Assembly (NCBI GenBank): GCA_964404805.1
Contig: CAYOLJ010000001.1
Coordinates: forward strand, 2,172 to 41,192
Direction of reading: 5' to 3'
From: an uncultured Candidatus Peribacteria bacterium
GTDB taxonomy: Bacteria; Patescibacteriota; Gracilibacteria; Peribacterales; Peribacteraceae
Length of the DNA: 39,021 bases
Numbering within the stretch: position 1 is the stretch's first letter; the number at the start of each line of letters is the position of its first letter. The position numbers were made by a program, and so were the translations under genes. Shown piece by piece: positions 1-39,021 of this stretch. Under the pieces are notes generated by a model that ran no database searches, was not told the DNA's origin, and saw only the letters and a list, made by a program, of their open reading frames with translations.

Positions 1-277
1 TATCCTGCAGCCGCCAGACCAAGTTGCCGAATTCCGGAGACTCCACATCCTCCGGAGTATGGATACTCATGAGCTCTTCGCCTGTAAACTGCAATGCGGC
101 GATTGCCGCCTCGTTGCGCAGACGATCCTTCACCAGGCGATCGATAGTCGTACGGCTGTGAAGAAAGAAAAACACGCATGCTCCTATCAGTACTGTGAGC
201 GTTACGCCCAGCAAAACAATCGTGCGCCACGACAGCAGTGCCGGGCGACGGTGCGGTGGCGGGGCAGAGAAATCCAT
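1..277 (-). CDS. Partial CDS (N-terminus only, continues past the left edge): membrane-anchored protein of unknown function
   Basis: It has no stop in the window, so it is absent from the ORF track. The reverse complement from ATG (277-275) reads MDFSAPPPHRRPALLSWRTIVLLGVTLTVLIGACVFFFLHSRTTIDRLVKDRLRNEAAIAALQF... and stays open to position 1. It has one TM-like hydrophobic segment and is divergent from alaS. The + strand ORF 59..361 is its antisense shadow. Confidence 0.4.
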   Translation of the reverse strand, partial: MDFSAPPPHRRPALLSWRTIVLLGVTLTVLIGACVFFFLHSRTTIDRLVKDRLRNEAAIAALQFTGEELMSIHTPEDVESPEFGNLVWRLQD

Positions 278-498
278 AAGGTGTTTGTTGGGCTTATTGT
301 AGCAGAAAATGGCATTTTGAGCCATGGAACTTTGACAGGAAGATCGCCGCGTAATCGATGAATATTTACGAAACTCCTGATGCGCCGGCAGGCCCACCAT
401 CTGCTATGCTCGGCGCATGCGTCCTATGACGACCCGTCTTCGCTCCTCGGTCTACTCGGAGCTTCGCCGGGCAAGCCAACTCTTCCCTTCCATAACAC

Positions 499-2310
499 AT
501 GTCTCCTGTGAGCACTGACGATATTCGAAAGGCATACTTAGACTTCTTTAAGAAAGAGGGTCACGCCGTGATTCCCGGGGCATCACTGATCCCTGAGAAC
601 GATCCTACTGTGCTCTTCACCACGGCCGGCATGCACCCGCTCGTGCCCTACCTGCTGGGCGAGACACACCCTGCGGGTAAGCGCCTCACCGACGTGCAGC
701 GTTGCATCCGCACACAGGATATCGACGAAGTGGGTGACGCGTCGCACCTCACGTTCTTTGAAATGTTGGGCAACTGGAGTTTGGGCGACTACTTCAAAGA
801 AGGGGCAATAGACATGAGTTTTCGGTTTCTGACGGAAATCCTGCAGATCCCGCGCGAGATGCTGGCAGTCACGTGCTTCGAGGGCGACAAAGATGCGCCG
901 AAGGACGAGGAATCGGCAAAGATCTGGGAGAAGATGGGCATTCCCCGCAAGCGAATTGGCTTCCTACCCAAGACCAAGAACTGGTGGGGACCTGCTGGCC
1001 AGACCGGCCCGTGCGGACCCGATACCGAGATGTTCTACTGGGTGGGCAAGGGCAAGCCACAAGGGAATCCCGCTACACACGAAGATGCGTGGCTCGAGAT
1101 CTGGAACGATGTCTTCATGCAGTACAACAAGAATGTAGATGGCACCTTCGAGCCGCTTGCCCAGCAGAACGTCGATACGGGAATGGGTTTGGAGCGCGTT
1201 GCGGCTGTCTTACAGGGAAAAAACAATGTGTACGAGACGGACCGGATGAAGCCGATTGCCGATCAGGTGATGGAGATGTCGGATCAGAAAGACGACCGAC
1301 ACCTGCGCGTTATTGTGGATCATCTTCGAGCTGCAACGTTCATCATTGGAGATGGCATCACTCCCTCGAATGTAGATCAGGGCTACATCTTGCGACGCCT
1401 GATTCGCCGCGCCATCCGCTCTGCGCGTCAGCTCAGAATCGAGCACGATGGTACGTTCACGCCTGCCATCGCCAAAGCGGTGATTGCGCAGTACGGTCAC
1501 ATATATCCGCAACTGCAGGAACGTCACGCAGCCATCGGCGAAGTGCTCGGTCGCGAGGAACAGCAGTTCGGCAAAACACTCAAAGAAGGGATGAAGCAAT
1601 TCGAGCGCGCAGCAGGAGAGGCAGGAACGCAGATGGACGGGACCACCGCATTCCACCTCTACGACACGTACGGCTTTCCACTGGAACTCACGAAGGAGCT
1701 CGCACAGGAAAAAGGACTCACGGTGGATGAGACGGGATTTAAGAAAAAATTTGAGGAACACCAGGCCCTCTCACGTGCAGGTGCCGAAGCCAAATTCAAA
1801 GGCGGACTGCAGGATCACGGCAGCCAGACGACCAAACTGCACACAGCGACACACCTCCTCAATGCAGCGCTACGGAAAGTGCTGGGCGATCACGTCTATC
1901 AGAAAGGCAGCAACATCACTGCGGAGCGACTGCGATTCGACTTTTCTCATCCCGACAAGATGACACCGGAACAGGTGAAAGAAGTGGAGAAGATTGTGAA
2001 CGAAGCCATTACGGCCGATCTGCCAGTGTCCTACCACGTCACCACCGTTGACGGTGCAAAGCAGGAGGGAGCCATCGGCGTCTTTGATGCACGGTACGGA
2101 GCGGAGGTTAAAGTGTATGTCGTGGGTGATCCCAAGAAAGGAGCCGTGTTCGGCAAAGAAATCTGTGGCGGACCCCACGTGGCTCGCACTGGAATGCTCG
2201 GGTCGTTCAAGATTCTCAAAGAAGAGAGCTCATCTGCTGGCGTGCGCCGCATCAAGGCTGTGCTTGAAGGAGGGACAGACGAGACCACCGTGGCCCAGGA
2301 GGAGTCATAG
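499..2310 (+). CDS. alaS: Alanine--tRNA ligase, compact form (catalytic + editing domains, no C-Ala domain)
   Basis: The N-terminus DIRKAYLDFFKKEGHAVIPGASLIPENDPTVLFTTAGM...HLTFFEMLGNWSLGDYFK is the class II AlaRS signature. The editing-domain Zn motifs HTATHLLNAAL and CGGPHV are present. The protein ends about 40 aa after CGGPHV, at 603 aa. Confidence 0.95.
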   Translation: MSPVSTDDIRKAYLDFFKKEGHAVIPGASLIPENDPTVLFTTAGMHPLVPYLLGETHPAGKRLTDVQRCIRTQDIDEVGDASHLTFFEMLGNWSLGDYFKEGAIDMSFRFLTEILQIPREMLAVTCFEGDKDAPKDEESAKIWEKMGIPRKRIGFLPKTKNWWGPAGQTGPCGPDTEMFYWVGKGKPQGNPATHEDAWLEIWNDVFMQYNKNVDGTFEPLAQQNVDTGMGLERVAAVLQGKNNVYETDRMKPIADQVMEMSDQKDDRHLRVIVDHLRAATFIIGDGITPSNVDQGYILRRLIRRAIRSARQLRIEHDGTFTPAIAKAVIAQYGHIYPQLQERHAAIGEVLGREEQQFGKTLKEGMKQFERAAGEAGTQMDGTTAFHLYDTYGFPLELTKELAQEKGLTVDETGFKKKFEEHQALSRAGAEAKFKGGLQDHGSQTTKLHTATHLLNAALRKVLGDHVYQKGSNITAERLRFDFSHPDKMTPEQVKEVEKIVNEAITADLPVSYHVTTVDGAKQEGAIGVFDARYGAEVKVYVVGDPKKGAVFGKEICGGPHVARTGMLGSFKILKEESSSAGVRRIKAVLEGGTDETTVAQEES

Positions 2311-2330
2311 TCACATAAATTGAGGTACCA

Positions 2331-3533
2331 TTGGCACACGTATATATGCGACTTCGCTCGCTCCTCCTCGCAACGGCTCTTCTCGCCCTGCCTGTGATCG
2401 CATCGGCGGAGCAACAGACAGTGCTCCATCTTGGTGATCAAGCGGAACAGGTACAGTGGCAGACCGTCGGTCTCCCACCGGTGACCCCACTCGAAAACGG
2501 CATCTATATCGCAACAACAAAAACAGGGACGCTCGCGCGCCCCCTTACGCTCCCCTACGGTATCGATGCGGTCACCGTCTCGTACACCAGCCCACGTGGT
2601 GCATCGCTCTCGTTCATCTGGCGCAGCACCGACAGCCCCGCCGGAAAGTATCTACAAATTCCCATCACCCTCCAGCCGAGCACCACCGCCACGTCAATCG
2701 TGGTAGACATGAGCGCTGTGGGAGGATGGGATCCGCACGCCGCTGCCATCGGCTTCCAACTTCCTCCCAATACCGAGATCATCTTTCATGATGTCGAATT
2801 GAACGGATGGAGTGTTAGAGAGAGCTTTATAGAAGCCATAAAATGTTTCTGGACGTTCGACAGGCTCAAGGCGCACAGCATCAACTTTTTCTGGGGTCCG
2901 CTGCTCTGCTCCACGCCTGTCTTGCGCGAAAATCTCTATCGGAATCAACCGCCCATAGCCCACTCTGCTATGCGGGTAGTGTACGCACTCCTCGCTATCT
3001 CAACGGGAATCATCGCCTTCATGGCCTGGTGCAAGCGTGACGGGAGTGCCCTCAAAAGGATCTTTGTGAGATCGGCGGTACTCTTTCTGCTCTTCTGGAT
3101 TGTGCTCGATATCCGCATGGGATCAGAACTCATCGCCGCATGGAGATACGACGTGCGCTCCTACCTTCAGCAATCCATCGGTAAACGCACATTCCGCACC
3201 ATGGGCTTTCTTCCGGATTTTGCACTGGCTACCCAGGGCATTCTCTCAGACCAACCACGTTACGTGTTCATCACACCCACAACAGACACCTTCGTGAACT
3301 TCATGCGGTACCAGACGTATCCCAGCCTCCCCGTGAAACCGGAAGAGGGATCTGACGCAGCCGTCTGGCTCGTCTATGGACGACCCGACCTGACCATAGG
3401 ATCCGACGGCCGCATCATGGAAGATGGCAAACCTCTTTCGCCTCCTGGCGCACTCGTGCACCAGTTCGCGGAGGGAATCTTCGTCTTCCGTGTGACATCA
3501 CAATCTTCTTCATCGTCATCGCTCGCCCCATGA
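2331..3533 (+). CDS. Membrane protein with N-terminal signal peptide, unknown function
   Basis: The 400-aa ORF has a signal-like N-terminus (LLLATALLALPVIASAEQ) and two or more internal TM segments (VVYALLAISTGIIAFMAW, AVLFLLFWIVLDI). Its stop overlaps the next start (ATGA at 3530-3533). Confidence 0.6.
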   Translation: MAHVYMRLRSLLLATALLALPVIASAEQQTVLHLGDQAEQVQWQTVGLPPVTPLENGIYIATTKTGTLARPLTLPYGIDAVTVSYTSPRGASLSFIWRSTDSPAGKYLQIPITLQPSTTATSIVVDMSAVGGWDPHAAAIGFQLPPNTEIIFHDVELNGWSVRESFIEAIKCFWTFDRLKAHSINFFWGPLLCSTPVLRENLYRNQPPIAHSAMRVVYALLAISTGIIAFMAWCKRDGSALKRIFVRSAVLFLLFWIVLDIRMGSELIAAWRYDVRSYLQQSIGKRTFRTMGFLPDFALATQGILSDQPRYVFITPTTDTFVNFMRYQTYPSLPVKPEEGSDAAVWLVYGRPDLTIGSDGRIMEDGKPLSPPGALVHQFAEGIFVFRVTSQSSSSSSLAP

Positions 3534-4939
3534 CACTTCTCTGGCTCCCTGTCGGCACCGCACTCCCCACTCTCTCGGGCTGGCTGCTCGTACGATTGTG
3601 TGAAGGAAACCACCCCGTACTCCTGCGACTCGAACGCTGGACGCTTGGATTCCTGCTGGGAGTCACCGCCACGATGTTCGTGACGTTCCTCGCACACATC
3701 AGCGGACTGGTGCTGTTCACGCGCTGGGGTTTTCTCGGCGTGCAAATCGCCCTCACGGCGGTACTCGCCATCCTGCGATTCCTTCAATGGCGACTCTCTC
3801 ACGCGCACGTTCGCCCTGCCTCACTCCCTTTGTCTCATCCCACGCGTCTTTGGATGGTGATCCTCATCGCGGTGCTCACGCTCTGGACACTCGTTAAAAT
3901 CACCTTCGGCTCCTTCATTCTCGTTTCGACACCATCATACTTCGATGACTCACTCAAGAACTGGAACTACCGAGCCAAGGTTTTCGCCTTCACGCAAACA
4001 CTCGATGTCGACATCACCGAGAACGGCGGAGGAGATGTACTGAGCAGTTACCCTCCCACGGTTTCGCTCTTCAAAGCTTCACTCGCCACACTGGAAGGAG
4101 GGTGGGACGGGAGCCTCGTGAACAGCGTGCATATCCTCTGGTTTATCGCTCCACTCATACTGCTCTACTGTGCGCTCCGCCGCCGTACGGGGTGGCAATG
4201 GGCTCTACTGGGCACCTATCTGCTCGCGAGTCTGCCGCTCTATTTCTTCGACGGCCTCAACGCCTATGCGGATGTCTTTCTCTCGGGTCATCTGCTCGCC
4301 GCAGGCGCTGCGCTCACACAAGGACTCACGGAGCACGATGCTCACCGTAGACAAAGCTGGCTGCGCCTGTTCGCTCTCGCTGCGGGCCTACTCGTGTTTA
4401 CCAAAAACGAGGCTCTCGTGCTCTACCTGCCATTACTGCTTGCCGTGCTCATCGGTGGACTCGTATTCCTGAAACAACGCAAGAGGATGACGAGTCGGGA
4501 GGTTTGGAAGACGATCGCATGGACAGTAGGATGGCTGCTTGCGATCGGAGCGCCGTGGGTGCTCTTCAAATGGGCACACGGGCTGGCGTTCGGCAACGCC
4601 AAGGCGATTACCTCCAGTTACTCCTTCGGCTGGCAATCGGGAGTGCTCTACGTCTTGTGGGTGAATACGTTCTTTGAGGGCAACTGGCACTTGCTCTTTC
4701 CCCTCCTTCTGCTCCTTCTCGTTCTCAAACACAAATACCTGCTGCGATCGACCGTGACTCCTCTTGCGCTCTTCGTGCTCGCGGCGCTCCTGCTTCAGAT
4801 ATCGCTCTTTCTCTTCACTTCGCTCTCCGTTGAAGCCCTGAAGCAGACGGGGCTCGCCCGCGGCTTCGTACAGTTGGCTCCGTTGGTGGTACTGCTCACA
4901 ACACTCCTTGCACACGAGGCGCTGCAGAAACGCGAGTAA
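3530..4939 (+). CDS. Polytopic integral membrane protein, possibly a GT-C-type glycosyltransferase (weak)
   Basis: The 469-aa ORF has 10 or more hydrophobic segments. A YFDD motif sits in an early loop, reminiscent of ArnT/PMT-like enzymes. It is translationally coupled to the upstream gene. The functional call is tentative. Confidence 0.6.
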   Translation: MTLLWLPVGTALPTLSGWLLVRLCEGNHPVLLRLERWTLGFLLGVTATMFVTFLAHISGLVLFTRWGFLGVQIALTAVLAILRFLQWRLSHAHVRPASLPLSHPTRLWMVILIAVLTLWTLVKITFGSFILVSTPSYFDDSLKNWNYRAKVFAFTQTLDVDITENGGGDVLSSYPPTVSLFKASLATLEGGWDGSLVNSVHILWFIAPLILLYCALRRRTGWQWALLGTYLLASLPLYFFDGLNAYADVFLSGHLLAAGAALTQGLTEHDAHRRQSWLRLFALAAGLLVFTKNEALVLYLPLLLAVLIGGLVFLKQRKRMTSREVWKTIAWTVGWLLAIGAPWVLFKWAHGLAFGNAKAITSSYSFGWQSGVLYVLWVNTFFEGNWHLLFPLLLLLLVLKHKYLLRSTVTPLALFVLAALLLQISLFLFTSLSVEALKQTGLARGFVQLAPLVVLLTTLLAHEALQKRE

Positions 4940-5007
4940 ATTCGAAACCCGGACAAAAAAAGACCGCCTGCACTCTACGCGCGCTTTTCTGTATACTCCG
5001 TTCCGCT

Positions 5008-6276
5008 ATGCCATCCTACGCTGCGTTCCTCGGTCACCAGCCTCGCATCTCGCTGGCAGAACTCTCGGCCACTGTGCCGGGTTTCACGCTGCGCAGCATC
5101 CTCAACGAATCCATCGTGCTGTTCGAAAGCCCTGTCGAGCTCGATGCGGAATTCCTCGATGCACTCGGTGGCGTCGTAGTGGTCGCACGTCAGGTGACCG
5201 ATCAGGCAGTAGCCCTGAGTGAAGTACCGGCCATTCTCGTGAGTGAACTCAAAGACGCCAAGCGCGGCAAAGTGGTGTTCGCCCTGCGTACATTCCTGCT
5301 CCCAAAAAAGACGATTCACTCCCTCTACCGACAGTGCAAAGAGGCCCTGCGCAAACAGGGTCGCCCTTGTCGCTACGTGGGGAGCGAACGCGAGCCGGCT
5401 GCTCCGGTTCTCCTGCGGGATGCAGGCTTACTCGACCCCAAGCGCGGATGCGAACTCGTGCTTCTGCTCGAAGGTGACGACGAAGAGAATCTCTCGCCGT
5501 GGATCGGCCGCACCGTGTGGGCACAGAACGTGAATGCCTACACCAAGCGCGACATGGCGAAACCTGTGCGCGATACCACAGTGGGATTGCTCCCGCCCAA
5601 ACTTGCACAGATTCTGCTCAATCTGGGTGCGTGGCTCGCGCGGGGATGCCAGACACCCGTACCGGATGTTACATTCAAGAAACCCAAGGAGCCCGAGCCC
5701 TTTACGGTGTTCGATCCATTTTGCGGTACTGGCGTCATCCCCATGGAGTGCCTCATGCGCGGATGGCATGTGCTGGCATCGGATATCGCGCAGAAGGCGG
5801 TGAACGGGTGCAGCAAGAATCTGGAATGGACAAGAAAGGAGTGGAAGATCCTCAAGAAGGATGTCGATGCCACAGTGTGGAAGCAGGATGCCACCAAGCC
5901 GTTTTTCTTGAAGAAACTGCCCGACCTCGTCGTGAGCGAGACCACGCTTGGCCCCGCACTTGAAGGCCGTCCCTCACAAAAATCCGCCGCCAAGATGAAG
6001 ACGGAGCTCGAGAAACTCGAGGCGGCCTTCATCGAGAACTGCAGCAAGACCCTGCCGGGCGTGCCGCTGGCACTCACGTGGCCCTTCTGGAAGATTAAGA
6101 ACGAAACGATCTTCCTCGAACGCGTGTGGGAAGCCGCCCACGCTGCCGGGTACAGCGCCACTCTGCCGCCAGGTGTTGCTCCCAGCCGTGCTGATCGCCT
6201 CTCGCTGCTCTACCGCCGCCCCGATCAGTTCGTAGGCCGCGAGGTCGTGCTGCTGATCCCCAAGAAAAGGAAGTAG
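5008..6276 (+). CDS. SAM-dependent methyltransferase (UPF0020/Trm11-like RNA or DNA methylase)
   Basis: Motif I is VFDPFCGTGVIPMECLMRGWHVLASDI. There is no canonical (D/N)PPY motif IV; the corresponding position reads VVSETTLGP. Confidence 0.7.
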   Translation: MPSYAAFLGHQPRISLAELSATVPGFTLRSILNESIVLFESPVELDAEFLDALGGVVVVARQVTDQAVALSEVPAILVSELKDAKRGKVVFALRTFLLPKKTIHSLYRQCKEALRKQGRPCRYVGSEREPAAPVLLRDAGLLDPKRGCELVLLLEGDDEENLSPWIGRTVWAQNVNAYTKRDMAKPVRDTTVGLLPPKLAQILLNLGAWLARGCQTPVPDVTFKKPKEPEPFTVFDPFCGTGVIPMECLMRGWHVLASDIAQKAVNGCSKNLEWTRKEWKILKKDVDATVWKQDATKPFFLKKLPDLVVSETTLGPALEGRPSQKSAAKMKTELEKLEAAFIENCSKTLPGVPLALTWPFWKIKNETIFLERVWEAAHAAGYSATLPPGVAPSRADRLSLLYRRPDQFVGREVVLLIPKKRK

Positions 6277-6342
6277 CCTGTTTTGCAGCGAAAAGTGAAA
6301 CTTCCTCTTTTTCTCTGGCAAGGAGTATCCTTATACTGCAGT

Positions 6343-6376
6343 AGCAGTGGGTTAGTCACTGCTGTGTTCTTTTCGC
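6343..6376 (+). terminator. Candidate rho-independent terminator after the methyltransferase gene
   Basis: Stem AGCAGTG (6343-6349), loop GGTTAGT, stem CACTGCT (6357-6363), followed by the T-rich GTGTTCTTTTCGC. Confidence 0.4.
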
Positions 6377-6418
6377 TTCATCGGTCCCCTGTAGCTCAAT
6401 GGTAGAGCAATCGGCTGT

Positions 6419-6971
6419 GAACACTCACTATGGTATACTCACATGTGTATGCCAGAGAAACGTACCTACGCCGACCGTGCGGAATACCTGAAAAAAGCGG
6501 TAGCCAAGAGGCGGAGGAAACTTCGTAAAATGGTTGTCGCATACAAAGGAGGAAAATGCGTCATCTGTGGATACAAGAAATACATTGGCGCATTTGCACT
6601 TCATCATATCGATGGTTCGCAAAAAGAGTTTGGACTTTCAGCGCGAGGATTGACCCGTTCGTGGGAAAAGGTGAAACGTGAAGCTGATAAGTGTGCGCTG
6701 ATATGCGCCAACTGTCATCAGGAATTGCACGGTGGTGTAACGCAGCTTCCCAGGGAAATCCTGGGTCGATAACGAGGTGAATTGCTGGAAACCCTCCCGC
6801 GTAAGCGAAGGGCAATCAGCAGCCAAGCCCTGACTCTCTCAAGGAGTCTCGGAAGGTTCAGAGACTATCCTTAATGGAGTAGTCCCGCACTTGCGGGACG
6901 AAGCGCCTCGCACCCTGTATATGATGGGTGATGATATAGTCCACTCCTTCTGGAAACAGAAGGGCAATGTG
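6419..6971 (+). ncRNA. Group I self-splicing intron (553 nt) in the tRNA anticodon loop
   Basis: The classical conserved elements are present: P AATTGCTGGAAACC (6780-6793), Q AATCAGCAGC (6814-6823), R GTTCAGAGACTAT (6856-6868) and S TGATATAGTCC (6932-6942). P:Q (TTGCTG/CAGCAG) and R:S (GACTAT/ATAGTC) are complementary. There are GNRA-capped hairpins (CGC-GTAA-GCG at 6798-6807; CCTTCTG-GAAA-CAGAAGG at 6946-6963) and a hairpin GTCCCGC-ACTT-GCGGGAC (6882-6899). U precedes the 5' splice site and G is the last intron nucleotide. Confidence 0.85.
6443..6772 (+). CDS. HNH homing endonuclease encoded inside the group I intron
   Basis: The 109-aa ORF carries CVICGY...LHHIDGSQKEF...KCALICANCHQELHGG, i.e. 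a Cys4 zinc site plus the H-N-H signature. Confidence 0.8.
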   Translation: MCMPEKRTYADRAEYLKKAVAKRRRKLRKMVVAYKGGKCVICGYKKYIGAFALHHIDGSQKEFGLSARGLTRSWEKVKREADKCALICANCHQELHGGVTQLPREILGR

Positions 6972-8530
6972 TAACCGATCGGTTGCTGGTTCGAGTCCAG
7001 CCGGGGGAGCCAATTCTTATTTATTATAACACTGCGGTTATCCAGCAGAACCTTGATTACCTTAGCGTATTTCACTTCTGTGATTTTGCGGTCTTTCATA
7101 ACAAACTTCTCGAAGAAAAGCCCTATTAGATGTTCTTTAAGATCTGGCTCTGCTTCTTTGTAGGTGAAGTGCAGGTTGTCGGTCAGAGCCATAAGTCTGG
7201 CGAATACGTCCATATTCTCTTCACGCTCGTCGTCGAGTTCACTAAGACGTTTTTTGATCTGCTTGATGTCCTCAGTAACTTTGCCATGCTGTCTTTTGTA
7301 GGCCTCAGCATCAATCACTCTGTCTGCCCTGTCCTCTTCCAAATTGTCTCTGCGCTTCTCAAGGCGCATTTTACGGTTCAGCAATGCTCTCCTCTGGCCG
7401 TCTACGCAACGATGAGTCTCTTCAAGGATTACTTTCGCTCTGGCGATAATTTTCTCCATGAGCGGTCCTGTGAGCTGTACCTTTTTAAACTGGTCAGCAA
7501 TCATCTTCTCCAACTGCGCTGCTGGAATATTTTGACCCTTGTTGCTATGTTTTTTCTTAGTCAGAGAGCAGTGGTAATACGCTGCACCACTCTTTTCTTC
7601 GTGAAGCTCAGCGGTCATTCTGCCTCCACAAACTCCACACTGAAGGAAACGACGAAAAAAGAACCGTGAATCATGCTTTCGGGAACGGTTTGCGTTCTTG
7701 TTCAAAGATGCCAACACTTCCAGATTCTGATCAAATGTTGGCTTACTAATAAGGGGCTCATACGTTTCATTGCCGTCAGAATCTCTATTGGGATACAATA
7801 TACCTTTATAGGTCATCATTCCATAATAGAACGTATTTCTAAGCATATCTATAAACGATGATTTTGGCATTTTCTTCCCATGCTTAGAACGCAATCCACG
7901 CTCGAACATGATGTTGCTCAACTTCTCCACCGTGTAGTTCCCTGTAGAAAACAGTTTCAGTGCCTCCTTCACAAGTTCACCTTTGACTGGATCTACTCTG
8001 ACAACGTTGTGCTGACTGTCTTCGGTTCCAATGTTCACATTAATGTAACCCAGAGGAGCCCATCCAGGCCATTCTCCACATTCTATCTTTTTCTGCATGG
8101 AGCGGCTCGTCTTGGCACCATAAAGGTTGCTATAAAACTCGTTAACAGTAGACATGATTCCATCCATCATTATGCCTTCGGGTGTCTCCATCTCTGTAAA
8201 AGGTTGATTAACAGCTATTAAGCGACATCCATTCTGCTTTAGAAATTGCTGCACAGTGTGATGGTCGATGTTACTTCTAGCAAACCGATCCGTTTCTGAG
8301 ACAAGGAGAAAGCTTACCTTATGCTCTCCTATGAAATTAAGAGCATCATTAAAGCCAGGCCTGCCTTCCACTGTCCGTCCGCTTTTACCGTCGTCACGAT
8401 ACTCTCCCATAACTTCGATACCATTCGCCTCGGCATATTTTCGACACATAGAAAGCTGGTTCTCCACCGACTTACCTCTAGCCTGTTCCTCATCGCTTAC
8501 GCGCCCGTAGTTAACTGCTGTTCCTTCCAT
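6839..8530 (-). CDS. Large serine recombinase (integrase). The last ~58 codons are antisense to the tRNA 3' exon and the intron core.
   Basis: The N-terminus has the resolvase catalytic domain (NYGRVSDEEQ...LLVSETDRFARS). It is followed by a recombinase domain, a zinc ribbon (CGVCGGRMTAELHEEKSGAAYYHCS) and a coiled-coil. The tail ...NKNWLPRLDSNQQPIGY... is the translated reverse complement of the tRNA. Confidence 0.9.
   Translation of the reverse strand: MEGTAVNYGRVSDEEQARGKSVENQLSMCRKYAEANGIEVMGEYRDDGKSGRTVEGRPGFNDALNFIGEHKVSFLLVSETDRFARSNIDHHTVQQFLKQNGCRLIAVNQPFTEMETPEGIMMDGIMSTVNEFYSNLYGAKTSRSMQKKIECGEWPGWAPLGYINVNIGTEDSQHNVVRVDPVKGELVKEALKLFSTGNYTVEKLSNIMFERGLRSKHGKKMPKSSFIDMLRNTFYYGMMTYKGILYPNRDSDGNETYEPLISKPTFDQNLEVLASLNKNANRSRKHDSRFFFRRFLQCGVCGGRMTAELHEEKSGAAYYHCSLTKKKHSNKGQNIPAAQLEKMIADQFKKVQLTGPLMEKIIARAKVILEETHRCVDGQRRALLNRKMRLEKRRDNLEEDRADRVIDAEAYKRQHGKVTEDIKQIKKRLSELDDEREENMDVFARLMALTDNLHFTYKEAEPDLKEHLIGLFFEKFVMKDRKITEVKYAKVIKVLLDNRSVIINKNWLPRLDSNQQPIGYTLPFCFQKEWTISSPIIYRVRGASSRKCGTTPLRIVSEPSETP
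7002..7018. repeat. 17-nt tRNA-3'-end / junction sequence CGGGGGAGCCAATTCTT (attL candidate). Its internal 9-mer GGGAGCCAA is 7005-7013.
   Basis: An exact copy lies at 32469-32485. The 9-mer is also found at 30850-30858, at the GC-content break. Confidence 0.7.
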
Positions 8531-8753
8531 ATATAAACAAGAAGTATAAATTGTATCTTCCTAGCTTAATAGGTTGGTAATGTATGAACAGGACACAAAA
8601 GCACACGGCTTAATGTCCTTGACGGCTTCTTACATTCCCACATGGGGCACATTCCTTCGTAATCACGGCTATTTCCCTCGGTAAACCTTTTTAGGCTCTA
8701 AGACGTTGAAGTTGTCTTATCTCTTGTTAGAGGGGAAGTATGCGCGGTATGGA

Positions 8754-9200
8754 CTATAGCCATTTGCACTCCGTCGGACATACTTCTGAATTCGGCAGTT
8801 CGACAAAGCACATGAATTCGGCTCGTATCTTGCCTCCGAAATTGTTTTCCGTGTCCACGTAGCTCCTCACCATGTACTTATTCTCACTGGAAAGATACGT
8901 CACGCTGTCATTCGACATTCCCCAAGGGAACCTTGTCGGTTTCGGAGCCAAGAACTGTTTTATGTAGCTCTGAGCACAAACTGCCACTCTTACGTTTTTC
9001 ATACTCTCCATACTCTCCTGTTTCTGGACTCTCTCCTTTTCTTGCTTCCTCTGAATTTCTTCTCTGGCTGGTGGAGGCGAAGGCTTTCCTGGAAACAAAA
9101 CTGCTGAACCAACACAGATAATGAGAAACCATCTGATAGGGTGCTTCTTTAATTCCCTAAAGACGGCTGATGCTATTTTCCAAAACTTATTCCAGTCCAT
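8754..9200 (-). CDS. Small membrane-anchored protein, unknown function
   Basis: The 148-aa ORF has one N-terminal TM (IRWFLIICVGSAVLF), a charged linker, and a C-terminal domain ...SYVDTENNFGGKIRAEFMCFV... Confidence 0.55.
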   Translation of the reverse strand: MDWNKFWKIASAVFRELKKHPIRWFLIICVGSAVLFPGKPSPPPAREEIQRKQEKERVQKQESMESMKNVRVAVCAQSYIKQFLAPKPTRFPWGMSNDSVTYLSSENKYMVRSYVDTENNFGGKIRAEFMCFVELPNSEVCPTECKWL

Positions 9201-9230
9201 AGTAATAGTGGGAAAATAAACAGAAAAACT

Positions 9231-9344
9231 GCCTGTATACCCAAAGGGACGACCGAGACGGGCAACCCGTACTCGATGCCTGTCGGCATATCCTACGGCC
9301 GTCGGGTCGCCCCTTCCGACGTAGGAATGCCATTAATGACAGGT
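9231..9344. ncRNA. Unclassified GC-rich structured element (candidate ncRNA or cis-regulatory RNA)
   Basis: A ~115-nt GC-rich patch lies in an AT-rich divergent intergenic region. Visible helices are CCTGT(9232-9236)/ACAGG(9339-9343), ACGGG-CAA-CCCGT (9258-9270), ATGCC-TGTC-GGCAT (9276-9289), and CCTACG(9292-9297)/CGTAGG(9320-9325) extended by TCGG/CCGA. An alternative or pseudoknot pairing is GGGACGACC(9246-9254)/GGTCGCCCC(9305-9313). Confidence 0.25.
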
Positions 9345-9546
9345 TAATAATTATAAGAGTACTGGGTTGCCTTTGCATTTTATGTGAATTTGCCTGTAAT
9401 GAACAATTAAAACTTTTAAAGAACTTTGTTTGCTGCATCTCTGTACGAACACCACTCACAGTACTTTGATGGTTTCGGCGTACTGGACGCGATTCGAACG
9501 TATGGAAATATTCAACTTAACTAAGAAAATCACATATAGTCTCAAT

Positions 9547-10470
9547 ATGAGCAAACTAGAGAAGCAACACTTCATTCCTGAGTTCTTTCTAAAGAATTTT
9601 GTAGAAGCTGAAAGCAGGGCTCGGAAGATCTATCGTCTATGGTCTCATCGAAAAGGTGTGGAGCCCGTGCTTTGTTCCACGCGTAAGCTTGCAAGAAAGA
9701 AGCATATTTATTCAACTCGTAAGAAAATAGGAGATACATATGAAAAATCTCACGAGCAACTACTCGACAAAATTGAAAGTATTGCTGCGCCAATCATTAC
9801 AAAAATTTTAACCACAAAAGATCTTTTCAAGTTGGATCAAAGAGAGCGAGATGATTTTTCCATTTTTATTGTAATACTAGCCGAACGCAACCCAATAGCG
9901 TTTTCGACTACAGATGCAATGATGAGAAGACTTTTTCTAAAAGAATATGCAGAGTCTATGAAGAAAACATCGGATAGTGATCTTCGAGAGATTTATGAAA
10001 AATCGAAAGCAAAGAATAAAGAATTAGAAAACGTTTCATTTGAAGAGGCTCGACAGGTGATGCTTGAAGGCCCTAAAGAAGAAAATTTAGCGCTCCCATT
10101 TAGCCATGGTATAAGCTCAATGTGGCAGGCGGCAAAAGAATGTTCGAAGTATATGCACATGAGGCAGTGGCAGCTGCTCTCTTCTGAGAAGGTTGGTAAG
10201 CACTTTTGGTTGTCCGATAATCCTGTCATAAAAATTCGGGATATACCGGAAGAAGAAGTGTATGAAGTCATGCAAGGTGGTTGGGGTAGGAAAGATTTAG
10301 AAATTGCCCTGCCACTCAGTCCCACTCTATGTTTTTATGCTGCAGGAAAGGTAGATGAGCAATTTTCAGTTATTAACACTACCTCAGTTGCAGCAATTAA
10401 TTGGTGGACCGTGCAACAAGCTGTCGATGAAGTCTATACCGCCACTAAAGAATTAGATGTTTGGAGTTAA
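9547..10470 (+). CDS. DUF4238-like protein
   Basis: The N-terminus MSKLEKQHFIPEFFLKNF matches the H-(F/Y)-(I/V)-P-x-F-(F/Y)-L-x-x-F start typical of DUF4238. Later motifs are LSDNPV and ALPLSPTLCF. The ORF is open from 9430, but the family-like start is the ATG at 9547. Confidence 0.7.
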   Translation: MSKLEKQHFIPEFFLKNFVEAESRARKIYRLWSHRKGVEPVLCSTRKLARKKHIYSTRKKIGDTYEKSHEQLLDKIESIAAPIITKILTTKDLFKLDQRERDDFSIFIVILAERNPIAFSTTDAMMRRLFLKEYAESMKKTSDSDLREIYEKSKAKNKELENVSFEEARQVMLEGPKEENLALPFSHGISSMWQAAKECSKYMHMRQWQLLSSEKVGKHFWLSDNPVIKIRDIPEEEVYEVMQGGWGRKDLEIALPLSPTLCFYAAGKVDEQFSVINTTSVAAINWWTVQQAVDEVYTATKELDVWS

Positions 10471-10555
10471 ACACTACTTATCCTCCCTCTTATAATGAAA
10501 TTCACCCAATCTCAGATCGATACGTACATTGAGTTCTTCACTATTCTTGCTAATG

Positions 10556-11389
10556 TCAGGCGGAGAGAGCTTCTGAAGCATCTTCCCGATACTGACACCA
10601 CTCACAATCAACAAAAGACTTCGGCGCTTTCTTCTGCTGAAGACACTTGTGAGCATCGATAATCGCCTTCTCTACCCAGCTTCGATCGCCTTTGTGAGAG
10701 ATGATCTGTTCATCGAAAACGAGTTTGCTACCAAATCCTGCTTGTCCTGTATCTGCATTCACATACACCCAGTAGCCGGTATCTGAGACATTGAATCCAT
10801 TCTTTTCCAATAACCACTGGTAAATTTCCATCTGCCTTTTGTAGGCATCTTTCCATGGAGTACCGTCATTGATATCGATCTCTTTAGTTGTGCTTGTAGA
10901 CTTATAATCCACAACCGGGAGTTTGCCCTTCGGATCAACCCAGATATCATCTACAGCTCCTGTGATCAGCAGGTTCGTTGGTTCATGTAAATACTACACA
11001 CCCTTAAAGTTCTCTCTCCACTCGCCCATTTTTTCGTGCTGGAATGGCACTGCATCTATCTTGTACTTTTTCATGAGAGGATGAGGCTTACTTTTTGCCC
11101 TGCAAATATCGAACTCCTTCTTAAGGAGGGTATCTGTTGCGGAGTTTAGAGTGAATGCTGGGCCAGAGACTTGTCCTACTCCCAAACGACGGTCGAGATA
11201 GAAGCACCGAGGACATTTGAGGAAGTTATCTATCTTCGAACGACTAAGTTTGAAAGGCTCTTTTGATTTGGGGTCAAAGATGTTGCGTGTGCGGGGTACG
11301 ATTGGATAATAGACTATGTTTGAATGGGTGTGTATATTATTAGTAACTCCACTCAACATGCCCCAGAGCTGACCGATTGAGTTCTTCAC
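10556..11389 (-). pseudogene. Cas4/RecB-like PD-(D/E)XK nuclease interrupted by a single in-frame TAG (10994-10996)
   Basis: ORFs 10994..11389 and 10556..10912 are in the same frame. The intervening codons read ...NFKGV*YLHEPTNLLITGAVDDIWVDPKGKLPVVDYKSTS... The N-terminal Cys (FLKCPRCFY), the D...DYK core and the C-terminal CEWCQY cluster fit a Cas4-like Fe-S nuclease. Confidence 0.7.
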
Positions 11390-12113
11390 GTAAATGCCTC
11401 CATTTCGGCGAGTATTTGCTCATGGCAGCAATGAAGTCATCATTATGGTTTCGGACAAGCAGATGCACCATCTCATGGATCAGCACGTACTCAATGCTCT
11501 CGATCGGTTTCTTGGCTAACTCAGTATTCAGCCAAATTCTTTTTGCCTTGGAGTTACAGGTGCCCCATTTTGTCTTCATTGTCCTGATACATACCTCGGC
11601 CACTCTAACATTCATTTTCTTCTCAAATTTCGCGACATACTGCGGGATCAACTGCCTGAGCTGTTGTCTGTACCAAGCATGCAATATTTCTTCTCTCTGG
11701 TCCCTTGAAGTACCTTTGCGAATATAGAGCTCAATAGTGCCATGTTTTAGAACTACTCTCGGAGCAGCTTCCCGCTCTATCACTTTCAGTAAATATCTTT
11801 GTCCAAGGTAGTAATGGCTTTCACGTGTGACATACTCCCTAGAAGTCTCCCTTTTTTGCCTTTGAAGCTTGGCCTGCTGTTTTCGTATCCAGCCCAGCTT
11901 GGAAATACTAAATAGTCGGATGGTTTCTAGATCCATCTGTTGTGGTGCTGAAATTGTTACTCTGCCATGGGGTGGATACACACTCAGATGAACGTTCTTG
12001 ATGTTCTTGTGAATGACATCAAGGCAAATGTCGCCCAGCTCAATTGTGCTTCTCCTAGTATTCATATTGTTGCTTAATGATCTGGAAGATTCTTTCAACT
12101 TCAACTTTATCAT
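11340..12113 (-). CDS. M48/YgjP-like (DUF45) zinc metallopeptidase associated with type I R-M
   Basis: An HEMVHL (HExxH) motif lies near the C-terminus, and the position after hsdR is typical. The probable true start is the ATG at 12065 (MNTRRSTIELG), which overlaps the hsdR stop by 11 nt. Confidence 0.8.
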   Translation of the reverse strand: MIKLKLKESSRSLSNNMNTRRSTIELGDICLDVIHKNIKNVHLSVYPPHGRVTISAPQQMDLETIRLFSISKLGWIRKQQAKLQRQKRETSREYVTRESHYYLGQRYLLKVIEREAAPRVVLKHGTIELYIRKGTSRDQREEILHAWYRQQLRQLIPQYVAKFEKKMNVRVAEVCIRTMKTKWGTCNSKAKRIWLNTELAKKPIESIEYVLIHEMVHLLVRNHNDDFIAAMSKYSPKWRHLREELNRSALGHVEWSY

Positions 12114-15100
12114 TCAGTACTTTAAACAAGGCCTGCTTGATCAGATTCTCGCTAGGGATATTGCCTCGCCAGTCGGCACGCCTGCTAGCGAATACCGCAG
12201 CATCAATGGAAATCGCCAATTCCTCACTCTTCCCAAGATTACGGTACAGCGCCCGTTGCGCGTTTGTTTCTATTCCTCTTGGAAGGTCGTCACGGGTGAG
12301 ATTCGCCACTCGTCTCACCAGCTCAAGGATCTTCTTCAAATACTCTTCATAACTCACGGCGTTTGTTTTCCGCTCTCTCACAATCTCACTCAAGAGCTTG
12401 GACATCTCCTCAAAATACACAGGGTCGATCAGGTGATCCTTGATGATCTTGGTGCGTACGTTGTTTTCAATGGTCTCCGCCACCGCTTCTTTACTGCTTC
12501 GTATCCCCTCCGGTAGTGATTTGATCGCATCTGCGAGTCCGCTATTGATCATGATATCGAGTAGAGACTGGTCGCCGAACGGATCAATGCGCCTGCTGTC
12601 TTCCGCTTGAATGTAGGTATCGATCAGGTGCCGCATGTCGGCCTCATAGGTCTTGAGATCAAGCTTTTCACCGCTTGCCATGCGGATTTCCTCTCTGAGC
12701 TTCAGATACTTGTCCACTTTGCCTTTGATAACCTCCGTCTCATCGGCGTTGTACCCGGCCTCGCTCATCTCATCTGCGATGTTCGCATACGAACGTATCA
12801 GCCCGACCGTGTGCTTGTAGAGCGCTGCGCGTTTCATCTCACTGTCTTTCAAGTCCTGCTTGTTCTCCGGATTGCCACAGAAGTAACGAATGTACGCCAA
12901 ACTATCCTTTGGAGGTTGGACTGGCTCACAAACCAGAGCAATGGCTTCTAGAGCGTTATCCAGTCGTTCTTTGCCCTTCGCCAAGCGATCTTTCAGCACG
13001 ATATCGATGTCCTCTTTCTCGAAATTCTCCGAGTCCAATTCGGACGTGTATGCCGAATACGCACCTTCCAGTTTCTGGAATAAGTCCTTGTAGTCGACGA
13101 TGTAGCCGAAATCTTTGTCCTCACCATCCAAGCGGTTCACGCGACAAATCGCCTGGAACAGGCCGTGATCCTGCATCTTCTTGTCGATGTAAAGATATGT
13201 GCAGGGAGGCGCGTCGAAACCAACCAGAAGCTTATCGACTACGATGAGCAGTTTCATGTTTGCCGGTTCATCAATGAATTGCTTCTTAGCCTTGTCCTCG
13301 TAGGTTTCACACTTGGATTTGCCTGGTTCTGCAGCAACATCCTGAAGGAGATCGGTATAAATCTTATACACATACTCCTTCTCGGTTTCGGTATTCTCAC
13401 CCGTTCCCTCGGTTGTAATATCTTTCGTTACGGGATTGTACGAGGTAATCAGGGCACATTTCCCTTTGAGGGAAGTATTCTGGAATAACTCAAAATAGCG
13501 AGTCGCTTCGTAGATTCTTCCCGCGACCAGAATGGCATTCCCGAACTCAGAATCCAGCCGTCGCTTCGTACTGAAGTCGAGAACGATGTCCTGCACTATC
13601 TTCTCCAGACGAGATTTTGAGCTGAGCACCTGCTGCATCGTGCCCCACTTCTTCTTCAGTTCATGTTTCTGGAAGTCATTGAGTCCTTTGGTCTTCGCAT
13701 CAAACCATGCATCCACCTTCTCCTCTGACGAGAGCTTCGTATCAATGTCCCGCGCCTCATAGATCAAATCCAAGACGACCCCATCCTCCACCGCCTCATT
13801 GAATTTATAGGTGTGGATGTATCTGCCGAATACCTCTTGGCTTGTCTGCTTGTCTTTCTTGAGCAGAGGCGTCCCGGTGAAGCCGATGAATACGGCGTTT
13901 TTCAGGATCGCCTTCATCACCTTGTGCATCTTGCCGGACTCCGAGCGGTGACACTCATCCACGAAGACGAACAACTCGCCAACGGTATTGCTGGGGGCAC
14001 TCTGCAACTCCTTAATGTACGCGTCGAAATTACTCTTGTCGCGTGTCCCGAATTTGTGGATGAGTGAGCAAAGAAGGCGAGGCAGTGGATTGTTGAGCTG
14101 CTCCATTAGGTCCTTGCCGCTTGTCGTGCGTTTCATTTCCCTTTCACCTGCCCCATGAAAAACTCGCTCGATCTGCTTATCCAGCTCAATCCGATCCGTC
14201 AGAATAACCACCCGCGCATTGGGATTATTTTCCAGTATCCACTTGGCCAGCCACACCATGATGAGGCTCTTGCCGCTGCCCTGCGTGTGCCAAATGATGC
14301 CGCCTTCCCGTCGCTTCACAAACTCCTGCGCCGCCTTGATACCGAAATACTGATGAGTTCTCGGCAGCTTCTTGATCCCACCGTCAAACAGGACAAAATC
14401 ATACAGCACTTCCAGCAGTCGCTTCTTGTCGCACATCTTGAGCAGATATTTATCCAGCTGAAGCATGCTGTCGTCCTCCTCGTCCTCCTTCCACTTCAGA
14501 TAGTACTTTTCGGGAGTGAGAATTGTTCCGTACTTGAGTCCTTCGGTGTCGTTACCGGCAAAGATAAATTGGACAGTAGAGAAGAATGACTCGATAAATT
14601 CTTTCTGTTGGTTGACTATGCTCTGACGGATGCCGTCGCCGATAGAGACGGTGCTCCGTTTCAGCTCTATCACGCCAAGTGCGATACCGTTCACATACAA
14701 CACAATGTCGGGGCGCTTTTCACGATTCCCCTGAATCGTCACTTCCTCCGCGATTGCGAAGTTGTTCTTCGTTGGATTCTTCCAATCAATCAGTTCAATA
14801 GTTTCATTGTTATCAGCCACGTTTTCTTTCGCCTTGATCCCATAGCGAAGCAATTTGTAGACATTCTGATTGTTGGTGTAGAGGCTTTCACCGTAGTTGT
14901 TGGCTGCGGCACGCAGTTTGTCCAAAGCACGCGCAATCAACGTATCGCTATACCCACGACCGGAGAGATATTTCCTAACCTCTCCCTCTTCAATGTTGCT
15001 GTTCTCCAGCCGATCTTCCCAGTTACCCAAATACTCATACTTCAACCGATCCCGAAACAGCGCCACAATTCGATTCTGGGTTCTGCGTTCTGGTTGGCCT

Positions 15101-15123
15101 GAATCTTGATTGGCTGGATTCAT
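12055..15123 (-). CDS. hsdR: Type I restriction enzyme R subunit
   Basis: 1022 aa. The helicase motifs are HTQGSGKS (Walker A) and FVDECHRS (DEAH box). ATGA overlap with the hsdS stop. Confidence 0.95.
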   Translation of the reverse strand: MNPANQDSGQPERRTQNRIVALFRDRLKYEYLGNWEDRLENSNIEEGEVRKYLSGRGYSDTLIARALDKLRAAANNYGESLYTNNQNVYKLLRYGIKAKENVADNNETIELIDWKNPTKNNFAIAEEVTIQGNREKRPDIVLYVNGIALGVIELKRSTVSIGDGIRQSIVNQQKEFIESFFSTVQFIFAGNDTEGLKYGTILTPEKYYLKWKEDEEDDSMLQLDKYLLKMCDKKRLLEVLYDFVLFDGGIKKLPRTHQYFGIKAAQEFVKRREGGIIWHTQGSGKSLIMVWLAKWILENNPNARVVILTDRIELDKQIERVFHGAGEREMKRTTSGKDLMEQLNNPLPRLLCSLIHKFGTRDKSNFDAYIKELQSAPSNTVGELFVFVDECHRSESGKMHKVMKAILKNAVFIGFTGTPLLKKDKQTSQEVFGRYIHTYKFNEAVEDGVVLDLIYEARDIDTKLSSEEKVDAWFDAKTKGLNDFQKHELKKKWGTMQQVLSSKSRLEKIVQDIVLDFSTKRRLDSEFGNAILVAGRIYEATRYFELFQNTSLKGKCALITSYNPVTKDITTEGTGENTETEKEYVYKIYTDLLQDVAAEPGKSKCETYEDKAKKQFIDEPANMKLLIVVDKLLVGFDAPPCTYLYIDKKMQDHGLFQAICRVNRLDGEDKDFGYIVDYKDLFQKLEGAYSAYTSELDSENFEKEDIDIVLKDRLAKGKERLDNALEAIALVCEPVQPPKDSLAYIRYFCGNPENKQDLKDSEMKRAALYKHTVGLIRSYANIADEMSEAGYNADETEVIKGKVDKYLKLREEIRMASGEKLDLKTYEADMRHLIDTYIQAEDSRRIDPFGDQSLLDIMINSGLADAIKSLPEGIRSSKEAVAETIENNVRTKIIKDHLIDPVYFEEMSKLLSEIVRERKTNAVSYEEYLKKILELVRRVANLTRDDLPRGIETNAQRALYRNLGKSEELAISIDAAVFASRRADWRGNIPSENLIKQALFKVLNDKVEVERIFQIIKQQYEY

Positions 15124-16418
15124 ATTAGTCGTATCTTACCTGTTAATAGCACCTGCATCATACCCTGCTTTAGCATGTCGTATTTATCACGCTTTTTCTC
15201 TAAGCTCTCAATCTCTACGTCCATATTGGAGAGAATCGTGGCGATGGCAATTTGTTCAAGTATTGAAGAGGGAAGCAAAAGCTTGAAGATCTCTACATCC
15301 CTAATATTGAGTCCAGGCTGTGCAGCCCCCTTGAGATAAAGAGAAACTTGGCACTTTCCTATGTCGCTTAGAAGCGCATACTTGCAATAGGAACTAGATG
15401 CCTTATCTGGATCGATCGCGATCCTTGCTGTTGTTTGAGTTAGATTTGCACCTTCAAGCCATTCTGGAATGACTTCAACATAGCCGCAGTATCCAACAAT
15501 GGTCATAATCAAATCTCCTGCCTTTACCCTAGCATTACGATACCGGTCTTCAATTATTGGACTTACTCGGAATAATTCATAAGGCTTAGCCCAACCCTTA
15601 ACCTCAGAGTAATCTTGACCTCTAATCATATATCGCCCATTAGGATCAAACTTTCCTGGTTGAACAATCCCGTAGCGGATACTCCTAGATGGATCTACGA
15701 GGCTTGCAAGCGGAGTAATACTCCAATCATCTGGGATATCGCCTAATTCAGTCCGTTTAAATCCCTTTATTTCATCAAACCCCGGCAACCTCTTTTTACC
15801 AGTGAGGAGCTGCTGCATCGTGCCTTGTTTGATGGCTTTCTTTTTGGCGATTAGTTTCTCCAAGTGTTCTATCAGCGCATCGGTGTCGGAGAGGACGGCG
15901 GCGATGGCGGATTGCTGGGCTTTAGTCAAAGGTAATGGCAATAAGATTGATTTAATAATTTCGCCACTAAGGTTCGGCTGACCTCCTTGCGTATAAGTCT
16001 GAATAAGCCAATTTTTCTTATATATAAAATATTGGTATAAATAAATTGGGTCTTCATTTTTTGGTATCAAAGCCAGAATTGCCTGGTTAATTGCCCCTTC
16101 GATTCTTGTGAAGCCAGCCACACCTGCAGTAGCACCGTAAAGTGCAAGTAAAAATGTATTCGATTTTACTATTTTTGCAGATGAGTTTTCGAGACCCTTT
16201 TTTGTAATTCGACCGTTAACTGCATTAATTATTCCCATGTTTAAATCGCTTGATGTAATCCACGGGATATTACCGCCATAGTAAGAAGGGTTAGAAGTTG
16301 AAGGCGTGCCACCAGAGTATGCAACACAAATATCCCCCAATTTTTTTACATCCCAATCCTGTGGAATTACTCCTAGATCGGTTTGTTTGTAGCCGGTTTT
16401 GATCGGTGCAATTCCCAT
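15120..16418 (-). CDS. hsdS: Type I R-M specificity subunit
   Basis: 432 aa with two target-recognition halves. These are separated by and end in the conserved helices (LPLPLTKAQQSAIAAVLSDTDALIEHLEKLIAKKKAIKQGTMQQLLTGK; ...LEKKRDKYDMLKQGMMQVLLTGKIRL). Confidence 0.9.
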   Translation of the reverse strand: MGIAPIKTGYKQTDLGVIPQDWDVKKLGDICVAYSGGTPSTSNPSYYGGNIPWITSSDLNMGIINAVNGRITKKGLENSSAKIVKSNTFLLALYGATAGVAGFTRIEGAINQAILALIPKNEDPIYLYQYFIYKKNWLIQTYTQGGQPNLSGEIIKSILLPLPLTKAQQSAIAAVLSDTDALIEHLEKLIAKKKAIKQGTMQQLLTGKKRLPGFDEIKGFKRTELGDIPDDWSITPLASLVDPSRSIRYGIVQPGKFDPNGRYMIRGQDYSEVKGWAKPYELFRVSPIIEDRYRNARVKAGDLIMTIVGYCGYVEVIPEWLEGANLTQTTARIAIDPDKASSSYCKYALLSDIGKCQVSLYLKGAAQPGLNIRDVEIFKLLLPSSILEQIAIATILSNMDVEIESLEKKRDKYDMLKQGMMQVLLTGKIRLI

Positions 16419-16972
16419 TAGCCTTGACGTGATAAAAATATTTCAACCAGCGGGCGCAGTGTTTTATATCCATTTTCAATGAGTAACTGATCTCTCTCAT
16501 CTTGTGGGTTCTTTCCGCCATGAAAGAGGTTATTCCGAACTGAATGCCAAAACTCCACCATATTTTCCCAGTCACCTAAACCGTGAATTACACCTTTTGC
16601 TGTCTGTTGCTCTCCTTGCACCTGATCGCCAAGATGATCACTTGAGCAATTCCACCATTTTATCTCCTCCGCTTCGTCACCACTACAACTGACATTTACA
16701 AGAGAAGTGCTGTCCAATTCCTCGGTAATCTTTTCCCAAGCCTCACGAAGATTCGGTGCATCATTAACCTTTTTTAGATATGCTTTCTTGAAAGTATTAT
16801 CTTGTTTCAGATGTTGAATTGCACGACGATCAGTTTCTGCATCTATATATTTAATCTTTTTCAAGAATGCAATAAATGCCAGGTACTCAAAAACATACTT
16901 AGAAAAATAATCCTCGTCTGAAGCTTTGGTATGCCAGTTTTGAATTAGCTGAAGGAAATTCATAGTATTCAC
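16418..16972 (-). CDS. HEPN-like protein (R-x4-H motif) embedded between hsdM and hsdS
   Basis: The 184-aa all-helical-looking ORF carries FWHSVRNNLFHGGKN near its C-terminus (RNNLFH encoded at 16520-16537). It overlaps the hsdS start by 1 nt (TAATG). It either overlaps the hsdM stop or lies 5 nt or less from it. Confidence 0.55.
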   Translation of the reverse strand: MNTMNFLQLIQNWHTKASDEDYFSKYVFEYLAFIAFLKKIKYIDAETDRRAIQHLKQDNTFKKAYLKKVNDAPNLREAWEKITEELDSTSLVNVSCSGDEAEEIKWWNCSSDHLGDQVQGEQQTAKGVIHGLGDWENMVEFWHSVRNNLFHGGKNPQDERDQLLIENGYKTLRPLVEIFLSRQG

Positions 16973-19344
16973 CAGTGAAAGCCCATCTTGGCTAAATGTT
17001 CATCCACTTTTTTACTGAGCGTCTCTGTTTCAGTGACGAGTGTTGGTAGGGGCGTAGCGTACCGCTCCGCGAGTTCTTTGATCCGTTGCGTGAGCCGCTG
17101 ACTAATGCGATCCATTTCACCCTTGATCGCCAGCTCCAGAGCCGCCATCCATTTGTCATCCACCACCAGAGTCTTGATCTCGGCTTCGGTGAGTGTCGCA
17201 TATTTGGCAATTACCTGCGCTTCAAGTGCCTTCTCGGCTTCTTTGATCTTCTTCTTCGCCTCGGATTCTTCTCCGGAAAGATCGAACCACTTTTGCATGA
17301 CTCTCCATTCCTCGGCATCTTCCGGCTTCCCTTTAGTCTCCTTCATCCGGGATGACACACTCGCTTTGTTCACCTTTTCAAAGCCTGCGAAGTATCCTTC
17401 CTCTCCGCTGTTTTCTTCCTCCAGTTCTTCTATCTCCCGGCTGGCAGTATCCAGTTTGGTTTGTAGTTCTTCTATGGACTGTTTCTCATTGGCGAAGTAG
17501 CGATTGATCACCAGAGCCTTCGGCACAAGGTCGCAGTCCATTTCCCCCTTTTTCCCTTCTACTGGCATCAGCTCTGCCTTCCAGCCGTCAACGGCAATCA
17601 GGTACATGTCGTCCTGCATTGTCTCCGCCCAGTACTCCATCAAATGTTGGTAAATGTCGTACCTGTCGATCAGGTTGGTCTTGCTGAAAGTGGCCAAAAT
17701 ATCCTCGGATACTTCATGGATGATTCCCTTTGGCTTCGCACCAATGGCCAGCTTCTTGAGAAGAACAGTGTTCCTTTCTTTCCATACGGCAAACGTCGCC
17801 TCCATGATCTTAGCGTATGCCGTAAATTCCGGATGCGAGAAGATGGTGTGCTTGATCTCTTCTTGTGCGACTAGAAGAGTGTTGTACCCCTTTCTCTTGC
17901 TCTCTCCGAAGAGTGAAGTCTTGAGTGTCGGGTAGACGCTCCAGTAGCGTTCGAGGTCTTCAACGTCCTGAGTTGGGATATCGCCCTTCAGGTGTGCCTC
18001 AATATCCTGAATGTCCTCAGCTTCCTGACTGTCTATGTAGCGAGGGATATTCAGGTTGAATTCATTCTTTTCAATTTCTACCACACTCACCATGCGTGCA
18101 TACTTGGGGACTTCTAGTTGCTTGTTGAATACGTCCACAATCTTGTGGAGGTCTTGAGCACGCAGTCGGTTCTTGTTGCCGTCCTTCACGAAGCACTTAC
18201 TTGCGTCAATCATGAAGATGCCTTTGCGGTTCTCGGCATTCTCTTTGTCGAGGACGACAATGCATGCAGGGATACTTGTACCGTAAAAGAGGTTCGCTGG
18301 TAGCCCAATAATGCCCTTGATGTAGCCACGCCGGATAATGTTGGTACGGATCTCTCCCTCGGCATTGCCACGGAAGAGCACGCCATGCGGGAGGATGCAG
18401 GCACCTTTTCCTGTGGTTTTAAGAGAGCGGATAATATGCAGAAGAAAGGCGTAGTCACCATTCTTCGTTGGTGGTACGCCAAATCCTTGAAAGCGTTCAA
18501 ATGGATCATGCTGAGGATCAACACCATTGCTCCATGACTTAAATGAAAATGGAGGATTGGCTACCACAAAATCAAAAGTCTTGAGTGAGTCACCGTCTTT
18601 GAAGAGCGGAGTAGAGAGCGTGTTTTCACGCTTGATCACCGCTGTCGCGTTATCGTGGAGAATCATATTCATGCGGGCGAGTCCTGCGGTCGCATTGTCC
18701 ATTTCCTGACCGTAGAGCTGTACCTTCTTGTCGGTTTCATCTCCTACCTTCAAGAGCAATGAGCCAGAGCCACAGGTGGGGTCGTAGACAGTTGGGGTTT
18801 CGTTCTTAGTACTTGCGATACCGATTACTCTTGCGATGATCCTGCTGACCTCTGCCGGAGTGTAGAACTGCCCCTTGCTCTTACCACTCTCCGTCGCGAA
18901 ATTCTTCATCAAATACTCATAGGCATCTCCGAGAATGTCATCTCCTTCGGCACGATTCTGACTGAAATCCAGTGCTGGGTTTTCAAAAATCGCTATGAGA
19001 TTGGAAAGCTTCTTGACCATGTCTGCGCCGCTCCCCAGCTTCTCCGCATTATTGAAGTCCGGCATTTCCGACAGCTTGTTGGCCTCTGCGATCGGTGCGA
19101 TGATTTTCTTGTTGATGTCATCACCTATCGTCGCCTTACCCTTGAGTGCCACCATGTCCTTGAAGCTTGAGCCTTCTGGAATGGTGATGGGAGCGAATGG
19201 CACACCCGCATACTTATCGGATATATATTTTAAGAAGAGTAACACCAGCACATAGTCTTTGTACTGGGATGCGTCCATTCCGCCGCGCAGTTCGTCGCAG
19301 CTTTTCCAGATGGAGCTATAGAGTTGGGATTTTTTGATGGGCAT
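16969..19344 (-). CDS. hsdM: Type I R-M N6-adenine DNA methyltransferase subunit (long form with a coiled-coil C-terminal region)
   Basis: 791 aa. Motif I is YDPTCGSGSLLL and motif IV is VVANPPFSFKSW. Confidence 0.95.
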   Translation of the reverse strand: MPIKKSQLYSSIWKSCDELRGGMDASQYKDYVLVLLFLKYISDKYAGVPFAPITIPEGSSFKDMVALKGKATIGDDINKKIIAPIAEANKLSEMPDFNNAEKLGSGADMVKKLSNLIAIFENPALDFSQNRAEGDDILGDAYEYLMKNFATESGKSKGQFYTPAEVSRIIARVIGIASTKNETPTVYDPTCGSGSLLLKVGDETDKKVQLYGQEMDNATAGLARMNMILHDNATAVIKRENTLSTPLFKDGDSLKTFDFVVANPPFSFKSWSNGVDPQHDPFERFQGFGVPPTKNGDYAFLLHIIRSLKTTGKGACILPHGVLFRGNAEGEIRTNIIRRGYIKGIIGLPANLFYGTSIPACIVVLDKENAENRKGIFMIDASKCFVKDGNKNRLRAQDLHKIVDVFNKQLEVPKYARMVSVVEIEKNEFNLNIPRYIDSQEAEDIQDIEAHLKGDIPTQDVEDLERYWSVYPTLKTSLFGESKRKGYNTLLVAQEEIKHTIFSHPEFTAYAKIMEATFAVWKERNTVLLKKLAIGAKPKGIIHEVSEDILATFSKTNLIDRYDIYQHLMEYWAETMQDDMYLIAVDGWKAELMPVEGKKGEMDCDLVPKALVINRYFANEKQSIEELQTKLDTASREIEELEEENSGEEGYFAGFEKVNKASVSSRMKETKGKPEDAEEWRVMQKWFDLSGEESEAKKKIKEAEKALEAQVIAKYATLTEAEIKTLVVDDKWMAALELAIKGEMDRISQRLTQRIKELAERYATPLPTLVTETETLSKKVDEHLAKMGFHW

Positions 19345-19403
19345 AGTTCATATTCATGTATTTAGTCGAAGTATAGAGTTTGTTTTGAAACTTTGTAGGT
19401 TGT

Positions 19404-20126
19404 TTATGAGATAACTATGCCTTTCTTATCAAGAAAGACACTTATCATTGCTTTATTCGCATTAACCCTCTGCTCAAATTCAGCCCTTTTTCCTGTCTCG
19501 CTACACATTGAAGGTATACCTGTACGACTGACCACATCCTCCAAGCTGGAATCACTTTGATCCATCACCAGACCGTTCCTCGCTTCTATTCCATCAATAG
19601 TATCCCCTTTGTGAATGGGCATATGCTTTCCTGCTGCGCTTAGGATTCGAGAATACAAAACGCTGTGCTGTTCCCCGAACGCAAACGCATACACCTTATT
19701 GCTCCACCAGTCCTCGTGCATCGACAGGAAGAAATCTATTTTCTCGTTCAGCAGGCTCATAAAGAACAACGACTGTTCTGGCTCCAGTTGCAGCGAGCGT
19801 GTCCTGTTTAAATCCTTCCCTGCGTGATTCCTGCGGTTGTTATGCACATAACCCCACGGGTTCAAACATGGGTAGAGCAGTATCCGCACCCCTTCCGATA
19901 CAATACCTTCTTCCAAGAACTGCACGGCAGCCTCTATGGGTGCTGGCTCGTCACCGTGCACTCCTGCTACGACCACCACAGTCTTTTCGTATATCTCTGG
20001 GGATATTACCCTAGGTAGTACAAACTGCTTACAGGGACCAACAGAGCCAAGCTCTTGGTATTTATAGTTCTGTTTCTGACAAGACTCTCTTATCCGTGCC
20101 ACTAATTGGCTATAACTCCTCCTCAT
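19404..20126 (-). CDS. M14-family zinc carboxypeptidase / succinylglutamate desuccinylase-aspartoacylase-like protein
   Basis: Motifs are VAGVHGDEPAP (HxxE), NRRNHAGKDLNR, SMHED and CSETG. The gene is co-directional with hsdM and lies 59 nt upstream of it. Confidence 0.75.
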   Translation of the reverse strand: MRRSYSQLVARIRESCQKQNYKYQELGSVGPCKQFVLPRVISPEIYEKTVVVVAGVHGDEPAPIEAAVQFLEEGIVSEGVRILLYPCLNPWGYVHNNRRNHAGKDLNRTRSLQLEPEQSLFFMSLLNEKIDFFLSMHEDWWSNKVYAFAFGEQHSVLYSRILSAAGKHMPIHKGDTIDGIEARNGLVMDQSDSSLEDVVSRTGIPSMCSETGKRAEFEQRVNANKAMISVFLDKKGIVIS

Positions 20127-20182
20127 GGCGAAAGCTGATAATCACGGAATACCCTTTGTCTTAAATAAAAACTAAGGTCATC

Positions 20183-20210
20183 CGTAAAGTTAATTTTAAT
20201 TAGCTTTACG
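20183..20210. repeat. 28-nt near-perfect palindrome next to the short serine recombinase gene
   Basis: CGTAAAGTTAATT-TT-AATTAGCTTTACG: 13-nt arms with one mismatch around a central TT. It lies 4 nt beyond the recombinase stop. Confidence 0.8.
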
Positions 20211-20214
20211 TTAT

Positions 20215-20955
20215 TCATAGGACTTTGAGGGAAGGATGGTAAAACTCAACTCCTCCATAACTCTGTATCCCTTTATAAAAAGGCGAGTTCGCTATATAGC
20301 GAACGGACATTGCTGAAAAACGGCGAATATCGCTGTAGTTCTTGTTAAGGTGGTCGGCTATGCGCTGATAGGACATTCTTTTGCCATGTCTGGGCTTTCT
20401 GCGGAGTTTGTAAATCTCACGGACAATCGCAAGTTCGTTCTCTACGGGAACATAACCACTGCCGACTGCCTTATAGCCGAAGGCAACATTGCCACCGCTA
20501 TACCCCCTCCCGCTCTCGGCCTTCTTCTTTCGCCCTGCACTGAGGCGGAGTGAAATCATAGCCTTCTCATATTCCGCAATCGCCCCTTTCATCTGACGAA
20601 AAAGAATGCGCGAGGGGTCTTGCGAATCCAAGTCCGGCTCGTCAATGGATATTGGTTGGACGTTGAGCTTCTGAAACTCAAGTAGGAGCTGTTCCTGAAT
20701 CAATAGTGACCTTGATAACCTGTCTAATCGAAGAAATACCACAGCATCTACCTCATGCACCTTAATGTACTCAAATAACTTTCCTAGAGCTGGACGTTTA
20801 GCAAGCGAGCCACTTACACCTTCTTCTCTGAAGATCTGTATGAGAGTGTGCCCTTGATCCTTTGTATATGCTTTGATTTTGTCCGCTTGGATCTGTAAGC
20901 CATAGCCGACTGCCTGTCCTGATGTGCTGATTCTGGAATATCCTACTAACTTCAT
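20215..20955 (-). CDS. Short serine recombinase: resolvase catalytic domain plus the start of a recombinase domain, without zinc ribbon or coiled-coil
   Basis: MKLVGYSRISTSGQ...VVFLRLDRLSRS is followed by GGNVAFGYKAV...ELAIVREIYKL...MSYQRIADHLN...IANSPFYKG. At 246 aa it ends where large serine recombinases continue. Confidence 0.85.
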   Translation of the reverse strand: MKLVGYSRISTSGQAVGYGLQIQADKIKAYTKDQGHTLIQIFREEGVSGSLAKRPALGKLFEYIKVHEVDAVVFLRLDRLSRSLLIQEQLLLEFQKLNVQPISIDEPDLDSQDPSRILFRQMKGAIAEYEKAMISLRLSAGRKKKAESGRGYSGGNVAFGYKAVGSGYVPVENELAIVREIYKLRRKPRHGKRMSYQRIADHLNKNYSDIRRFSAMSVRYIANSPFYKGIQSYGGVEFYHPSLKVL

Positions 20956-21004
20956 AGTGATTTAAATAGAAAAGACCTGCCACGTTACTGACAGGGCTTA
21001 CTTG

Positions 21005-21283
21005 CTAAAAATCCTCCGGCTCCTTGCCGAAGACCGTTTTGTAAACTTCGCAAAGTTGTTTGTACTCTCGTCCTCTATAGGGGTCTGTGTCAGGCTTCTT
21101 CGGGTGCCATCGGTTGAGTGCGAGGCGGAAGGAGCGAAGTACTGCCTTGGAGCAGCAAGGGCTGTTTTCGACCTTCTGCGTTGATGGTATAACCTTTGTA
21201 GGTTGTTGTGATGGCTTTGTTGAACTATTTAGATCTTTATCTTGGAATGCCATTGCTGCTGGCGACTTTGGAATGGAAATCAT
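21005..21283 (-). CDS. Small protein with a J-domain-like C-terminus (HPK in place of HPD)
   Basis: KAVLRSFRLALNRWHPKKPDTDPYRGREYKQLCEVYKTVF aligns by eye with J-domain helices II-III (..AYRKLAxKYHPDK....F..I.EAY.VL). Confidence 0.4.
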   Translation of the reverse strand: MISIPKSPAAMAFQDKDLNSSTKPSQQPTKVIPSTQKVENSPCCSKAVLRSFRLALNRWHPKKPDTDPYRGREYKQLCEVYKTVFGKEPEDF

Positions 21284-21361
21284 AGAAAAGTTGTGAAAGA
21301 AATAAAACTTGTAAGAGCTAATGGTGATTCATGTCATAGAAAAGTTGTGAAAGAAATAAAA
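21280..21361. repeat. Two exact 28-nt direct repeats (21280-21307 and 21334-21361)
   Basis: TCATAGAAAAGTTGTGAAAGAAATAAAA occurs twice, 54 nt apart. On the minus strand the first copy contains the leader and ATG of ORF 21005..21283. Confidence 0.9.
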
Positions 21362-21362
21362 G

Positions 21363-21596
21363 TCATTCTGATGAGCTGTGGCGTTTACGCCAAAGCTTCT
21401 TATGTTGCTGAGAAAGTAAGTAAAAATGCTTTCGCCCTATCTCCAATGCCTTCTTGGTTCTTAGACTTCTTTCTACATCCCCTTTAATCATTTGGATATC
21501 CAGTTGATGATCTAGTCTCCGTAACTCCTCTGCGACCCTCCGTAATTGTTCCAGTAATTCTTTCTCGGCTGCCTTTGGGAGTCCTTCATTATCCAT
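21363..21596 (-). CDS. Small charged helical protein, unknown function
   Basis: The 77-aa ORF is co-directional with its neighbours and has a coiled-coil-like composition (AEKELLEQLRRVAEELRRLDHQL). Confidence 0.4.
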   Translation of the reverse strand: MDNEGLPKAAEKELLEQLRRVAEELRRLDHQLDIQMIKGDVERSLRTKKALEIGRKHFYLLSQQHKKLWRKRHSSSE

Positions 21597-21797
21597 GACG
21601 AAAGGCGTGAACTGCCCAATTCTCGGGGATTCACACTATTGCTAATTTATAAATATATATTATAGGAATAAAACTCAAGATAAAGGCTTACTTTAGAGGA
21701 AAAGTACAGTTTTACTTATCAAAACAGGTGGGGGAGATAGGACAGATCGGACAATTAAATATTGATTACAAAATATTTTCCAATTATGTAATGCACC

Positions 21798-22877
21798 TCA
21801 AAGTTCTTCGAGTGTGTGCATGCCCAATTTCTCAATTGTATGTCCAAATGGCTTATCTGTTTCATGCTTTTTTGGGTCTATTGAATAGTCAAGCTTTCGA
21901 TTCAATGTGTATCCTGAGCTGTCTATTTTCAAAGAAGCAACATTTTTAATAATCAGATGTTCATAGCACAAGCAAAGCTCTTTTGCTGACAAGCTTAGTT
22001 CCAACTTTGTATCAAAATCATCGAATACTTTATCCAAACTTCCCGATTTCTTGAGCCAAGCCAAATCCCATCCTGTTTCCCATTCCTTACGATCATTTGC
22101 TTTCATTGATTGCATTGCCTTCCAAATTGCTGCCATTACAATTCCTGGGCTGGGTGCATGCTCTAGAAGTTCGCGTACGTGTTTAGCCTGCTGCTCATAT
22201 TCGAGAACGCTTTTCCCCATACCCGAATAAAAACTGAGTATTACTAATGCAACGTCGTTGGCACCCATTTTATTAAACGGCGTCTCTGAAAGAAGTAATT
22301 TTCGCAATCTTGCAATCAGGACAGCACTGTTCGGAAGATGCGGAAAGATAGAGTTCAGAAGAATATTTTGTTCAGAAGAGAGTTTGTTTCCGCCTGCATC
22401 AACATCATCTTCTTGTTCTTTCTTCTTGTTAGTCTCTTCTTGTTCTTTCTTCTTGTTATGTTGGGCAGCAGTGATTAGAGGGTCTGAGCCCTCATGGTCA
22501 GAACTATCATCTTCTATGAGAGATGAGTCTGATTCTATGTGAGTCGATGCCGAATCATCAGTAATCATAGGGGTCTTATCACTGGTGATCGGAGGATTCT
22601 TCGGAAATATTTTTCTGTTGTTTCCTGTGCTCTGTAAAACGTCTACCTCTATGTAGCCATAGTCTTTGAGTTGCCTTAGCCAACGTGTAATAGTCGGCTT
22701 TGAACAACCTATCTCTTTTGCCAAATAATTGTTATAAGCCCAGCAGTAACCCTCTTTTCTAGCCAAGGAGAAGATGCGTACAGCGAGACAACGCGCACCT
22801 AGCTGTAAGCGTGTGTCCTCATTAACGAGAAACACCCACTTCATTGTTACCGATAGTTTTGAAGTCTTCTTTTTCAT
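21798..22877 (-). CDS. wHTH replication-initiator / replisome-organizer-like protein
   Basis: The N-terminus LAVRIFSLARKEGYCWAYNNYLAKEIGCSKPTITRWLRQLKDYGYIEV resembles a plasmid/phage initiator-type winged helix. An acidic, low-complexity linker contains an in-frame 24-nt repeat (22408-22431 and 22435-22458) encoding NKKKEQE twice. Confidence 0.65.
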   Translation of the reverse strand: MKKKTSKLSVTMKWVFLVNEDTRLQLGARCLAVRIFSLARKEGYCWAYNNYLAKEIGCSKPTITRWLRQLKDYGYIEVDVLQSTGNNRKIFPKNPPITSDKTPMITDDSASTHIESDSSLIEDDSSDHEGSDPLITAAQHNKKKEQEETNKKKEQEDDVDAGGNKLSSEQNILLNSIFPHLPNSAVLIARLRKLLLSETPFNKMGANDVALVILSFYSGMGKSVLEYEQQAKHVRELLEHAPSPGIVMAAIWKAMQSMKANDRKEWETGWDLAWLKKSGSLDKVFDDFDTKLELSLSAKELCLCYEHLIIKNVASLKIDSSGYTLNRKLDYSIDPKKHETDKPFGHTIEKLGMHTLEEL

Positions 22878-22897
22878 TTTTTAATATATGAAATGAG

Positions 22898-23371
22898 CTA
22901 ATTCCAAACTTCACTAAGAAGCTCCCAAGAATCGGGTCTGATGATGAATTCCTGCACAGCCTCTATAAGAGGCTCAACAAAATGCTCCAATAGCTCGAAG
23001 CCTGTGCCCGTAAAGATCAATTCGCATGTATGCTCTCCTTCCAATATACGTACGTATACAACGTCTTTCCCATCATCGAATACATCAATACAAAGCTCTC
23101 TCTTGGAAGCCAGTACCTCCTCATGGAGATTGCCGCGTATATGTGTGATAACCTTTTTCATTTTCCTCTTAAGCTTCCCTGTAGATGTAGTTTTGCTAAT
23201 CAGAAAGAATAGATCTCCTCCCGATTTAAGCTTGTTAAGCTCAGACTGTACGAGTGCAATAGCCTCCCGCTGGAACAGGATTTTCAGGCGATATTGTTTC
23301 TTACTTCCATGCTTCTTTGATGTTTGCATTACATAATATTGCCGTTGATGTCGTTTTTTCATATCCATGTG
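22898..23371 (-). CDS. Hypothetical protein
   Basis: The ORF is open to 23455. The ATG at 23371 (MDMKKRHQ...) avoids overlap with the upstream gene. No recognisable motif. Confidence 0.5.
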   Translation of the reverse strand, partial: HMDMKKRHQRQYYVMQTSKKHGSKKQYRLKILFQREAIALVQSELNKLKSGGDLFFLISKTTSTGKLKRKMKKVITHIRGNLHEEVLASKRELCIDVFDDGKDVVYVRILEGEHTCELIFTGTGFELLEHFVEPLIEAVQEFIIRPDSWELLSEVWN

Positions 23372-23390
23372 GAAAAGGGTAAAAAAAATA

Positions 23391-23624
23391 TTAATACACG
23401 TCCGAGAAGAGTGCCTTTTTGGCAGTAGCTTGGGCTGAAATAAAGTCCTGAACACTCACATTAGGATTCGACATAAAATCCTGCTTCAATTCATCTGGTA
23501 GCATGTCGGCCTGCAAGACAAAGACTGCCCTGCGAGGCTCACTTCGATTAATTGCAATAATGCGTGCCCCTCGAACAAGCGCATAAGCCACAAGTTGTAA
23601 ATCGCTACTCTCTATCTTTTCCAT
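23391..23624 (-). CDS. Small DUF5659-like protein (tentative)
   Basis: The 77-aa sequence SDLQLVAYALVRGARIIAINRSEPRRAVFVLQAD...VSVQDFISAQATAKKALF fits the pattern I recall for DUF5659. Confidence 0.45.
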   Translation of the reverse strand: MEKIESSDLQLVAYALVRGARIIAINRSEPRRAVFVLQADMLPDELKQDFMSNPNVSVQDFISAQATAKKALFSDVY

Positions 23625-23823
23625 GGTGATTTCGGAATGAAGTAGATTTGTTCTCCTTCGGCAAAGGCTTAATGCCCGCCAGCGCTAGGAAGAGATGCGC
23701 GGCTTGGTCTATGAACAGCTCTTCTTGCCCCTGCTTTTGCATATCAATTTTCATACGAAACAGGTGCACAGTAATACGCATCTGCACAGTGGGAGGACAT
23801 TGATGATGAGCTTTTAATGTCCG

Positions 23824-24702
23824 CTAATCGTCTTCAAGATTTTCATTTTCTATGACATCTCTGATCCTCTGAACTCTTTTATTGAATCCTGACATCACAC
23901 CTTTCTTATTCAGCTTAAACTCTTTCATTGCATGCACATCTACATTACTAGGTAGCAATCCTTCAAGGCGCGCCTGAACAACTGCCAATATGTTCTCGTT
24001 TGAATCTTTCTCTTCTTCAACGATTGCCTGGTAAATAAAACAGTTGATAATGAAGGAATAATCACCCCTCTTACCTTGCTTACCCTCCTTGTTTCGGTAG
24101 TGAGCACAGTGCGTGCGTAATGCCTTCCTGTAGCCATCAACTAGTGGGATTAGTGCTTTTATTTCTTCGGCATTTCCAGTCGGAGTTTGATTGATTGTCA
24201 CAGAAACGCTTTCAAGATCAATTCCAATTGTAGTGCCTCCATGCTGGAACTGAAAAATATCAGGGTTCAGTGGTGCATCGGGCATTACATACAAAAAACA
24301 CCCTTGTTGCCCAAAAAATTCGGCTGTCTCAATTGCCTTGTTTATGCGTGCGCCCAATGACGCTTTTTGTCGAGTTGGAGTAGGTATTTCAATCTTTCCG
24401 TAAAGGACCACATCCATAACTGTTTTTGTAAACTCTTCAGGAAAGCCGAATTTCTTCCGTACTTCGGCCTCACACGCCTCCAAAAATCCTGCATCGTTTT
24501 CCAGCTTTGAAGTCCCAAAGCTACTATGCGTTGGCAGCTTGTATCTGCTCCGAAGGTTATGAATAGCTCGTCGGATATACGGTCTCATGATCAATTCCTC
24601 CAGCATGGCCTTCTCATTGGAAGTCATTTTGGCAGATTCTTTTAAGATGTTGCTCCAGTCCAAGGCAATCTTATGTTGAATATTCATTTCCATGAGCCAC
24701 AT
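23824..24702 (-). CDS. Hypothetical protein
   Basis: The 292-aa ORF is divergent from the HTH gene. No recognisable motif. Confidence 0.55.
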   Translation of the reverse strand: MWLMEMNIQHKIALDWSNILKESAKMTSNEKAMLEELIMRPYIRRAIHNLRSRYKLPTHSSFGTSKLENDAGFLEACEAEVRKKFGFPEEFTKTVMDVVLYGKIEIPTPTRQKASLGARINKAIETAEFFGQQGCFLYVMPDAPLNPDIFQFQHGGTTIGIDLESVSVTINQTPTGNAEEIKALIPLVDGYRKALRTHCAHYRNKEGKQGKRGDYSFIINCFIYQAIVEEEKDSNENILAVVQARLEGLLPSNVDVHAMKEFKLNKKGVMSGFNKRVQRIRDVIENENLEDD

Positions 24703-24920
24703 GCTATTGGAATACCCCTTATCCCACCAACGTCTTTGTCTTTGTTCTGTCGCTTTGGAATGAGTGTATCCACTTCAGTTTAATTGCTACACCTTTCCAG
24801 TATCCCGCGGCTTCTTCCAATTGTGGAAAAGCCTTAACATCTTAGCTAATGGTTGTAATGTTTCAACTGTAATGATCCAACCATGCAAGGATAATTCAAG
24901 GAACCAATTATACGGTTCCT

Positions 24921-25139
24921 ATGACGAAAAACCCTAAAATACTGGCTGCGGGTGATGTTGCTGAACTCCTTGGGGTCTCCTATCAATACATTGATAAGTT
25001 GGCACGGGAAGGGCGGATTCCCTACCAAATGACTTCATCTGGTAAAGTTTTCCTTGAGCCCGATGTGATGGCTTTTCAGCGTGAACGTGAGAGAAAGGCA
25101 AAGACGGACCCTTGCATAAAGAGAAAGCGTAATCGCTAA
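24921..25139 (+). CDS. Excisionase-family (MerR-like) helix-turn-helix DNA-binding protein
   Basis: ILAAGDVAELLGVSYQYIDKLAREGRIPYQMTSSGKVFLEPDVMAFQRE matches the Xis/AlpA-type HTH pattern. Confidence 0.8.
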   Translation: MTKNPKILAAGDVAELLGVSYQYIDKLAREGRIPYQMTSSGKVFLEPDVMAFQRERERKAKTDPCIKRKRNR

Positions 25140-28100
25140 TTGTCAGAAAAACGGTACAATTTCCTAATGAGCCGTAGAGATGAGTTTTTAACAGGAACAC
25201 AACGAAAGGTCGGAGACAGGGTGGGCTGGCGCTGTTCTAGGCCTGAATGTCGCGCGCCCGTGAAAGGTCCTACCTTGAACCCTGAGGGGGTGGCAAACAT
25301 TGGCGTCTTTGCGCACATCACAGCGGCCGCAAGAGGTGGACCACGTTACGAAGAAAAGCTCACCCCCGAACAGAGAAGGTCCGCAGCTAATGCGATTTTA
25401 CTATGTCAGAATTGCGCGAAGCTGATTGACAACGATGAAGAAGAATATTCAGTGAATGTGTTAACGGACTGGAAGTCGCAAGCTGAAAAGAAATCCAAGG
25501 AAGAATTGGGAGCTCCTCTTGCAAGGCTACAGAAAAAGATTGACGAAGTGATTGCTCATATTGGAGGCAAAAACGGAATTTCTAAACAGTTCCTTGATGC
25601 GATAATTGAGCAAATCGAAGACCTTATTAACAGACAAAAGGGTCAACATGCTCTCAATTTCATTGAGCCTTTGGTTGAGAAGGCATGGAATGCCTTAGAT
25701 AATGGTGAGAAATATAAGCTTTTGCGCCTGAAAGCTTTGTCGTTGTTGCAGCTTGGAAAGAATAAAGAAGGAGCTAAAAGCTTTATAGATGCACTCCCCT
25801 ATAACAAAGGTCATGATAAAGCCTTTTCAAACGCAGCCTGGGGTTACCAGATTCTTAAGAAGAAAGCTCAAGCTATCGAATACGCTAGGAAAGCTATCAA
25901 AATGAATCCTGAGAATATACGAAGCTACTGTATTTTGGCTGAGGTATTACCAAAGAATCAGTTAAATAAACTAAAAGCAGAGACTCCAAACATCGTAGCA
26001 AACCATGCGGAATTCGCTATGTCTTTGGGCAGGAGGGCAAAAAATGATTTGGTTGAAGCAGAAAAGTGGCTGAGGGTGGCTGTAGAAAATGCTAACGAAA
26101 ATCCGGCGCAACCAAAGGCGATGCTGGCTGAAATATTAATCATGTCCGCCATGAGAGGTAGACCCTTTGCTGACAACGATGAACTTAAAACAGACGAATC
26201 CAAAAAAATTAAAGAAGCAATGAGCTTATTAGAAAGCGTTTATGAAGAAATAAAGGGTGCAGATAACAACAAAACTCTCGCACGTATTTTGCAGAATTTG
26301 AGCACTGCGAACGCAAGTCTTGGTCATCTTGATGATGCATTACGATTCATGGAGAAATGCTTAGAGGTAAGCAACGAGTATAAGTATCAAAGACGCCGCG
26401 TTGAACTGCTTTGGATTACGGGCAAAGTAAAAGAGGCAAAGGATGCTTTAAGGAAAATTAAAATTCCTGCAGATAGGAGTACTGATTTGTTAGAAGCAGA
26501 TATTCTCCGCTCAGAAAATCAATTCACCGAAGCGGAAAAATTGGTGGATAAATTTCTATCAAGAAAGAAAAAGACTAAATGGAAAAAAGACGCAAATAGA
26601 CTGAGGCTAAGGATTTATATGCAAAAAAAAGAATTTTCTGCCGCAGAAACATTTTCTGCAGATTTGTTAAAGAAAAACCCTGATGATATTGATAACCTTA
26701 TTGATGCTGCCAACTTGCAGAAAATATTGAAGGCACCAGATAAAGCGAAATCGCTTGTGGAAACTGCTGAAAGCAAATTACGTAAGGAGGATTCGTTTCA
26801 AAACATTAGGCAAGTAGCCGACGCTTATTTTGGTTTAAAGGAGTACACACGCGCATGTGCTCTATATGAAAGAATTTCTGACGGCCAAACTAATAATGAT
26901 GTTACCAAACATCTCCTACATTGTTATTACTTGAATGGTGACTACAAAAAGGCACTGCAAGTGTGCGAGCAAGTAAGGAAGTGGTATGGATACCAAACCT
27001 ATTTTTCAGAGGTAGAAGCGGTTATCTACGAGAAGATGGGCGATATACCTAAGGCGCAACAAGTTACTGAAGACTATTTAGCTGCACATCCAGGTGACGC
27101 GAAAATGAGTCTGCAATTGGCCCGTCTATACGCAAGAACTCACGATACTGATAAAATTAAGTCTCTCATTAGCAATTTAACGGGCGAGGACTGGGGTCTA
27201 GAAGAAAGATTGAGCCTGGCATTCTTAAATGCTGAGGTTGGCGAGCTAGAGAAGGCATTTGATATTGCTTATGAAACACGCAGAAAATTTATCAAAGATG
27301 AACGGGCGCATCCGGCTTATATAAGTTTTTTCATGCAGACAGAGAAGCCAGCTGGTATTCATCCTGAAATTGTAGGGGTTGATACTGTTGCATTTTTTGA
27401 TAATGGAATTGGAGAACGAGAATATTACTTAATTGAAGAAAAGAAGAGAGATGGGTATGACCTCAAAGAAATTAGTGCTGATGAACAGCGGGCCCAAGGA
27501 CTATTAGGAAAGAAGATTAATGATGAGTTTGATTTGGTCATTAATCACATTGGTGGAGAGAAAGGGACCCTAAAAATAATTCAAAGCAAACATGTTTTTG
27601 CATATCAGGAAAGTATGAAGGAATACGCCCGTATGATTCCGAATAATCCTGCTTTTACGATGGGTGTAACTGAAAAGGGAAAGGAGAAAGAACAACTAGA
27701 AATGATGATGCTATTAGCAGGACAAAGAGCAAAAAATATTGAGTTCCTAGAAGATTTCTATCTAAAGAAGAAGACGCCCATTGGTATGTACGCGGAAAGA
27801 GCAGGTATAGACATTGTGCAGCTATTTAGCGGACTACAGTATGCAAATGATAAAAAGATTATTTGCTGTATTGGTGACATTGATGAACAGTCAGAAGCAG
27901 CACAGTGCTTTGCTCCTCCATATGATGAAGCAACTCCAATAATGGATGCTACAGCAATACTGACAGTGCATTATCTGGGTATAGAGGAAAAAGTTGCAGC
28001 CTTTTTTAAGGAAATTGGAATTTCGCAGAGTACTAGGGATGTCTTTACTCAAAAGATTGAAGAATTAGAATCAACGCCTCCAGCTGGATATTTAGGTGCA

Positions 28101-28823
28101 GATAGTTATTCAGAGGTGAAACCAGAGGACATTGCAAAAGAGATTGCTCGACTTAAAAGGATTAGAGATTGGCTTGATAAGCACTGCAAAATTTTGAGAG
28201 TTAACGCAGTTGTTGATATGGGAGGAAAACGGAAAGAAGAATTAGATGAAATCTTTGGCTCTGAGTTCATTGATAGTGTGCTGCTCGCATCTGAGCAAAA
28301 TCACTTCCTTTACTCAGATGATTTTTTAACAAGGGTCGTCGCACGGAATGAATTTAAAGTAAAAGGAATGTGGACCCAGTTATTGATGATGCGATTGTTA
28401 AAGGTTCAACAGATGGCAAATGATGAATACGCAAAAGCATCTGCTGCCTTAGTTGAAGCGGACTATGACTACACAAGTGTAAACGAGCATGTACTAATGC
28501 TCATTGCTGAAAAAATGGGATGGAAACCAGAAGGACTATTTTTAAAAGTAATAGAAATTATCAAAACTGCAGAAGTAAACTCATTACTAAGAATGGCAGC
28601 TGGTTTTCTGTTTGAGCTAATGCACAAAACCATTCTAACCCCCATGCTGAAAGAAGGTATGATAATTGGATTCCTAAATGCCATCACTCAAAACCAAAAA
28701 GACTTAGATGCATTTCTCAAAAAATTAATAGCTTTGTTAAGTCGTAGATTTAGCCTCTCACAAGCACTACTTCAAGAACTACTAGCAATTATCGCAGAGT
28801 GGAGAACTACACAGCTAAGATAA
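25140..28823 (+). CDS. Giant multidomain protein: N-terminal HNH-like nuclease, TPR array, GreA/GreB C-terminal-like domain, PIN-like domain, helical tail
   Basis: 1227 aa. The domains are:
- aa ~30-100: WRCSRPEC...GVFAHITAAARGGPRY...NAILLCQNCAKLID (HNH-like);
- aa ~165-700: repeated TPR-like helix pairs;
- aa ~745-818: VDTVAFFDNG..REYYLIEE...EISADEQRAQGLLGKKINDEFDL...LKIIQ (GreA/B-C pattern);
- aa ~933-1070: IMDATAIL...KIEELE...LLASEQNHFLYSDDFLTR (PIN-like acidic residues).
The start is either TTG 25140, which abuts the HTH stop, or ATG 25167. Confidence 0.85.
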   Translation: MSEKRYNFLMSRRDEFLTGTQRKVGDRVGWRCSRPECRAPVKGPTLNPEGVANIGVFAHITAAARGGPRYEEKLTPEQRRSAANAILLCQNCAKLIDNDEEEYSVNVLTDWKSQAEKKSKEELGAPLARLQKKIDEVIAHIGGKNGISKQFLDAIIEQIEDLINRQKGQHALNFIEPLVEKAWNALDNGEKYKLLRLKALSLLQLGKNKEGAKSFIDALPYNKGHDKAFSNAAWGYQILKKKAQAIEYARKAIKMNPENIRSYCILAEVLPKNQLNKLKAETPNIVANHAEFAMSLGRRAKNDLVEAEKWLRVAVENANENPAQPKAMLAEILIMSAMRGRPFADNDELKTDESKKIKEAMSLLESVYEEIKGADNNKTLARILQNLSTANASLGHLDDALRFMEKCLEVSNEYKYQRRRVELLWITGKVKEAKDALRKIKIPADRSTDLLEADILRSENQFTEAEKLVDKFLSRKKKTKWKKDANRLRLRIYMQKKEFSAAETFSADLLKKNPDDIDNLIDAANLQKILKAPDKAKSLVETAESKLRKEDSFQNIRQVADAYFGLKEYTRACALYERISDGQTNNDVTKHLLHCYYLNGDYKKALQVCEQVRKWYGYQTYFSEVEAVIYEKMGDIPKAQQVTEDYLAAHPGDAKMSLQLARLYARTHDTDKIKSLISNLTGEDWGLEERLSLAFLNAEVGELEKAFDIAYETRRKFIKDERAHPAYISFFMQTEKPAGIHPEIVGVDTVAFFDNGIGEREYYLIEEKKRDGYDLKEISADEQRAQGLLGKKINDEFDLVINHIGGEKGTLKIIQSKHVFAYQESMKEYARMIPNNPAFTMGVTEKGKEKEQLEMMMLLAGQRAKNIEFLEDFYLKKKTPIGMYAERAGIDIVQLFSGLQYANDKKIICCIGDIDEQSEAAQCFAPPYDEATPIMDATAILTVHYLGIEEKVAAFFKEIGISQSTRDVFTQKIEELESTPPAGYLGADSYSEVKPEDIAKEIARLKRIRDWLDKHCKILRVNAVVDMGGKRKEELDEIFGSEFIDSVLLASEQNHFLYSDDFLTRVVARNEFKVKGMWTQLLMMRLLKVQQMANDEYAKASAALVEADYDYTSVNEHVLMLIAEKMGWKPEGLFLKVIEIIKTAEVNSLLRMAAGFLFELMHKTILTPMLKEGMIIGFLNAITQNQKDLDAFLKKLIALLSRRFSLSQALLQELLAIIAEWRTTQLR

Positions 28824-28899
28824 AAGGAATATCCGATATTGCCTCCATCCCTAAAATTCAAATAGGGCAATCTCTTAGCTTTTTGCTATTATCGTATGT

Positions 28900-29214
28900 A
28901 TGAAGATGGATAAAGATACATTTGACCGCCTTATTGCTTATTTTTGTGTTGTTTTTCTAGGGCTCACTGCAGGAATTTACATGTACTTTCTCTTAAATTT
29001 TTTAGGTCTTAGTCCATGGCTAATTACTGGCATTGGCACAATTACAGGAATTAATGTTTCTTTTTGGGCGAATAAACTATACTCAAAGACTCGGAACCAA
29101 TCACCTTACCTTCTACATCATATCTTCTGCGGGTCAGCATTGCTCTTACTCATAACTGTGCTTGGTGACATCAAAAATCTATGCAAACGTGTTATCCCTA
29201 AATGTGTACTATGA
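28900..29214 (+). CDS. Small three-TM membrane protein
   Basis: The 104-aa ORF has three hydrophobic segments. It is co-directional with the giant gene and overlaps the next ORF by 13 nt. Confidence 0.5.
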   Translation: MKMDKDTFDRLIAYFCVVFLGLTAGIYMYFLLNFLGLSPWLITGIGTITGINVSFWANKLYSKTRNQSPYLLHHIFCGSALLLLITVLGDIKNLCKRVIPKCVL

Positions 29215-29963
29215 ATAACGCTTGGAAAGAAACATTAACGGGTCTCGGATTATCGCTTCTTGGTGGAATTGCCGTATTTCTGGTTATTAATTCTCACTTT
29301 AACTCAAATCCTTCAAGTCCAAGTAACGGCGGTGTTGATATTCCCGATATAAATATTCCCGATGTCACAACGCTGCCTGACTGCCAAAAGAAGCCTCTTG
29401 AAGGAGAAATAGCCAAATTTTTCCCTGAAGCAAATGCGTGTCAACAAAAAGAATATAACGAATTTACATTCGTTCCCATTTTAGCAAATTCAAATAGTCC
29501 CATAAAAATATCATCTGGTTCCATAATCCAAAATTCAAAAACGATTCTGATTAGTGGAAATATCACAAGTGCGCGCCTGTATATTAATGCCACGGTTGAC
29601 GATGCAGATTACTCCTCTAGCAGGAAGAACGCTGTATATTTCTATATTGATAGTGGTGATTTTGGAGGCTATCTGAATGCGGTACGTAAAAATGGAAGTG
29701 AACTCACAGGTGACAGTGAGGGTGTATTTCTTTCTAGTGATGTGCCAAAAATATTTATAGAAGACCTATTTCAGCCCACCCAGGTTGCGGCTAAAGCGGG
29801 TGACATAGGTTCACGCACAATCGATTTTTGGAAAAAACTAACGCCTGGTAGGCATATTACATATGCCTACGTTTCAAAACCTCAATATGGAAGAATCACG
29901 GAAATGGCAATAGCCTACAAATGTGACGAGCAGCCCTGTGCTATCTCAACAGAAAATAACTAG
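29202..29963 (+). CDS. Membrane-anchored / exported protein, unknown function
   Basis: The 253-aa ORF has an N-terminal TM (LTGLGLSLLGGIAVFLVI) followed by a ~200-aa non-hydrophobic domain. Confidence 0.55.
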   Translation: MCTMNNAWKETLTGLGLSLLGGIAVFLVINSHFNSNPSSPSNGGVDIPDINIPDVTTLPDCQKKPLEGEIAKFFPEANACQQKEYNEFTFVPILANSNSPIKISSGSIIQNSKTILISGNITSARLYINATVDDADYSSSRKNAVYFYIDSGDFGGYLNAVRKNGSELTGDSEGVFLSSDVPKIFIEDLFQPTQVAAKAGDIGSRTIDFWKKLTPGRHITYAYVSKPQYGRITEMAIAYKCDEQPCAISTENN

Positions 29964-30511
29964 TCCACAGGGGCTGTATTAATGAATTTAACGGCACAAA
30001 TATTACTCAATCCAAATCTGGAATTTTCCTTTAATTGAAAACAATTTTTTACATAAAAATTTTTTCTTCTCTCAAGATTACCCTTTTTCTCCAGCACACC
30101 AAATATGCATTTAACAGAATTTTGTTCACTTATTTCTTCTATCACTCTCAGTACTTGAGAGCCTATTCCTAAATTCTGAAATTTATCCTTTATACAAATA
30201 TCCATAATTTTTAAAACTCTGAAGTGTCTTAGTCCATCATTTACTAAATACACGTACAAATTTATGGGCTCAGTATGATGCCATTCGCGCATTTTAATGA
30301 AGTTGTATCCAAGTATTTTATCAGCACGTACACCAAGAATATTGAGATGAGATTTTACATCTGAGCCAGCTTCAGAATTTTGAGTGAAAGAGTCGAACCC
30401 ATAGTCATCCACACTTAATTCAATTTGTTTCTTTGCGTGAAAAAATCCAAATGACTTTTTTCTATACTCAATTGGATAGGCTCTATTCATTTTTAATAAA
30501 TCAGTTCTCAT
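29960..30511 (-). CDS. GNAT-family N-acetyltransferase
   Basis: It has the acetyl-CoA motif A-like sequence KDKFQNLGIGSQVLRVIEE. It is convergent with the preceding gene and its stop overlaps that gene's stop. Confidence 0.65.
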   Translation of the reverse strand: MRTDLLKMNRAYPIEYRKKSFGFFHAKKQIELSVDDYGFDSFTQNSEAGSDVKSHLNILGVRADKILGYNFIKMREWHHTEPINLYVYLVNDGLRHFRVLKIMDICIKDKFQNLGIGSQVLRVIEEISEQNSVKCIFGVLEKKGNLERRKNFYVKNCFQLKENSRFGLSNICAVKFINTAPVD

Positions 30512-30849
30512 AGCAGCCCATCATACTTGGTTATTGTTCCCTTGGGGAAGTCATAAGAACATCAGCGAGCCTGCCTAATAAGCTCAACCTCTTCTTTCCA
30601 TGTCCTAAAATCACCAACATACACAATACGGCCTGGAGTGACGGCACAGACATCAACAATGGTTCGGACGAGGAAGATTCCGGGGCCAAATCGTAATAAA
30701 TAACAAATTATTTACAATTGATGAAGATGCATCATCGTGATTTGTAATATACATGCGAATTTCTTGCTTCTTCAATGTGTGCTAACCTCACAGCGATTCC
30801 CTTCCAATATCCCGCATCCGTCAAAAGCTCTATGAGAGTGTTTGAACTC

Positions 30850-30858
30850 GGGAGCCAA
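30850..30858. repeat. GGGAGCCAA: 9-nt copy of the tRNA 3' end at the AT-rich/GC-rich boundary (attR candidate)
   Basis: Identical to 7005-7013. The composition changes within about 10 nt of this site. Confidence 0.5.
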
Positions 30859-30895
30859 ATAAATATCATCGCCATCCATCGACCGCCCCCGTAGA

Positions 30896-31477
30896 ATGAG
30901 CGCCATGCGGCAACGCCGGAAAAGAAATCTTCTGTATCTCGTGCCCATTGTGATGTTCCTGGCGTGGACGGTGTTTATCTACCAGTTCCCGCCCACAGAC
31001 ATCGCGGCCTCCATCGGCACGGAGAACGGCTACTTCGCCACGCTCCTCCTCGCATTTCTGGGCGGCCTGTCCGTGCTCGTCAGCATCCCCTACCACCTGG
31101 TCATCATGACCTTTGCCGCGGGAGGATTGAATCCGTGGCTGCTCGGCCTTGTGGCCAGTATCGGCCAGATGGGCGGCGACTCCACATCGTACCTGTTGGG
31201 ATTCTCCGGCGGGAGCATCGCCTCCGGACGTCTGGCCACGACCATGGACCGCTTTCGAAACTGGATCACCCAGTGCCCGTACTGGCAGACGGCATGCGCA
31301 CTCTTCGTCTACGGTTCGATCTCTCCGCTCTCCAACGATTGGATGCTCGTCCCCATGGGGCTGGCCCGCTACCCCTACTGGCGGGTGATGCTGCCTCTGG
31401 AATTGGGGAATGTGGTTTTCAATACCGCCATGGCACTGCTCGGAACGTACGGCCTTGCCTCTGTTCTGGGTGCGTAA
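30896..31477 (+). CDS. Small polytopic membrane protein, possibly VTT/DedA-like
   Basis: The 193-aa ORF has several TM segments. SIGQMGGDSTSYLLGFSGG resembles the G-x-x-x-G...Y-x-x-G region of VTT-domain proteins (weak). Confidence 0.55.
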   Translation: MSAMRQRRKRNLLYLVPIVMFLAWTVFIYQFPPTDIAASIGTENGYFATLLLAFLGGLSVLVSIPYHLVIMTFAAGGLNPWLLGLVASIGQMGGDSTSYLLGFSGGSIASGRLATTMDRFRNWITQCPYWQTACALFVYGSISPLSNDWMLVPMGLARYPYWRVMLPLELGNVVFNTAMALLGTYGLASVLGA

Positions 31478-31483
31478 CGCCAA

Positions 31484-32113
31484 GTGCTACACTTTCCTCC
31501 TCCAATTATGAAGTCAGACCGGATCATCACAGTCACGGGAATCGTCGTATGCGCGATCGTCGAAATCCTGCTCGTAGGATTCCTCTTCTCCATCTTAAAA
31601 ACGAGCGGCTTCTGGCTGCTGCCGGGATTCGGATTGCTGGGAATCGTGGTCTTTTTGCAATCCTTCCCCCTGTTCCCGCTGACCGTCATCATCCTTCTGA
31701 CAATCGTACTTGTGTTCCTCCTGCGCCAATTTGTTCCCTTTCGCCGCCATTCGTTTTTTATCACCTCACTTGCTCTCCTGATTCTCGCCCTCTTCTGCGG
31801 ATTTCTCGTGAGCCTTTTACCGGCCTTCAGCCGCTTGCAACCGCCGCCGCCGCCCAAGAATGATCATGTGGCGGAATCATTGCTGCGCGGGTACGGAGCC
31901 TGGAGATTTCACAATGTCTTCCGGGGTACGATCACCGGCGTGGGCGAGCGCTCCTATGTCCTGCGCAGTCCGGGTGATCGTCTTATATCGGTGGAATTGA
32001 CACCTGGAACACATCTCCCTTCAGAATCACAGATCGGATCGGGCGACACCGTGCTGATCATCGGCGAAGTCAGGGGCGGGACCATTCGGGCATTCGGTAT
32101 TCGCAAGTTGTGA
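31484..32113 (+). CDS. Membrane protein with a soluble C-terminal domain, unknown function
   Basis: The 209-aa ORF has four hydrophobic segments, a PPPPP linker and a ~85-aa C-terminal domain. The likely start is ATG 31508 (MKSDR). Confidence 0.5.
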   Translation: MLHFPPPIMKSDRIITVTGIVVCAIVEILLVGFLFSILKTSGFWLLPGFGLLGIVVFLQSFPLFPLTVIILLTIVLVFLLRQFVPFRRHSFFITSLALLILALFCGFLVSLLPAFSRLQPPPPPKNDHVAESLLRGYGAWRFHNVFRGTITGVGERSYVLRSPGDRLISVELTPGTHLPSESQIGSGDTVLIIGEVRGGTIRAFGIRKL

Positions 32114-32468
32114 ACGCCAAAGGTCAAAAAATGCAGTTGCCTTTCAAAAGGCACATGTATAGTTTTTTGTTATGCACCTTGAGTCCAGCCAGATGTGTTG
32201 TTGCGCGGAAGCTTGCAAGAGTGAGGGCTGGTCTGCGATGAGTGCATAACGCCTCACGGATTCCCGAAAAATATTCCAGCCTCTCTCTGACGGGCTTTTT
32301 TGTATTTCTTTTTCCACATGTCCCATGAGCACCATTCTGGACACCATCGCAACAAGGCGGATGAACCGATGTGCGAATCCCGTCCAGCACGCCGAGCCAT
32401 CTCTCACAATAACTGAAGACTCAACATCACCCTTAAGCTTCCAGTGAAATTCGGCGCCTGCTAAAAAA

Positions 32469-32485
32469 CGGGGGAGCCAATTCTT
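32469..32485. repeat. Exact 17-nt copy of the tRNA-Asn 3' end plus downstream junction (CGGGGGAGCCAATTCTT)
   Basis: Identical to 7002-7018. It lies in a gene-poor spacer of intermediate GC content (32114-32761). Confidence 0.7.
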
Positions 32486-32761
32486 CATGTGAACAAAACC
32501 TGAAAGCAGGCATTGCTCACAAGCACGGTGATGCAAAATAGGAACGTGATGAAATAAACCTCTGCTATCGCAATAAGTTTTTCGTGGGCGATGAGACCAA
32601 GAAGAGTGCCAGATGAGAGCCTGTGCAAAACAATTTTTTGCATGTGCGGATTTTGCGCTGCCCCCAGGCGAGAGATAGCCGCTCTTTAGAGGAAGTTTTT
32701 AATTGACACGTGGAAGTGAACGCATATATTTGGCGCGATTATTCTTTTTCCTTCTTTTTAG

Positions 32762-33331
32762 ATGGTCCACTTTCCTTCTTCTGGTATTGGCTCTGCGCGG
32801 TCTCCCCGAGCAGCAGTAAACAGTACTCGTTCGGGAGTGCTCAACCCTCCGACAAAAGCGGAGTACGAACAGAGCAATGCATGGGGGCTCGCGACCTCCG
32901 CAGACATTCACGGGTGCAATCCCGATACTATTCGTGATGCCGATACGATCAAAATGTTCACAAAAATGCTCTGCGATAAACTGGATATGAAAATGTTTGG
33001 CGAAACCGTCGTCGTGGATTTCGGCGATAATCCTCGCGTGAGCGGCTTCTCGCTCACACAGCTCATCGAGACCTCCCTCGTTTCGGGACATTTCGCCAAT
33101 CAGACAAATTCCGTCTATCTGGATGTCTTCAGTTGCAAGTACTACAACGCGCAGACGATCGTCGACTTTGCCCTTTCATTCTTCCAGGGAACATCTTTCA
33201 ATGCTCACTGCATCCTTCGTGGTTGTGATCAGTTTCCTGCGGAATATTTGGAGAAATTTTCCAAGCGCAACATTGTCCTGAATCAGACTGCGCTCGAAGA
33301 GAAGGCAGTTTGCGCGACCTCTGCACGTTAG
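32762..33331 (+). CDS. Pyruvoyl-dependent S-adenosylmethionine decarboxylase-like proenzyme (SpeH/SpeD class 1 fold); substrate uncertain
   Basis: WGLATSADIHGCNPD...VSGFSLTQLIETSLVSGHFANQTNSVYLDVFSCK matches the AdoMetDC pattern (...GVSG..ViSESH..iHTwPE...a.iDvFTC). The likely start is GTG 32837. Confidence 0.7.
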   Translation: MVHFPSSGIGSARSPRAAVNSTRSGVLNPPTKAEYEQSNAWGLATSADIHGCNPDTIRDADTIKMFTKMLCDKLDMKMFGETVVVDFGDNPRVSGFSLTQLIETSLVSGHFANQTNSVYLDVFSCKYYNAQTIVDFALSFFQGTSFNAHCILRGCDQFPAEYLEKFSKRNIVLNQTALEEKAVCATSAR

Positions 33332-34818
33332 TGGAGACTATTGAATCTCTCGCAGCAAGAATCAAAACCTCGTTCACGGGTCGTATACTCATTATGGGAT
33401 ACGGCAGCGTCTCACAATGTTTCCTTCCTCTTTTGCTGCGACATGTCTCTATGCTGCGGGATCGCATCACGGTAATCGATATGGTCGATTGCAGTGCGTC
33501 ACCCGTCCTGGCTCCCGCCTTGCAAGAGGGCGTGCACTTCGTCCAAGAACAGATCACCCGCGACAAGCTTGGCGAACAGCTCTCGCGCTACGCAGGTCCG
33601 GGAGATATGATCATCGATCTTGCCTGGAATATCGGATGTCTGGACATCCTTGAGTGGTGTCATACGCATGAGGTGCTCTACATCAATACTTCAGTCGAGC
33701 TCTGGGATCCCTACGACAATTTTGACAAAAAACTTACCACCGACCGAACGCTTTATGTCCGACACATGGCCATCCGAAAAATGATACGTGACTGGGGCGA
33801 TAAGCCCGGCCCCACGGCAATTATCGAACACGGAGCAAACCCCGGACTGGTTTCACATTTCACCAAGAGGGCCCTTCTGGATATCGGTAACAAGCTCAAG
33901 GCGGAAAAGAAGAAAGACCCGCGCCTTCCGGCCATCGAGCAGGCAATGACCGACGGAGCCTATAACCGGCTCGCACAGCTTTTGCAGGTTAAAGTGATTC
34001 ATATCAGTGAGATCGATACGCAGATCACGAACCAACCTCATAATCCGGATGAATTCGTGAATACGTGGAGCGTTGAGGGATTCTTCGAAGAGGGAACCTC
34101 GCCCGCAGAAATGGGATGGGGAACGCATGAACGGATTCTTCCTCCCGATGCGCGTATACATGCTAGCGGTCCCCGCAATCAGATCTGTCTTGCCCGCTTC
34201 GGCATCAATACTTTTGTCCGTTCGCGCGTGCCGAGCCAAGAGATCGTGGGAATGGTCGTGCGTCACGGCGAAGCGTTCACCATCTCCGATCACCTGACGG
34301 TATGGGACGAAAATGGCTCTCCGGTGTACCGACCGACGGTTCACTACGCCTATTGGCCGTGTGCCGCTGCCATCGCTTCACTCCATGCTTTGCGCGCACG
34401 ACACTACAAAGCACATGAAAAATACCGGATCATGAATGACGATATCGTGAGTGGCGTCGACGAACTGGGATGTCTGCTGATGGGTCACGATTTTAAGTCA
34501 TGGTGGGCCGGGACGATCCTCGGTATCGAAGAAACGCGCCGACTCGCGCCCGGACAGAATGCGACCACGCTGCAAGTCGCGGCTTCGGTACTCGGTGCGG
34601 TTTTCTGGATGATCCGCAATCCCCGCAGAGGCGTCCTCGTTCCCGATCAGCTCCCACACGAAGAAATCATGGAAGTGGCCGATCCTTATCTCGGCGAAGT
34701 GGTGTCGATGCCTCTGGATTGGACCCCTCATGGTTCGGATGTCGTCGCAAAGAAAACGAACAATATCTTCTCTCCGGCCGATGATGATCCGTGGCAATTT
34801 CAACACTTTCTTCTCTAG
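33310..34818 (+). CDS. Homospermidine synthase-like NAD-dependent enzyme
   Basis: The Rossmann motif is ILIMGYGSVSQCFLPLLLRH. EHGANPGLVSHFTKRAL resembles bacterial HSS (GFGSIGRGTLPLIERH / EHGANPGMVS.FVKQAL, from memory). The gene overlaps the upstream stop; the start is TTG 33310 or GTG 33331. Confidence 0.75.
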   Translation: MRDLCTLVETIESLAARIKTSFTGRILIMGYGSVSQCFLPLLLRHVSMLRDRITVIDMVDCSASPVLAPALQEGVHFVQEQITRDKLGEQLSRYAGPGDMIIDLAWNIGCLDILEWCHTHEVLYINTSVELWDPYDNFDKKLTTDRTLYVRHMAIRKMIRDWGDKPGPTAIIEHGANPGLVSHFTKRALLDIGNKLKAEKKKDPRLPAIEQAMTDGAYNRLAQLLQVKVIHISEIDTQITNQPHNPDEFVNTWSVEGFFEEGTSPAEMGWGTHERILPPDARIHASGPRNQICLARFGINTFVRSRVPSQEIVGMVVRHGEAFTISDHLTVWDENGSPVYRPTVHYAYWPCAAAIASLHALRARHYKAHEKYRIMNDDIVSGVDELGCLLMGHDFKSWWAGTILGIEETRRLAPGQNATTLQVAASVLGAVFWMIRNPRRGVLVPDQLPHEEIMEVADPYLGEVVSMPLDWTPHGSDVVAKKTNNIFSPADDDPWQFQHFLL

Positions 34819-35044
34819 GTTCTCCATCGCCTGACAATCATGAGGCACACCCATCGAACGATTTTTTGATTTTGACTACGGGAGACAAGGGCAGGGAAAG
34901 TCACCCTCTTGAATCTTTCAAAAACCCAACACCAGCTTCAACCTCCTCCGAGACTCCGCAGCAGGCTCCGAGTGAAACGGAGGAGCGAATTGCAGGCATA
35001 CCGAGAAGGCGCGATTTTCCTCCGGTGAAACACATTGACACACA

Positions 35045-35092
35045 CGTATAGTCTAAGTATGATTAATATGATTTTTCATATTTATCATATTT
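35045..35092 (+). promoter_or_regulatory. Sigma70-like promoter plus inverted-repeat operator upstream of the AbrB-type gene
   Basis: TTGACA (35045-35050), a 17-nt spacer, TATGAT (35068-35073), then the perfect inverted repeat AATATGA-TTTT-TCATATT (35075-35092). The ATG follows 4 nt later. Confidence 0.4.
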
Positions 35093-35095
35093 TCT

Positions 35096-35344
35096 ATGAA
35101 AACGAGTGCACCATTCCTCCACGGCAAGACCGTTGTCGGCAGCCGCGGACAGATCGTCATCCCGCATAACATCCGCTCCGCATTGGACATTCGAGCAAGA
35201 GAAGAAATGATCGTCTTCGCCAAAGACGGCAAAATCATCGTCATGCCGGCGAAGAGCCTTGAACAGCTTTACAGCCAAATGCTCGGCAATCTTGATCTAC
35301 TGCGCAGCAAGACTTCGCGCAAACGGCGCTCTGCAAGACGCTGA
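35096..35344 (+). CDS. AbrB/MazE/SpoVT-family DNA-binding protein
   Basis: VVGSRGQIVIPHNIRSALDIRAREEMIVFAKDGKIIVMP is the swapped-hairpin SpoVT-AbrB signature. Confidence 0.8.
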   Translation: MKTSAPFLHGKTVVGSRGQIVIPHNIRSALDIRAREEMIVFAKDGKIIVMPAKSLEQLYSQMLGNLDLLRSKTSRKRRSARR

Positions 35345-35358
35345 TCATCCCCATCCCT

Positions 35359-36777
35359 ATGCGTTCACAATCCTCCCTCACGGAAGGCTCCATTATCGGC
35401 GCGATGTTGCATCTATCGGTTCCGATCGTTATTGCCAATCTTCTTCAGACGGCGTACCAGATTACAGATACATTTTGGGTGGGCCGTTTAAGTGCGGAGG
35501 CCGTGGCAGCCGTTTCACTCAGTTTTCCGGTGAATTTTCTCTTAATCGCACTCGGGGGTGGCCTTGCGCTCGCCGGGACCGTCCTGATTGCCCAGTATAA
35601 AGGTAAAGGAGATACACAGATGATGAACCACATTGCCGCCCAGACGCTCCTGATGGTGGTCGTCGTATCCCTGGTCCTTTCGGGAGTGGGCTTCACACTC
35701 AGTGAACCGCTCATGCGAATGATGGGGGCGGCACCCGAAGTCCTGCCTGACGCTGTGCGATTTACACAAATCAGCTTTCTCGGGTTCGTATTCGTGTTCG
35801 CATACTTCGTCTATCAATCCCTCATGCGCGGAATTGGCGTTGTTAGAGCACCGATGTTCATTGTCTTGTTGACGGTTGTACTCAACCTGTTCCTCGATCC
35901 GCTCTTCATTTTCGGCTATGGACTCGTTCCGGCTATGGGTGTTTCGGGCGCTGCGATGGCTACGCTCATCACCCAGGCGACTGCTACGGCTATTGGTCTG
36001 ACATTGATGCTACGGGGAAAGAATGGTTTTCATCTAAAAGTATCGGACTTTCGTCCTGACTGGTTCTTCATCCACAAAGCATTTCACCTCGGCTGGCCGG
36101 CCTCGATCGAGCAATCCACCCGCGCACTGGGCATGACAATCATGACAATGCTCGTATCGACATTCGGTACCGTAACAGTTGCGGCATACGGTACGGGCAT
36201 CCGAGTGCTCATGTTCGTACTCATCCCCGCAATGGGCCTCTCTATGGCGACTTCGACGCTTGTCGGTCAGAACATCGGCGCAGGTAAAATCGGTCGCGCC
36301 GCTCGTACCAATGCTATTGGCAGCGTGCTCGCCTTCGGCATTCTGACGGTGATCGGTATCTTTCTGTTCCCGATGGCCCTCCGCCTCTCCTCTCTTTTTA
36401 TCCCAGAGAGTGGCGCAGCTATTGAGCAAAGCGCGACATTCGTGCGCATCATGGCACTGACGTTCGGCTTCATCGGTGTACAGCAAGTGATTATCGGAAC
36501 CCTACGTGGGGCAGGCGACACCAGGGCATCTATGATCATCGCTTTGGTCACACAGTGGCTCATACAATTCCCTCTTGCGTATATTCTTGCCTATCATACT
36601 GCACTGGGGCAGGAGGGTCTCTGGTGGTCATTTGCCATTTCCAATGTCATCGGCGCCCTCATCGCCGTGATCTGGTTCATGCGAGGAACATGGAAACAGA
36701 AAAAATTGATCTCTGACGTCGCCATGCAAGATACGATCCTCAAAGAGGCAGAAATCGATGAGGGGACTGTTTCATGA
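35359..36777 (+). CDS. MATE-family efflux transporter
   Basis: 472 aa with about 12 TM segments. The typical N-terminus is GSIIGAMLHLSVPIVIANLLQTAYQITDTFWVGRL, and the two-halves repeat is present. Confidence 0.9.
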   Translation: MRSQSSLTEGSIIGAMLHLSVPIVIANLLQTAYQITDTFWVGRLSAEAVAAVSLSFPVNFLLIALGGGLALAGTVLIAQYKGKGDTQMMNHIAAQTLLMVVVVSLVLSGVGFTLSEPLMRMMGAAPEVLPDAVRFTQISFLGFVFVFAYFVYQSLMRGIGVVRAPMFIVLLTVVLNLFLDPLFIFGYGLVPAMGVSGAAMATLITQATATAIGLTLMLRGKNGFHLKVSDFRPDWFFIHKAFHLGWPASIEQSTRALGMTIMTMLVSTFGTVTVAAYGTGIRVLMFVLIPAMGLSMATSTLVGQNIGAGKIGRAARTNAIGSVLAFGILTVIGIFLFPMALRLSSLFIPESGAAIEQSATFVRIMALTFGFIGVQQVIIGTLRGAGDTRASMIIALVTQWLIQFPLAYILAYHTALGQEGLWWSFAISNVIGALIAVIWFMRGTWKQKKLISDVAMQDTILKEAEIDEGTVS

Positions 36778-36804
36778 TCTGAAGAATATGCGTGCTCTCT
36801 CCCC

Positions 36805-37254
36805 TCACGAATGCCAGCAACACGGTCCCTTGCACGCCTTGCAGTACTGATTGCCGTACTCATGCTGCGCGCCAGCCGTACACGCGGCATTGCAACACAC
36901 CGACCGCATGTGCGAACGCTGTTCTGCTGAGAAGATGATGGCGTTATCCTTCCCCTTCTGCGCGTGCTTGCGACAGAATGGCCTGCCACCTGAGGGGCTG
37001 CGACATCCATTGACCTTGCAGGTGGTGGGCGTGTGAACGGGAATAAGGTGAAGGAGAAGAAGATATTGGACGATCATTCTATGGCTTTTTGCCAAGATAT
37101 TCAATGGAATGCCTGTCTTTCTTGTTTGAAGAAAATAACTGATTCTGTCGCGGAGCTCTCTGCAATGGCATTGTACGATTTCGGCATTTTCCGCTCGCTT
37201 TCGTAGGTGATTACGGCAGAAAGGGCTATCATGCGCGCTCCTCACGCAATCCAA
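36805..37254 (-). CDS. Possible Cys-rich small protein with repeated C-x9-FC-x2-H modules (uncertain)
   Basis: It fills the 476-nt gap between the MATE and helicase genes. It contains CVRSAHDSPFCRNHLRKRAENA and CRSPSGGRPFCRKHAQKGKDNA plus a third Cys cluster. It lies in GC-rich DNA and uses a TTG start, so it may be spurious. Confidence 0.3.
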   Translation of the reverse strand: MDCVRSAHDSPFCRNHLRKRAENAEIVQCHCRELRDRISYFLQTRKTGIPLNILAKSHRMIVQYLLLLHLIPVHTPTTCKVNGCRSPSGGRPFCRKHAQKGKDNAIIFSAEQRSHMRSVCCNAACTAGAQHEYGNQYCKACKGPCCWHS

Positions 37255-38507
37255 TGTCAGACATTTCTCAGTCCCCCACTCCGAGCTTCCTCACGCTCGG
37301 TATCGCCCCGCAAATTCTTGAGATCCTCGCCAATCGGAATTTCGTCACTCCCACGCCTATTCAGCAGCAATCGATTCCGCCGGGCATCGAAGGGAAGGAC
37401 ATTGTCGGCATCGCGCAGACAGGCACGGGCAAGACCTTTGCCTTTGGCATTCCCATGCTTCAGCGACTCGCACAGAAACCCGGAAGAGCCCTCATCGTCG
37501 TGCCCACGCGCGAACTCGCCTTGCAGGTAGATGAATCTCTGCAAACCTTCGCACCGCAGCTTCACATTCGCACGGCCGTACTCATTGGAGGAGCATCCAT
37601 GCACCTGCAAAAAGAGCAAATCCGTCGAAACCCCCGCATCGTCATCGCCACACCCGGTCGTCTAAATGACCACCTTAAGAAGGGCACCATCACACTTAAA
37701 GAGGTGAACATCCTCGTCTTAGACGAAGCGGATCGCATGCTCGATATGGGCTTTCGTCCGCAGATCGAGGCTATTTTTCGGTATGTGCCACGTGAGCGGC
37801 AGACGATGCTCTTCTCTGCCACCATGCCATCCTCAATCATGAAGCTCGCTAATGAGCACATGAAACTGCCCATTCGCATCGAGGTCGCCCCCTCTGGTAC
37901 GACAGTGCAAGGTGTTCAGCAGGAACTCTTCATCGTGCAGAAGATGGAAAAACCTGCTCTGCTCGAAGTGCTTCTTAAGGAGCATCACGGCTCGATTCTC
38001 GTCTTCTCGCGCACCAAACACGGTGCAAAGAAGATTACGCGCTCTCTCAAAGCCCTTGGGCATGCCGCCGCTGAAATTCATGCCAATCGCACTCTCAACC
38101 AGCGACGTGAGGCACTGCAGGGATTCAAAACCGGCAAGTATCGTATTCTCGTCGCCACGGATATCGCGGCACGCGGCATCGACGTCACAGGCATCGAAGT
38201 CGTGATCAATTTCGATCTGCCCGATGACCCGAACGACTACGTGCATCGCATCGGTCGTACCGCACGCGCAGGAAGAGAAGGCCGCGCCATCTCTTTCGCG
38301 ACGTTCGAGCAGAAGAACTCCGTGCGTGACATCGAGCGACTCGTTCGATCGACGTTACGACGCCCTCCTACGCCTACACTTCCGAAGCGAGCACCTGTTG
38401 CCACCACAGACACAAGAGATGTTGATCGCACGTGGCGACGTCCGGCTTCACGCTTTCGTTCGACCCAGAGTCGCCGGTCTTTCAAGAAGCCGCACAGGCG
38501 TCGATAA
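37254..38507 (+). CDS. DEAD-box ATP-dependent RNA helicase (RhlE-like)
   Basis: It has the Q motif region and the AQTGTGKT, PTRELA, DEAD, SAT and HRIGRTARAG motifs, plus a basic C-terminal tail. Confidence 0.95.
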   Translation: MSDISQSPTPSFLTLGIAPQILEILANRNFVTPTPIQQQSIPPGIEGKDIVGIAQTGTGKTFAFGIPMLQRLAQKPGRALIVVPTRELALQVDESLQTFAPQLHIRTAVLIGGASMHLQKEQIRRNPRIVIATPGRLNDHLKKGTITLKEVNILVLDEADRMLDMGFRPQIEAIFRYVPRERQTMLFSATMPSSIMKLANEHMKLPIRIEVAPSGTTVQGVQQELFIVQKMEKPALLEVLLKEHHGSILVFSRTKHGAKKITRSLKALGHAAAEIHANRTLNQRREALQGFKTGKYRILVATDIAARGIDVTGIEVVINFDLPDDPNDYVHRIGRTARAGREGRAISFATFEQKNSVRDIERLVRSTLRRPPTPTLPKRAPVATTDTRDVDRTWRRPASRFRSTQSRRSFKKPHRRR

Positions 38508-38530
38508 AAAATAATAAACGCGCAAAACAT

Positions 38531-39021
38531 TTAACGCTGTGCAAAAGCCCTCGCTGCCAGCCATGTGGATATTGGAACAGCAAGCAACAACGCGGCACTT
38601 CCGACAAGCGTCCGCACAAGTTCTTCCGCAAGGAAGGCACTGTTAAGCGTCACCCAGAGCGGCATCTCCTCATTCATCGAGAGGAGAAGAAACAAGGGTA
38701 ACGAAGCTCCGATGTACGCGAGAGCAAGTGTATTAATCATGGAAGCAACATGTTCCCGCCCCACAGCAACGCCGGCGCGATAGAGTTGCCGAAATCCGAG
38801 AGAAGGATTGGCTCCGCTCACCTCAGCAATAGCCGCCACCTGCGCTGTCGTCACATCGTCCAGAACACCCAACGCACCAATGATAATGCCGCCCATCAGA
38901 AGTCCGCGCATGTCGATGGATGGAAATGCGCCCCGTTGCAGAAACACTCCTTCCTCGCTGCCGAGACCGAAGAGAGCAACCAGATGTACCGCGAAAACGG
39001 AAAAGACAACGGCCACAAATA
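38531..39021 (-). CDS. YibE/F-family membrane protein, C-terminal part (gene continues past the right edge)
   Basis: GALGVLDDVTTAQVAAIAEV and the multi-TM C-terminus are typical of YibE/F. The frame is open to the window end. Confidence 0.7.
   Translation of the reverse strand, partial: FVAVVFSVFAVHLVALFGLGSEEGVFLQRGAFPSIDMRGLLMGGIIIGALGVLDDVTTAQVAAIAEVSGANPSLGFRQLYRAGVAVGREHVASMINTLALAYIGASLPLFLLLSMNEEMPLWVTLNSAFLAEELVRTLVGSAALLLAVPISTWLAARAFAQR

Follow-up and report, generated by a model that had tools for sequence, protein, structure and literature searches.

A predicted mobile group I intron of phage-like type in the tRNA-Asn(GUU) gene of a Peribacteraceae bacterium

Introduction

Group I introns known from bacterial tRNA genes are of the compact IC3 type, and the bacterial tRNAs known to carry group I introns form a short list (Leu, fMet, Ile2 and Arg), which tRNA-Asn(GUU) would now join with a new insertion point, 35/36. 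In Synechocystis, the intron of the tRNA-fMet gene encodes an endonuclease (Bonocora and Shub 2001, as cited in PMC3984707). All phage introns known by 2014 resided in protein genes, despite the many tRNA genes found in phages, and a free-standing endonuclease gene flanking an ORF-less intron has been proposed to represent the step before the endonuclease gene invades the intron (PMC3984707). Collaborative homing is exemplified by T4 mobE/I-TevIII (PMC2790892) and by cyanophage S-PM2 F-CphI with the psbA intron (PMC6083498). One paper remarks, without detail, that group I introns can occur in CPR tRNAs (PMC8172020). A literature search for a group I intron in tRNA-Asn returned no description, and the novelty suggested in a preliminary description of the locus reported here thus stands within the literature open to searching. 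The cyanobacterial 'group I introns' of 22-49 nt reported in other tRNAs (PMC5733544) are too short for group I ribozymes.

Here, we analyse a 39,021-nt stretch of DNA (hereinafter, the window) from an uncultured member of the Peribacteraceae (Peregrinibacteria, CPR), in which a tRNA-Asn(GUU) gene is, in all likelihood, interrupted between U35 and U36 by a mobile, self-splicing, IA-like group I intron, a reading that we derive from comparative sequence analysis. All coordinates are those of the window, and all features lie on the forward (+) strand.

A tRNA-Asn gene in two exons

The 5' exon (6385-6418, 34 nt) corresponds to tRNA-Asn positions 1-35 and contains the 5' part of the acceptor stem, the D arm, the 5' strand of the anticodon stem and C32, U33, G34 and U35. 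The 3' exon (6972-7012, 41 nt) supplies U36, A37 and A38, the 3' strand of the anticodon stem, the variable loop, the T arm, the rest of the acceptor stem, G73 and an encoded CCA. Between the two lies the 553-nt intron (6419-6971), which consists of a 30-nt leader, an HNH ORF inside the P1 loop and a 231-nt ribozyme core (6741-6971) that ends in the omega-G, G6971. Once the 553 nt are removed, ARAGORN recognizes a 75-nt tRNA-Asn(gtt) with a canonical cloverleaf and the 7-nt anticodon loop CUGUUAA. The exon and intron boundaries given in the preliminary description (34 nt + 553 nt + 41 nt) are borne out exactly. The warning that the gene is easily missed or mis-called was also justified: default ARAGORN found no tRNAs over the whole window, and the intron mode (-i) finds the split gene under the label Thr(tgt), as it does for many homologs. 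The intron mode takes the first workable join, and its isotype labels are therefore unreliable.

The 3' end of the tRNA gene adjoins an integrated low-GC island of ~24 kb, a point to be added to the preliminary description. A search for att sites of the island, in the form of directly repeated copies of the 3' end of the tRNA, gave none, as expected for a serine recombinase. No synteny was detected downstream in the window with the homologous locus L011 or with Ca. Peribacter riflensis, and exact-sequence look-ups of the methyltransferase and AlaRS encoded in the window matched no record.

The putative HNH endonuclease and its relatives

The ORF in the P1 loop (6449-6772; 107 aa plus stop), identified from the ORF listing, had escaped the preliminary description. 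The final 11 codons share their sequence with the guide sequence, P2 and J2/3, so that translation and splicing of the same transcript might hinder each other. The protein scores 18.2 bits with the Pfam HNH model, under the curated cut-off of 21.4; the pattern CxxC...HH...CxxCH...H of HNH/zinc-finger residues, comprising C37, C40, H52, H53, C86, C89, H90 and H94, is invariant in 24/24 aligned homologs, the phage homologs are annotated as 'HNH endonuclease', and one homolog has a precomputed PF01844 match. A PDB sequence search with the HNH protein found no close solved relative; its profile weakly matches a group II intron maturase/reverse transcriptase chain (6me0, residues 469-555, E=5e-4). 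More than 1400 homologs share 70-90% identity. An extended -10-like motif, TGGTATACT (6431-6439), located 9 nt 5' of the HNH start codon, is a candidate internal promoter. GGTATAxx is found in 54 of 73 distinct upstream regions and the hexamer ends 9-10 nt 5' of the ATG in 45 of 55, in intron-borne and free-standing HNH genes alike; a simple two-hexamer sigma-70 scan of 6150-7150 returned no promoter. The conservation of the motif suggests that the HNH gene is probably transcribed from an extended -10 promoter of its own into an almost leaderless mRNA.

The homologous loci, all from metagenome assemblies, were gathered through the HNH gene, and the counts below therefore describe HNH-associated loci. 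The split gene is present in 77 of the 83 loci examined. The HNH gene lies inside the intron in 62 loci and is free-standing beside an intron-containing tRNA-Asn gene in 12, where the intron is ORF-less. HNH genes of this kind occur in at least 575 species-level genomes, and all names examined belong to Patescibacteria (CPR) lineages. Within one family, the intron is present in the window and in L011 and absent from the syntenic locus of Ca. Peribacter riflensis. Judged by this sporadic presence and absence in close relatives and by its spread over CPR lineages, the intron is mobile. The phage relatives of the HNH gene are free-standing and lie beside intronless tRNA-Asn genes: the six closest annotated ones all adjoin a tRNA-Asn(GTT) gene, and in IMG/VR tRNA-Asn is the nearest tRNA within 250 nt at 59 of 80 loci (25 of 41 clusters). 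The Lak megaphage locus L108 has tRNA-like T-arm fragments 5' of the HNH gene and no clear tRNA-Asn. The intron calls made by ARAGORN in phage loci are spurious fusions of neighbouring tRNAs, a group I match being found in L119 only.

The HNH protein would cut intronless tRNA-Asn genes and thereby drive homing of the intron. Its three arrangements might correspond to successive steps, namely, a free-standing HNH gene next to an intronless tRNA-Asn gene in many unrelated phages, a free-standing HNH gene, in some CPR bacteria, next to a tRNA-Asn gene whose phage-like IA intron has no ORF, and, after a move of the HNH gene into the P1 loop of the same intron, the arrangement seen in most CPR bacteria. 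We would give an even chance to the broader proposition that a single HNH family is dedicated to tRNA-Asn, that public genomes keep every step of this assembly, and that the composite has since reached hundreds of Patescibacteria species, where the tRNA-Asn gene that it occupies is probably the only one and splicing would be essential for translation.

We consider it unlikely that splicing, although proceeding as proposed below, needs a protein helper, either the HNH protein as a maturase or a host factor, with the HNH perhaps past homing. Maintenance of the ORF at the above level of identity over very divergent hosts is not what a purely selfish endonuclease usually shows and could point to a second function, and the short P1 (5-6 bp) and weak P10 would fit the need for assistance. 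However, the introns of 13 loci (192-257 nt) have a complete core and no ORF, so the RNA can do without the ORF in cis, and a maturase role is impossible for the free-standing phage relatives located beside intronless tRNA-Asn genes.

The ribozyme core

The Rfam Intron_gpI model (RF00028) matches positions 6716-6963 over its full length with 81 bits (E=3.2e-19), above the gathering score of 50, and scores 55-84 bits in every tested homolog having the split tRNA. The P, Q, R and S elements and GNRA-capped hairpins named in the preliminary description were all located: P AAUUGCUGGAAA at 6780-6791, Q AAUCAGCAGCC at 6814-6824, R GUUCAGAGACUA at 6856-6867 and S AUGAUAUAGUCC at 6931-6942, with GNRA loops in P5a (GUAA, 6801-6804) and P9 (GAAA, 6953-6956).

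We assessed the fold by covariation analysis of 39 homologs. P3 (6773-6779 with 6904-6910) is paired in 97.4% of cells, with two-sided changes in three pairs, and P4 (6783-6788/6816-6821) is 97-100% paired, with GC<->CG and GC<->UA swaps. P5 (6792-6794/6810-6812) is 88% paired, with P5a at 6798-6807; P6 (6823-24/6855-56) is invariant and 100% paired, and its P6a/b extension, within 6822-6856, is paired in 88% of cells, with two-sided changes in 6/6 pairs. In P7, the 5' strand (6859-6867, R element, with bulged A6862) and the 3' strand (6937-6942, S element) form pairs between 6861/6863-6867 and 6937-6942 that show 99.6% pairing and essentially no variation; G6863-C6941 is presumably the guanosine-binding pair, by analogy with the G-site of other group I introns. 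Between P7 and the 3' strand of P3, where the Rfam alignment leaves a 34-nt insertion, there are two covarying hairpins, P7.1 (6868-6878, 94% paired) and P7.2 (6882-6899, two-sided changes in 7/7 pairs). P8 (6911-6930) is 96.9% paired, with two-sided changes in 5/5 pairs, and P9 (6945-6964), with such changes in 7/8 pairs, is followed by the 7-nt tail CAAUGUG, whose last base is the omega-G. The P2 hairpin (6749-6765) has the loop GAAAU in the window and GNRA tetraloops in relatives and shows compensatory changes (CCAGG/CCUGG in the window, CGCC/GGCG in L001, CUAGG/CCUAG in L011), which are undercounted in the covariation analysis because the MAFFT alignment is out of register there.

Taken over the whole set of 39 homologs, pairing reaches 82.7% of cells, a level attained by none of 500 shuffles (68.8% in shuffles). 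Two-sided changes are seen in 47 of 64 pairs, and the covariation score of 0.373 drops to 0.159 or less once the partners are shifted by 1-3 columns. By these measures, the predicted P3-P9 core, including the P3/P7 pseudoknot, is maintained by compensatory changes, that is, its structure is under selection.

P7.1 and P7.2 hairpins define subgroup IA in the Michel-Westhof classification. By these hairpins, rather than by a subgroup-specific model, the intron is classified as IA-like and phage-like. Assignment to IC3 fails on the conserved P7.1/P7.2 and on the nearest DNA matches of the core, which are phage introns (70-76% similar over the conserved helices), not tRNA introns.

That the window holds a decaying relic that no longer splices, with the tRNA reduced to a pseudogene and Asn decoded via another gene elsewhere, appears very improbable. 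The portion of the genome in view spans only 39 kb, and in Ca. Peribacter riflensis a scrambled relic of the split tRNA and intron adjoins the intact gene, indicating that decay does occur at this locus. In the window, however, all core helices, the guide sequence, the omega-G, the cloverleaf and the invariant HNH residues are intact, and compensatory changes keep the structure across the 39 lineages. Moreover, the syntenic gene of Ca. Peribacter riflensis, near which no HNH was found, is a functional-looking, intronless tRNA-Asn(GTT), and the 25 nt at its 5' end and 32 nt at its 3' end are 100% identical to the window exons. The total of 46 tRNA genes in that genome (PMC4736985) also suggests that duplicates are likely few. 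The split gene is presumed to be the only tRNA-Asn gene of its host.

Splice sites and tRNA identity

P1 is predicted to form between C32-U33-G34-U35 together with the first intron base, G(+1) (6415-6419), and the internal guide sequence C-GCAG (6741-6745), with G6742 as the U.G wobble partner of U6418 and the 5' splice site after U6418. The GCAG sequence is invariant in 39/39 aligned cores. In the ORF-less relatives, the guide sequence follows the splice site and a loop of 3-8 nt, forming a compact P1 hairpin, as in L021 (CUGU/G-UUAGUUA-C-GCAG, the slash marking the splice site). Because the ORF-less introns lack its 5' strand, the first hairpin of the Rfam alignment (6720-6752, two mismatches) was rejected and its 3' strand re-read as the guide sequence. 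In 72 of 76 distinct homologous loci, the first base of the intron can pair with the base immediately preceding GCAG, through five kinds of pairs (G-C 56, A-U 8, C-G 4, U-G 3, G-U 1), and this covarying pair next to GCAG places the U.G wobble, and hence the 5' splice site, after CUGU. At the other end, 77/77 loci have G as the final intron base, ahead of UAA, although the search did not impose it, and UG directly precedes UAA in 76/77. A P10 pairing of the 3' exon UAA with bases 5' of the guide sequence was sought and no convincing one was found, a UUA upstream of the guide sequence being inconsistently present in many relatives and absent from the window. An extended P1, between position 31 and the base after GCAG, is paired in 52/76 loci with no covariation and is not claimed.

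A join between U35 and U36, yielding Asn(GUU) as favoured in the preliminary description, is supported by this comparison of 77 loci and by the intronless syntenic ortholog. The tRNA body is in line with it. The discriminator G73 (G7009) is an Asn identity element, and G73 with U1-A72 is a feature of tRNA-Asn rather than tRNA-Thr; both G73 and U1 are found in every locus listed. As had been noted, the spliced sequence resembles E. coli tRNA-Asn, its top match among E. coli tRNAs. When metagenomes were scanned for this anticodon stem and T arm with the anticodon left free (NNN), GTT was recovered in 15/15 cases.

Of the formal joins, the Asn and His ones recognized previously both exist, and a third, Thr(UGU), had been overlooked. 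The latter, with the 5' splice site after U6416, G6969 as the last intron base and the loop CU/UGUAA, satisfies the rule of U before the splice site and G at the intron end in the window and agrees with the ARAGORN label, but it is extremely improbable: it requires G at -3 from UAA, which 28/77 loci lack (ATG or TTG instead), U6416 pairs with A6744 inside P1 and has no G wobble, and the ortholog, the 15 GTT-bearing bodies and G73 with U1-A72 all speak for Asn. The tRNA-His(GUG) join, via the AAC microrepeat (6420-6422 and 6973-6975) or after G6419, gives a valid cloverleaf (loop CUGUGAA), is called by ARAGORN in two homologs and fits the G at -1 (6384). The G-1:C73 pair, which the preliminary description found lacking, thus fails on G73 and not on G-1. 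The His join is next to negligible, as it breaks the group I U/G rules, requires a G as the first intron base (absent in 17/77 loci) and a repeat missing in L001 and L011, and conflicts with the discriminator and with the same body and ortholog evidence.

Under the Asn join, the pre-tRNA transcript would run through the intron, and the core (6741-6971) would fold into P2-P9 with the P3/P7 pseudoknot and P7.1/P7.2, P1 presenting the U6418.G6742 wobble at the cleavage site. Exogenous guanosine would attack after U6418, G6971 would next occupy the G-site in P7, and the 3'-OH of U35 would attack before U6972, restoring an intact CUGUUAA anticodon loop. Catalysis along these lines is what the conserved structure leads us to infer.

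Implications

The different, phage-like ribozyme type suggests that tRNA genes have been invaded more than once. Given that default ARAGORN draws a blank here, annotations produced by default tRNA finders may lack tRNA-Asn or report 'Thr' or 'His', affecting completeness checks and codon-usage inferences for the HNH-encoding genomes. If the gene is single-copy, decoding of Asn codons in these reduced bacteria depends on a ribozyme. The three HNH arrangements offer natural material on which to test the model of 'collaborative homing then invasion', and the HNH family is a possible tool set of compact (~105 aa) endonucleases with probable tRNA-gene recognition.

Comparison with known systems

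Like the known bacterial tRNA introns, the intron described here is inserted in the anticodon loop after a U, uses anticodon-loop bases for P1 and causes standard tRNA finders to miss the gene (tRNAscan-SE 2.0 paper, PMC8450103). Unlike those introns, which are of the IC3 type (PMC3984707), it interrupts tRNA-Asn at 35/36, has a core with P7.1/P7.2 and phage-intron relatives, resides in Patescibacteria and carries an ORF in most copies. Among functional precedents for homing into tRNA genes, the Synechocystis tRNA-fMet intron with its endonuclease comes closest; here, by contrast, the tRNA and the intron subgroup differ, the endonuclease is of another family, HNH, with a presumed specificity, and its ORF, located in the P1 loop, extends over the guide sequence.

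The core, 70-76% similar, the P7.1/P7.2 hairpins and the HNH endonuclease are shared with phage IA2-type introns (Bacillus SPO1-like DNA polymerase, Staphylococcus Twort-like), which interrupt protein-coding genes, whereas the present intron lies in a cellular tRNA gene. The free-standing HNH relatives lie in phage tRNA clusters beside tRNA-Asn, resembling T4 SegB in its tRNA cluster (PMC2330249), although SegB is a GIY-YIG enzyme and the present family is an HNH one with predicted cleavage activity. Finally, as in collaborative homing, a free-standing HNH gene flanks a tRNA-Asn gene with an ORF-less intron at ~12 CPR loci, but, unlike in the described free-standing and collaborative systems, the three stages appear here within one endonuclease family and at one target gene.

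Identity of the interrupted tRNA gene

Joining window positions 6385-6418 (34 nt) to 6972-7012 (41 nt, with the CCA encoded) removes 553 nt and yields a canonical 75-nt tRNA cloverleaf. These coordinates of the gene halves and intron, proposed in the preliminary description, were exact on re-check against the window. The insert, which had been taken for a group I intron, scores 81 bits (threshold 50; E = 3e-19) in a full-length match (6716-6963) to the Rfam group I covariance model, the sole Rfam match within the 39-kb window, and contains the P, Q, R and S elements and the GNRA-capped P5a and P9 hairpins ascribed to it. The gene is indeed easily missed or mis-called: default ARAGORN finds no tRNA in the entire 39-kb window and, with introns allowed, reports Thr(tgt). 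The split-gene observation is confirmed and its interpretation as tRNA-Asn is supported; the intron is presumably self-splicing and the gene probably present in a single copy in the host genome. Between the methyltransferase gene and the tRNA, a 10-bp hairpin with a T-rich tail (6341-6365) is preceded by TTATACT (6331-6337). The two could serve as terminator and tRNA promoter, respectively, although the terminator count does not exceed that of shuffled sequence.

Three joins are formally possible (slashes mark splice sites): Asn, CUGU/...G/UAA; His, CUGUG/.../AA; and Thr, CU/...G/UGUAA. The preliminary description recognized the Asn and His joins but counted only two, missing Thr, in which a U likewise precedes the 5' site and the intron again ends in G. 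The choice was settled comparatively, via loci of homologues of the intron ORF (>1400 homologues), 12 of them sampled by exact protein look-up and 80 from species-representative genomes. With a custom exon finder, this split gene was located in 77 of 83 loci; all 77 introns end in G, and they begin with G in 60, A in 10, C in 4 and T in 3. The His join is impossible in 17 of the 77 loci because the first intron base there is A, C or T. The Thr join is impossible in 28, because the base at -3, which is G in only 49 of the 77, is not G there.

An invariant GCAG (window 6742-6745) just 5' of the P2 hairpin pairs with C32-U35, and the base preceding it pairs with the first intron base in 72 of 76 distinct loci (G-C 56, A-U 8, C-G 4, U-G 3, G-U 1). 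In ORF-less relatives, the two P1 strands are only 3-8 nt apart, as in comparison locus L021 (3338-3631; CUGU/G-UUAGUUA-C-GCAG). On the basis of this pairing across loci, the U.G wobble is placed at U6418.G6742 and the 5' splice site after U35. A loop of 7 nt, with the intron ending at G6971, then gives CUGUUAA, that is, Asn(GUU); the ligated junction would read ...AATCGGCTGT/TAACCGAT....

Independent evidence points to the same identity. A metagenome scan that used the anticodon stem, variable loop and T-arm of the window gene as the query, the anticodon being left as NNN, returned 15 uninterrupted genes, all with the anticodon GTT. The host belongs to the Peribacteraceae, the AlaRS of the window being 84-90% identical to Peribacter proteins. 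The complete genome of Ca. Peribacter riflensis (CP013064.1) shares the gene order AlaRS, two ORFs and methyltransferase, followed by an intronless tRNA-Asn(GTT) (L117 16186-16260) that matches the window exons exactly over its 5' 25 nt and its 3' 32 nt; this gene is an empty-site allele. G73 and U1-A72 are found in all loci listed, and among Escherichia coli tRNAs the spliced sequence is most similar to tRNA-Asn, in line with the likeness noted earlier. Thus, the Asn(GUU) reading of the preliminary description is upheld by the P1 pairing, the omega-G, the orthologue and the anticodon-blind scan.

Adjoining the intact P. riflensis gene is a scrambled relic (16051-16117 of locus L117) comprising the tRNA upstream flank and first 7 nt, then an intron-like 25-nt piece 92% identical to the P7.2 hairpin of the window intron, and last the D-arm. 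The 3' end of the tRNA (GCCGGGGGAGCCAA; L117 16338-16351) occurs a second time 78 nt downstream. The sequence of this locus suggests past presence and loss of the intron, with putative integration scars.

Structure and affinities of the ribozyme

The intron is predicted to fold into P1 (6415-6419/6741-6745), P2 (6749-6765), P3 (6773-6779/6904-6910), P4 (6783-6788/6816-6821), P5/P5a (6792-6812), P6/P6a/P6b (6822-6856), P7 (6861-6867/6937-6942, with bulged A6862), P7.1 (6868-6878), P7.2 (6882-6899), P8 (6911-6930) and P9 (6945-6964), and ends at the omega-G, 6971. Across 39 aligned cores, standard pairs fill 82.7% of cells, compared to 68.8% after shuffling (0 of 500 as high), and sliding the partners by 1-3 columns makes the covariation score drop sharply. 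Changes on both sides affect 47 of the 64 pairs, with compensatory changes in P3, P4, P6a, P7.1, P7.2, P8 and P9; P7 is invariant. The presence of P7.1 and P7.2 between P7 and P3' is a hallmark of subgroup IA. A BLAST search of phage genomes with the intron core yielded 70-76% matches to introns of Staphylococcus, Bacillus, Alteromonas and coliphages, those of Bacillus splitting DNA polymerase genes. This sets the tRNA-Asn intron apart from the compact IC3 introns in tRNA-Leu, -fMet, -Ile and -Arg, to which it is not related.

The HNH gene and its arrangements in CPR bacteria

The intron ORF (6449-6772) encodes a 107-aa protein with an invariant CxxC...HH...CxxCH...H signature; its Pfam HNH match is below threshold, and its phage relatives are annotated as HNH endonucleases. 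The ORF sits in the P1 loop, its last 11 codons overlapping the guide sequence, P2 and J2/3. The motif TGGTATACT (6431-6439) ends 9 nt before the ATG, and GGTATAxx recurs at a fixed distance in 54 of 73 distinct HNH upstream regions. We consider TGGTATACT a candidate extended -10 promoter, which would produce a nearly leaderless HNH mRNA; a simple promoter scan was silent on this internal promoter.

At least 575 species-representative genomes encode an HNH relative. Complete CPR genomes with the element include JBAZBY010000001.1 (1.03 Mb) and METB01000001.1. All names read among the species-representative genomes belong to Patescibacteria lineages, including Peregrini-, Giovannoni-, Curtiss-, Sacchari-, Doudna-, Uhr-, Andersen-, Kazan and Paceibacteria, or to mislabelled MAGs. 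Among the 74 loci with both HNH and split tRNA resolved, the HNH gene is inside the intron in 62, 4-67 nt upstream of a tRNA-Asn with an ORF-less intron in eight (L021, L023, L024, L026, L027, L032, L049 and L075), overlapping the tRNA start in two (L055 and L073) and just downstream of tRNA-Asn in two (L037 and L040). The ORF-less introns beside free-standing HNH genes measure 192-257 nt and still score 56-81 Rfam bits. About 240 nt downstream of one Paceibacterota tRNA-Asn locus is a 72-bit Rfam match to LOOT RNA (L049 3820-3943).

Phage and viral relatives

In all six closest phage relatives examined (crAss-like DAC15, Bacillus BCU4 and Bastille, Aeromonas LAh_6, Klebsiella KP13-7 and cyanophage S-H38), the HNH gene adjoins an intronless tRNA-Asn(GTT). 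Among the best 80 IMG/VR relatives, tRNA-Asn is the closest tRNA, at ≤250 nt, in 59 loci representing 25 of 41 clusters (85% nucleotide identity), whereas Asn accounts for 14% of all tRNAs in the loci. Given this adjacency in phages, IMG/VR and CPR alike, the HNH family looks dedicated to tRNA-Asn genes, as judged from genomic context, with a presumed endonuclease specificity to match. More distant phage relatives (45-50% identity) directly adjoin tRNA-Ile (L114, FelixO1; L115, S-SRM01; L116, Aci05), and separate branches of the family may each be tied to a distinct tRNA gene.

Only one viral contig among the IMG/VR loci carries the intron (L119 1434-2053, IMGVR_UViG_3300001199_000352), in a tRNA-Asn with 70 Rfam bits and an HNH 66% identical; it may represent a CPR island or prophage beside the tRNA, as in the window, or a true phage-borne tRNA intron.

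Several features lack annotation in public records, namely, tRNA-Asn(GTT) of Bacteroides phage DAC15 (L107 1283-1354), the entire tRNA cluster of Aeromonas phage LAh_6 (L111 470-1614), overlapped by 'hypothetical protein' CDSs, and the HNH ORF of Synechococcus phage S-H38 (L110 1501-1791). A feature of Acinetobacter phage Aci05 (L116 1655-1726) is labelled 'tRNA-Val-GTT', GTT being the Asn anticodon. In Prevotella phage Lak-B5, two tRNA-like T-arm plus acceptor fragments lie just upstream of the HNH relative (L108 1270-1350), where no complete tRNA was called.

An island adjoining the tRNA

Immediately after the tRNA CCA begins a ~24-kb low-GC island (7013 to about 31000; 37-51% GC versus 52-59% in the flanks) that encodes two serine recombinases, a type I restriction-modification system (HsdR, 12058-15123, HsdS and HsdM), a 1227-aa TPR-PIN protein (TPR-GreAB-C-PIN type) and a DUF4238 protein. 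The region resembles a defence island that integrated with the intron-containing tRNA-Asn as its attachment site; a repeat of the tRNA 3' end was not found at the far island boundary. The large serine recombinase ORF (6839-8530, minus strand) stays open across the island/tRNA junction and gains ~58 residues by reading the tRNA 3' exon and intron P9-P8 in antisense (...NWLPRLDSNQQP...), so that host DNA encodes the C-terminus of the integrated form. Foreign-looking genes, encoding an HTH protein, UPF0758 and an Eco57I-type restriction-modification enzyme, also directly follow the intron-containing tRNA-Asn in Giovannonibacteria (L001-L010 2575-4348). The tRNA-Asn 3' end may be a recurrent integration hotspot.

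Comparison with known systems

A full-text literature search, incomplete in coverage such that an earlier description is possible, did not turn up any group I intron described from a bacterial tRNA-Asn gene. The cases given in the tRNAscan-SE 2.0 paper are fMet and Ile2 only (PMC8450103), and the genome paper on Peribacteria gives 46 tRNA genes and no introns (PMC4736985). The HNH gene occurs beside an intronless tRNA-Asn, beside a tRNA-Asn with an ORF-less intron, and inside the intron, three arrangements that fit the steps of the 'collaborative homing, then invasion' model (PMC3984707), the free-standing HNH beside an ORF-less intron in CPR loci corresponding to the 'collaborative homing' stage, which is proposed to precede endonuclease invasion of the intron (PMC3984707). 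Group I introns that sit in tRNA genes and encode a homing endonuclease, here a presumed one, are a known type of element; in this case the tRNA, the position and the host clade are new, and the ribozyme subgroup differs.

What the first reader, a model, noticed from the sequence alone, without database searches (positions are those of the whole stretch)
16418..16972. Stand-alone HEPN-like gene translationally coupled between hsdM and hsdS of a type I R-M operon
**Observation.** The 184-aa ORF carries the HEPN RNase signature R-x4-H in the usual phi-R-N-x-x-x-H-G form (VRNNLFHGG, 16520-16537) near its C-terminus. Its stop overlaps the hsdS start (TAATG). Its start overlaps or nearly abuts the hsdM stop.

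**Precedent.** This is the position occupied by the anticodon nuclease PrrC in the E. coli prr locus. There a HEPN nuclease is kept latent by the type I enzyme and is unleashed when phage inhibit restriction.

**Difference.** PrrC and RloC carry a large ABC-ATPase regulatory domain. This protein is only a minimal HEPN with a ~130-aa helical N-terminal part. It would therefore have to be regulated differently, for example by direct docking to HsdM/HsdS. Comparative genomics has noted HEPN domains embedded in R-M operons, but such minimal versions are, to my knowledge, uncharacterised.
Basis: partly seen in the sequence, partly recalled or inferred. Interest (0 to 1): 0.65.

Follow-up and report, generated by a model that had tools for sequence, protein, structure and literature searches.

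The report
Small HEPN-like gene inside restriction operon
A real, widely conserved 181-184-residue gene with an invariant HEPN-type R-x4-H ribonuclease motif sits tightly coupled between the methylase and specificity genes of a type I restriction operon; it is an uncharacterised member of a known kind of accessory defence gene, not a new kind of system.

Summary
The ORF, the RNNLFH motif at 16520-16537 and the TAATG overlap with hsdS are all there. About 500 homologue clusters exist in bacteria and archaea. R146 and H151 are invariant down to about 20% identity.

HEPN assignment is probable, not proven.
- For: the motif sits at the end of the penultimate helix of confident AlphaFold models.
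- For: distant relatives pass Pfam's MauJ threshold and weakly hit HEPN_Apea.
- For: UniRef calls a 60%-identical homologue "Apea-like HEPN domain-containing protein".
- Against: the window protein hits no curated model.
- Against: three Foldseek searches found nothing significant.

The PrrC analogy is only partly right.
- prrC lies between hsdS and hsdR, not between hsdM and hsdS.
- Only about a third of close homologues sit in the hsdM-X-hsdS slot. The rest lie in other, often defence-type, neighbourhoods, or are fused to a Zn-ribbon or a C-terminal extension.
- Related operons carry unrelated cargo in the same slot, for example a PD-(D/E)XK nuclease.

Best reading: an ApeA/MauJ-like HEPN RNase effector carried as accessory cargo of the R-M operon, probably self-regulated. 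Latency imposed by HsdMS is possible but untested.

It is a new member of a known kind. Interest is moderate.

The parts
16418..16972 (-). Gene X: stand-alone HEPN-like protein. 184 aa from GTG 16972; more likely 181 aa from ATG 16963.
   Evidence: ORF. 498 homologues. AF2 model with pLDDT 90.4 and pTM 0.88. The 181-aa NCBI call is P0389. No Pfam, NCBIfam or PADLOC hit above threshold.
16520..16537 (-). R146-N-N-L-F-H151: HEPN-type R-x4-H motif, with Asn after the Arg.
   Evidence: R146 and H151 are invariant in alignments A1, A2, A3 and A4. The motif lies at the C-terminal end of helix 135-150, and H151 starts the loop to the last helix 159-182. PMC3710099 gives this as the HEPN position.
16961..16972 (-). 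hsdM stop / X start junction (GTGA overlap, or TGA-ATACT-ATG).
   Evidence: Sequence. The junction is short (-35 to +22 nt) in 25 of 29 hsdM-X-hsdS loci (automatic start choice, so rough).
16416..16420 (-). X stop / hsdS start overlap (TAATG).
   Evidence: Sequence. The X-to-hsdS junction is -32 to +7 nt in 24 of 29 loci.
16969..19344 (-). hsdM, long form (791 aa, with a C-terminal coiled-coil extension).
   Evidence: N6_Mtase 1.2e-102, HsdM_N, TIGR00497 2.7e-84, PADLOC MTase_I PDLC03027 full length.
15120..16418 (-). hsdS (432 aa, two target-recognition domains).
   Evidence: Methylase_S 6e-33 in two stretches; PADLOC Specificity_I 8e-105.
12055..15123 (-). hsdR (1022 aa).
   Evidence: HSDR_N, SWI2_SNF2, T1R_D3-like; TIGR00348 2.5e-159.
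11340..12113 (-). YgjP/SprT-like zinc metallopeptidase; conserved last gene of this R-M cassette type.
   Evidence: YgjP-like 4.5e-59. The same gene follows hsdR in L009, L090, L091, L174 and L175.

Best explanation
Gene X encodes a small, single-domain member of the HEPN superfamily. Its closest relatives are the ApeA-like/MauJ group. It is predicted to be a metal-independent RNase. It rides as accessory 'cargo' in the hsdM-hsdS slot of a type I R-M operon on a low-GC mobile island.

**Shown**
- The gene is real and strongly conserved.
- The R-x4-H dyad is invariant.
- X is co-transcribed, and very likely co-translated, with HsdM and HsdS.
- The family is mobile across bacteria and archaea.
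- It occurs both inside type I R-M operons of two different HsdM types and elsewhere.

**Inferred**
- X dimerises like other HEPN proteins to form a composite active site.
- It stays inactive in healthy cells.
- On infection it cleaves RNA (tRNA anticodon loops are the precedent in ApeA and PrrC), giving a second, abortive layer of defence behind restriction.
- Close relatives live without any R-M neighbour, and the slot takes unrelated cargo. I therefore think its on/off control is mainly intrinsic. The conserved roughly 90-residue insert with invariant Trp/Asn/Cys positions could act as sensor or oligomerisation surface. The operon would then mainly supply expression and co-mobility.
For: **Gene and motif**
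- Conservation and invariance of R146/H151.
- The motif lies at the end of the penultimate helix in two confident AF2 models, pLDDT 90 and 94. This matches the HEPN description in PMC3710099.

**Link to known HEPN families**
- The close and distant subfamilies are homologous over their full length (hhalign probability 100%, E 6e-44).
- Distant members P0276 and P0289 pass the Pfam MauJ gathering score (37.7 and 28.2 bits against 28). They also hit HEPN_Apea over nearly the whole model at E 0.009 and 0.004.
- There are weak PADLOC hits over the motif region to CARF_HEPN, Csx1/Csm6, Cas13a and DzbB models. The first three are HEPN-bearing by name; whether DzbB holds a HEPN domain was not checked.
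- UniRef names: 'Apea-like HEPN domain-containing protein' for P0023 (60% identical) and 'HEPN domain-containing protein' for P0330.

**Operon context**
- The cassette hsdM-X-hsdS-hsdR(-ygjP) recurs.

**Evidence for autonomy**
- 29 of 80 close loci have neither hsdM nor hsdS next to X.
- Other neighbours include ABC-3C, Hachiman, TIR, NACHT-HEAT, a UvrD-like helicase and a 1610-aa P-loop protein.
- R-M and non-R-M members are interleaved in the tree.
- The slot holds other cargo in related operons.

**Precedents**
- ApeA is a single-protein, ligand-activated tRNA anticodon HEPN nuclease (bioRxiv 10.64898/2026.01.26.701840).
- TgvAB is an independent system embedded in a type I cluster. It is 17 times commoner outside such clusters (PMC11411939).
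Against: - The window protein itself has no significant match to any HEPN model.
- Consensus sequences of the family did not improve this.
- Profile searches of PDB sequences found nothing.
- Foldseek found no significant structural neighbour. Csm6 appeared only at E 3-8 with TM about 0.2-0.3.
- No RNase activity, toxicity or defence phenotype is known for any member.
- X lacks the N-terminal and Mid domains that form ApeA's ligand pocket, so an ApeA-style sensor is not evident.
- Some data fit a real functional tie to the R-M enzyme. Only the solo clade is found in R-M operons, X subclades track the HsdM type, and a related operon keeps a distant X-like gene just upstream of hsdM.
Confidence: 0.55

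Rival explanations
1. PrrC-like guard. X is held latent as an extra subunit of the HsdM2S or HsdR2M2S complex. It is unleashed as an RNase when a phage anti-restriction protein (Ocr, ArdA or Stp-like) attacks the enzyme.
For: - Tight coupling between hsdM and hsdS would give stoichiometric co-synthesis with the methylase core.
- The arrangement recurs with two different HsdM families, about 800 aa and about 520 aa, and X subclades follow the HsdM type.
- Only the clade without extra domains is found in R-M operons. Clades outside R-M often carry a Zn-ribbon or a C-terminal extension that could replace a partner.
- L062 keeps a distant X-like gene next to a related operon.
- There is a PrrC precedent (PMC3025547 and PMC3014915; PMC12707154).
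Against: - About half or more of close solo-clade homologues have no hsdM or hsdS next to them. A toxin that needs Hsd for latency should not survive there.
- The same slot carries unrelated genes in related operons.
- X has no ATPase or other known coupling domain.
- No interaction data exist.
Confidence: 0.25
2. Addiction or stabilisation toxin. X is a HEPN toxin whose role is to stabilise the R-M cassette or mobile island, with a partner acting as antitoxin, rather than to defend against phage.
For: - Small HEPN proteins are classic toxins, for example HepT with MntA (PMC3710099).
- The island is mobile, with serine recombinases and low GC.
- A small 76-78-aa gene precedes X in L003, L013, L104 and L130.
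Against: - There is no MNT or other recurrent antitoxin-like neighbour. Clustering of neighbours found only Hsd genes and ABC-3C as recurrent.
- In the window, X is flanked directly by hsdM and hsdS.
Confidence: 0.08
3. Not a nuclease. X would be a helical accessory or regulatory protein of unknown fold, for example an assembly or specificity modulator of the methylase. The conserved Arg/His would then serve binding rather than catalysis, or the HEPN resemblance would be convergent.
For: - No significant fold match in three Foldseek searches despite pLDDT above 90.
- No direct HEPN model hit.
- Pfam MauJ, the only family passed by relatives, is itself of unknown function.
Against: - Only R and H are invariant across the whole family, with a typical hydrophobic-R-N-x-x-x-H-G context and the HEPN helix position.
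- Several independent weak hits all fall on HEPN models and on the motif region.
- Frequent occurrence away from any R-M system argues against an R-M-specific structural role.
Confidence: 0.12

Closest known systems
ApeA (HEPN_Apea, PF18739) and Pfam MauJ (PF17419)
   Same: - Nearest sequence families. Distant relatives of X pass the MauJ threshold and weakly match HEPN_Apea over the whole model.
- UniRef labels a 60%-identical homologue 'Apea-like HEPN'.
- The ApeA/BMEI1217 family was noted as embedded in R-M operons in epsilonproteobacteria (PMC3710099).
- ApeA is a single-gene defence that cleaves tRNA anticodon loops.
   Different: - X is 181-184 aa and covers only the HEPN-like domain. 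It lacks ApeA's N-terminal and Mid domains (about 330 aa), which form the ligand pocket and oligomer contacts.
- X itself gives no HEPN_Apea or PADLOC ApeA hit.
- X has its own conserved roughly 90-residue insert between the first and second helix pairs.
PrrC / RloC anticodon nucleases
   Same: - A HEPN-type R-x4-H nuclease gene embedded in a type I R-M operon.
- A precedent for a second-line RNase triggered when restriction is inhibited.
   Different: - X has no ABC-ATPase domain and belongs to a different HEPN family.
- prrC lies between hsdS and hsdR (hsdM-hsdS-prrC-hsdR), whereas X lies between hsdM and hsdS.
- Many X homologues are not in R-M operons.
HepT-type minimal HEPN toxins (HepT-MntA, type VII TA)
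   Same: Small stand-alone HEPN proteins with R-x4-H at the end of helix 3.
   Different: - No adjacent MNT nucleotidyltransferase antitoxin.
- No Pfam HEPN or DUF86 hit.
- X is larger because of the insert.
Other cargo embedded in type I R-M operons (TgvAB in V. cholerae VPI-2; PD-(D/E)XK, DUF262 and hypothetical genes in related operons)
   Same: - An independent accessory gene inserted, with overlapping stop and start codons, between hsd genes.
- The cargo also occurs outside R-M clusters.
   Different: The predicted chemistry differs: an RNase rather than a DNA nuclease. No function has been shown for X.

Membership tests
HEPN superfamily | Conserved R-x4-6-H motif with a polar residue after the Arg | tested here: met
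   R146-N-N-L-F-H151. R and H are invariant in 74-92 diverse sequences, and N148 is at least 90% conserved. The criterion is from PMC3710099.
HEPN superfamily | [quoted passage not shown] | tested here: inconclusive
   AF2 secondary structure fits: helices 3-16, 22-41, an insert, then 135-150 (motif at its end) and 159-182. The same layout appears in the P0276 model.
HEPN superfamily | Significant structural similarity to solved HEPN domains | tested here: not met
   Foldseek against PDB for both models and against BFVD gave no hit with E<0.1. Csm6 chains appeared only at E 3-8 with TM 0.2-0.3. Foldseek is weak on small divergent helical domains, so this does not exclude HEPN.
HEPN superfamily | Significant profile match to a recognised HEPN family | tested here: inconclusive
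   X itself has none. Relatives P0276 and P0289 hit MauJ above the gathering score and HEPN_Apea at E 0.004-0.009. Weak hits to CARF_HEPN, Csx1 and Cas13a models were also seen. I could not verify with the tools that MauJ belongs to the HEPN clan. HHpred was not available.
HEPN superfamily | Metal-independent RNase activity dependent on the R and H residues | not testable with these tools
   Needs biochemistry.
ApeA defence system | About 550-600-aa protein with N-terminal and Mid domains plus a C-terminal HEPN_ApeA domain, forming a ligand pocket | tested here: not met
   X is 181-184 aa and a single domain. There is no PADLOC ApeA hit. The architecture is described.
PrrC/RloC | N-terminal ABC-type NTPase fused to the HEPN nuclease | tested here: not met
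   No ATPase domain and no Pfam, NCBIfam or PADLOC hit. The length is 184 aa.
PrrC/RloC | Physical masking by the type I enzyme and activation by an anti-restriction factor | not testable with these tools
   Context only. The gene order differs from the prr locus, and many homologues lack R-M neighbours.
HepT-MntA type VII toxin-antitoxin | Adjacent MNT nucleotidyltransferase antitoxin gene | tested here: not met
   The neighbours are hsdM and hsdS. No recurrent MNT-like neighbour was found in 170 loci.
Type I restriction-modification operon (host cassette) | hsdM, hsdS and hsdR genes with their signature domains in one operon | tested here: met
   The genes overlap or abut on the minus strand from 12055 to 19344.

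The most novel reading that the evidence does not exclude
The domain-less 'solo' clade of this HEPN family would be a true fourth subunit of type I R-M enzymes. It would be made in step with HsdM and HsdS, docked on the methylase core through its conserved Trp-rich insert, and released as an active RNase dimer when an Ocr/ArdA-type DNA mimic or other inhibitor distorts the complex. That would be a guard mechanism like PrrC but with no NTPase switch. It would be widespread in uncultivated bacteria (CPR) and archaea (DPANN). Relatives outside R-M operons would use a fused Zn-ribbon, a C-terminal extension or other partners for the same purpose.
Probability: 0.2. Interest if true: 0.7.

Novelty: new member of a known kind. 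Interest (0 to 1): 0.4.

Why it matters
If X is an active RNase, it would define a compact (about 180 aa) and very widespread HEPN effector family. Its members are concentrated in uncultivated lineages such as CPR bacteria, DPANN and other archaea, where defence biology is almost unexplored.

The family offers a natural comparison within one lineage: solo proteins inside R-M operons, solo proteins elsewhere, and Zn-ribbon or C-terminally extended fusions. This could show how a bare HEPN nuclease is kept silent and then triggered.

The finding also adds to the picture of the hsdM-hsdS and hsdS-hsdR junctions as insertion slots for second-line defence genes.

It does not overturn any current view. 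HEPN genes in R-M operons have been catalogued since 2013.

Tried and rejected
**Direct family and sequence searches**
- Pfam, NCBIfam and PADLOC scans of X gave only noise: AdoMet_MTase 0.017 and JukA 0.0045.
- Family consensus sequences scanned against Pfam gave no gain. They were K/E-rich; MauJ scored 1.2 and HEPN_Apea 2.5.
- PDB sequence searches with X, A1, A2 and A3 gave only spurious DnaK or antitoxin matches.

**Structure searches**
- Foldseek against PDB with the X model, against BFVD with the X model, and against PDB with the P0276 model gave nothing significant.

**Other collections**
- tblastn of X against plasmids and phages, and of a Zn-ribbon relative against plasmids, found no match.
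- P0276 against plasmids hit only 'hypothetical protein' genes.
- The scan of viral contigs found no relative.

**Search for a partner gene**
- Clustering of neighbours in about 170 loci found only HsdM, HsdS, HsdR and ABC-3C as recurrent. The other clusters were antisense shadow ORFs.

**Literature and provenance**
- The supplement of the 2013 HEPN paper was searched for an ApeA/BMEI1217 alignment to run hhalign against. It is not held.
- An exact look-up of the 181-aa form was not on record. The 184-aa form led only to a 2.3-kb contig, so the source organism was not identified.

**Ideas considered and rejected**
- The idea that the ORF is a chance frame or a shadow of hsdM/hsdS, because of the 498 homologues.
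- Membership of PrrC/RloC, ApeA proper or HepT-MntA, because the defining domains or partners are absent.
Full report
**1. What is in the sequence**

Five genes abut or overlap on the minus strand:
- hsdM, 16969-19344, 791 aa
- gene X, 16418-16972
- hsdS, 15120-16418
- hsdR, 12055-15123
- a YgjP/SprT-like metallopeptidase, 11340-12113

The X reading frame opens with a GTG that overlaps the hsdM stop as GTGA. An ATG follows three codons later, at 16963, 5 nt after the stop and behind a GGTGA that could serve as a ribosome-binding site. Homologue N-termini align with this Met. An NCBI gene call of the identical protein is 181 aa and starts MNFLQL. I therefore take 16963 as the likely start.

The X stop and the hsdS start overlap as TAATG.

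The operon lies in a low-GC stretch, 38-49% against 53-58% in the flanks. That stretch also carries two serine recombinases, a DUF4238 gene, a split Cas4-like nuclease gene and a TPR/PIN protein of the TPR-GreAB-C-PIN type. It looks like an integrated mobile element rich in defence genes.

**2. Is it more than chance?**

Yes. A search of the large protein collection gave 498 homologues. The best are 54-67% identical over 96-98% of the length, nearly all are 177-205 aa, and the sources that name them call them 'hypothetical'. A profile search of the 50%-identity representatives gave 458 hits, 139 of them below 1e-10.

In a 74-sequence alignment reaching about 20% identity, the only invariant columns are R146 and H151. 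W13, F23, N148, L149, F150, K154, R160, D161 and L172 are at least 90% conserved. The same holds in the distant-subfamily alignments. The close and distant subfamilies are homologous over their full length (hhalign probability 100%, E 6e-44).

**3. Is it HEPN?**

Evidence for:
- **(a) Motif.** It has the canonical form: hydrophobic residue, R, N, x, x, x, H, G. A polar residue follows the Arg, as the 2013 HEPN survey describes (PMC3710099).
- **(b) Position.** Two confident AlphaFold models were made, one for X (pLDDT 90.4, pTM 0.88) and one for the distant relative P0276 (pLDDT 93.8). Both put the motif at the C-terminal end of the penultimate long helix. The His opens the loop to the last helix. 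[quoted passage not shown] Two N-terminal helices (3-16, 22-41) would be helices 1 and 2. Residues 42-134 (three helices, a beta-hairpin and a short helix) would be the insert between helices 2 and 3 that is common in HEPN domains.
- **(c) Pfam link.** Relatives P0276 and P0289 pass Pfam's gathering score for MauJ (PF17419). On the same region they match HEPN_Apea (PF18739) over nearly the whole model at E 0.009 and 0.004. Six of 74 family members hit MauJ, and a few hit HEPN_Apea or HEPN_RiboL-PSP weakly.
- **(d) PADLOC.** Members give weak hits over the motif region to CARF_HEPN, Csx1/Csm6, Cas13a and DzbB models. I did not check whether DzbB contains a HEPN domain.
- **(e) Source names.** UniRef names P0023 (60% identical to X) 'Apea-like HEPN domain-containing protein' and P0330 'HEPN domain-containing protein'. 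These are a source's labels, not tests made here.

Evidence against:
- X itself matches no Pfam, NCBIfam or PADLOC model.
- Consensus sequences did not help.
- PDB sequence searches were empty.
- All three Foldseek searches returned nothing significant. Csm6 chains appeared only at E 3-8.
- I had no access to model coordinates, so the packing of the four putative core helices is inferred, not checked.

I put HEPN membership at roughly 80-85%.

**4. Where else the gene occurs**

Its distribution spans these groups:
- bacteria: CPR/Patescibacteria, Bacteroidota, Omnitrophota, Proteobacteria, Acidobacteria
- archaea: DPANN, Bathyarchaeia, Thermoplasmata, Methanobacteriota, Thermococcus

Nothing was found in the plasmid, phage or viral-contig collections for X itself.

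The cassette hsdM-X-hsdS-hsdR, often followed by ygjP, recurs in many contigs. It occurs with two clearly different HsdM types, about 800 aa and about 520 aa.

Among 80 close metagenomic loci:

| Context of X | Loci |
|---|---|
| hsdM upstream and hsdS downstream | 20 |
| One of the two | 7 |
| Neither, with both flanks readable | 29 |
| One flank negative, the other too short to read | 22 |
| Neither flank readable | 2 |

A few of the 'neither' loci still have hsd genes within a few kb. Junctions in the M-X-S loci are mostly short or overlapping.

Outside R-M operons the neighbours vary, and several are defence-type genes. Some are housekeeping genes, for example Obg. The neighbours seen were:
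- ABC-3C genes (CTD10-MC6-DUF2326)
- Hachiman (HamA plus helicase)
- a TIR protein
- a NACHT-HEAT STAND NTPase
- a UvrD-like helicase
- a 1610-aa P-loop protein

No partner other than the Hsd genes and ABC-3C recurs.

The family has three architectures:
- solo, about 180 aa
- an N-terminal CxxC...CxxC Zn-ribbon fusion, about 250 aa, mostly in Proteobacteria and Acidobacteria
- a C-terminal extension of about 100 aa, in CPR

In a neighbour-joining tree, R-M-embedded genes are nearly confined to the solo clade; one distant member, L045, is the exception. There they are interleaved with non-R-M members, and subclades follow the HsdM type.

**5. The slot**

Related operons (HsdM 55-64% identical) show several arrangements:
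- hsdM directly coupled to hsdS, in Sinorhizobium, Pseudomonas and L062
- another gene in the same slot. In an Acaryochloris plasmid a PD-(D/E)XK nuclease gene overlaps both neighbours by 4 nt.
- cargo between hsdS and hsdR instead: a hypothetical gene in P. juntendi, and two DUF262 genes in E. coli

L062 lacks a gene between M and S. It has a distant X-like gene (RRIRNNLFHGGK) 230 nt upstream of hsdM.

So X is accessory, not a core part of the enzyme, and the hsd junctions act as general cargo slots. A studied parallel is TgvAB, an independent type IV system embedded in a V. cholerae type I cluster. It is 17 times commoner outside such clusters (PMC11411939).

**6. How it most likely works**

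Shown:
- a conserved gene
- an invariant R/H dyad
- co-expression with the methylase core
- mobility
- a frequent but not obligatory R-M context

Inferred:
- a HEPN RNase that dimerises to form its active site
- silence in healthy cells
- RNA cleavage on infection, as a second abortive layer behind restriction

The precedents are ApeA and PrrC. ApeA is a single protein that cleaves tRNA anticodon loops when it binds deoxydinucleotides (bioRxiv 10.64898/2026.01.26.701840). PrrC is masked by EcoprrI and triggered by T4 Stp.

Close homologues persist without any R-M neighbour, and the slot is generic. I therefore favour intrinsic control, with the operon as carrier (0.55 for the overall statement).

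Its support is the tight coupling, the restriction of R-M embedding to the domain-less clade, the tracking of HsdM type, and L062.

Minor rivals are an addiction toxin (0.08) and a non-catalytic or non-HEPN helical accessory protein (0.12).

**7. Comparison with known systems**

- **ApeA-like/MauJ HEPN group.** This is the nearest family, but X lacks ApeA's N-terminal and Mid domains. It is not an ApeA system.
- **PrrC/RloC.** X is not a member. It has no ABC ATPase, belongs to a different HEPN family, and sits in a different operon position (the prr order is hsdM-hsdS-prrC-hsdR).
- **HepT-MntA.** X is not such a module, because there is no MNT gene.

The general phenomenon was catalogued in 2013. 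That survey listed HEPN genes embedded in R-M operons, including ApeA/BMEI1217, AbiU2, Abi2/AbiD and AbiJ 'solos'.

What is new here is a large uncharacterised subfamily without a curated model, its preferred hsdM-hsdS slot, and its three architectures.

**8. Verdict**

- Novelty: a new member of a known kind.
- Interest: 0.4.

A specialist would not be surprised. The family is nevertheless a clean, compact candidate for asking how a bare HEPN nuclease is controlled.

Noticed in passing
window 6000-31000: A low-GC island (38-49% against 53-58% in the flanks). It holds two serine recombinases (6839-8530 and 20215-20955, both minus), a DUF4238 gene (9430-10470 +), an M14/AstE-like peptidase (19404-20126 -) and an HTH_36 protein (21798-22877 -). 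It looks like an integrated mobile element carrying several defence-type genes.
   Followed up: partly
window 25140-29963 (+): A 1227-aa TPR-repeat protein with a PIN domain of the 'PIN-TPR-GreABC' type (PF20698, 1.4e-20). Two small co-directional ORFs follow (28900-29214, 29202-29963). This may be a TPR-GreAB-C-PIN conflict system. The small ORFs were not annotated.
   Followed up: no
window 10556-11389 (-): A Cas4-like PD-(D/E)XK nuclease appears split over two ORFs. 10994-11389 matches the N-terminal part of PDDEXK_1 weakly. 10556-10912 matches the C-terminal part, plus Cas_Cas4. This is a possible frameshift or pseudogene just downstream of the R-M cassette.
   Followed up: no
L022, L024-L037, L170, L172 (X homologues): A clade of X homologues carries an N-terminal module of about 70 residues with CxxC...CxxC, resembling a Zn-ribbon (consensus M.C..C...M.KVDRR.E.AELD.DATEGQ.ADY.AAE.SGD...W..G..EY.C..C). 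It occurs mostly in Proteobacteria and Acidobacteria and is never next to hsd genes. A CPR clade (L038-L041, L046) instead has a C-terminal extension of about 100 residues.
   Followed up: partly
L174 (NZ_CP064924.1, Acaryochloris marina plasmid) 9394-10434: In an R-M operon whose HsdM is 63.5% identical to the window's, the hsdM-hsdS slot is filled by a 346-aa 'PDDEXK nuclease domain-containing protein' that overlaps both neighbours by 4 nt. Other relatives carry cargo between hsdS and hsdR: a hypothetical gene in L175, and two DUF262 genes plus IS30 in L176.
   Followed up: partly
L062 1921-2442: An R-M operon 60% (HsdM) and 56% (HsdR) identical to the window's has hsdM fused directly to hsdS. 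It carries a distant X-like gene (…RRIRNNLFHGGKQPYTDRDRQLVE…) 230 nt upstream of hsdM on the same strand.
   Followed up: partly
L119 and L133, downstream of hsdS: Operons that hold X between hsdM and hsdS also appear to carry ABC-3C-like genes (relatives of the CTD10, MC6 and DUF2326 genes of L003) about 1.3-2.3 kb downstream of X. These are compound R-M operons with two different cargo modules.
   Followed up: no
L093 and L125, 1163-5998: A protein of 1610-1611 aa, with only a weak P-loop (Pox_A32/AAA_14) match, ends 3 nt before X. A conserved 158-159-aa ORF overlaps the end of X. A protein of about 1670 aa also lies next to X in L015, L031 and L034. This may be a second recurrent partnership of the family.
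   Followed up: partly
L001 9747-12611: In the Omnitrophota operon hsdM-X-hsdS, two more genes lie between hsdS and hsdR: a 318-aa protein with a weak HEPN_AbiU2 match and a 605-aa AIPR (abortive infection phage resistance) protein. One operon thus holds two different HEPN-type cargo genes.
   Followed up: no

Follow-up and report, generated by a model that had tools for sequence, protein, structure and literature searches.

The locus and its mobile surroundings

The window, a stretch of 39,021 nucleotides from an uncultured Candidatus Peribacteria bacterium, contains a low-GC island (about 6.8–30.6 kb) that carries serine recombinases along with a type I restriction-modification (R-M) system, consistent with the AT-rich, R-M-carrying mobile element described in an earlier note on this DNA. 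The analysis attributed this integrated element to a PVC-group bacterium; a Kiritimatiellales MAG supplied the nearest AlaRS. For the HEPN gene that the note also reported, the open reading frame at 16418–16972 carries an RNNLFH motif but matches no profile, so this assignment is weakly founded. Inside the island, a short helix-turn-helix (HTH) gene precedes a long reading frame combining HNH, TPR, GreA/B-C and PIN modules (the last three abbreviated as TGP):

24921..25139, + strand: 72-aa excisionase/AlpA-type HTH gene (Pfam, NCBIfam, PHROGs)
25140..28823, + strand: HNH-TPR-GreA/B-C-PIN (TGP) open reading frame, 1,227 codons from TTG 25140
25167..25523, + strand: Cap5-type HNH (His-Me finger) nuclease domain, aa 10–128 (PADLOC and PDB profile matches)
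25524..27239, + strand: helical linker and TPR array, aa ~129–700 (Pfam TPR families)
27372..27599, + strand: GreA/GreB C-terminal-like (FKBP-like) domain, aa ~745–820 (family profile and AF2/Foldseek)
27939..28346, + strand: TGP-specific PIN nuclease domain, aa 934–1069 (Pfam PF20698)
28380..28820, + strand: all-helical C-terminal region of the TGP constant module, aa ~1081–1227 (family alignment, AF2)

TTG 25140 comes straight after the TAA stop codon of the HTH gene (25137–25139), and for the reading frame counted from this codon the earlier statement that the two genes abut is correct. However, judging from aligned sequences the true start is probably ATG 25167 (Met10), which would yield a product of 1,218 aa and place the TGP gene 27 nt past the HTH stop. 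The N-terminus of all homologues reads M-x-RDDF, and the NCBI product (P0001) contains 1,218 aa with 100% identity to the window protein.

The HTH protein scores just under the curated cut-offs of Pfam HTH_17 (25.6 bits, cut-off 27), NCBIfam 'excise' (26.2 bits, cut-off 28.8) and Pfam MerR (22.5 bits), and matches the PHROGs excisionase families phrog_66 (9e-7) and phrog_4691 (4e-6). The shared strand, the gap of 0–27 nt and the recurrence of this adjacency at the locus of a 79% identical homologue (L002) would fit a two-gene module, in which the Xis-like HTH protein would be an antitoxin, a repressor or a trigger, for instance tying expression of the effector to excision of the element. We consider such a module most improbable. 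At L002 only a 3′ remnant of the HTH gene is left: the 5′ half, with the part that encodes the DNA-binding helices, is gone, and an in-frame stop interrupts the rest, whereas the adjacent TGP reading frame is intact (1,219 aa). The locus of a 44% identical homologue (L001) has no HTH gene; there, the TGP gene is preceded by a Terminase_2 gene in divergent orientation. The similarity of the HTH protein to excisionases also argues against a dedicated partner, and a search for a conserved upstream or downstream partner gene at L001 and L002 returned none. The HTH gene is a mobile-element neighbour (excisionase or regulator) and no conserved part of the TGP system, as opposed to the system component that had been proposed. 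The TGP gene is probably standalone and would not require the HTH gene, in agreement with Kaur et al., who found mainly solitary TGP genes (PMC8195603).

The TPR, GreA/B-C and PIN core

The earlier note had proposed profile searches and an AlphaFold model with a Foldseek search as checks on its four-module architecture. Profile searches recovered HNH, TPR, GreA/B-C (by way of a family profile) and PIN, and the AF2 model (pLDDT 83.5) recovered the folds of GreA/B-C and PIN. Beyond these four modules, the protein contains a conserved helical tail after the PIN domain. The claim that the protein has no P-loop and is not a STAND/Avs-type NTPase also held, as the window TGP protein contains no Walker A motif and matches no STAND profile.

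Pfam families TPR_19, TPR_14, TPR_16, TPR_2, TPR_8 and TPR_12 match about aa 167–672, in line with the previously noted TPR array of ~500 aa, for which we estimate ~540 aa. This array presumably serves as sensor or scaffold.

The segment with the GreA/GreB C-terminal pattern (earlier aa ~745–818) is a divergent copy. By itself, this segment of the window protein does not match PF01272, but 41 of 45 family members do, and a family profile of aa 738–840 matches residues 91–155 of E. coli GreA (1grj) with an E value of 5.5e-5 and GreB (2p4v) more weakly (E 0.055). The stretch EIS779ADEQRA785QGL788LGK791 aligns with I120–K133 of GreA. Departures of the window sequence include EQ in place of the family HP, N794 in place of Gly and H818 in place of Tyr. 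In the AF2 model, the top Foldseek matches of this domain are GreA, GreB, Gfh1 and Rnk with a probability of 1.00 (rmsd 2.3–4 Å over ~81–87 columns). The window domain shares with these four proteins the fold and the signature IS..(S/H)P.A..L.GK..GD. It differs from them in being embedded in a 1,200-aa protein, and it lacks the Gre-type N-terminal coiled-coil finger, the acidic tip of which reaches the RNA polymerase active site.

The PIN-like module matches Pfam PF20698 ('PIN-TPR-GreABC') over profile positions 1–137 of 138 (E 1.4e-20, 74 bits, curated cut-off 27.8 bits), and Foldseek aligns the modeled domain with PAE2754 (1v8p; probability 1.00, TM 0.66–0.70). Its acidic residues are D936, E975, D1045 and D1060/D1061, all present in the window protein. 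The set named previously contained D936, D1060/D1061 and E975 and overlooked D1045. Family conservation is 96% for D936, 85% for D1045, 88% for D1060 and 98% for D1061, while the position of E975 is acidic in only ~60% of the family.

The C-terminal region aligns end to end among family matches, with conserved W1078/T1079/Q1080 at the PIN/tail junction and Y1097, L1104, W1128 and F1156 inside the tail. AF2 models this region as confident helices (pLDDT mostly 85–96); a Foldseek search of the tail against the PDB returned no fold match.

A Cap5-type HNH domain in a variable effector slot

The HNH-like module, initially placed at aa ~30–100, is covered by PADLOC endonuclease-effector profiles at aa 19–131 with E values of 1.7e-23 to 1e-17 (PDC-M68A, 1.7e-23; CBASS endonuclease effector, 1.6e-17; SAVED_HNH). 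PDB profiles that match include 9om4 (3.7e-19), 7rwk (1.3e-11), 7rwm and 8fm1, and the 140 N-terminal residues of the window protein as a single sequence also match HNH/Cap5 structures (9om4, 2e-6; 7rwm, 3e-5). The closest known system in this part of the protein is CBASS Cap5 (HNH-SAVED; 7rwk, 7rwm, 8fm1, 9dif), whose homologous HNH domain (E to 1e-11) has the same AHI general-base and GGPR motifs, Asn, ID Mg ligand and Zn knuckle. Mapping of residue roles from PsCap5 (PMC12141522) predicts H59 as general base, N84 and D97 (Asp95 in PsCap5, a Mg ligand) as further key residues and C32/C37/C89/C92 as Zn knuckle.

One ligand is missing: the second protein Mg ligand of PsCap5, His91, aligns with Ala93 of the window HNH. 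This substitution could mean that the HNH domain is dead or weakened and serves DNA binding or dimerisation, leaving defence or killing wholly to the PIN RNase. We regard this scenario as unlikely. Since Ala or Gly occupies the position in 11 of 11 aligned members, Ala93 is a trait of the subfamily and not a sign of decay, and across that subfamily His59, Asn84, Asp97, the GGPRY motif and all four Zn ligands vary little or not at all. Several His-Me finger nucleases, such as I-PpoI and Serratia nuclease, use one protein metal ligand, which also counts against a dead domain. In addition, many STAND proteins have this HNH subfamily as their sole effector. Its position at the N-terminus of proteins containing NACHT, nSTAND3, AAA_16 and NCAB2 is in line with a proximity-activated effector. 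Among the STAND/NLR-type (Avs-like) sensors, P0005–P0012 carry an HNH domain with 44–51% identity to that of the window, likewise as N-terminal effector upstream of a repeat-containing sensor; the window protein differs from them by the absence of an NTPase.

Comparison with TGP proteins that carry a restriction-endonuclease (REase)-type N-terminus reveals where this effector ends. Residues 130–1225 of the window protein are colinear with residues 155–1250 of P0013 (40% identity), and the N-termini are unrelated (HNH versus Mrr_cat-like). Because homology with REase-type TGP proteins starts there, we place the effector swap junction at about aa 130. The REase-type N-terminus is the commonest occupant of the slot (71 of 113 full-length relatives); PNP_UDP_1, SIR2, SMEK and DUF4365 were also found. 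These occupants agree with the effector list and source data of Kaur et al. (PMC8195603). Hundreds of family members align colinearly with the core from aa ~130 to 1227. By these alignments, the N-terminus is a variable effector slot on a constant core of TPR, GreA/B-C, PIN and helical tail. REase-type TGP proteins (the majority class; P0013, 1,250 aa; Pseudomonas fluorescens Pf01_1829, tabulated by Kaur et al.) also carry a DNase as effector, but one with an Mrr_cat-like PD-(D/E)xK fold in place of the His-Me finger of the window protein.

Family assignment and possible mode of action

The computational prediction that the earlier note mentioned is real: TGP conflict systems were described by Kaur, Iyer, Burroughs and Aravind in 2021 (eLife 10:e70394, PMC8195603), and their PIN domain is now Pfam PF20698. 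Homology shows the window protein to be a single-polypeptide member of this family, which bears out its classification as a conflict or defence gene. The 528-aa C-terminal constant module matches 1,993 cluster representatives at E ≤ 1e-3, aligned end to end. The note knew of no version with an N-terminal HNH domain, yet HNH is one of the 13 effectors that Kaur et al. list for this position (PMC8195603), and their source data contain an HNH+TPR+GreAB-C+PIN protein from Chitinophaga ginsengisoli (PSL26440.1). Likened by its catalogue description, this protein has the same domain order and a similar length (1,234 vs 1,218–1,227 aa). Its gene is likewise standalone, and the predicted logic agrees with that of the window protein: the effector varies, while the TPR-GreA/B-C-PIN core stays constant. 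It differs in coming from the Bacteroidota and not from a contig assigned to the PVC group. Of roughly 1,500 catalogued TGP entries, ~2 have the HNH fusion, and within the databases searched this HNH sits on a TGP core in just two further clusters (P0002 and P0003). The window protein is a rare HNH-tipped member of a catalogued, probable anti-phage family, whose members appear to monitor RNA polymerase, and not a new kind of system.

The family is also not without experimental characterization, as had been supposed. The TGP protein Agp of E. coli ECOR25, together with Bab, confers abortive-infection (Abi) defence against T5 (Ibarlosa et al. 2024, bioRxiv 10.1101/2024.11.07.622273). Agp is the sole TGP family member that we found with experimental anti-phage data. 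According to its authors, Agp (1,094 aa) contains the same TPR, GreA/B-C and PIN core as the window protein, but where the latter has a globular HNH DNase in cis, Agp has an N-terminal BASS11 amyloid motif of ~25 residues. Agp signals in trans to Bab, a 109-aa membrane-targeting executioner, whereas no Bab-like neighbour was identified at the window gene; killing by Bab/Agp proceeds by membrane damage, in contrast to the DNA degradation predicted for the window protein. Assembly of the amyloid motif requires both T5 infection and an intact GreA/B-C domain. The GreA/B-C mutants S628L and L634P lose defence, and S628L also blocks the infection-induced assembly (bioRxiv 10.1101/2024.11.07.622273). 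These phenotypes are the reason for which we ascribe a putative sensor role to the core.

Our preferred reading, to which we assign a probability of about 0.6, is that the window gene encodes a TGP conflict protein, the core of which senses infection, self-associates and pairs HNH domains so that DNA is degraded. The protein would be latent in uninfected cells. Upon phage infection, the constant core would detect a change, possibly at RNA polymerase, and, by analogy to the assembly behaviour of Agp, would self-associate. Self-association would bring HNH domains together, as the active site of Cap5 needs two juxtaposed HNH domains; in PsCap5 this dimeric catalytic site forms upon tetramerisation (PMC12141522). 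The window HNH is probably activated in the same way, judging from this precedent, but by the TGP core and not by a nucleotide ligand, since unlike Cap5 the window protein has neither a SAVED domain nor cyclic-nucleotide signalling. The paired domains would degrade DNA non-specifically and kill the cell before phage release. The divergence of the window GreA/B-C segment and the replacement of a Mg ligand by Ala93 weigh against this reading. For the PIN domain, one possibility is cleavage of nascent transcripts at the polymerase, which would form a first tier of defence; another is that it mainly serves the fold of the core.

A more prominent role for PIN is proposed in the hypothesis of Kaur et al. 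(PMC8195603), with which the mechanism suggested in the earlier note (TPR sensing, polymerase docking, PIN and/or HNH cleavage) is essentially identical. GreA/B-C would dock in the secondary channel of RNA polymerase, PIN would cut the backtracked or extruded phage transcript, and HNH would act as suicide back-up if this first tier is overwhelmed. The 85–98% conserved acids D936, D1045 and D1060/D1061 are in keeping with such a role, as is the spacing of about 90 residues between GreA/B-C and PIN, along a linker that is partly of low confidence in the AF2 model. On the other hand, transcript cleavage by TGP proteins is still a hypothesis, the loss of defence in the Agp PIN mutant D762N comes with a loss of protein stability, and the Bab/Agp phenotype is an abortive infection executed by the effector rather than a non-lethal first tier. 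We consider PIN as the primary nuclease possible but doubtful; this model overlaps with the preferred reading and does not exclude it.

Finally, the TGP protein might mainly serve the mobile element, by post-segregational killing, by exclusion of rival elements or as a plain toxin. The gene is carried by serine-recombinase elements both in the window and at L001 and by a tmRNA-adjacent island at L002, TGP homologues occur on large plasmids, and Bab/Agp is toxic when over-expressed. Yet Bab/Agp is tolerated at native level (bioRxiv 10.1101/2024.11.07.622273) and its defence is phage-specific, no antitoxin-like partner is conserved at L001 and L002, and the variable-effector architecture of the family is typical of immune sensors. 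We consider service to the element as main function decidedly unlikely.

Domain composition of the TGP protein

The HNH-tipped protein of the TPR-GreA/B-C-PIN (TGP) conflict system is encoded by the second of two adjoining ORFs:

24921-25139, forward strand, 72-aa excisionase/AlpA-type helix-turn-helix (HTH) ORF with a TAA stop
25140-28823, forward strand, TGP ORF of 1,227 codons, opening with TTG directly after the HTH TAA stop

We count the residues of the TGP protein from TTG 25140. In the NCBI annotation the gene product (P0001, 100% identity to the window) has 1,218 aa, and every homologue of the HNH N-terminal domain opens with M-x-RDDF. The true start is therefore most likely ATG 25167 (Met10), 27 nt 3' of the HTH stop codon. 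The ORF has homologues over its full length, and an ORF this long in DNA of 37-44% GC cannot be a chance feature.

All four modules that the earlier note had read from the sequence (HNH, TPR, GreA/B-C and PIN) were recovered by profiles, and GreA/B-C and PIN also by fold. At the N-terminus, aa ~10-128 match the PADLOC endonuclease-effector profiles PDC-M68A, CBASS "Effector Endonuclease" and SAVED_HNH with E values from 1.7e-23 to 1e-17. Taken alone, the first 140 aa of the window protein match 9om4, a solved HNH endonuclease, as well as 7rwm and 7rwk, both structures of Cap5, and a profile of this HNH subfamily matches the same three entries at 3.7e-19 to 1e-11. Using the mechanism described for the CBASS HNH-SAVED effector PsCap5 (PMC12141522), we could map the following residues:

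H59 (in VFAHI): PsCap5 His56, general base at the end of beta-1; invariant in the subfamily
N84: PsCap5 Asn82, structural Asn; invariant in the subfamily
D97: PsCap5 Asp95, Mg ligand on the alpha-helix; invariant
A93: PsCap5 His91, second Mg ligand on the alpha-helix, lost in the window protein
C32, C37, C89, C92: Zn knuckle of the HNH

Position 93 is Ala or Gly in 11 of 11 aligned members of the HNH subfamily. We read Ala93 as a subfamily trait and not as decay, yet it is a caveat for the predicted HNH activity. In contrast to CBASS Cap5, which carries a C-terminal SAVED sensor, the window protein gave no SAVED match in Pfam or PADLOC, and the PADLOC matches end at aa ~130-150. Since the same HNH subfamily (44-51% identity) is found at the N-terminus of proteins containing NACHT, nSTAND3, AAA_16 or NCAB2, it is an effector cassette that is mobile among sensors of the immune type. 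We rejected STAND/Avs membership for the TGP protein itself, as there is no Walker A. The absence of a P-loop was correctly noticed before: the pattern [AG]xxxxGK[ST] does not occur, and no NTPase family was found in Pfam, NCBIfam or PADLOC.

The TPR array (aa ~167-672, several Pfam TPR families above cut-off) is N-terminal to the GreA/B-C region (aa ~745-820), which is located between this array and the PIN domain. The window's own GreA/B-C segment alone falls below PF01272 in a Pfam search; PF01272 is matched by 41 of 45 family members (best E 9e-9). A family profile of the region matches residues 91-155 of E. coli GreA (1grj) with an E value of 5.5e-5, and GreB at 0.055. Within this region EIS779ADEQRAQGL788LGK791 aligns with I120-K133 of GreA. 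The PIN domain (aa 934-1069) matches PF20698 ("PIN domain associated with the TPR-GreAB-C-PIN system") over the full-length profile (E 1.4e-20; 74.4 bits, cut-off 27.8 bits). Among 150 family representatives D936, D1045, D1060 and D1061 are conserved at 85-98%, and the position of E975 is acidic in ~60%. Judged by homology, the protein belongs to the TGP family and its catalytic-type residues are intact.

An AlphaFold model of aa 700-1227, computed with 20 diverse C-terminal fragments of the family as input, reached a mean pLDDT of 83.5 and a pTM of 0.69; an earlier three-sequence alignment had given a pLDDT of 54 and was discarded. Combined with Foldseek, as had been proposed, this model retrieved both expected folds. 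Best PDB matches were GreA, GreB, Gfh1 and Rnk (probability 1.00, rmsd 2.3-4 A, ~81-87 columns), including Gfh1 bound to RNA polymerase (3aoi), and the PIN domain was matched by PAE2754 (1v8p, TM 0.66-0.70). The last ~150 residues of the protein are conserved and helical, and Foldseek recognised no PDB fold in them.

Effector exchange on a conserved core

[quoted passage not shown] Kaur, Iyer, Burroughs and Aravind (eLife 2021, PMC8195603) described a constant TPR/GreA/B-C/PIN region with an N-terminal EAD10, encoded by mostly standalone genes. According to their model, GreA/B-C engages the rim of the RNA polymerase (RNAP) secondary channel, PIN cleaves the extruded transcript, and the N-terminal effector is an apoptotic back-up. 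Their source data already contain an "HNH+TPR+GreAB-C+PIN" protein, PSL26440.1 (1,234 aa) from Chitinophaga ginsengisoli.

Architecture strings in the source data of PMC8195603 (two strings per entry)
REase: 906
PNPase: 41
HNH: 4
EAD10: 4
all "GreAB" strings: 2,971

With four HNH strings against 2,971 "GreAB" strings, HNH fusions are rare. The window locus adds a rare member to a kind of system that is published and in part experimentally tested, and the description of the system as uncharacterised does not hold: the family, its variable-effector principle and the same architecture were published in 2021, and defence by a family member was shown in 2024. The locus therefore has little discovery value as such.

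TGP proteins are widespread. An exhaustive HMMER search with the 528-aa C-terminal module returned 1,993 cluster representatives (50% identity) at E<=1e-3, 258 of them at <=1e-30, which mostly align end to end and have a typical length of 1,250-1,320 aa. PADLOC 2023, suggested as a check for prior classification, recognised the HNH tip but not the TGP core, for which it has no model.

Among the best 150 of the 1,993 relatives, only P0002 (79% identity) and P0003 (44% identity) combine this HNH with a TGP core. A Mrr_cat-like restriction-endonuclease N-terminus is present in 71 of 113 full-length relatives, and other N-termini in this set are PNP_UDP_1, SIR2_2, SMEK_N and DUF4365. One homologue of the restriction-endonuclease type, P0013, shares 40% identity with the window protein in a colinear alignment that runs from aa 130 to the C-terminus, and its core is as close to the window protein as that of HNH-bearing P0003. 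The N-termini are unrelated, and this is a clean swap between an HNH and a restriction-endonuclease-type effector at a junction near aa 130. By homology, the N-terminus behaves as an effector slot, and the window locus shows cleanly how effectors are exchanged in nature while the sensor core stays conserved.

Searches of genome, viral and metagenomic contig collections gave no new HNH-TGP locus beyond L002, the metagenomic contig locus of P0002. With tblastn, the TGP protein found no matches in phages and eight distant TGP homologues on plasmids. A small cluster of TGP proteins (P0041, P0043, P0059, P0062, P0097 and P0138; 1,121-1,206 aa) has no globular N-terminal domain. These six start with a short N/Q/V/T-rich stretch, for example NQAQVSGVTNSSVDIKQQNLEIGTVAINVTVN, which calls to mind the amyloid signalling motif found in Agp, the TGP protein of the E. 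coli Bab/Agp system.

Standalone status and possible mechanism

The earlier note had presented the HTH and TGP genes as a pair. The 72-aa HTH protein scores 25.6 bits with HTH_17 (cut-off 27) and 26.2 with TIGR01764 "excise" (28.8), and PHROGs excisionase families match it at 9e-7 and 4e-6. It is probably an excisionase/HTH_17 member just under these thresholds; no relatives were found in viral contigs. At L001, the locus of P0003, no Xis-type ORF exists upstream of the TGP gene, and a divergently oriented Terminase_2 gene lies there instead. At L002 the HTH gene is kept only as a 3' part (residues 28-71, 73% identity) with an in-frame stop, and the 1,219-aa TGP ORF is intact despite this remnant. 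Absent from one locus and decayed in the other, the HTH was rejected as a component of the system. Its pairing with the TGP gene is incidental, and it most likely belongs to the mobile element.

The tmRNA gene of L002 ends 246 nt upstream of the P0002 gene ATG. In this part of L002 (1902-2306 and 2367-2498) the tmRNA gene stands directly upstream, and homology to the window begins in the middle of the HTH gene; the L002 element seems to have inserted at, or been rearranged next to, ssrA. The neighbours of the TGP gene differ among the three loci compared (window, L001 and L002), which have no downstream partner in common. By this comparison of homologous loci the TGP gene stands alone. In the window it is followed by two ORFs:

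28900-29214, forward strand, 104-aa small multi-pass membrane protein, directly 3' of the TGP gene
29202-29963, forward strand, 253-aa protein with an N-terminal hydrophobic segment, downstream of the TGP gene

Neither ORF has a family match or a conserved counterpart beside TGP homologues. A motif G(G/C)TACAATTT is conserved 4-6 nt upstream of the ATG (window 25153-25162, L002 2540-2549). It may act as a -10 element, in which case the TGP gene would have a promoter of its own and a very short leader. A consensus promoter scan did not flag this motif, and promoter and terminator scans around the gene gave fewer matches than in shuffled sequence.

In E. coli, Agp (OWC60848.1), the one TGP protein for which phage data were found, and the small Bell-domain executioner Bab confer abortive-infection defence against T5 and some Drexlerviridae (Ibarlosa et al., bioRxiv 10.1101/2024.11.07.622273). 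T5 infection leads to Agp-dependent assembly of the N-terminal amyloid motif of Agp. Defence is lost in the GreA/B-C mutants S628L and L634P and in the PIN mutant D762N, but the last of these changes also destabilises the protein (same preprint). Agp carries its BASS11 amyloid motif, which Bab shares, at the N-terminus, whereas the window protein opens with a globular Zn-knuckle HNH. Since this domain begins at about residue 10, a 25-residue amyloid motif would not fit in front of it. A Bab-like membrane partner downstream found no support: the 28900-29214 ORF does not resemble the gene that follows P0002, and it matches no family.

We propose that the TGP core senses infection, possibly at RNA polymerase, and that sensing would cause the core to self-associate, a step that in Agp would nucleate amyloid. 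In the window protein the same step would pair HNH domains. The active site of Cap5 forms only between two HNH domains joined in the tetramer (PMC12141522). Paired HNH domains may then degrade DNA and so abort the infection, and the PIN domain would serve either in first-tier transcript cleavage or in a structural role. We tentatively put at about 0.3 the probability that HNH-TGP is a complete one-protein abortive-infection device, in which the Gre-like domain reads RNAP, the PIN domain acts on nascent RNA and an oligomerisation-activated HNH then acts on DNA. If so, HNH-TGP would be the simplest system to show how a TGP core senses infection and whether it docks in the RNAP secondary channel, because its effector is fused in cis, with neither an amyloid relay nor a second gene. 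DNA cleavage by the cis-fused predicted DNase would be a simple readout for testing Gre-like monitoring of RNAP, the role of PIN and activation by induced proximity.

The low-GC island

The TGP gene lies within a low-GC island of ~24 kb (about 6.8-30.6 kb). The flanks have 52-59% GC and encode housekeeping functions, namely alanyl-tRNA synthetase (AlaRS), AdoMet decarboxylase, a MatE transporter and a DEAD-box helicase. No convincing att-type direct repeats flank the island. Two flanking genes are:

499-2310, forward strand, alanyl-tRNA synthetase, short form of 603 aa with catalytic and SAD domains
2331-3533, forward strand, 400-aa ORF after the AlaRS gene, no family match

The closest relative of the AlaRS (70%) is found in a Kiritimatiellales MAG, and relatives at 55-61% occur in Lentisphaeria, spirochaetes, CPR bacteria and DPANN archaea. 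An archaeal host would make the Gre-like domain odd, and this possibility was rejected because the AlaRS is closest to that of a Kiritimatiellales bacterium. The host is bacterial, and a Gre-type interaction with RNAP is therefore plausible.

The island carries a large serine recombinase, a DUF4238 gene and a complete type I R-M system, as well as a second serine integrase fragment, a replication-initiator gene and the excisionase-like HTH gene. Among its ORFs are:

9430-10470, forward strand, DUF4238 gene (Pfam 8e-36; PADLOC candidate-defence model "DUF4238-Pers" 4e-7)
10556-10912, reverse strand, 118-aa ORF matching only the C-terminal part of PD-(D/E)XK/Cas4 profiles
10994-11389, reverse strand, ORF just upstream of the 118-aa ORF
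16418-16972, reverse strand, 184-aa ORF inside the type I R-M operon, flanked by hsdS and hsdM
20215-20955, reverse strand, 246-aa serine recombinase matching positions 91-321 of 651 in phrog_95, a phage large-serine-integrase profile, at 1e-55

The DUF4238 gene is possibly another defence gene in this island. The ORF at 10994-11389 contains a CPRCFY motif, and with the 118-aa Cas4-like ORF it has the appearance of a Cas4-like nuclease gene that is split or frameshifted. Close to the C-terminus of the protein encoded at 16418-16972 lies RNNLFH, a HEPN-like Rx4H motif; this protein has no Pfam match and only a weak PADLOC match to JukA (0.0044), and it is probably what the earlier note meant by a HEPN gene. 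The recombinase at 20215-20955 looks like a truncated second integrase. This truncation and the GC steps seen at about 12-15 and 17-20 kb suggest a composite island of at least two elements. Between the truncated integrase and replication-initiator genes lie 28-nt perfect direct repeats (21280-21307 and 21334-21361, 54 nt apart), which could be iterons/an origin or a recombinase site. A 24-nt perfect tandem pair (22408-22431 and 22435-22458) lies inside the replication-initiator gene.
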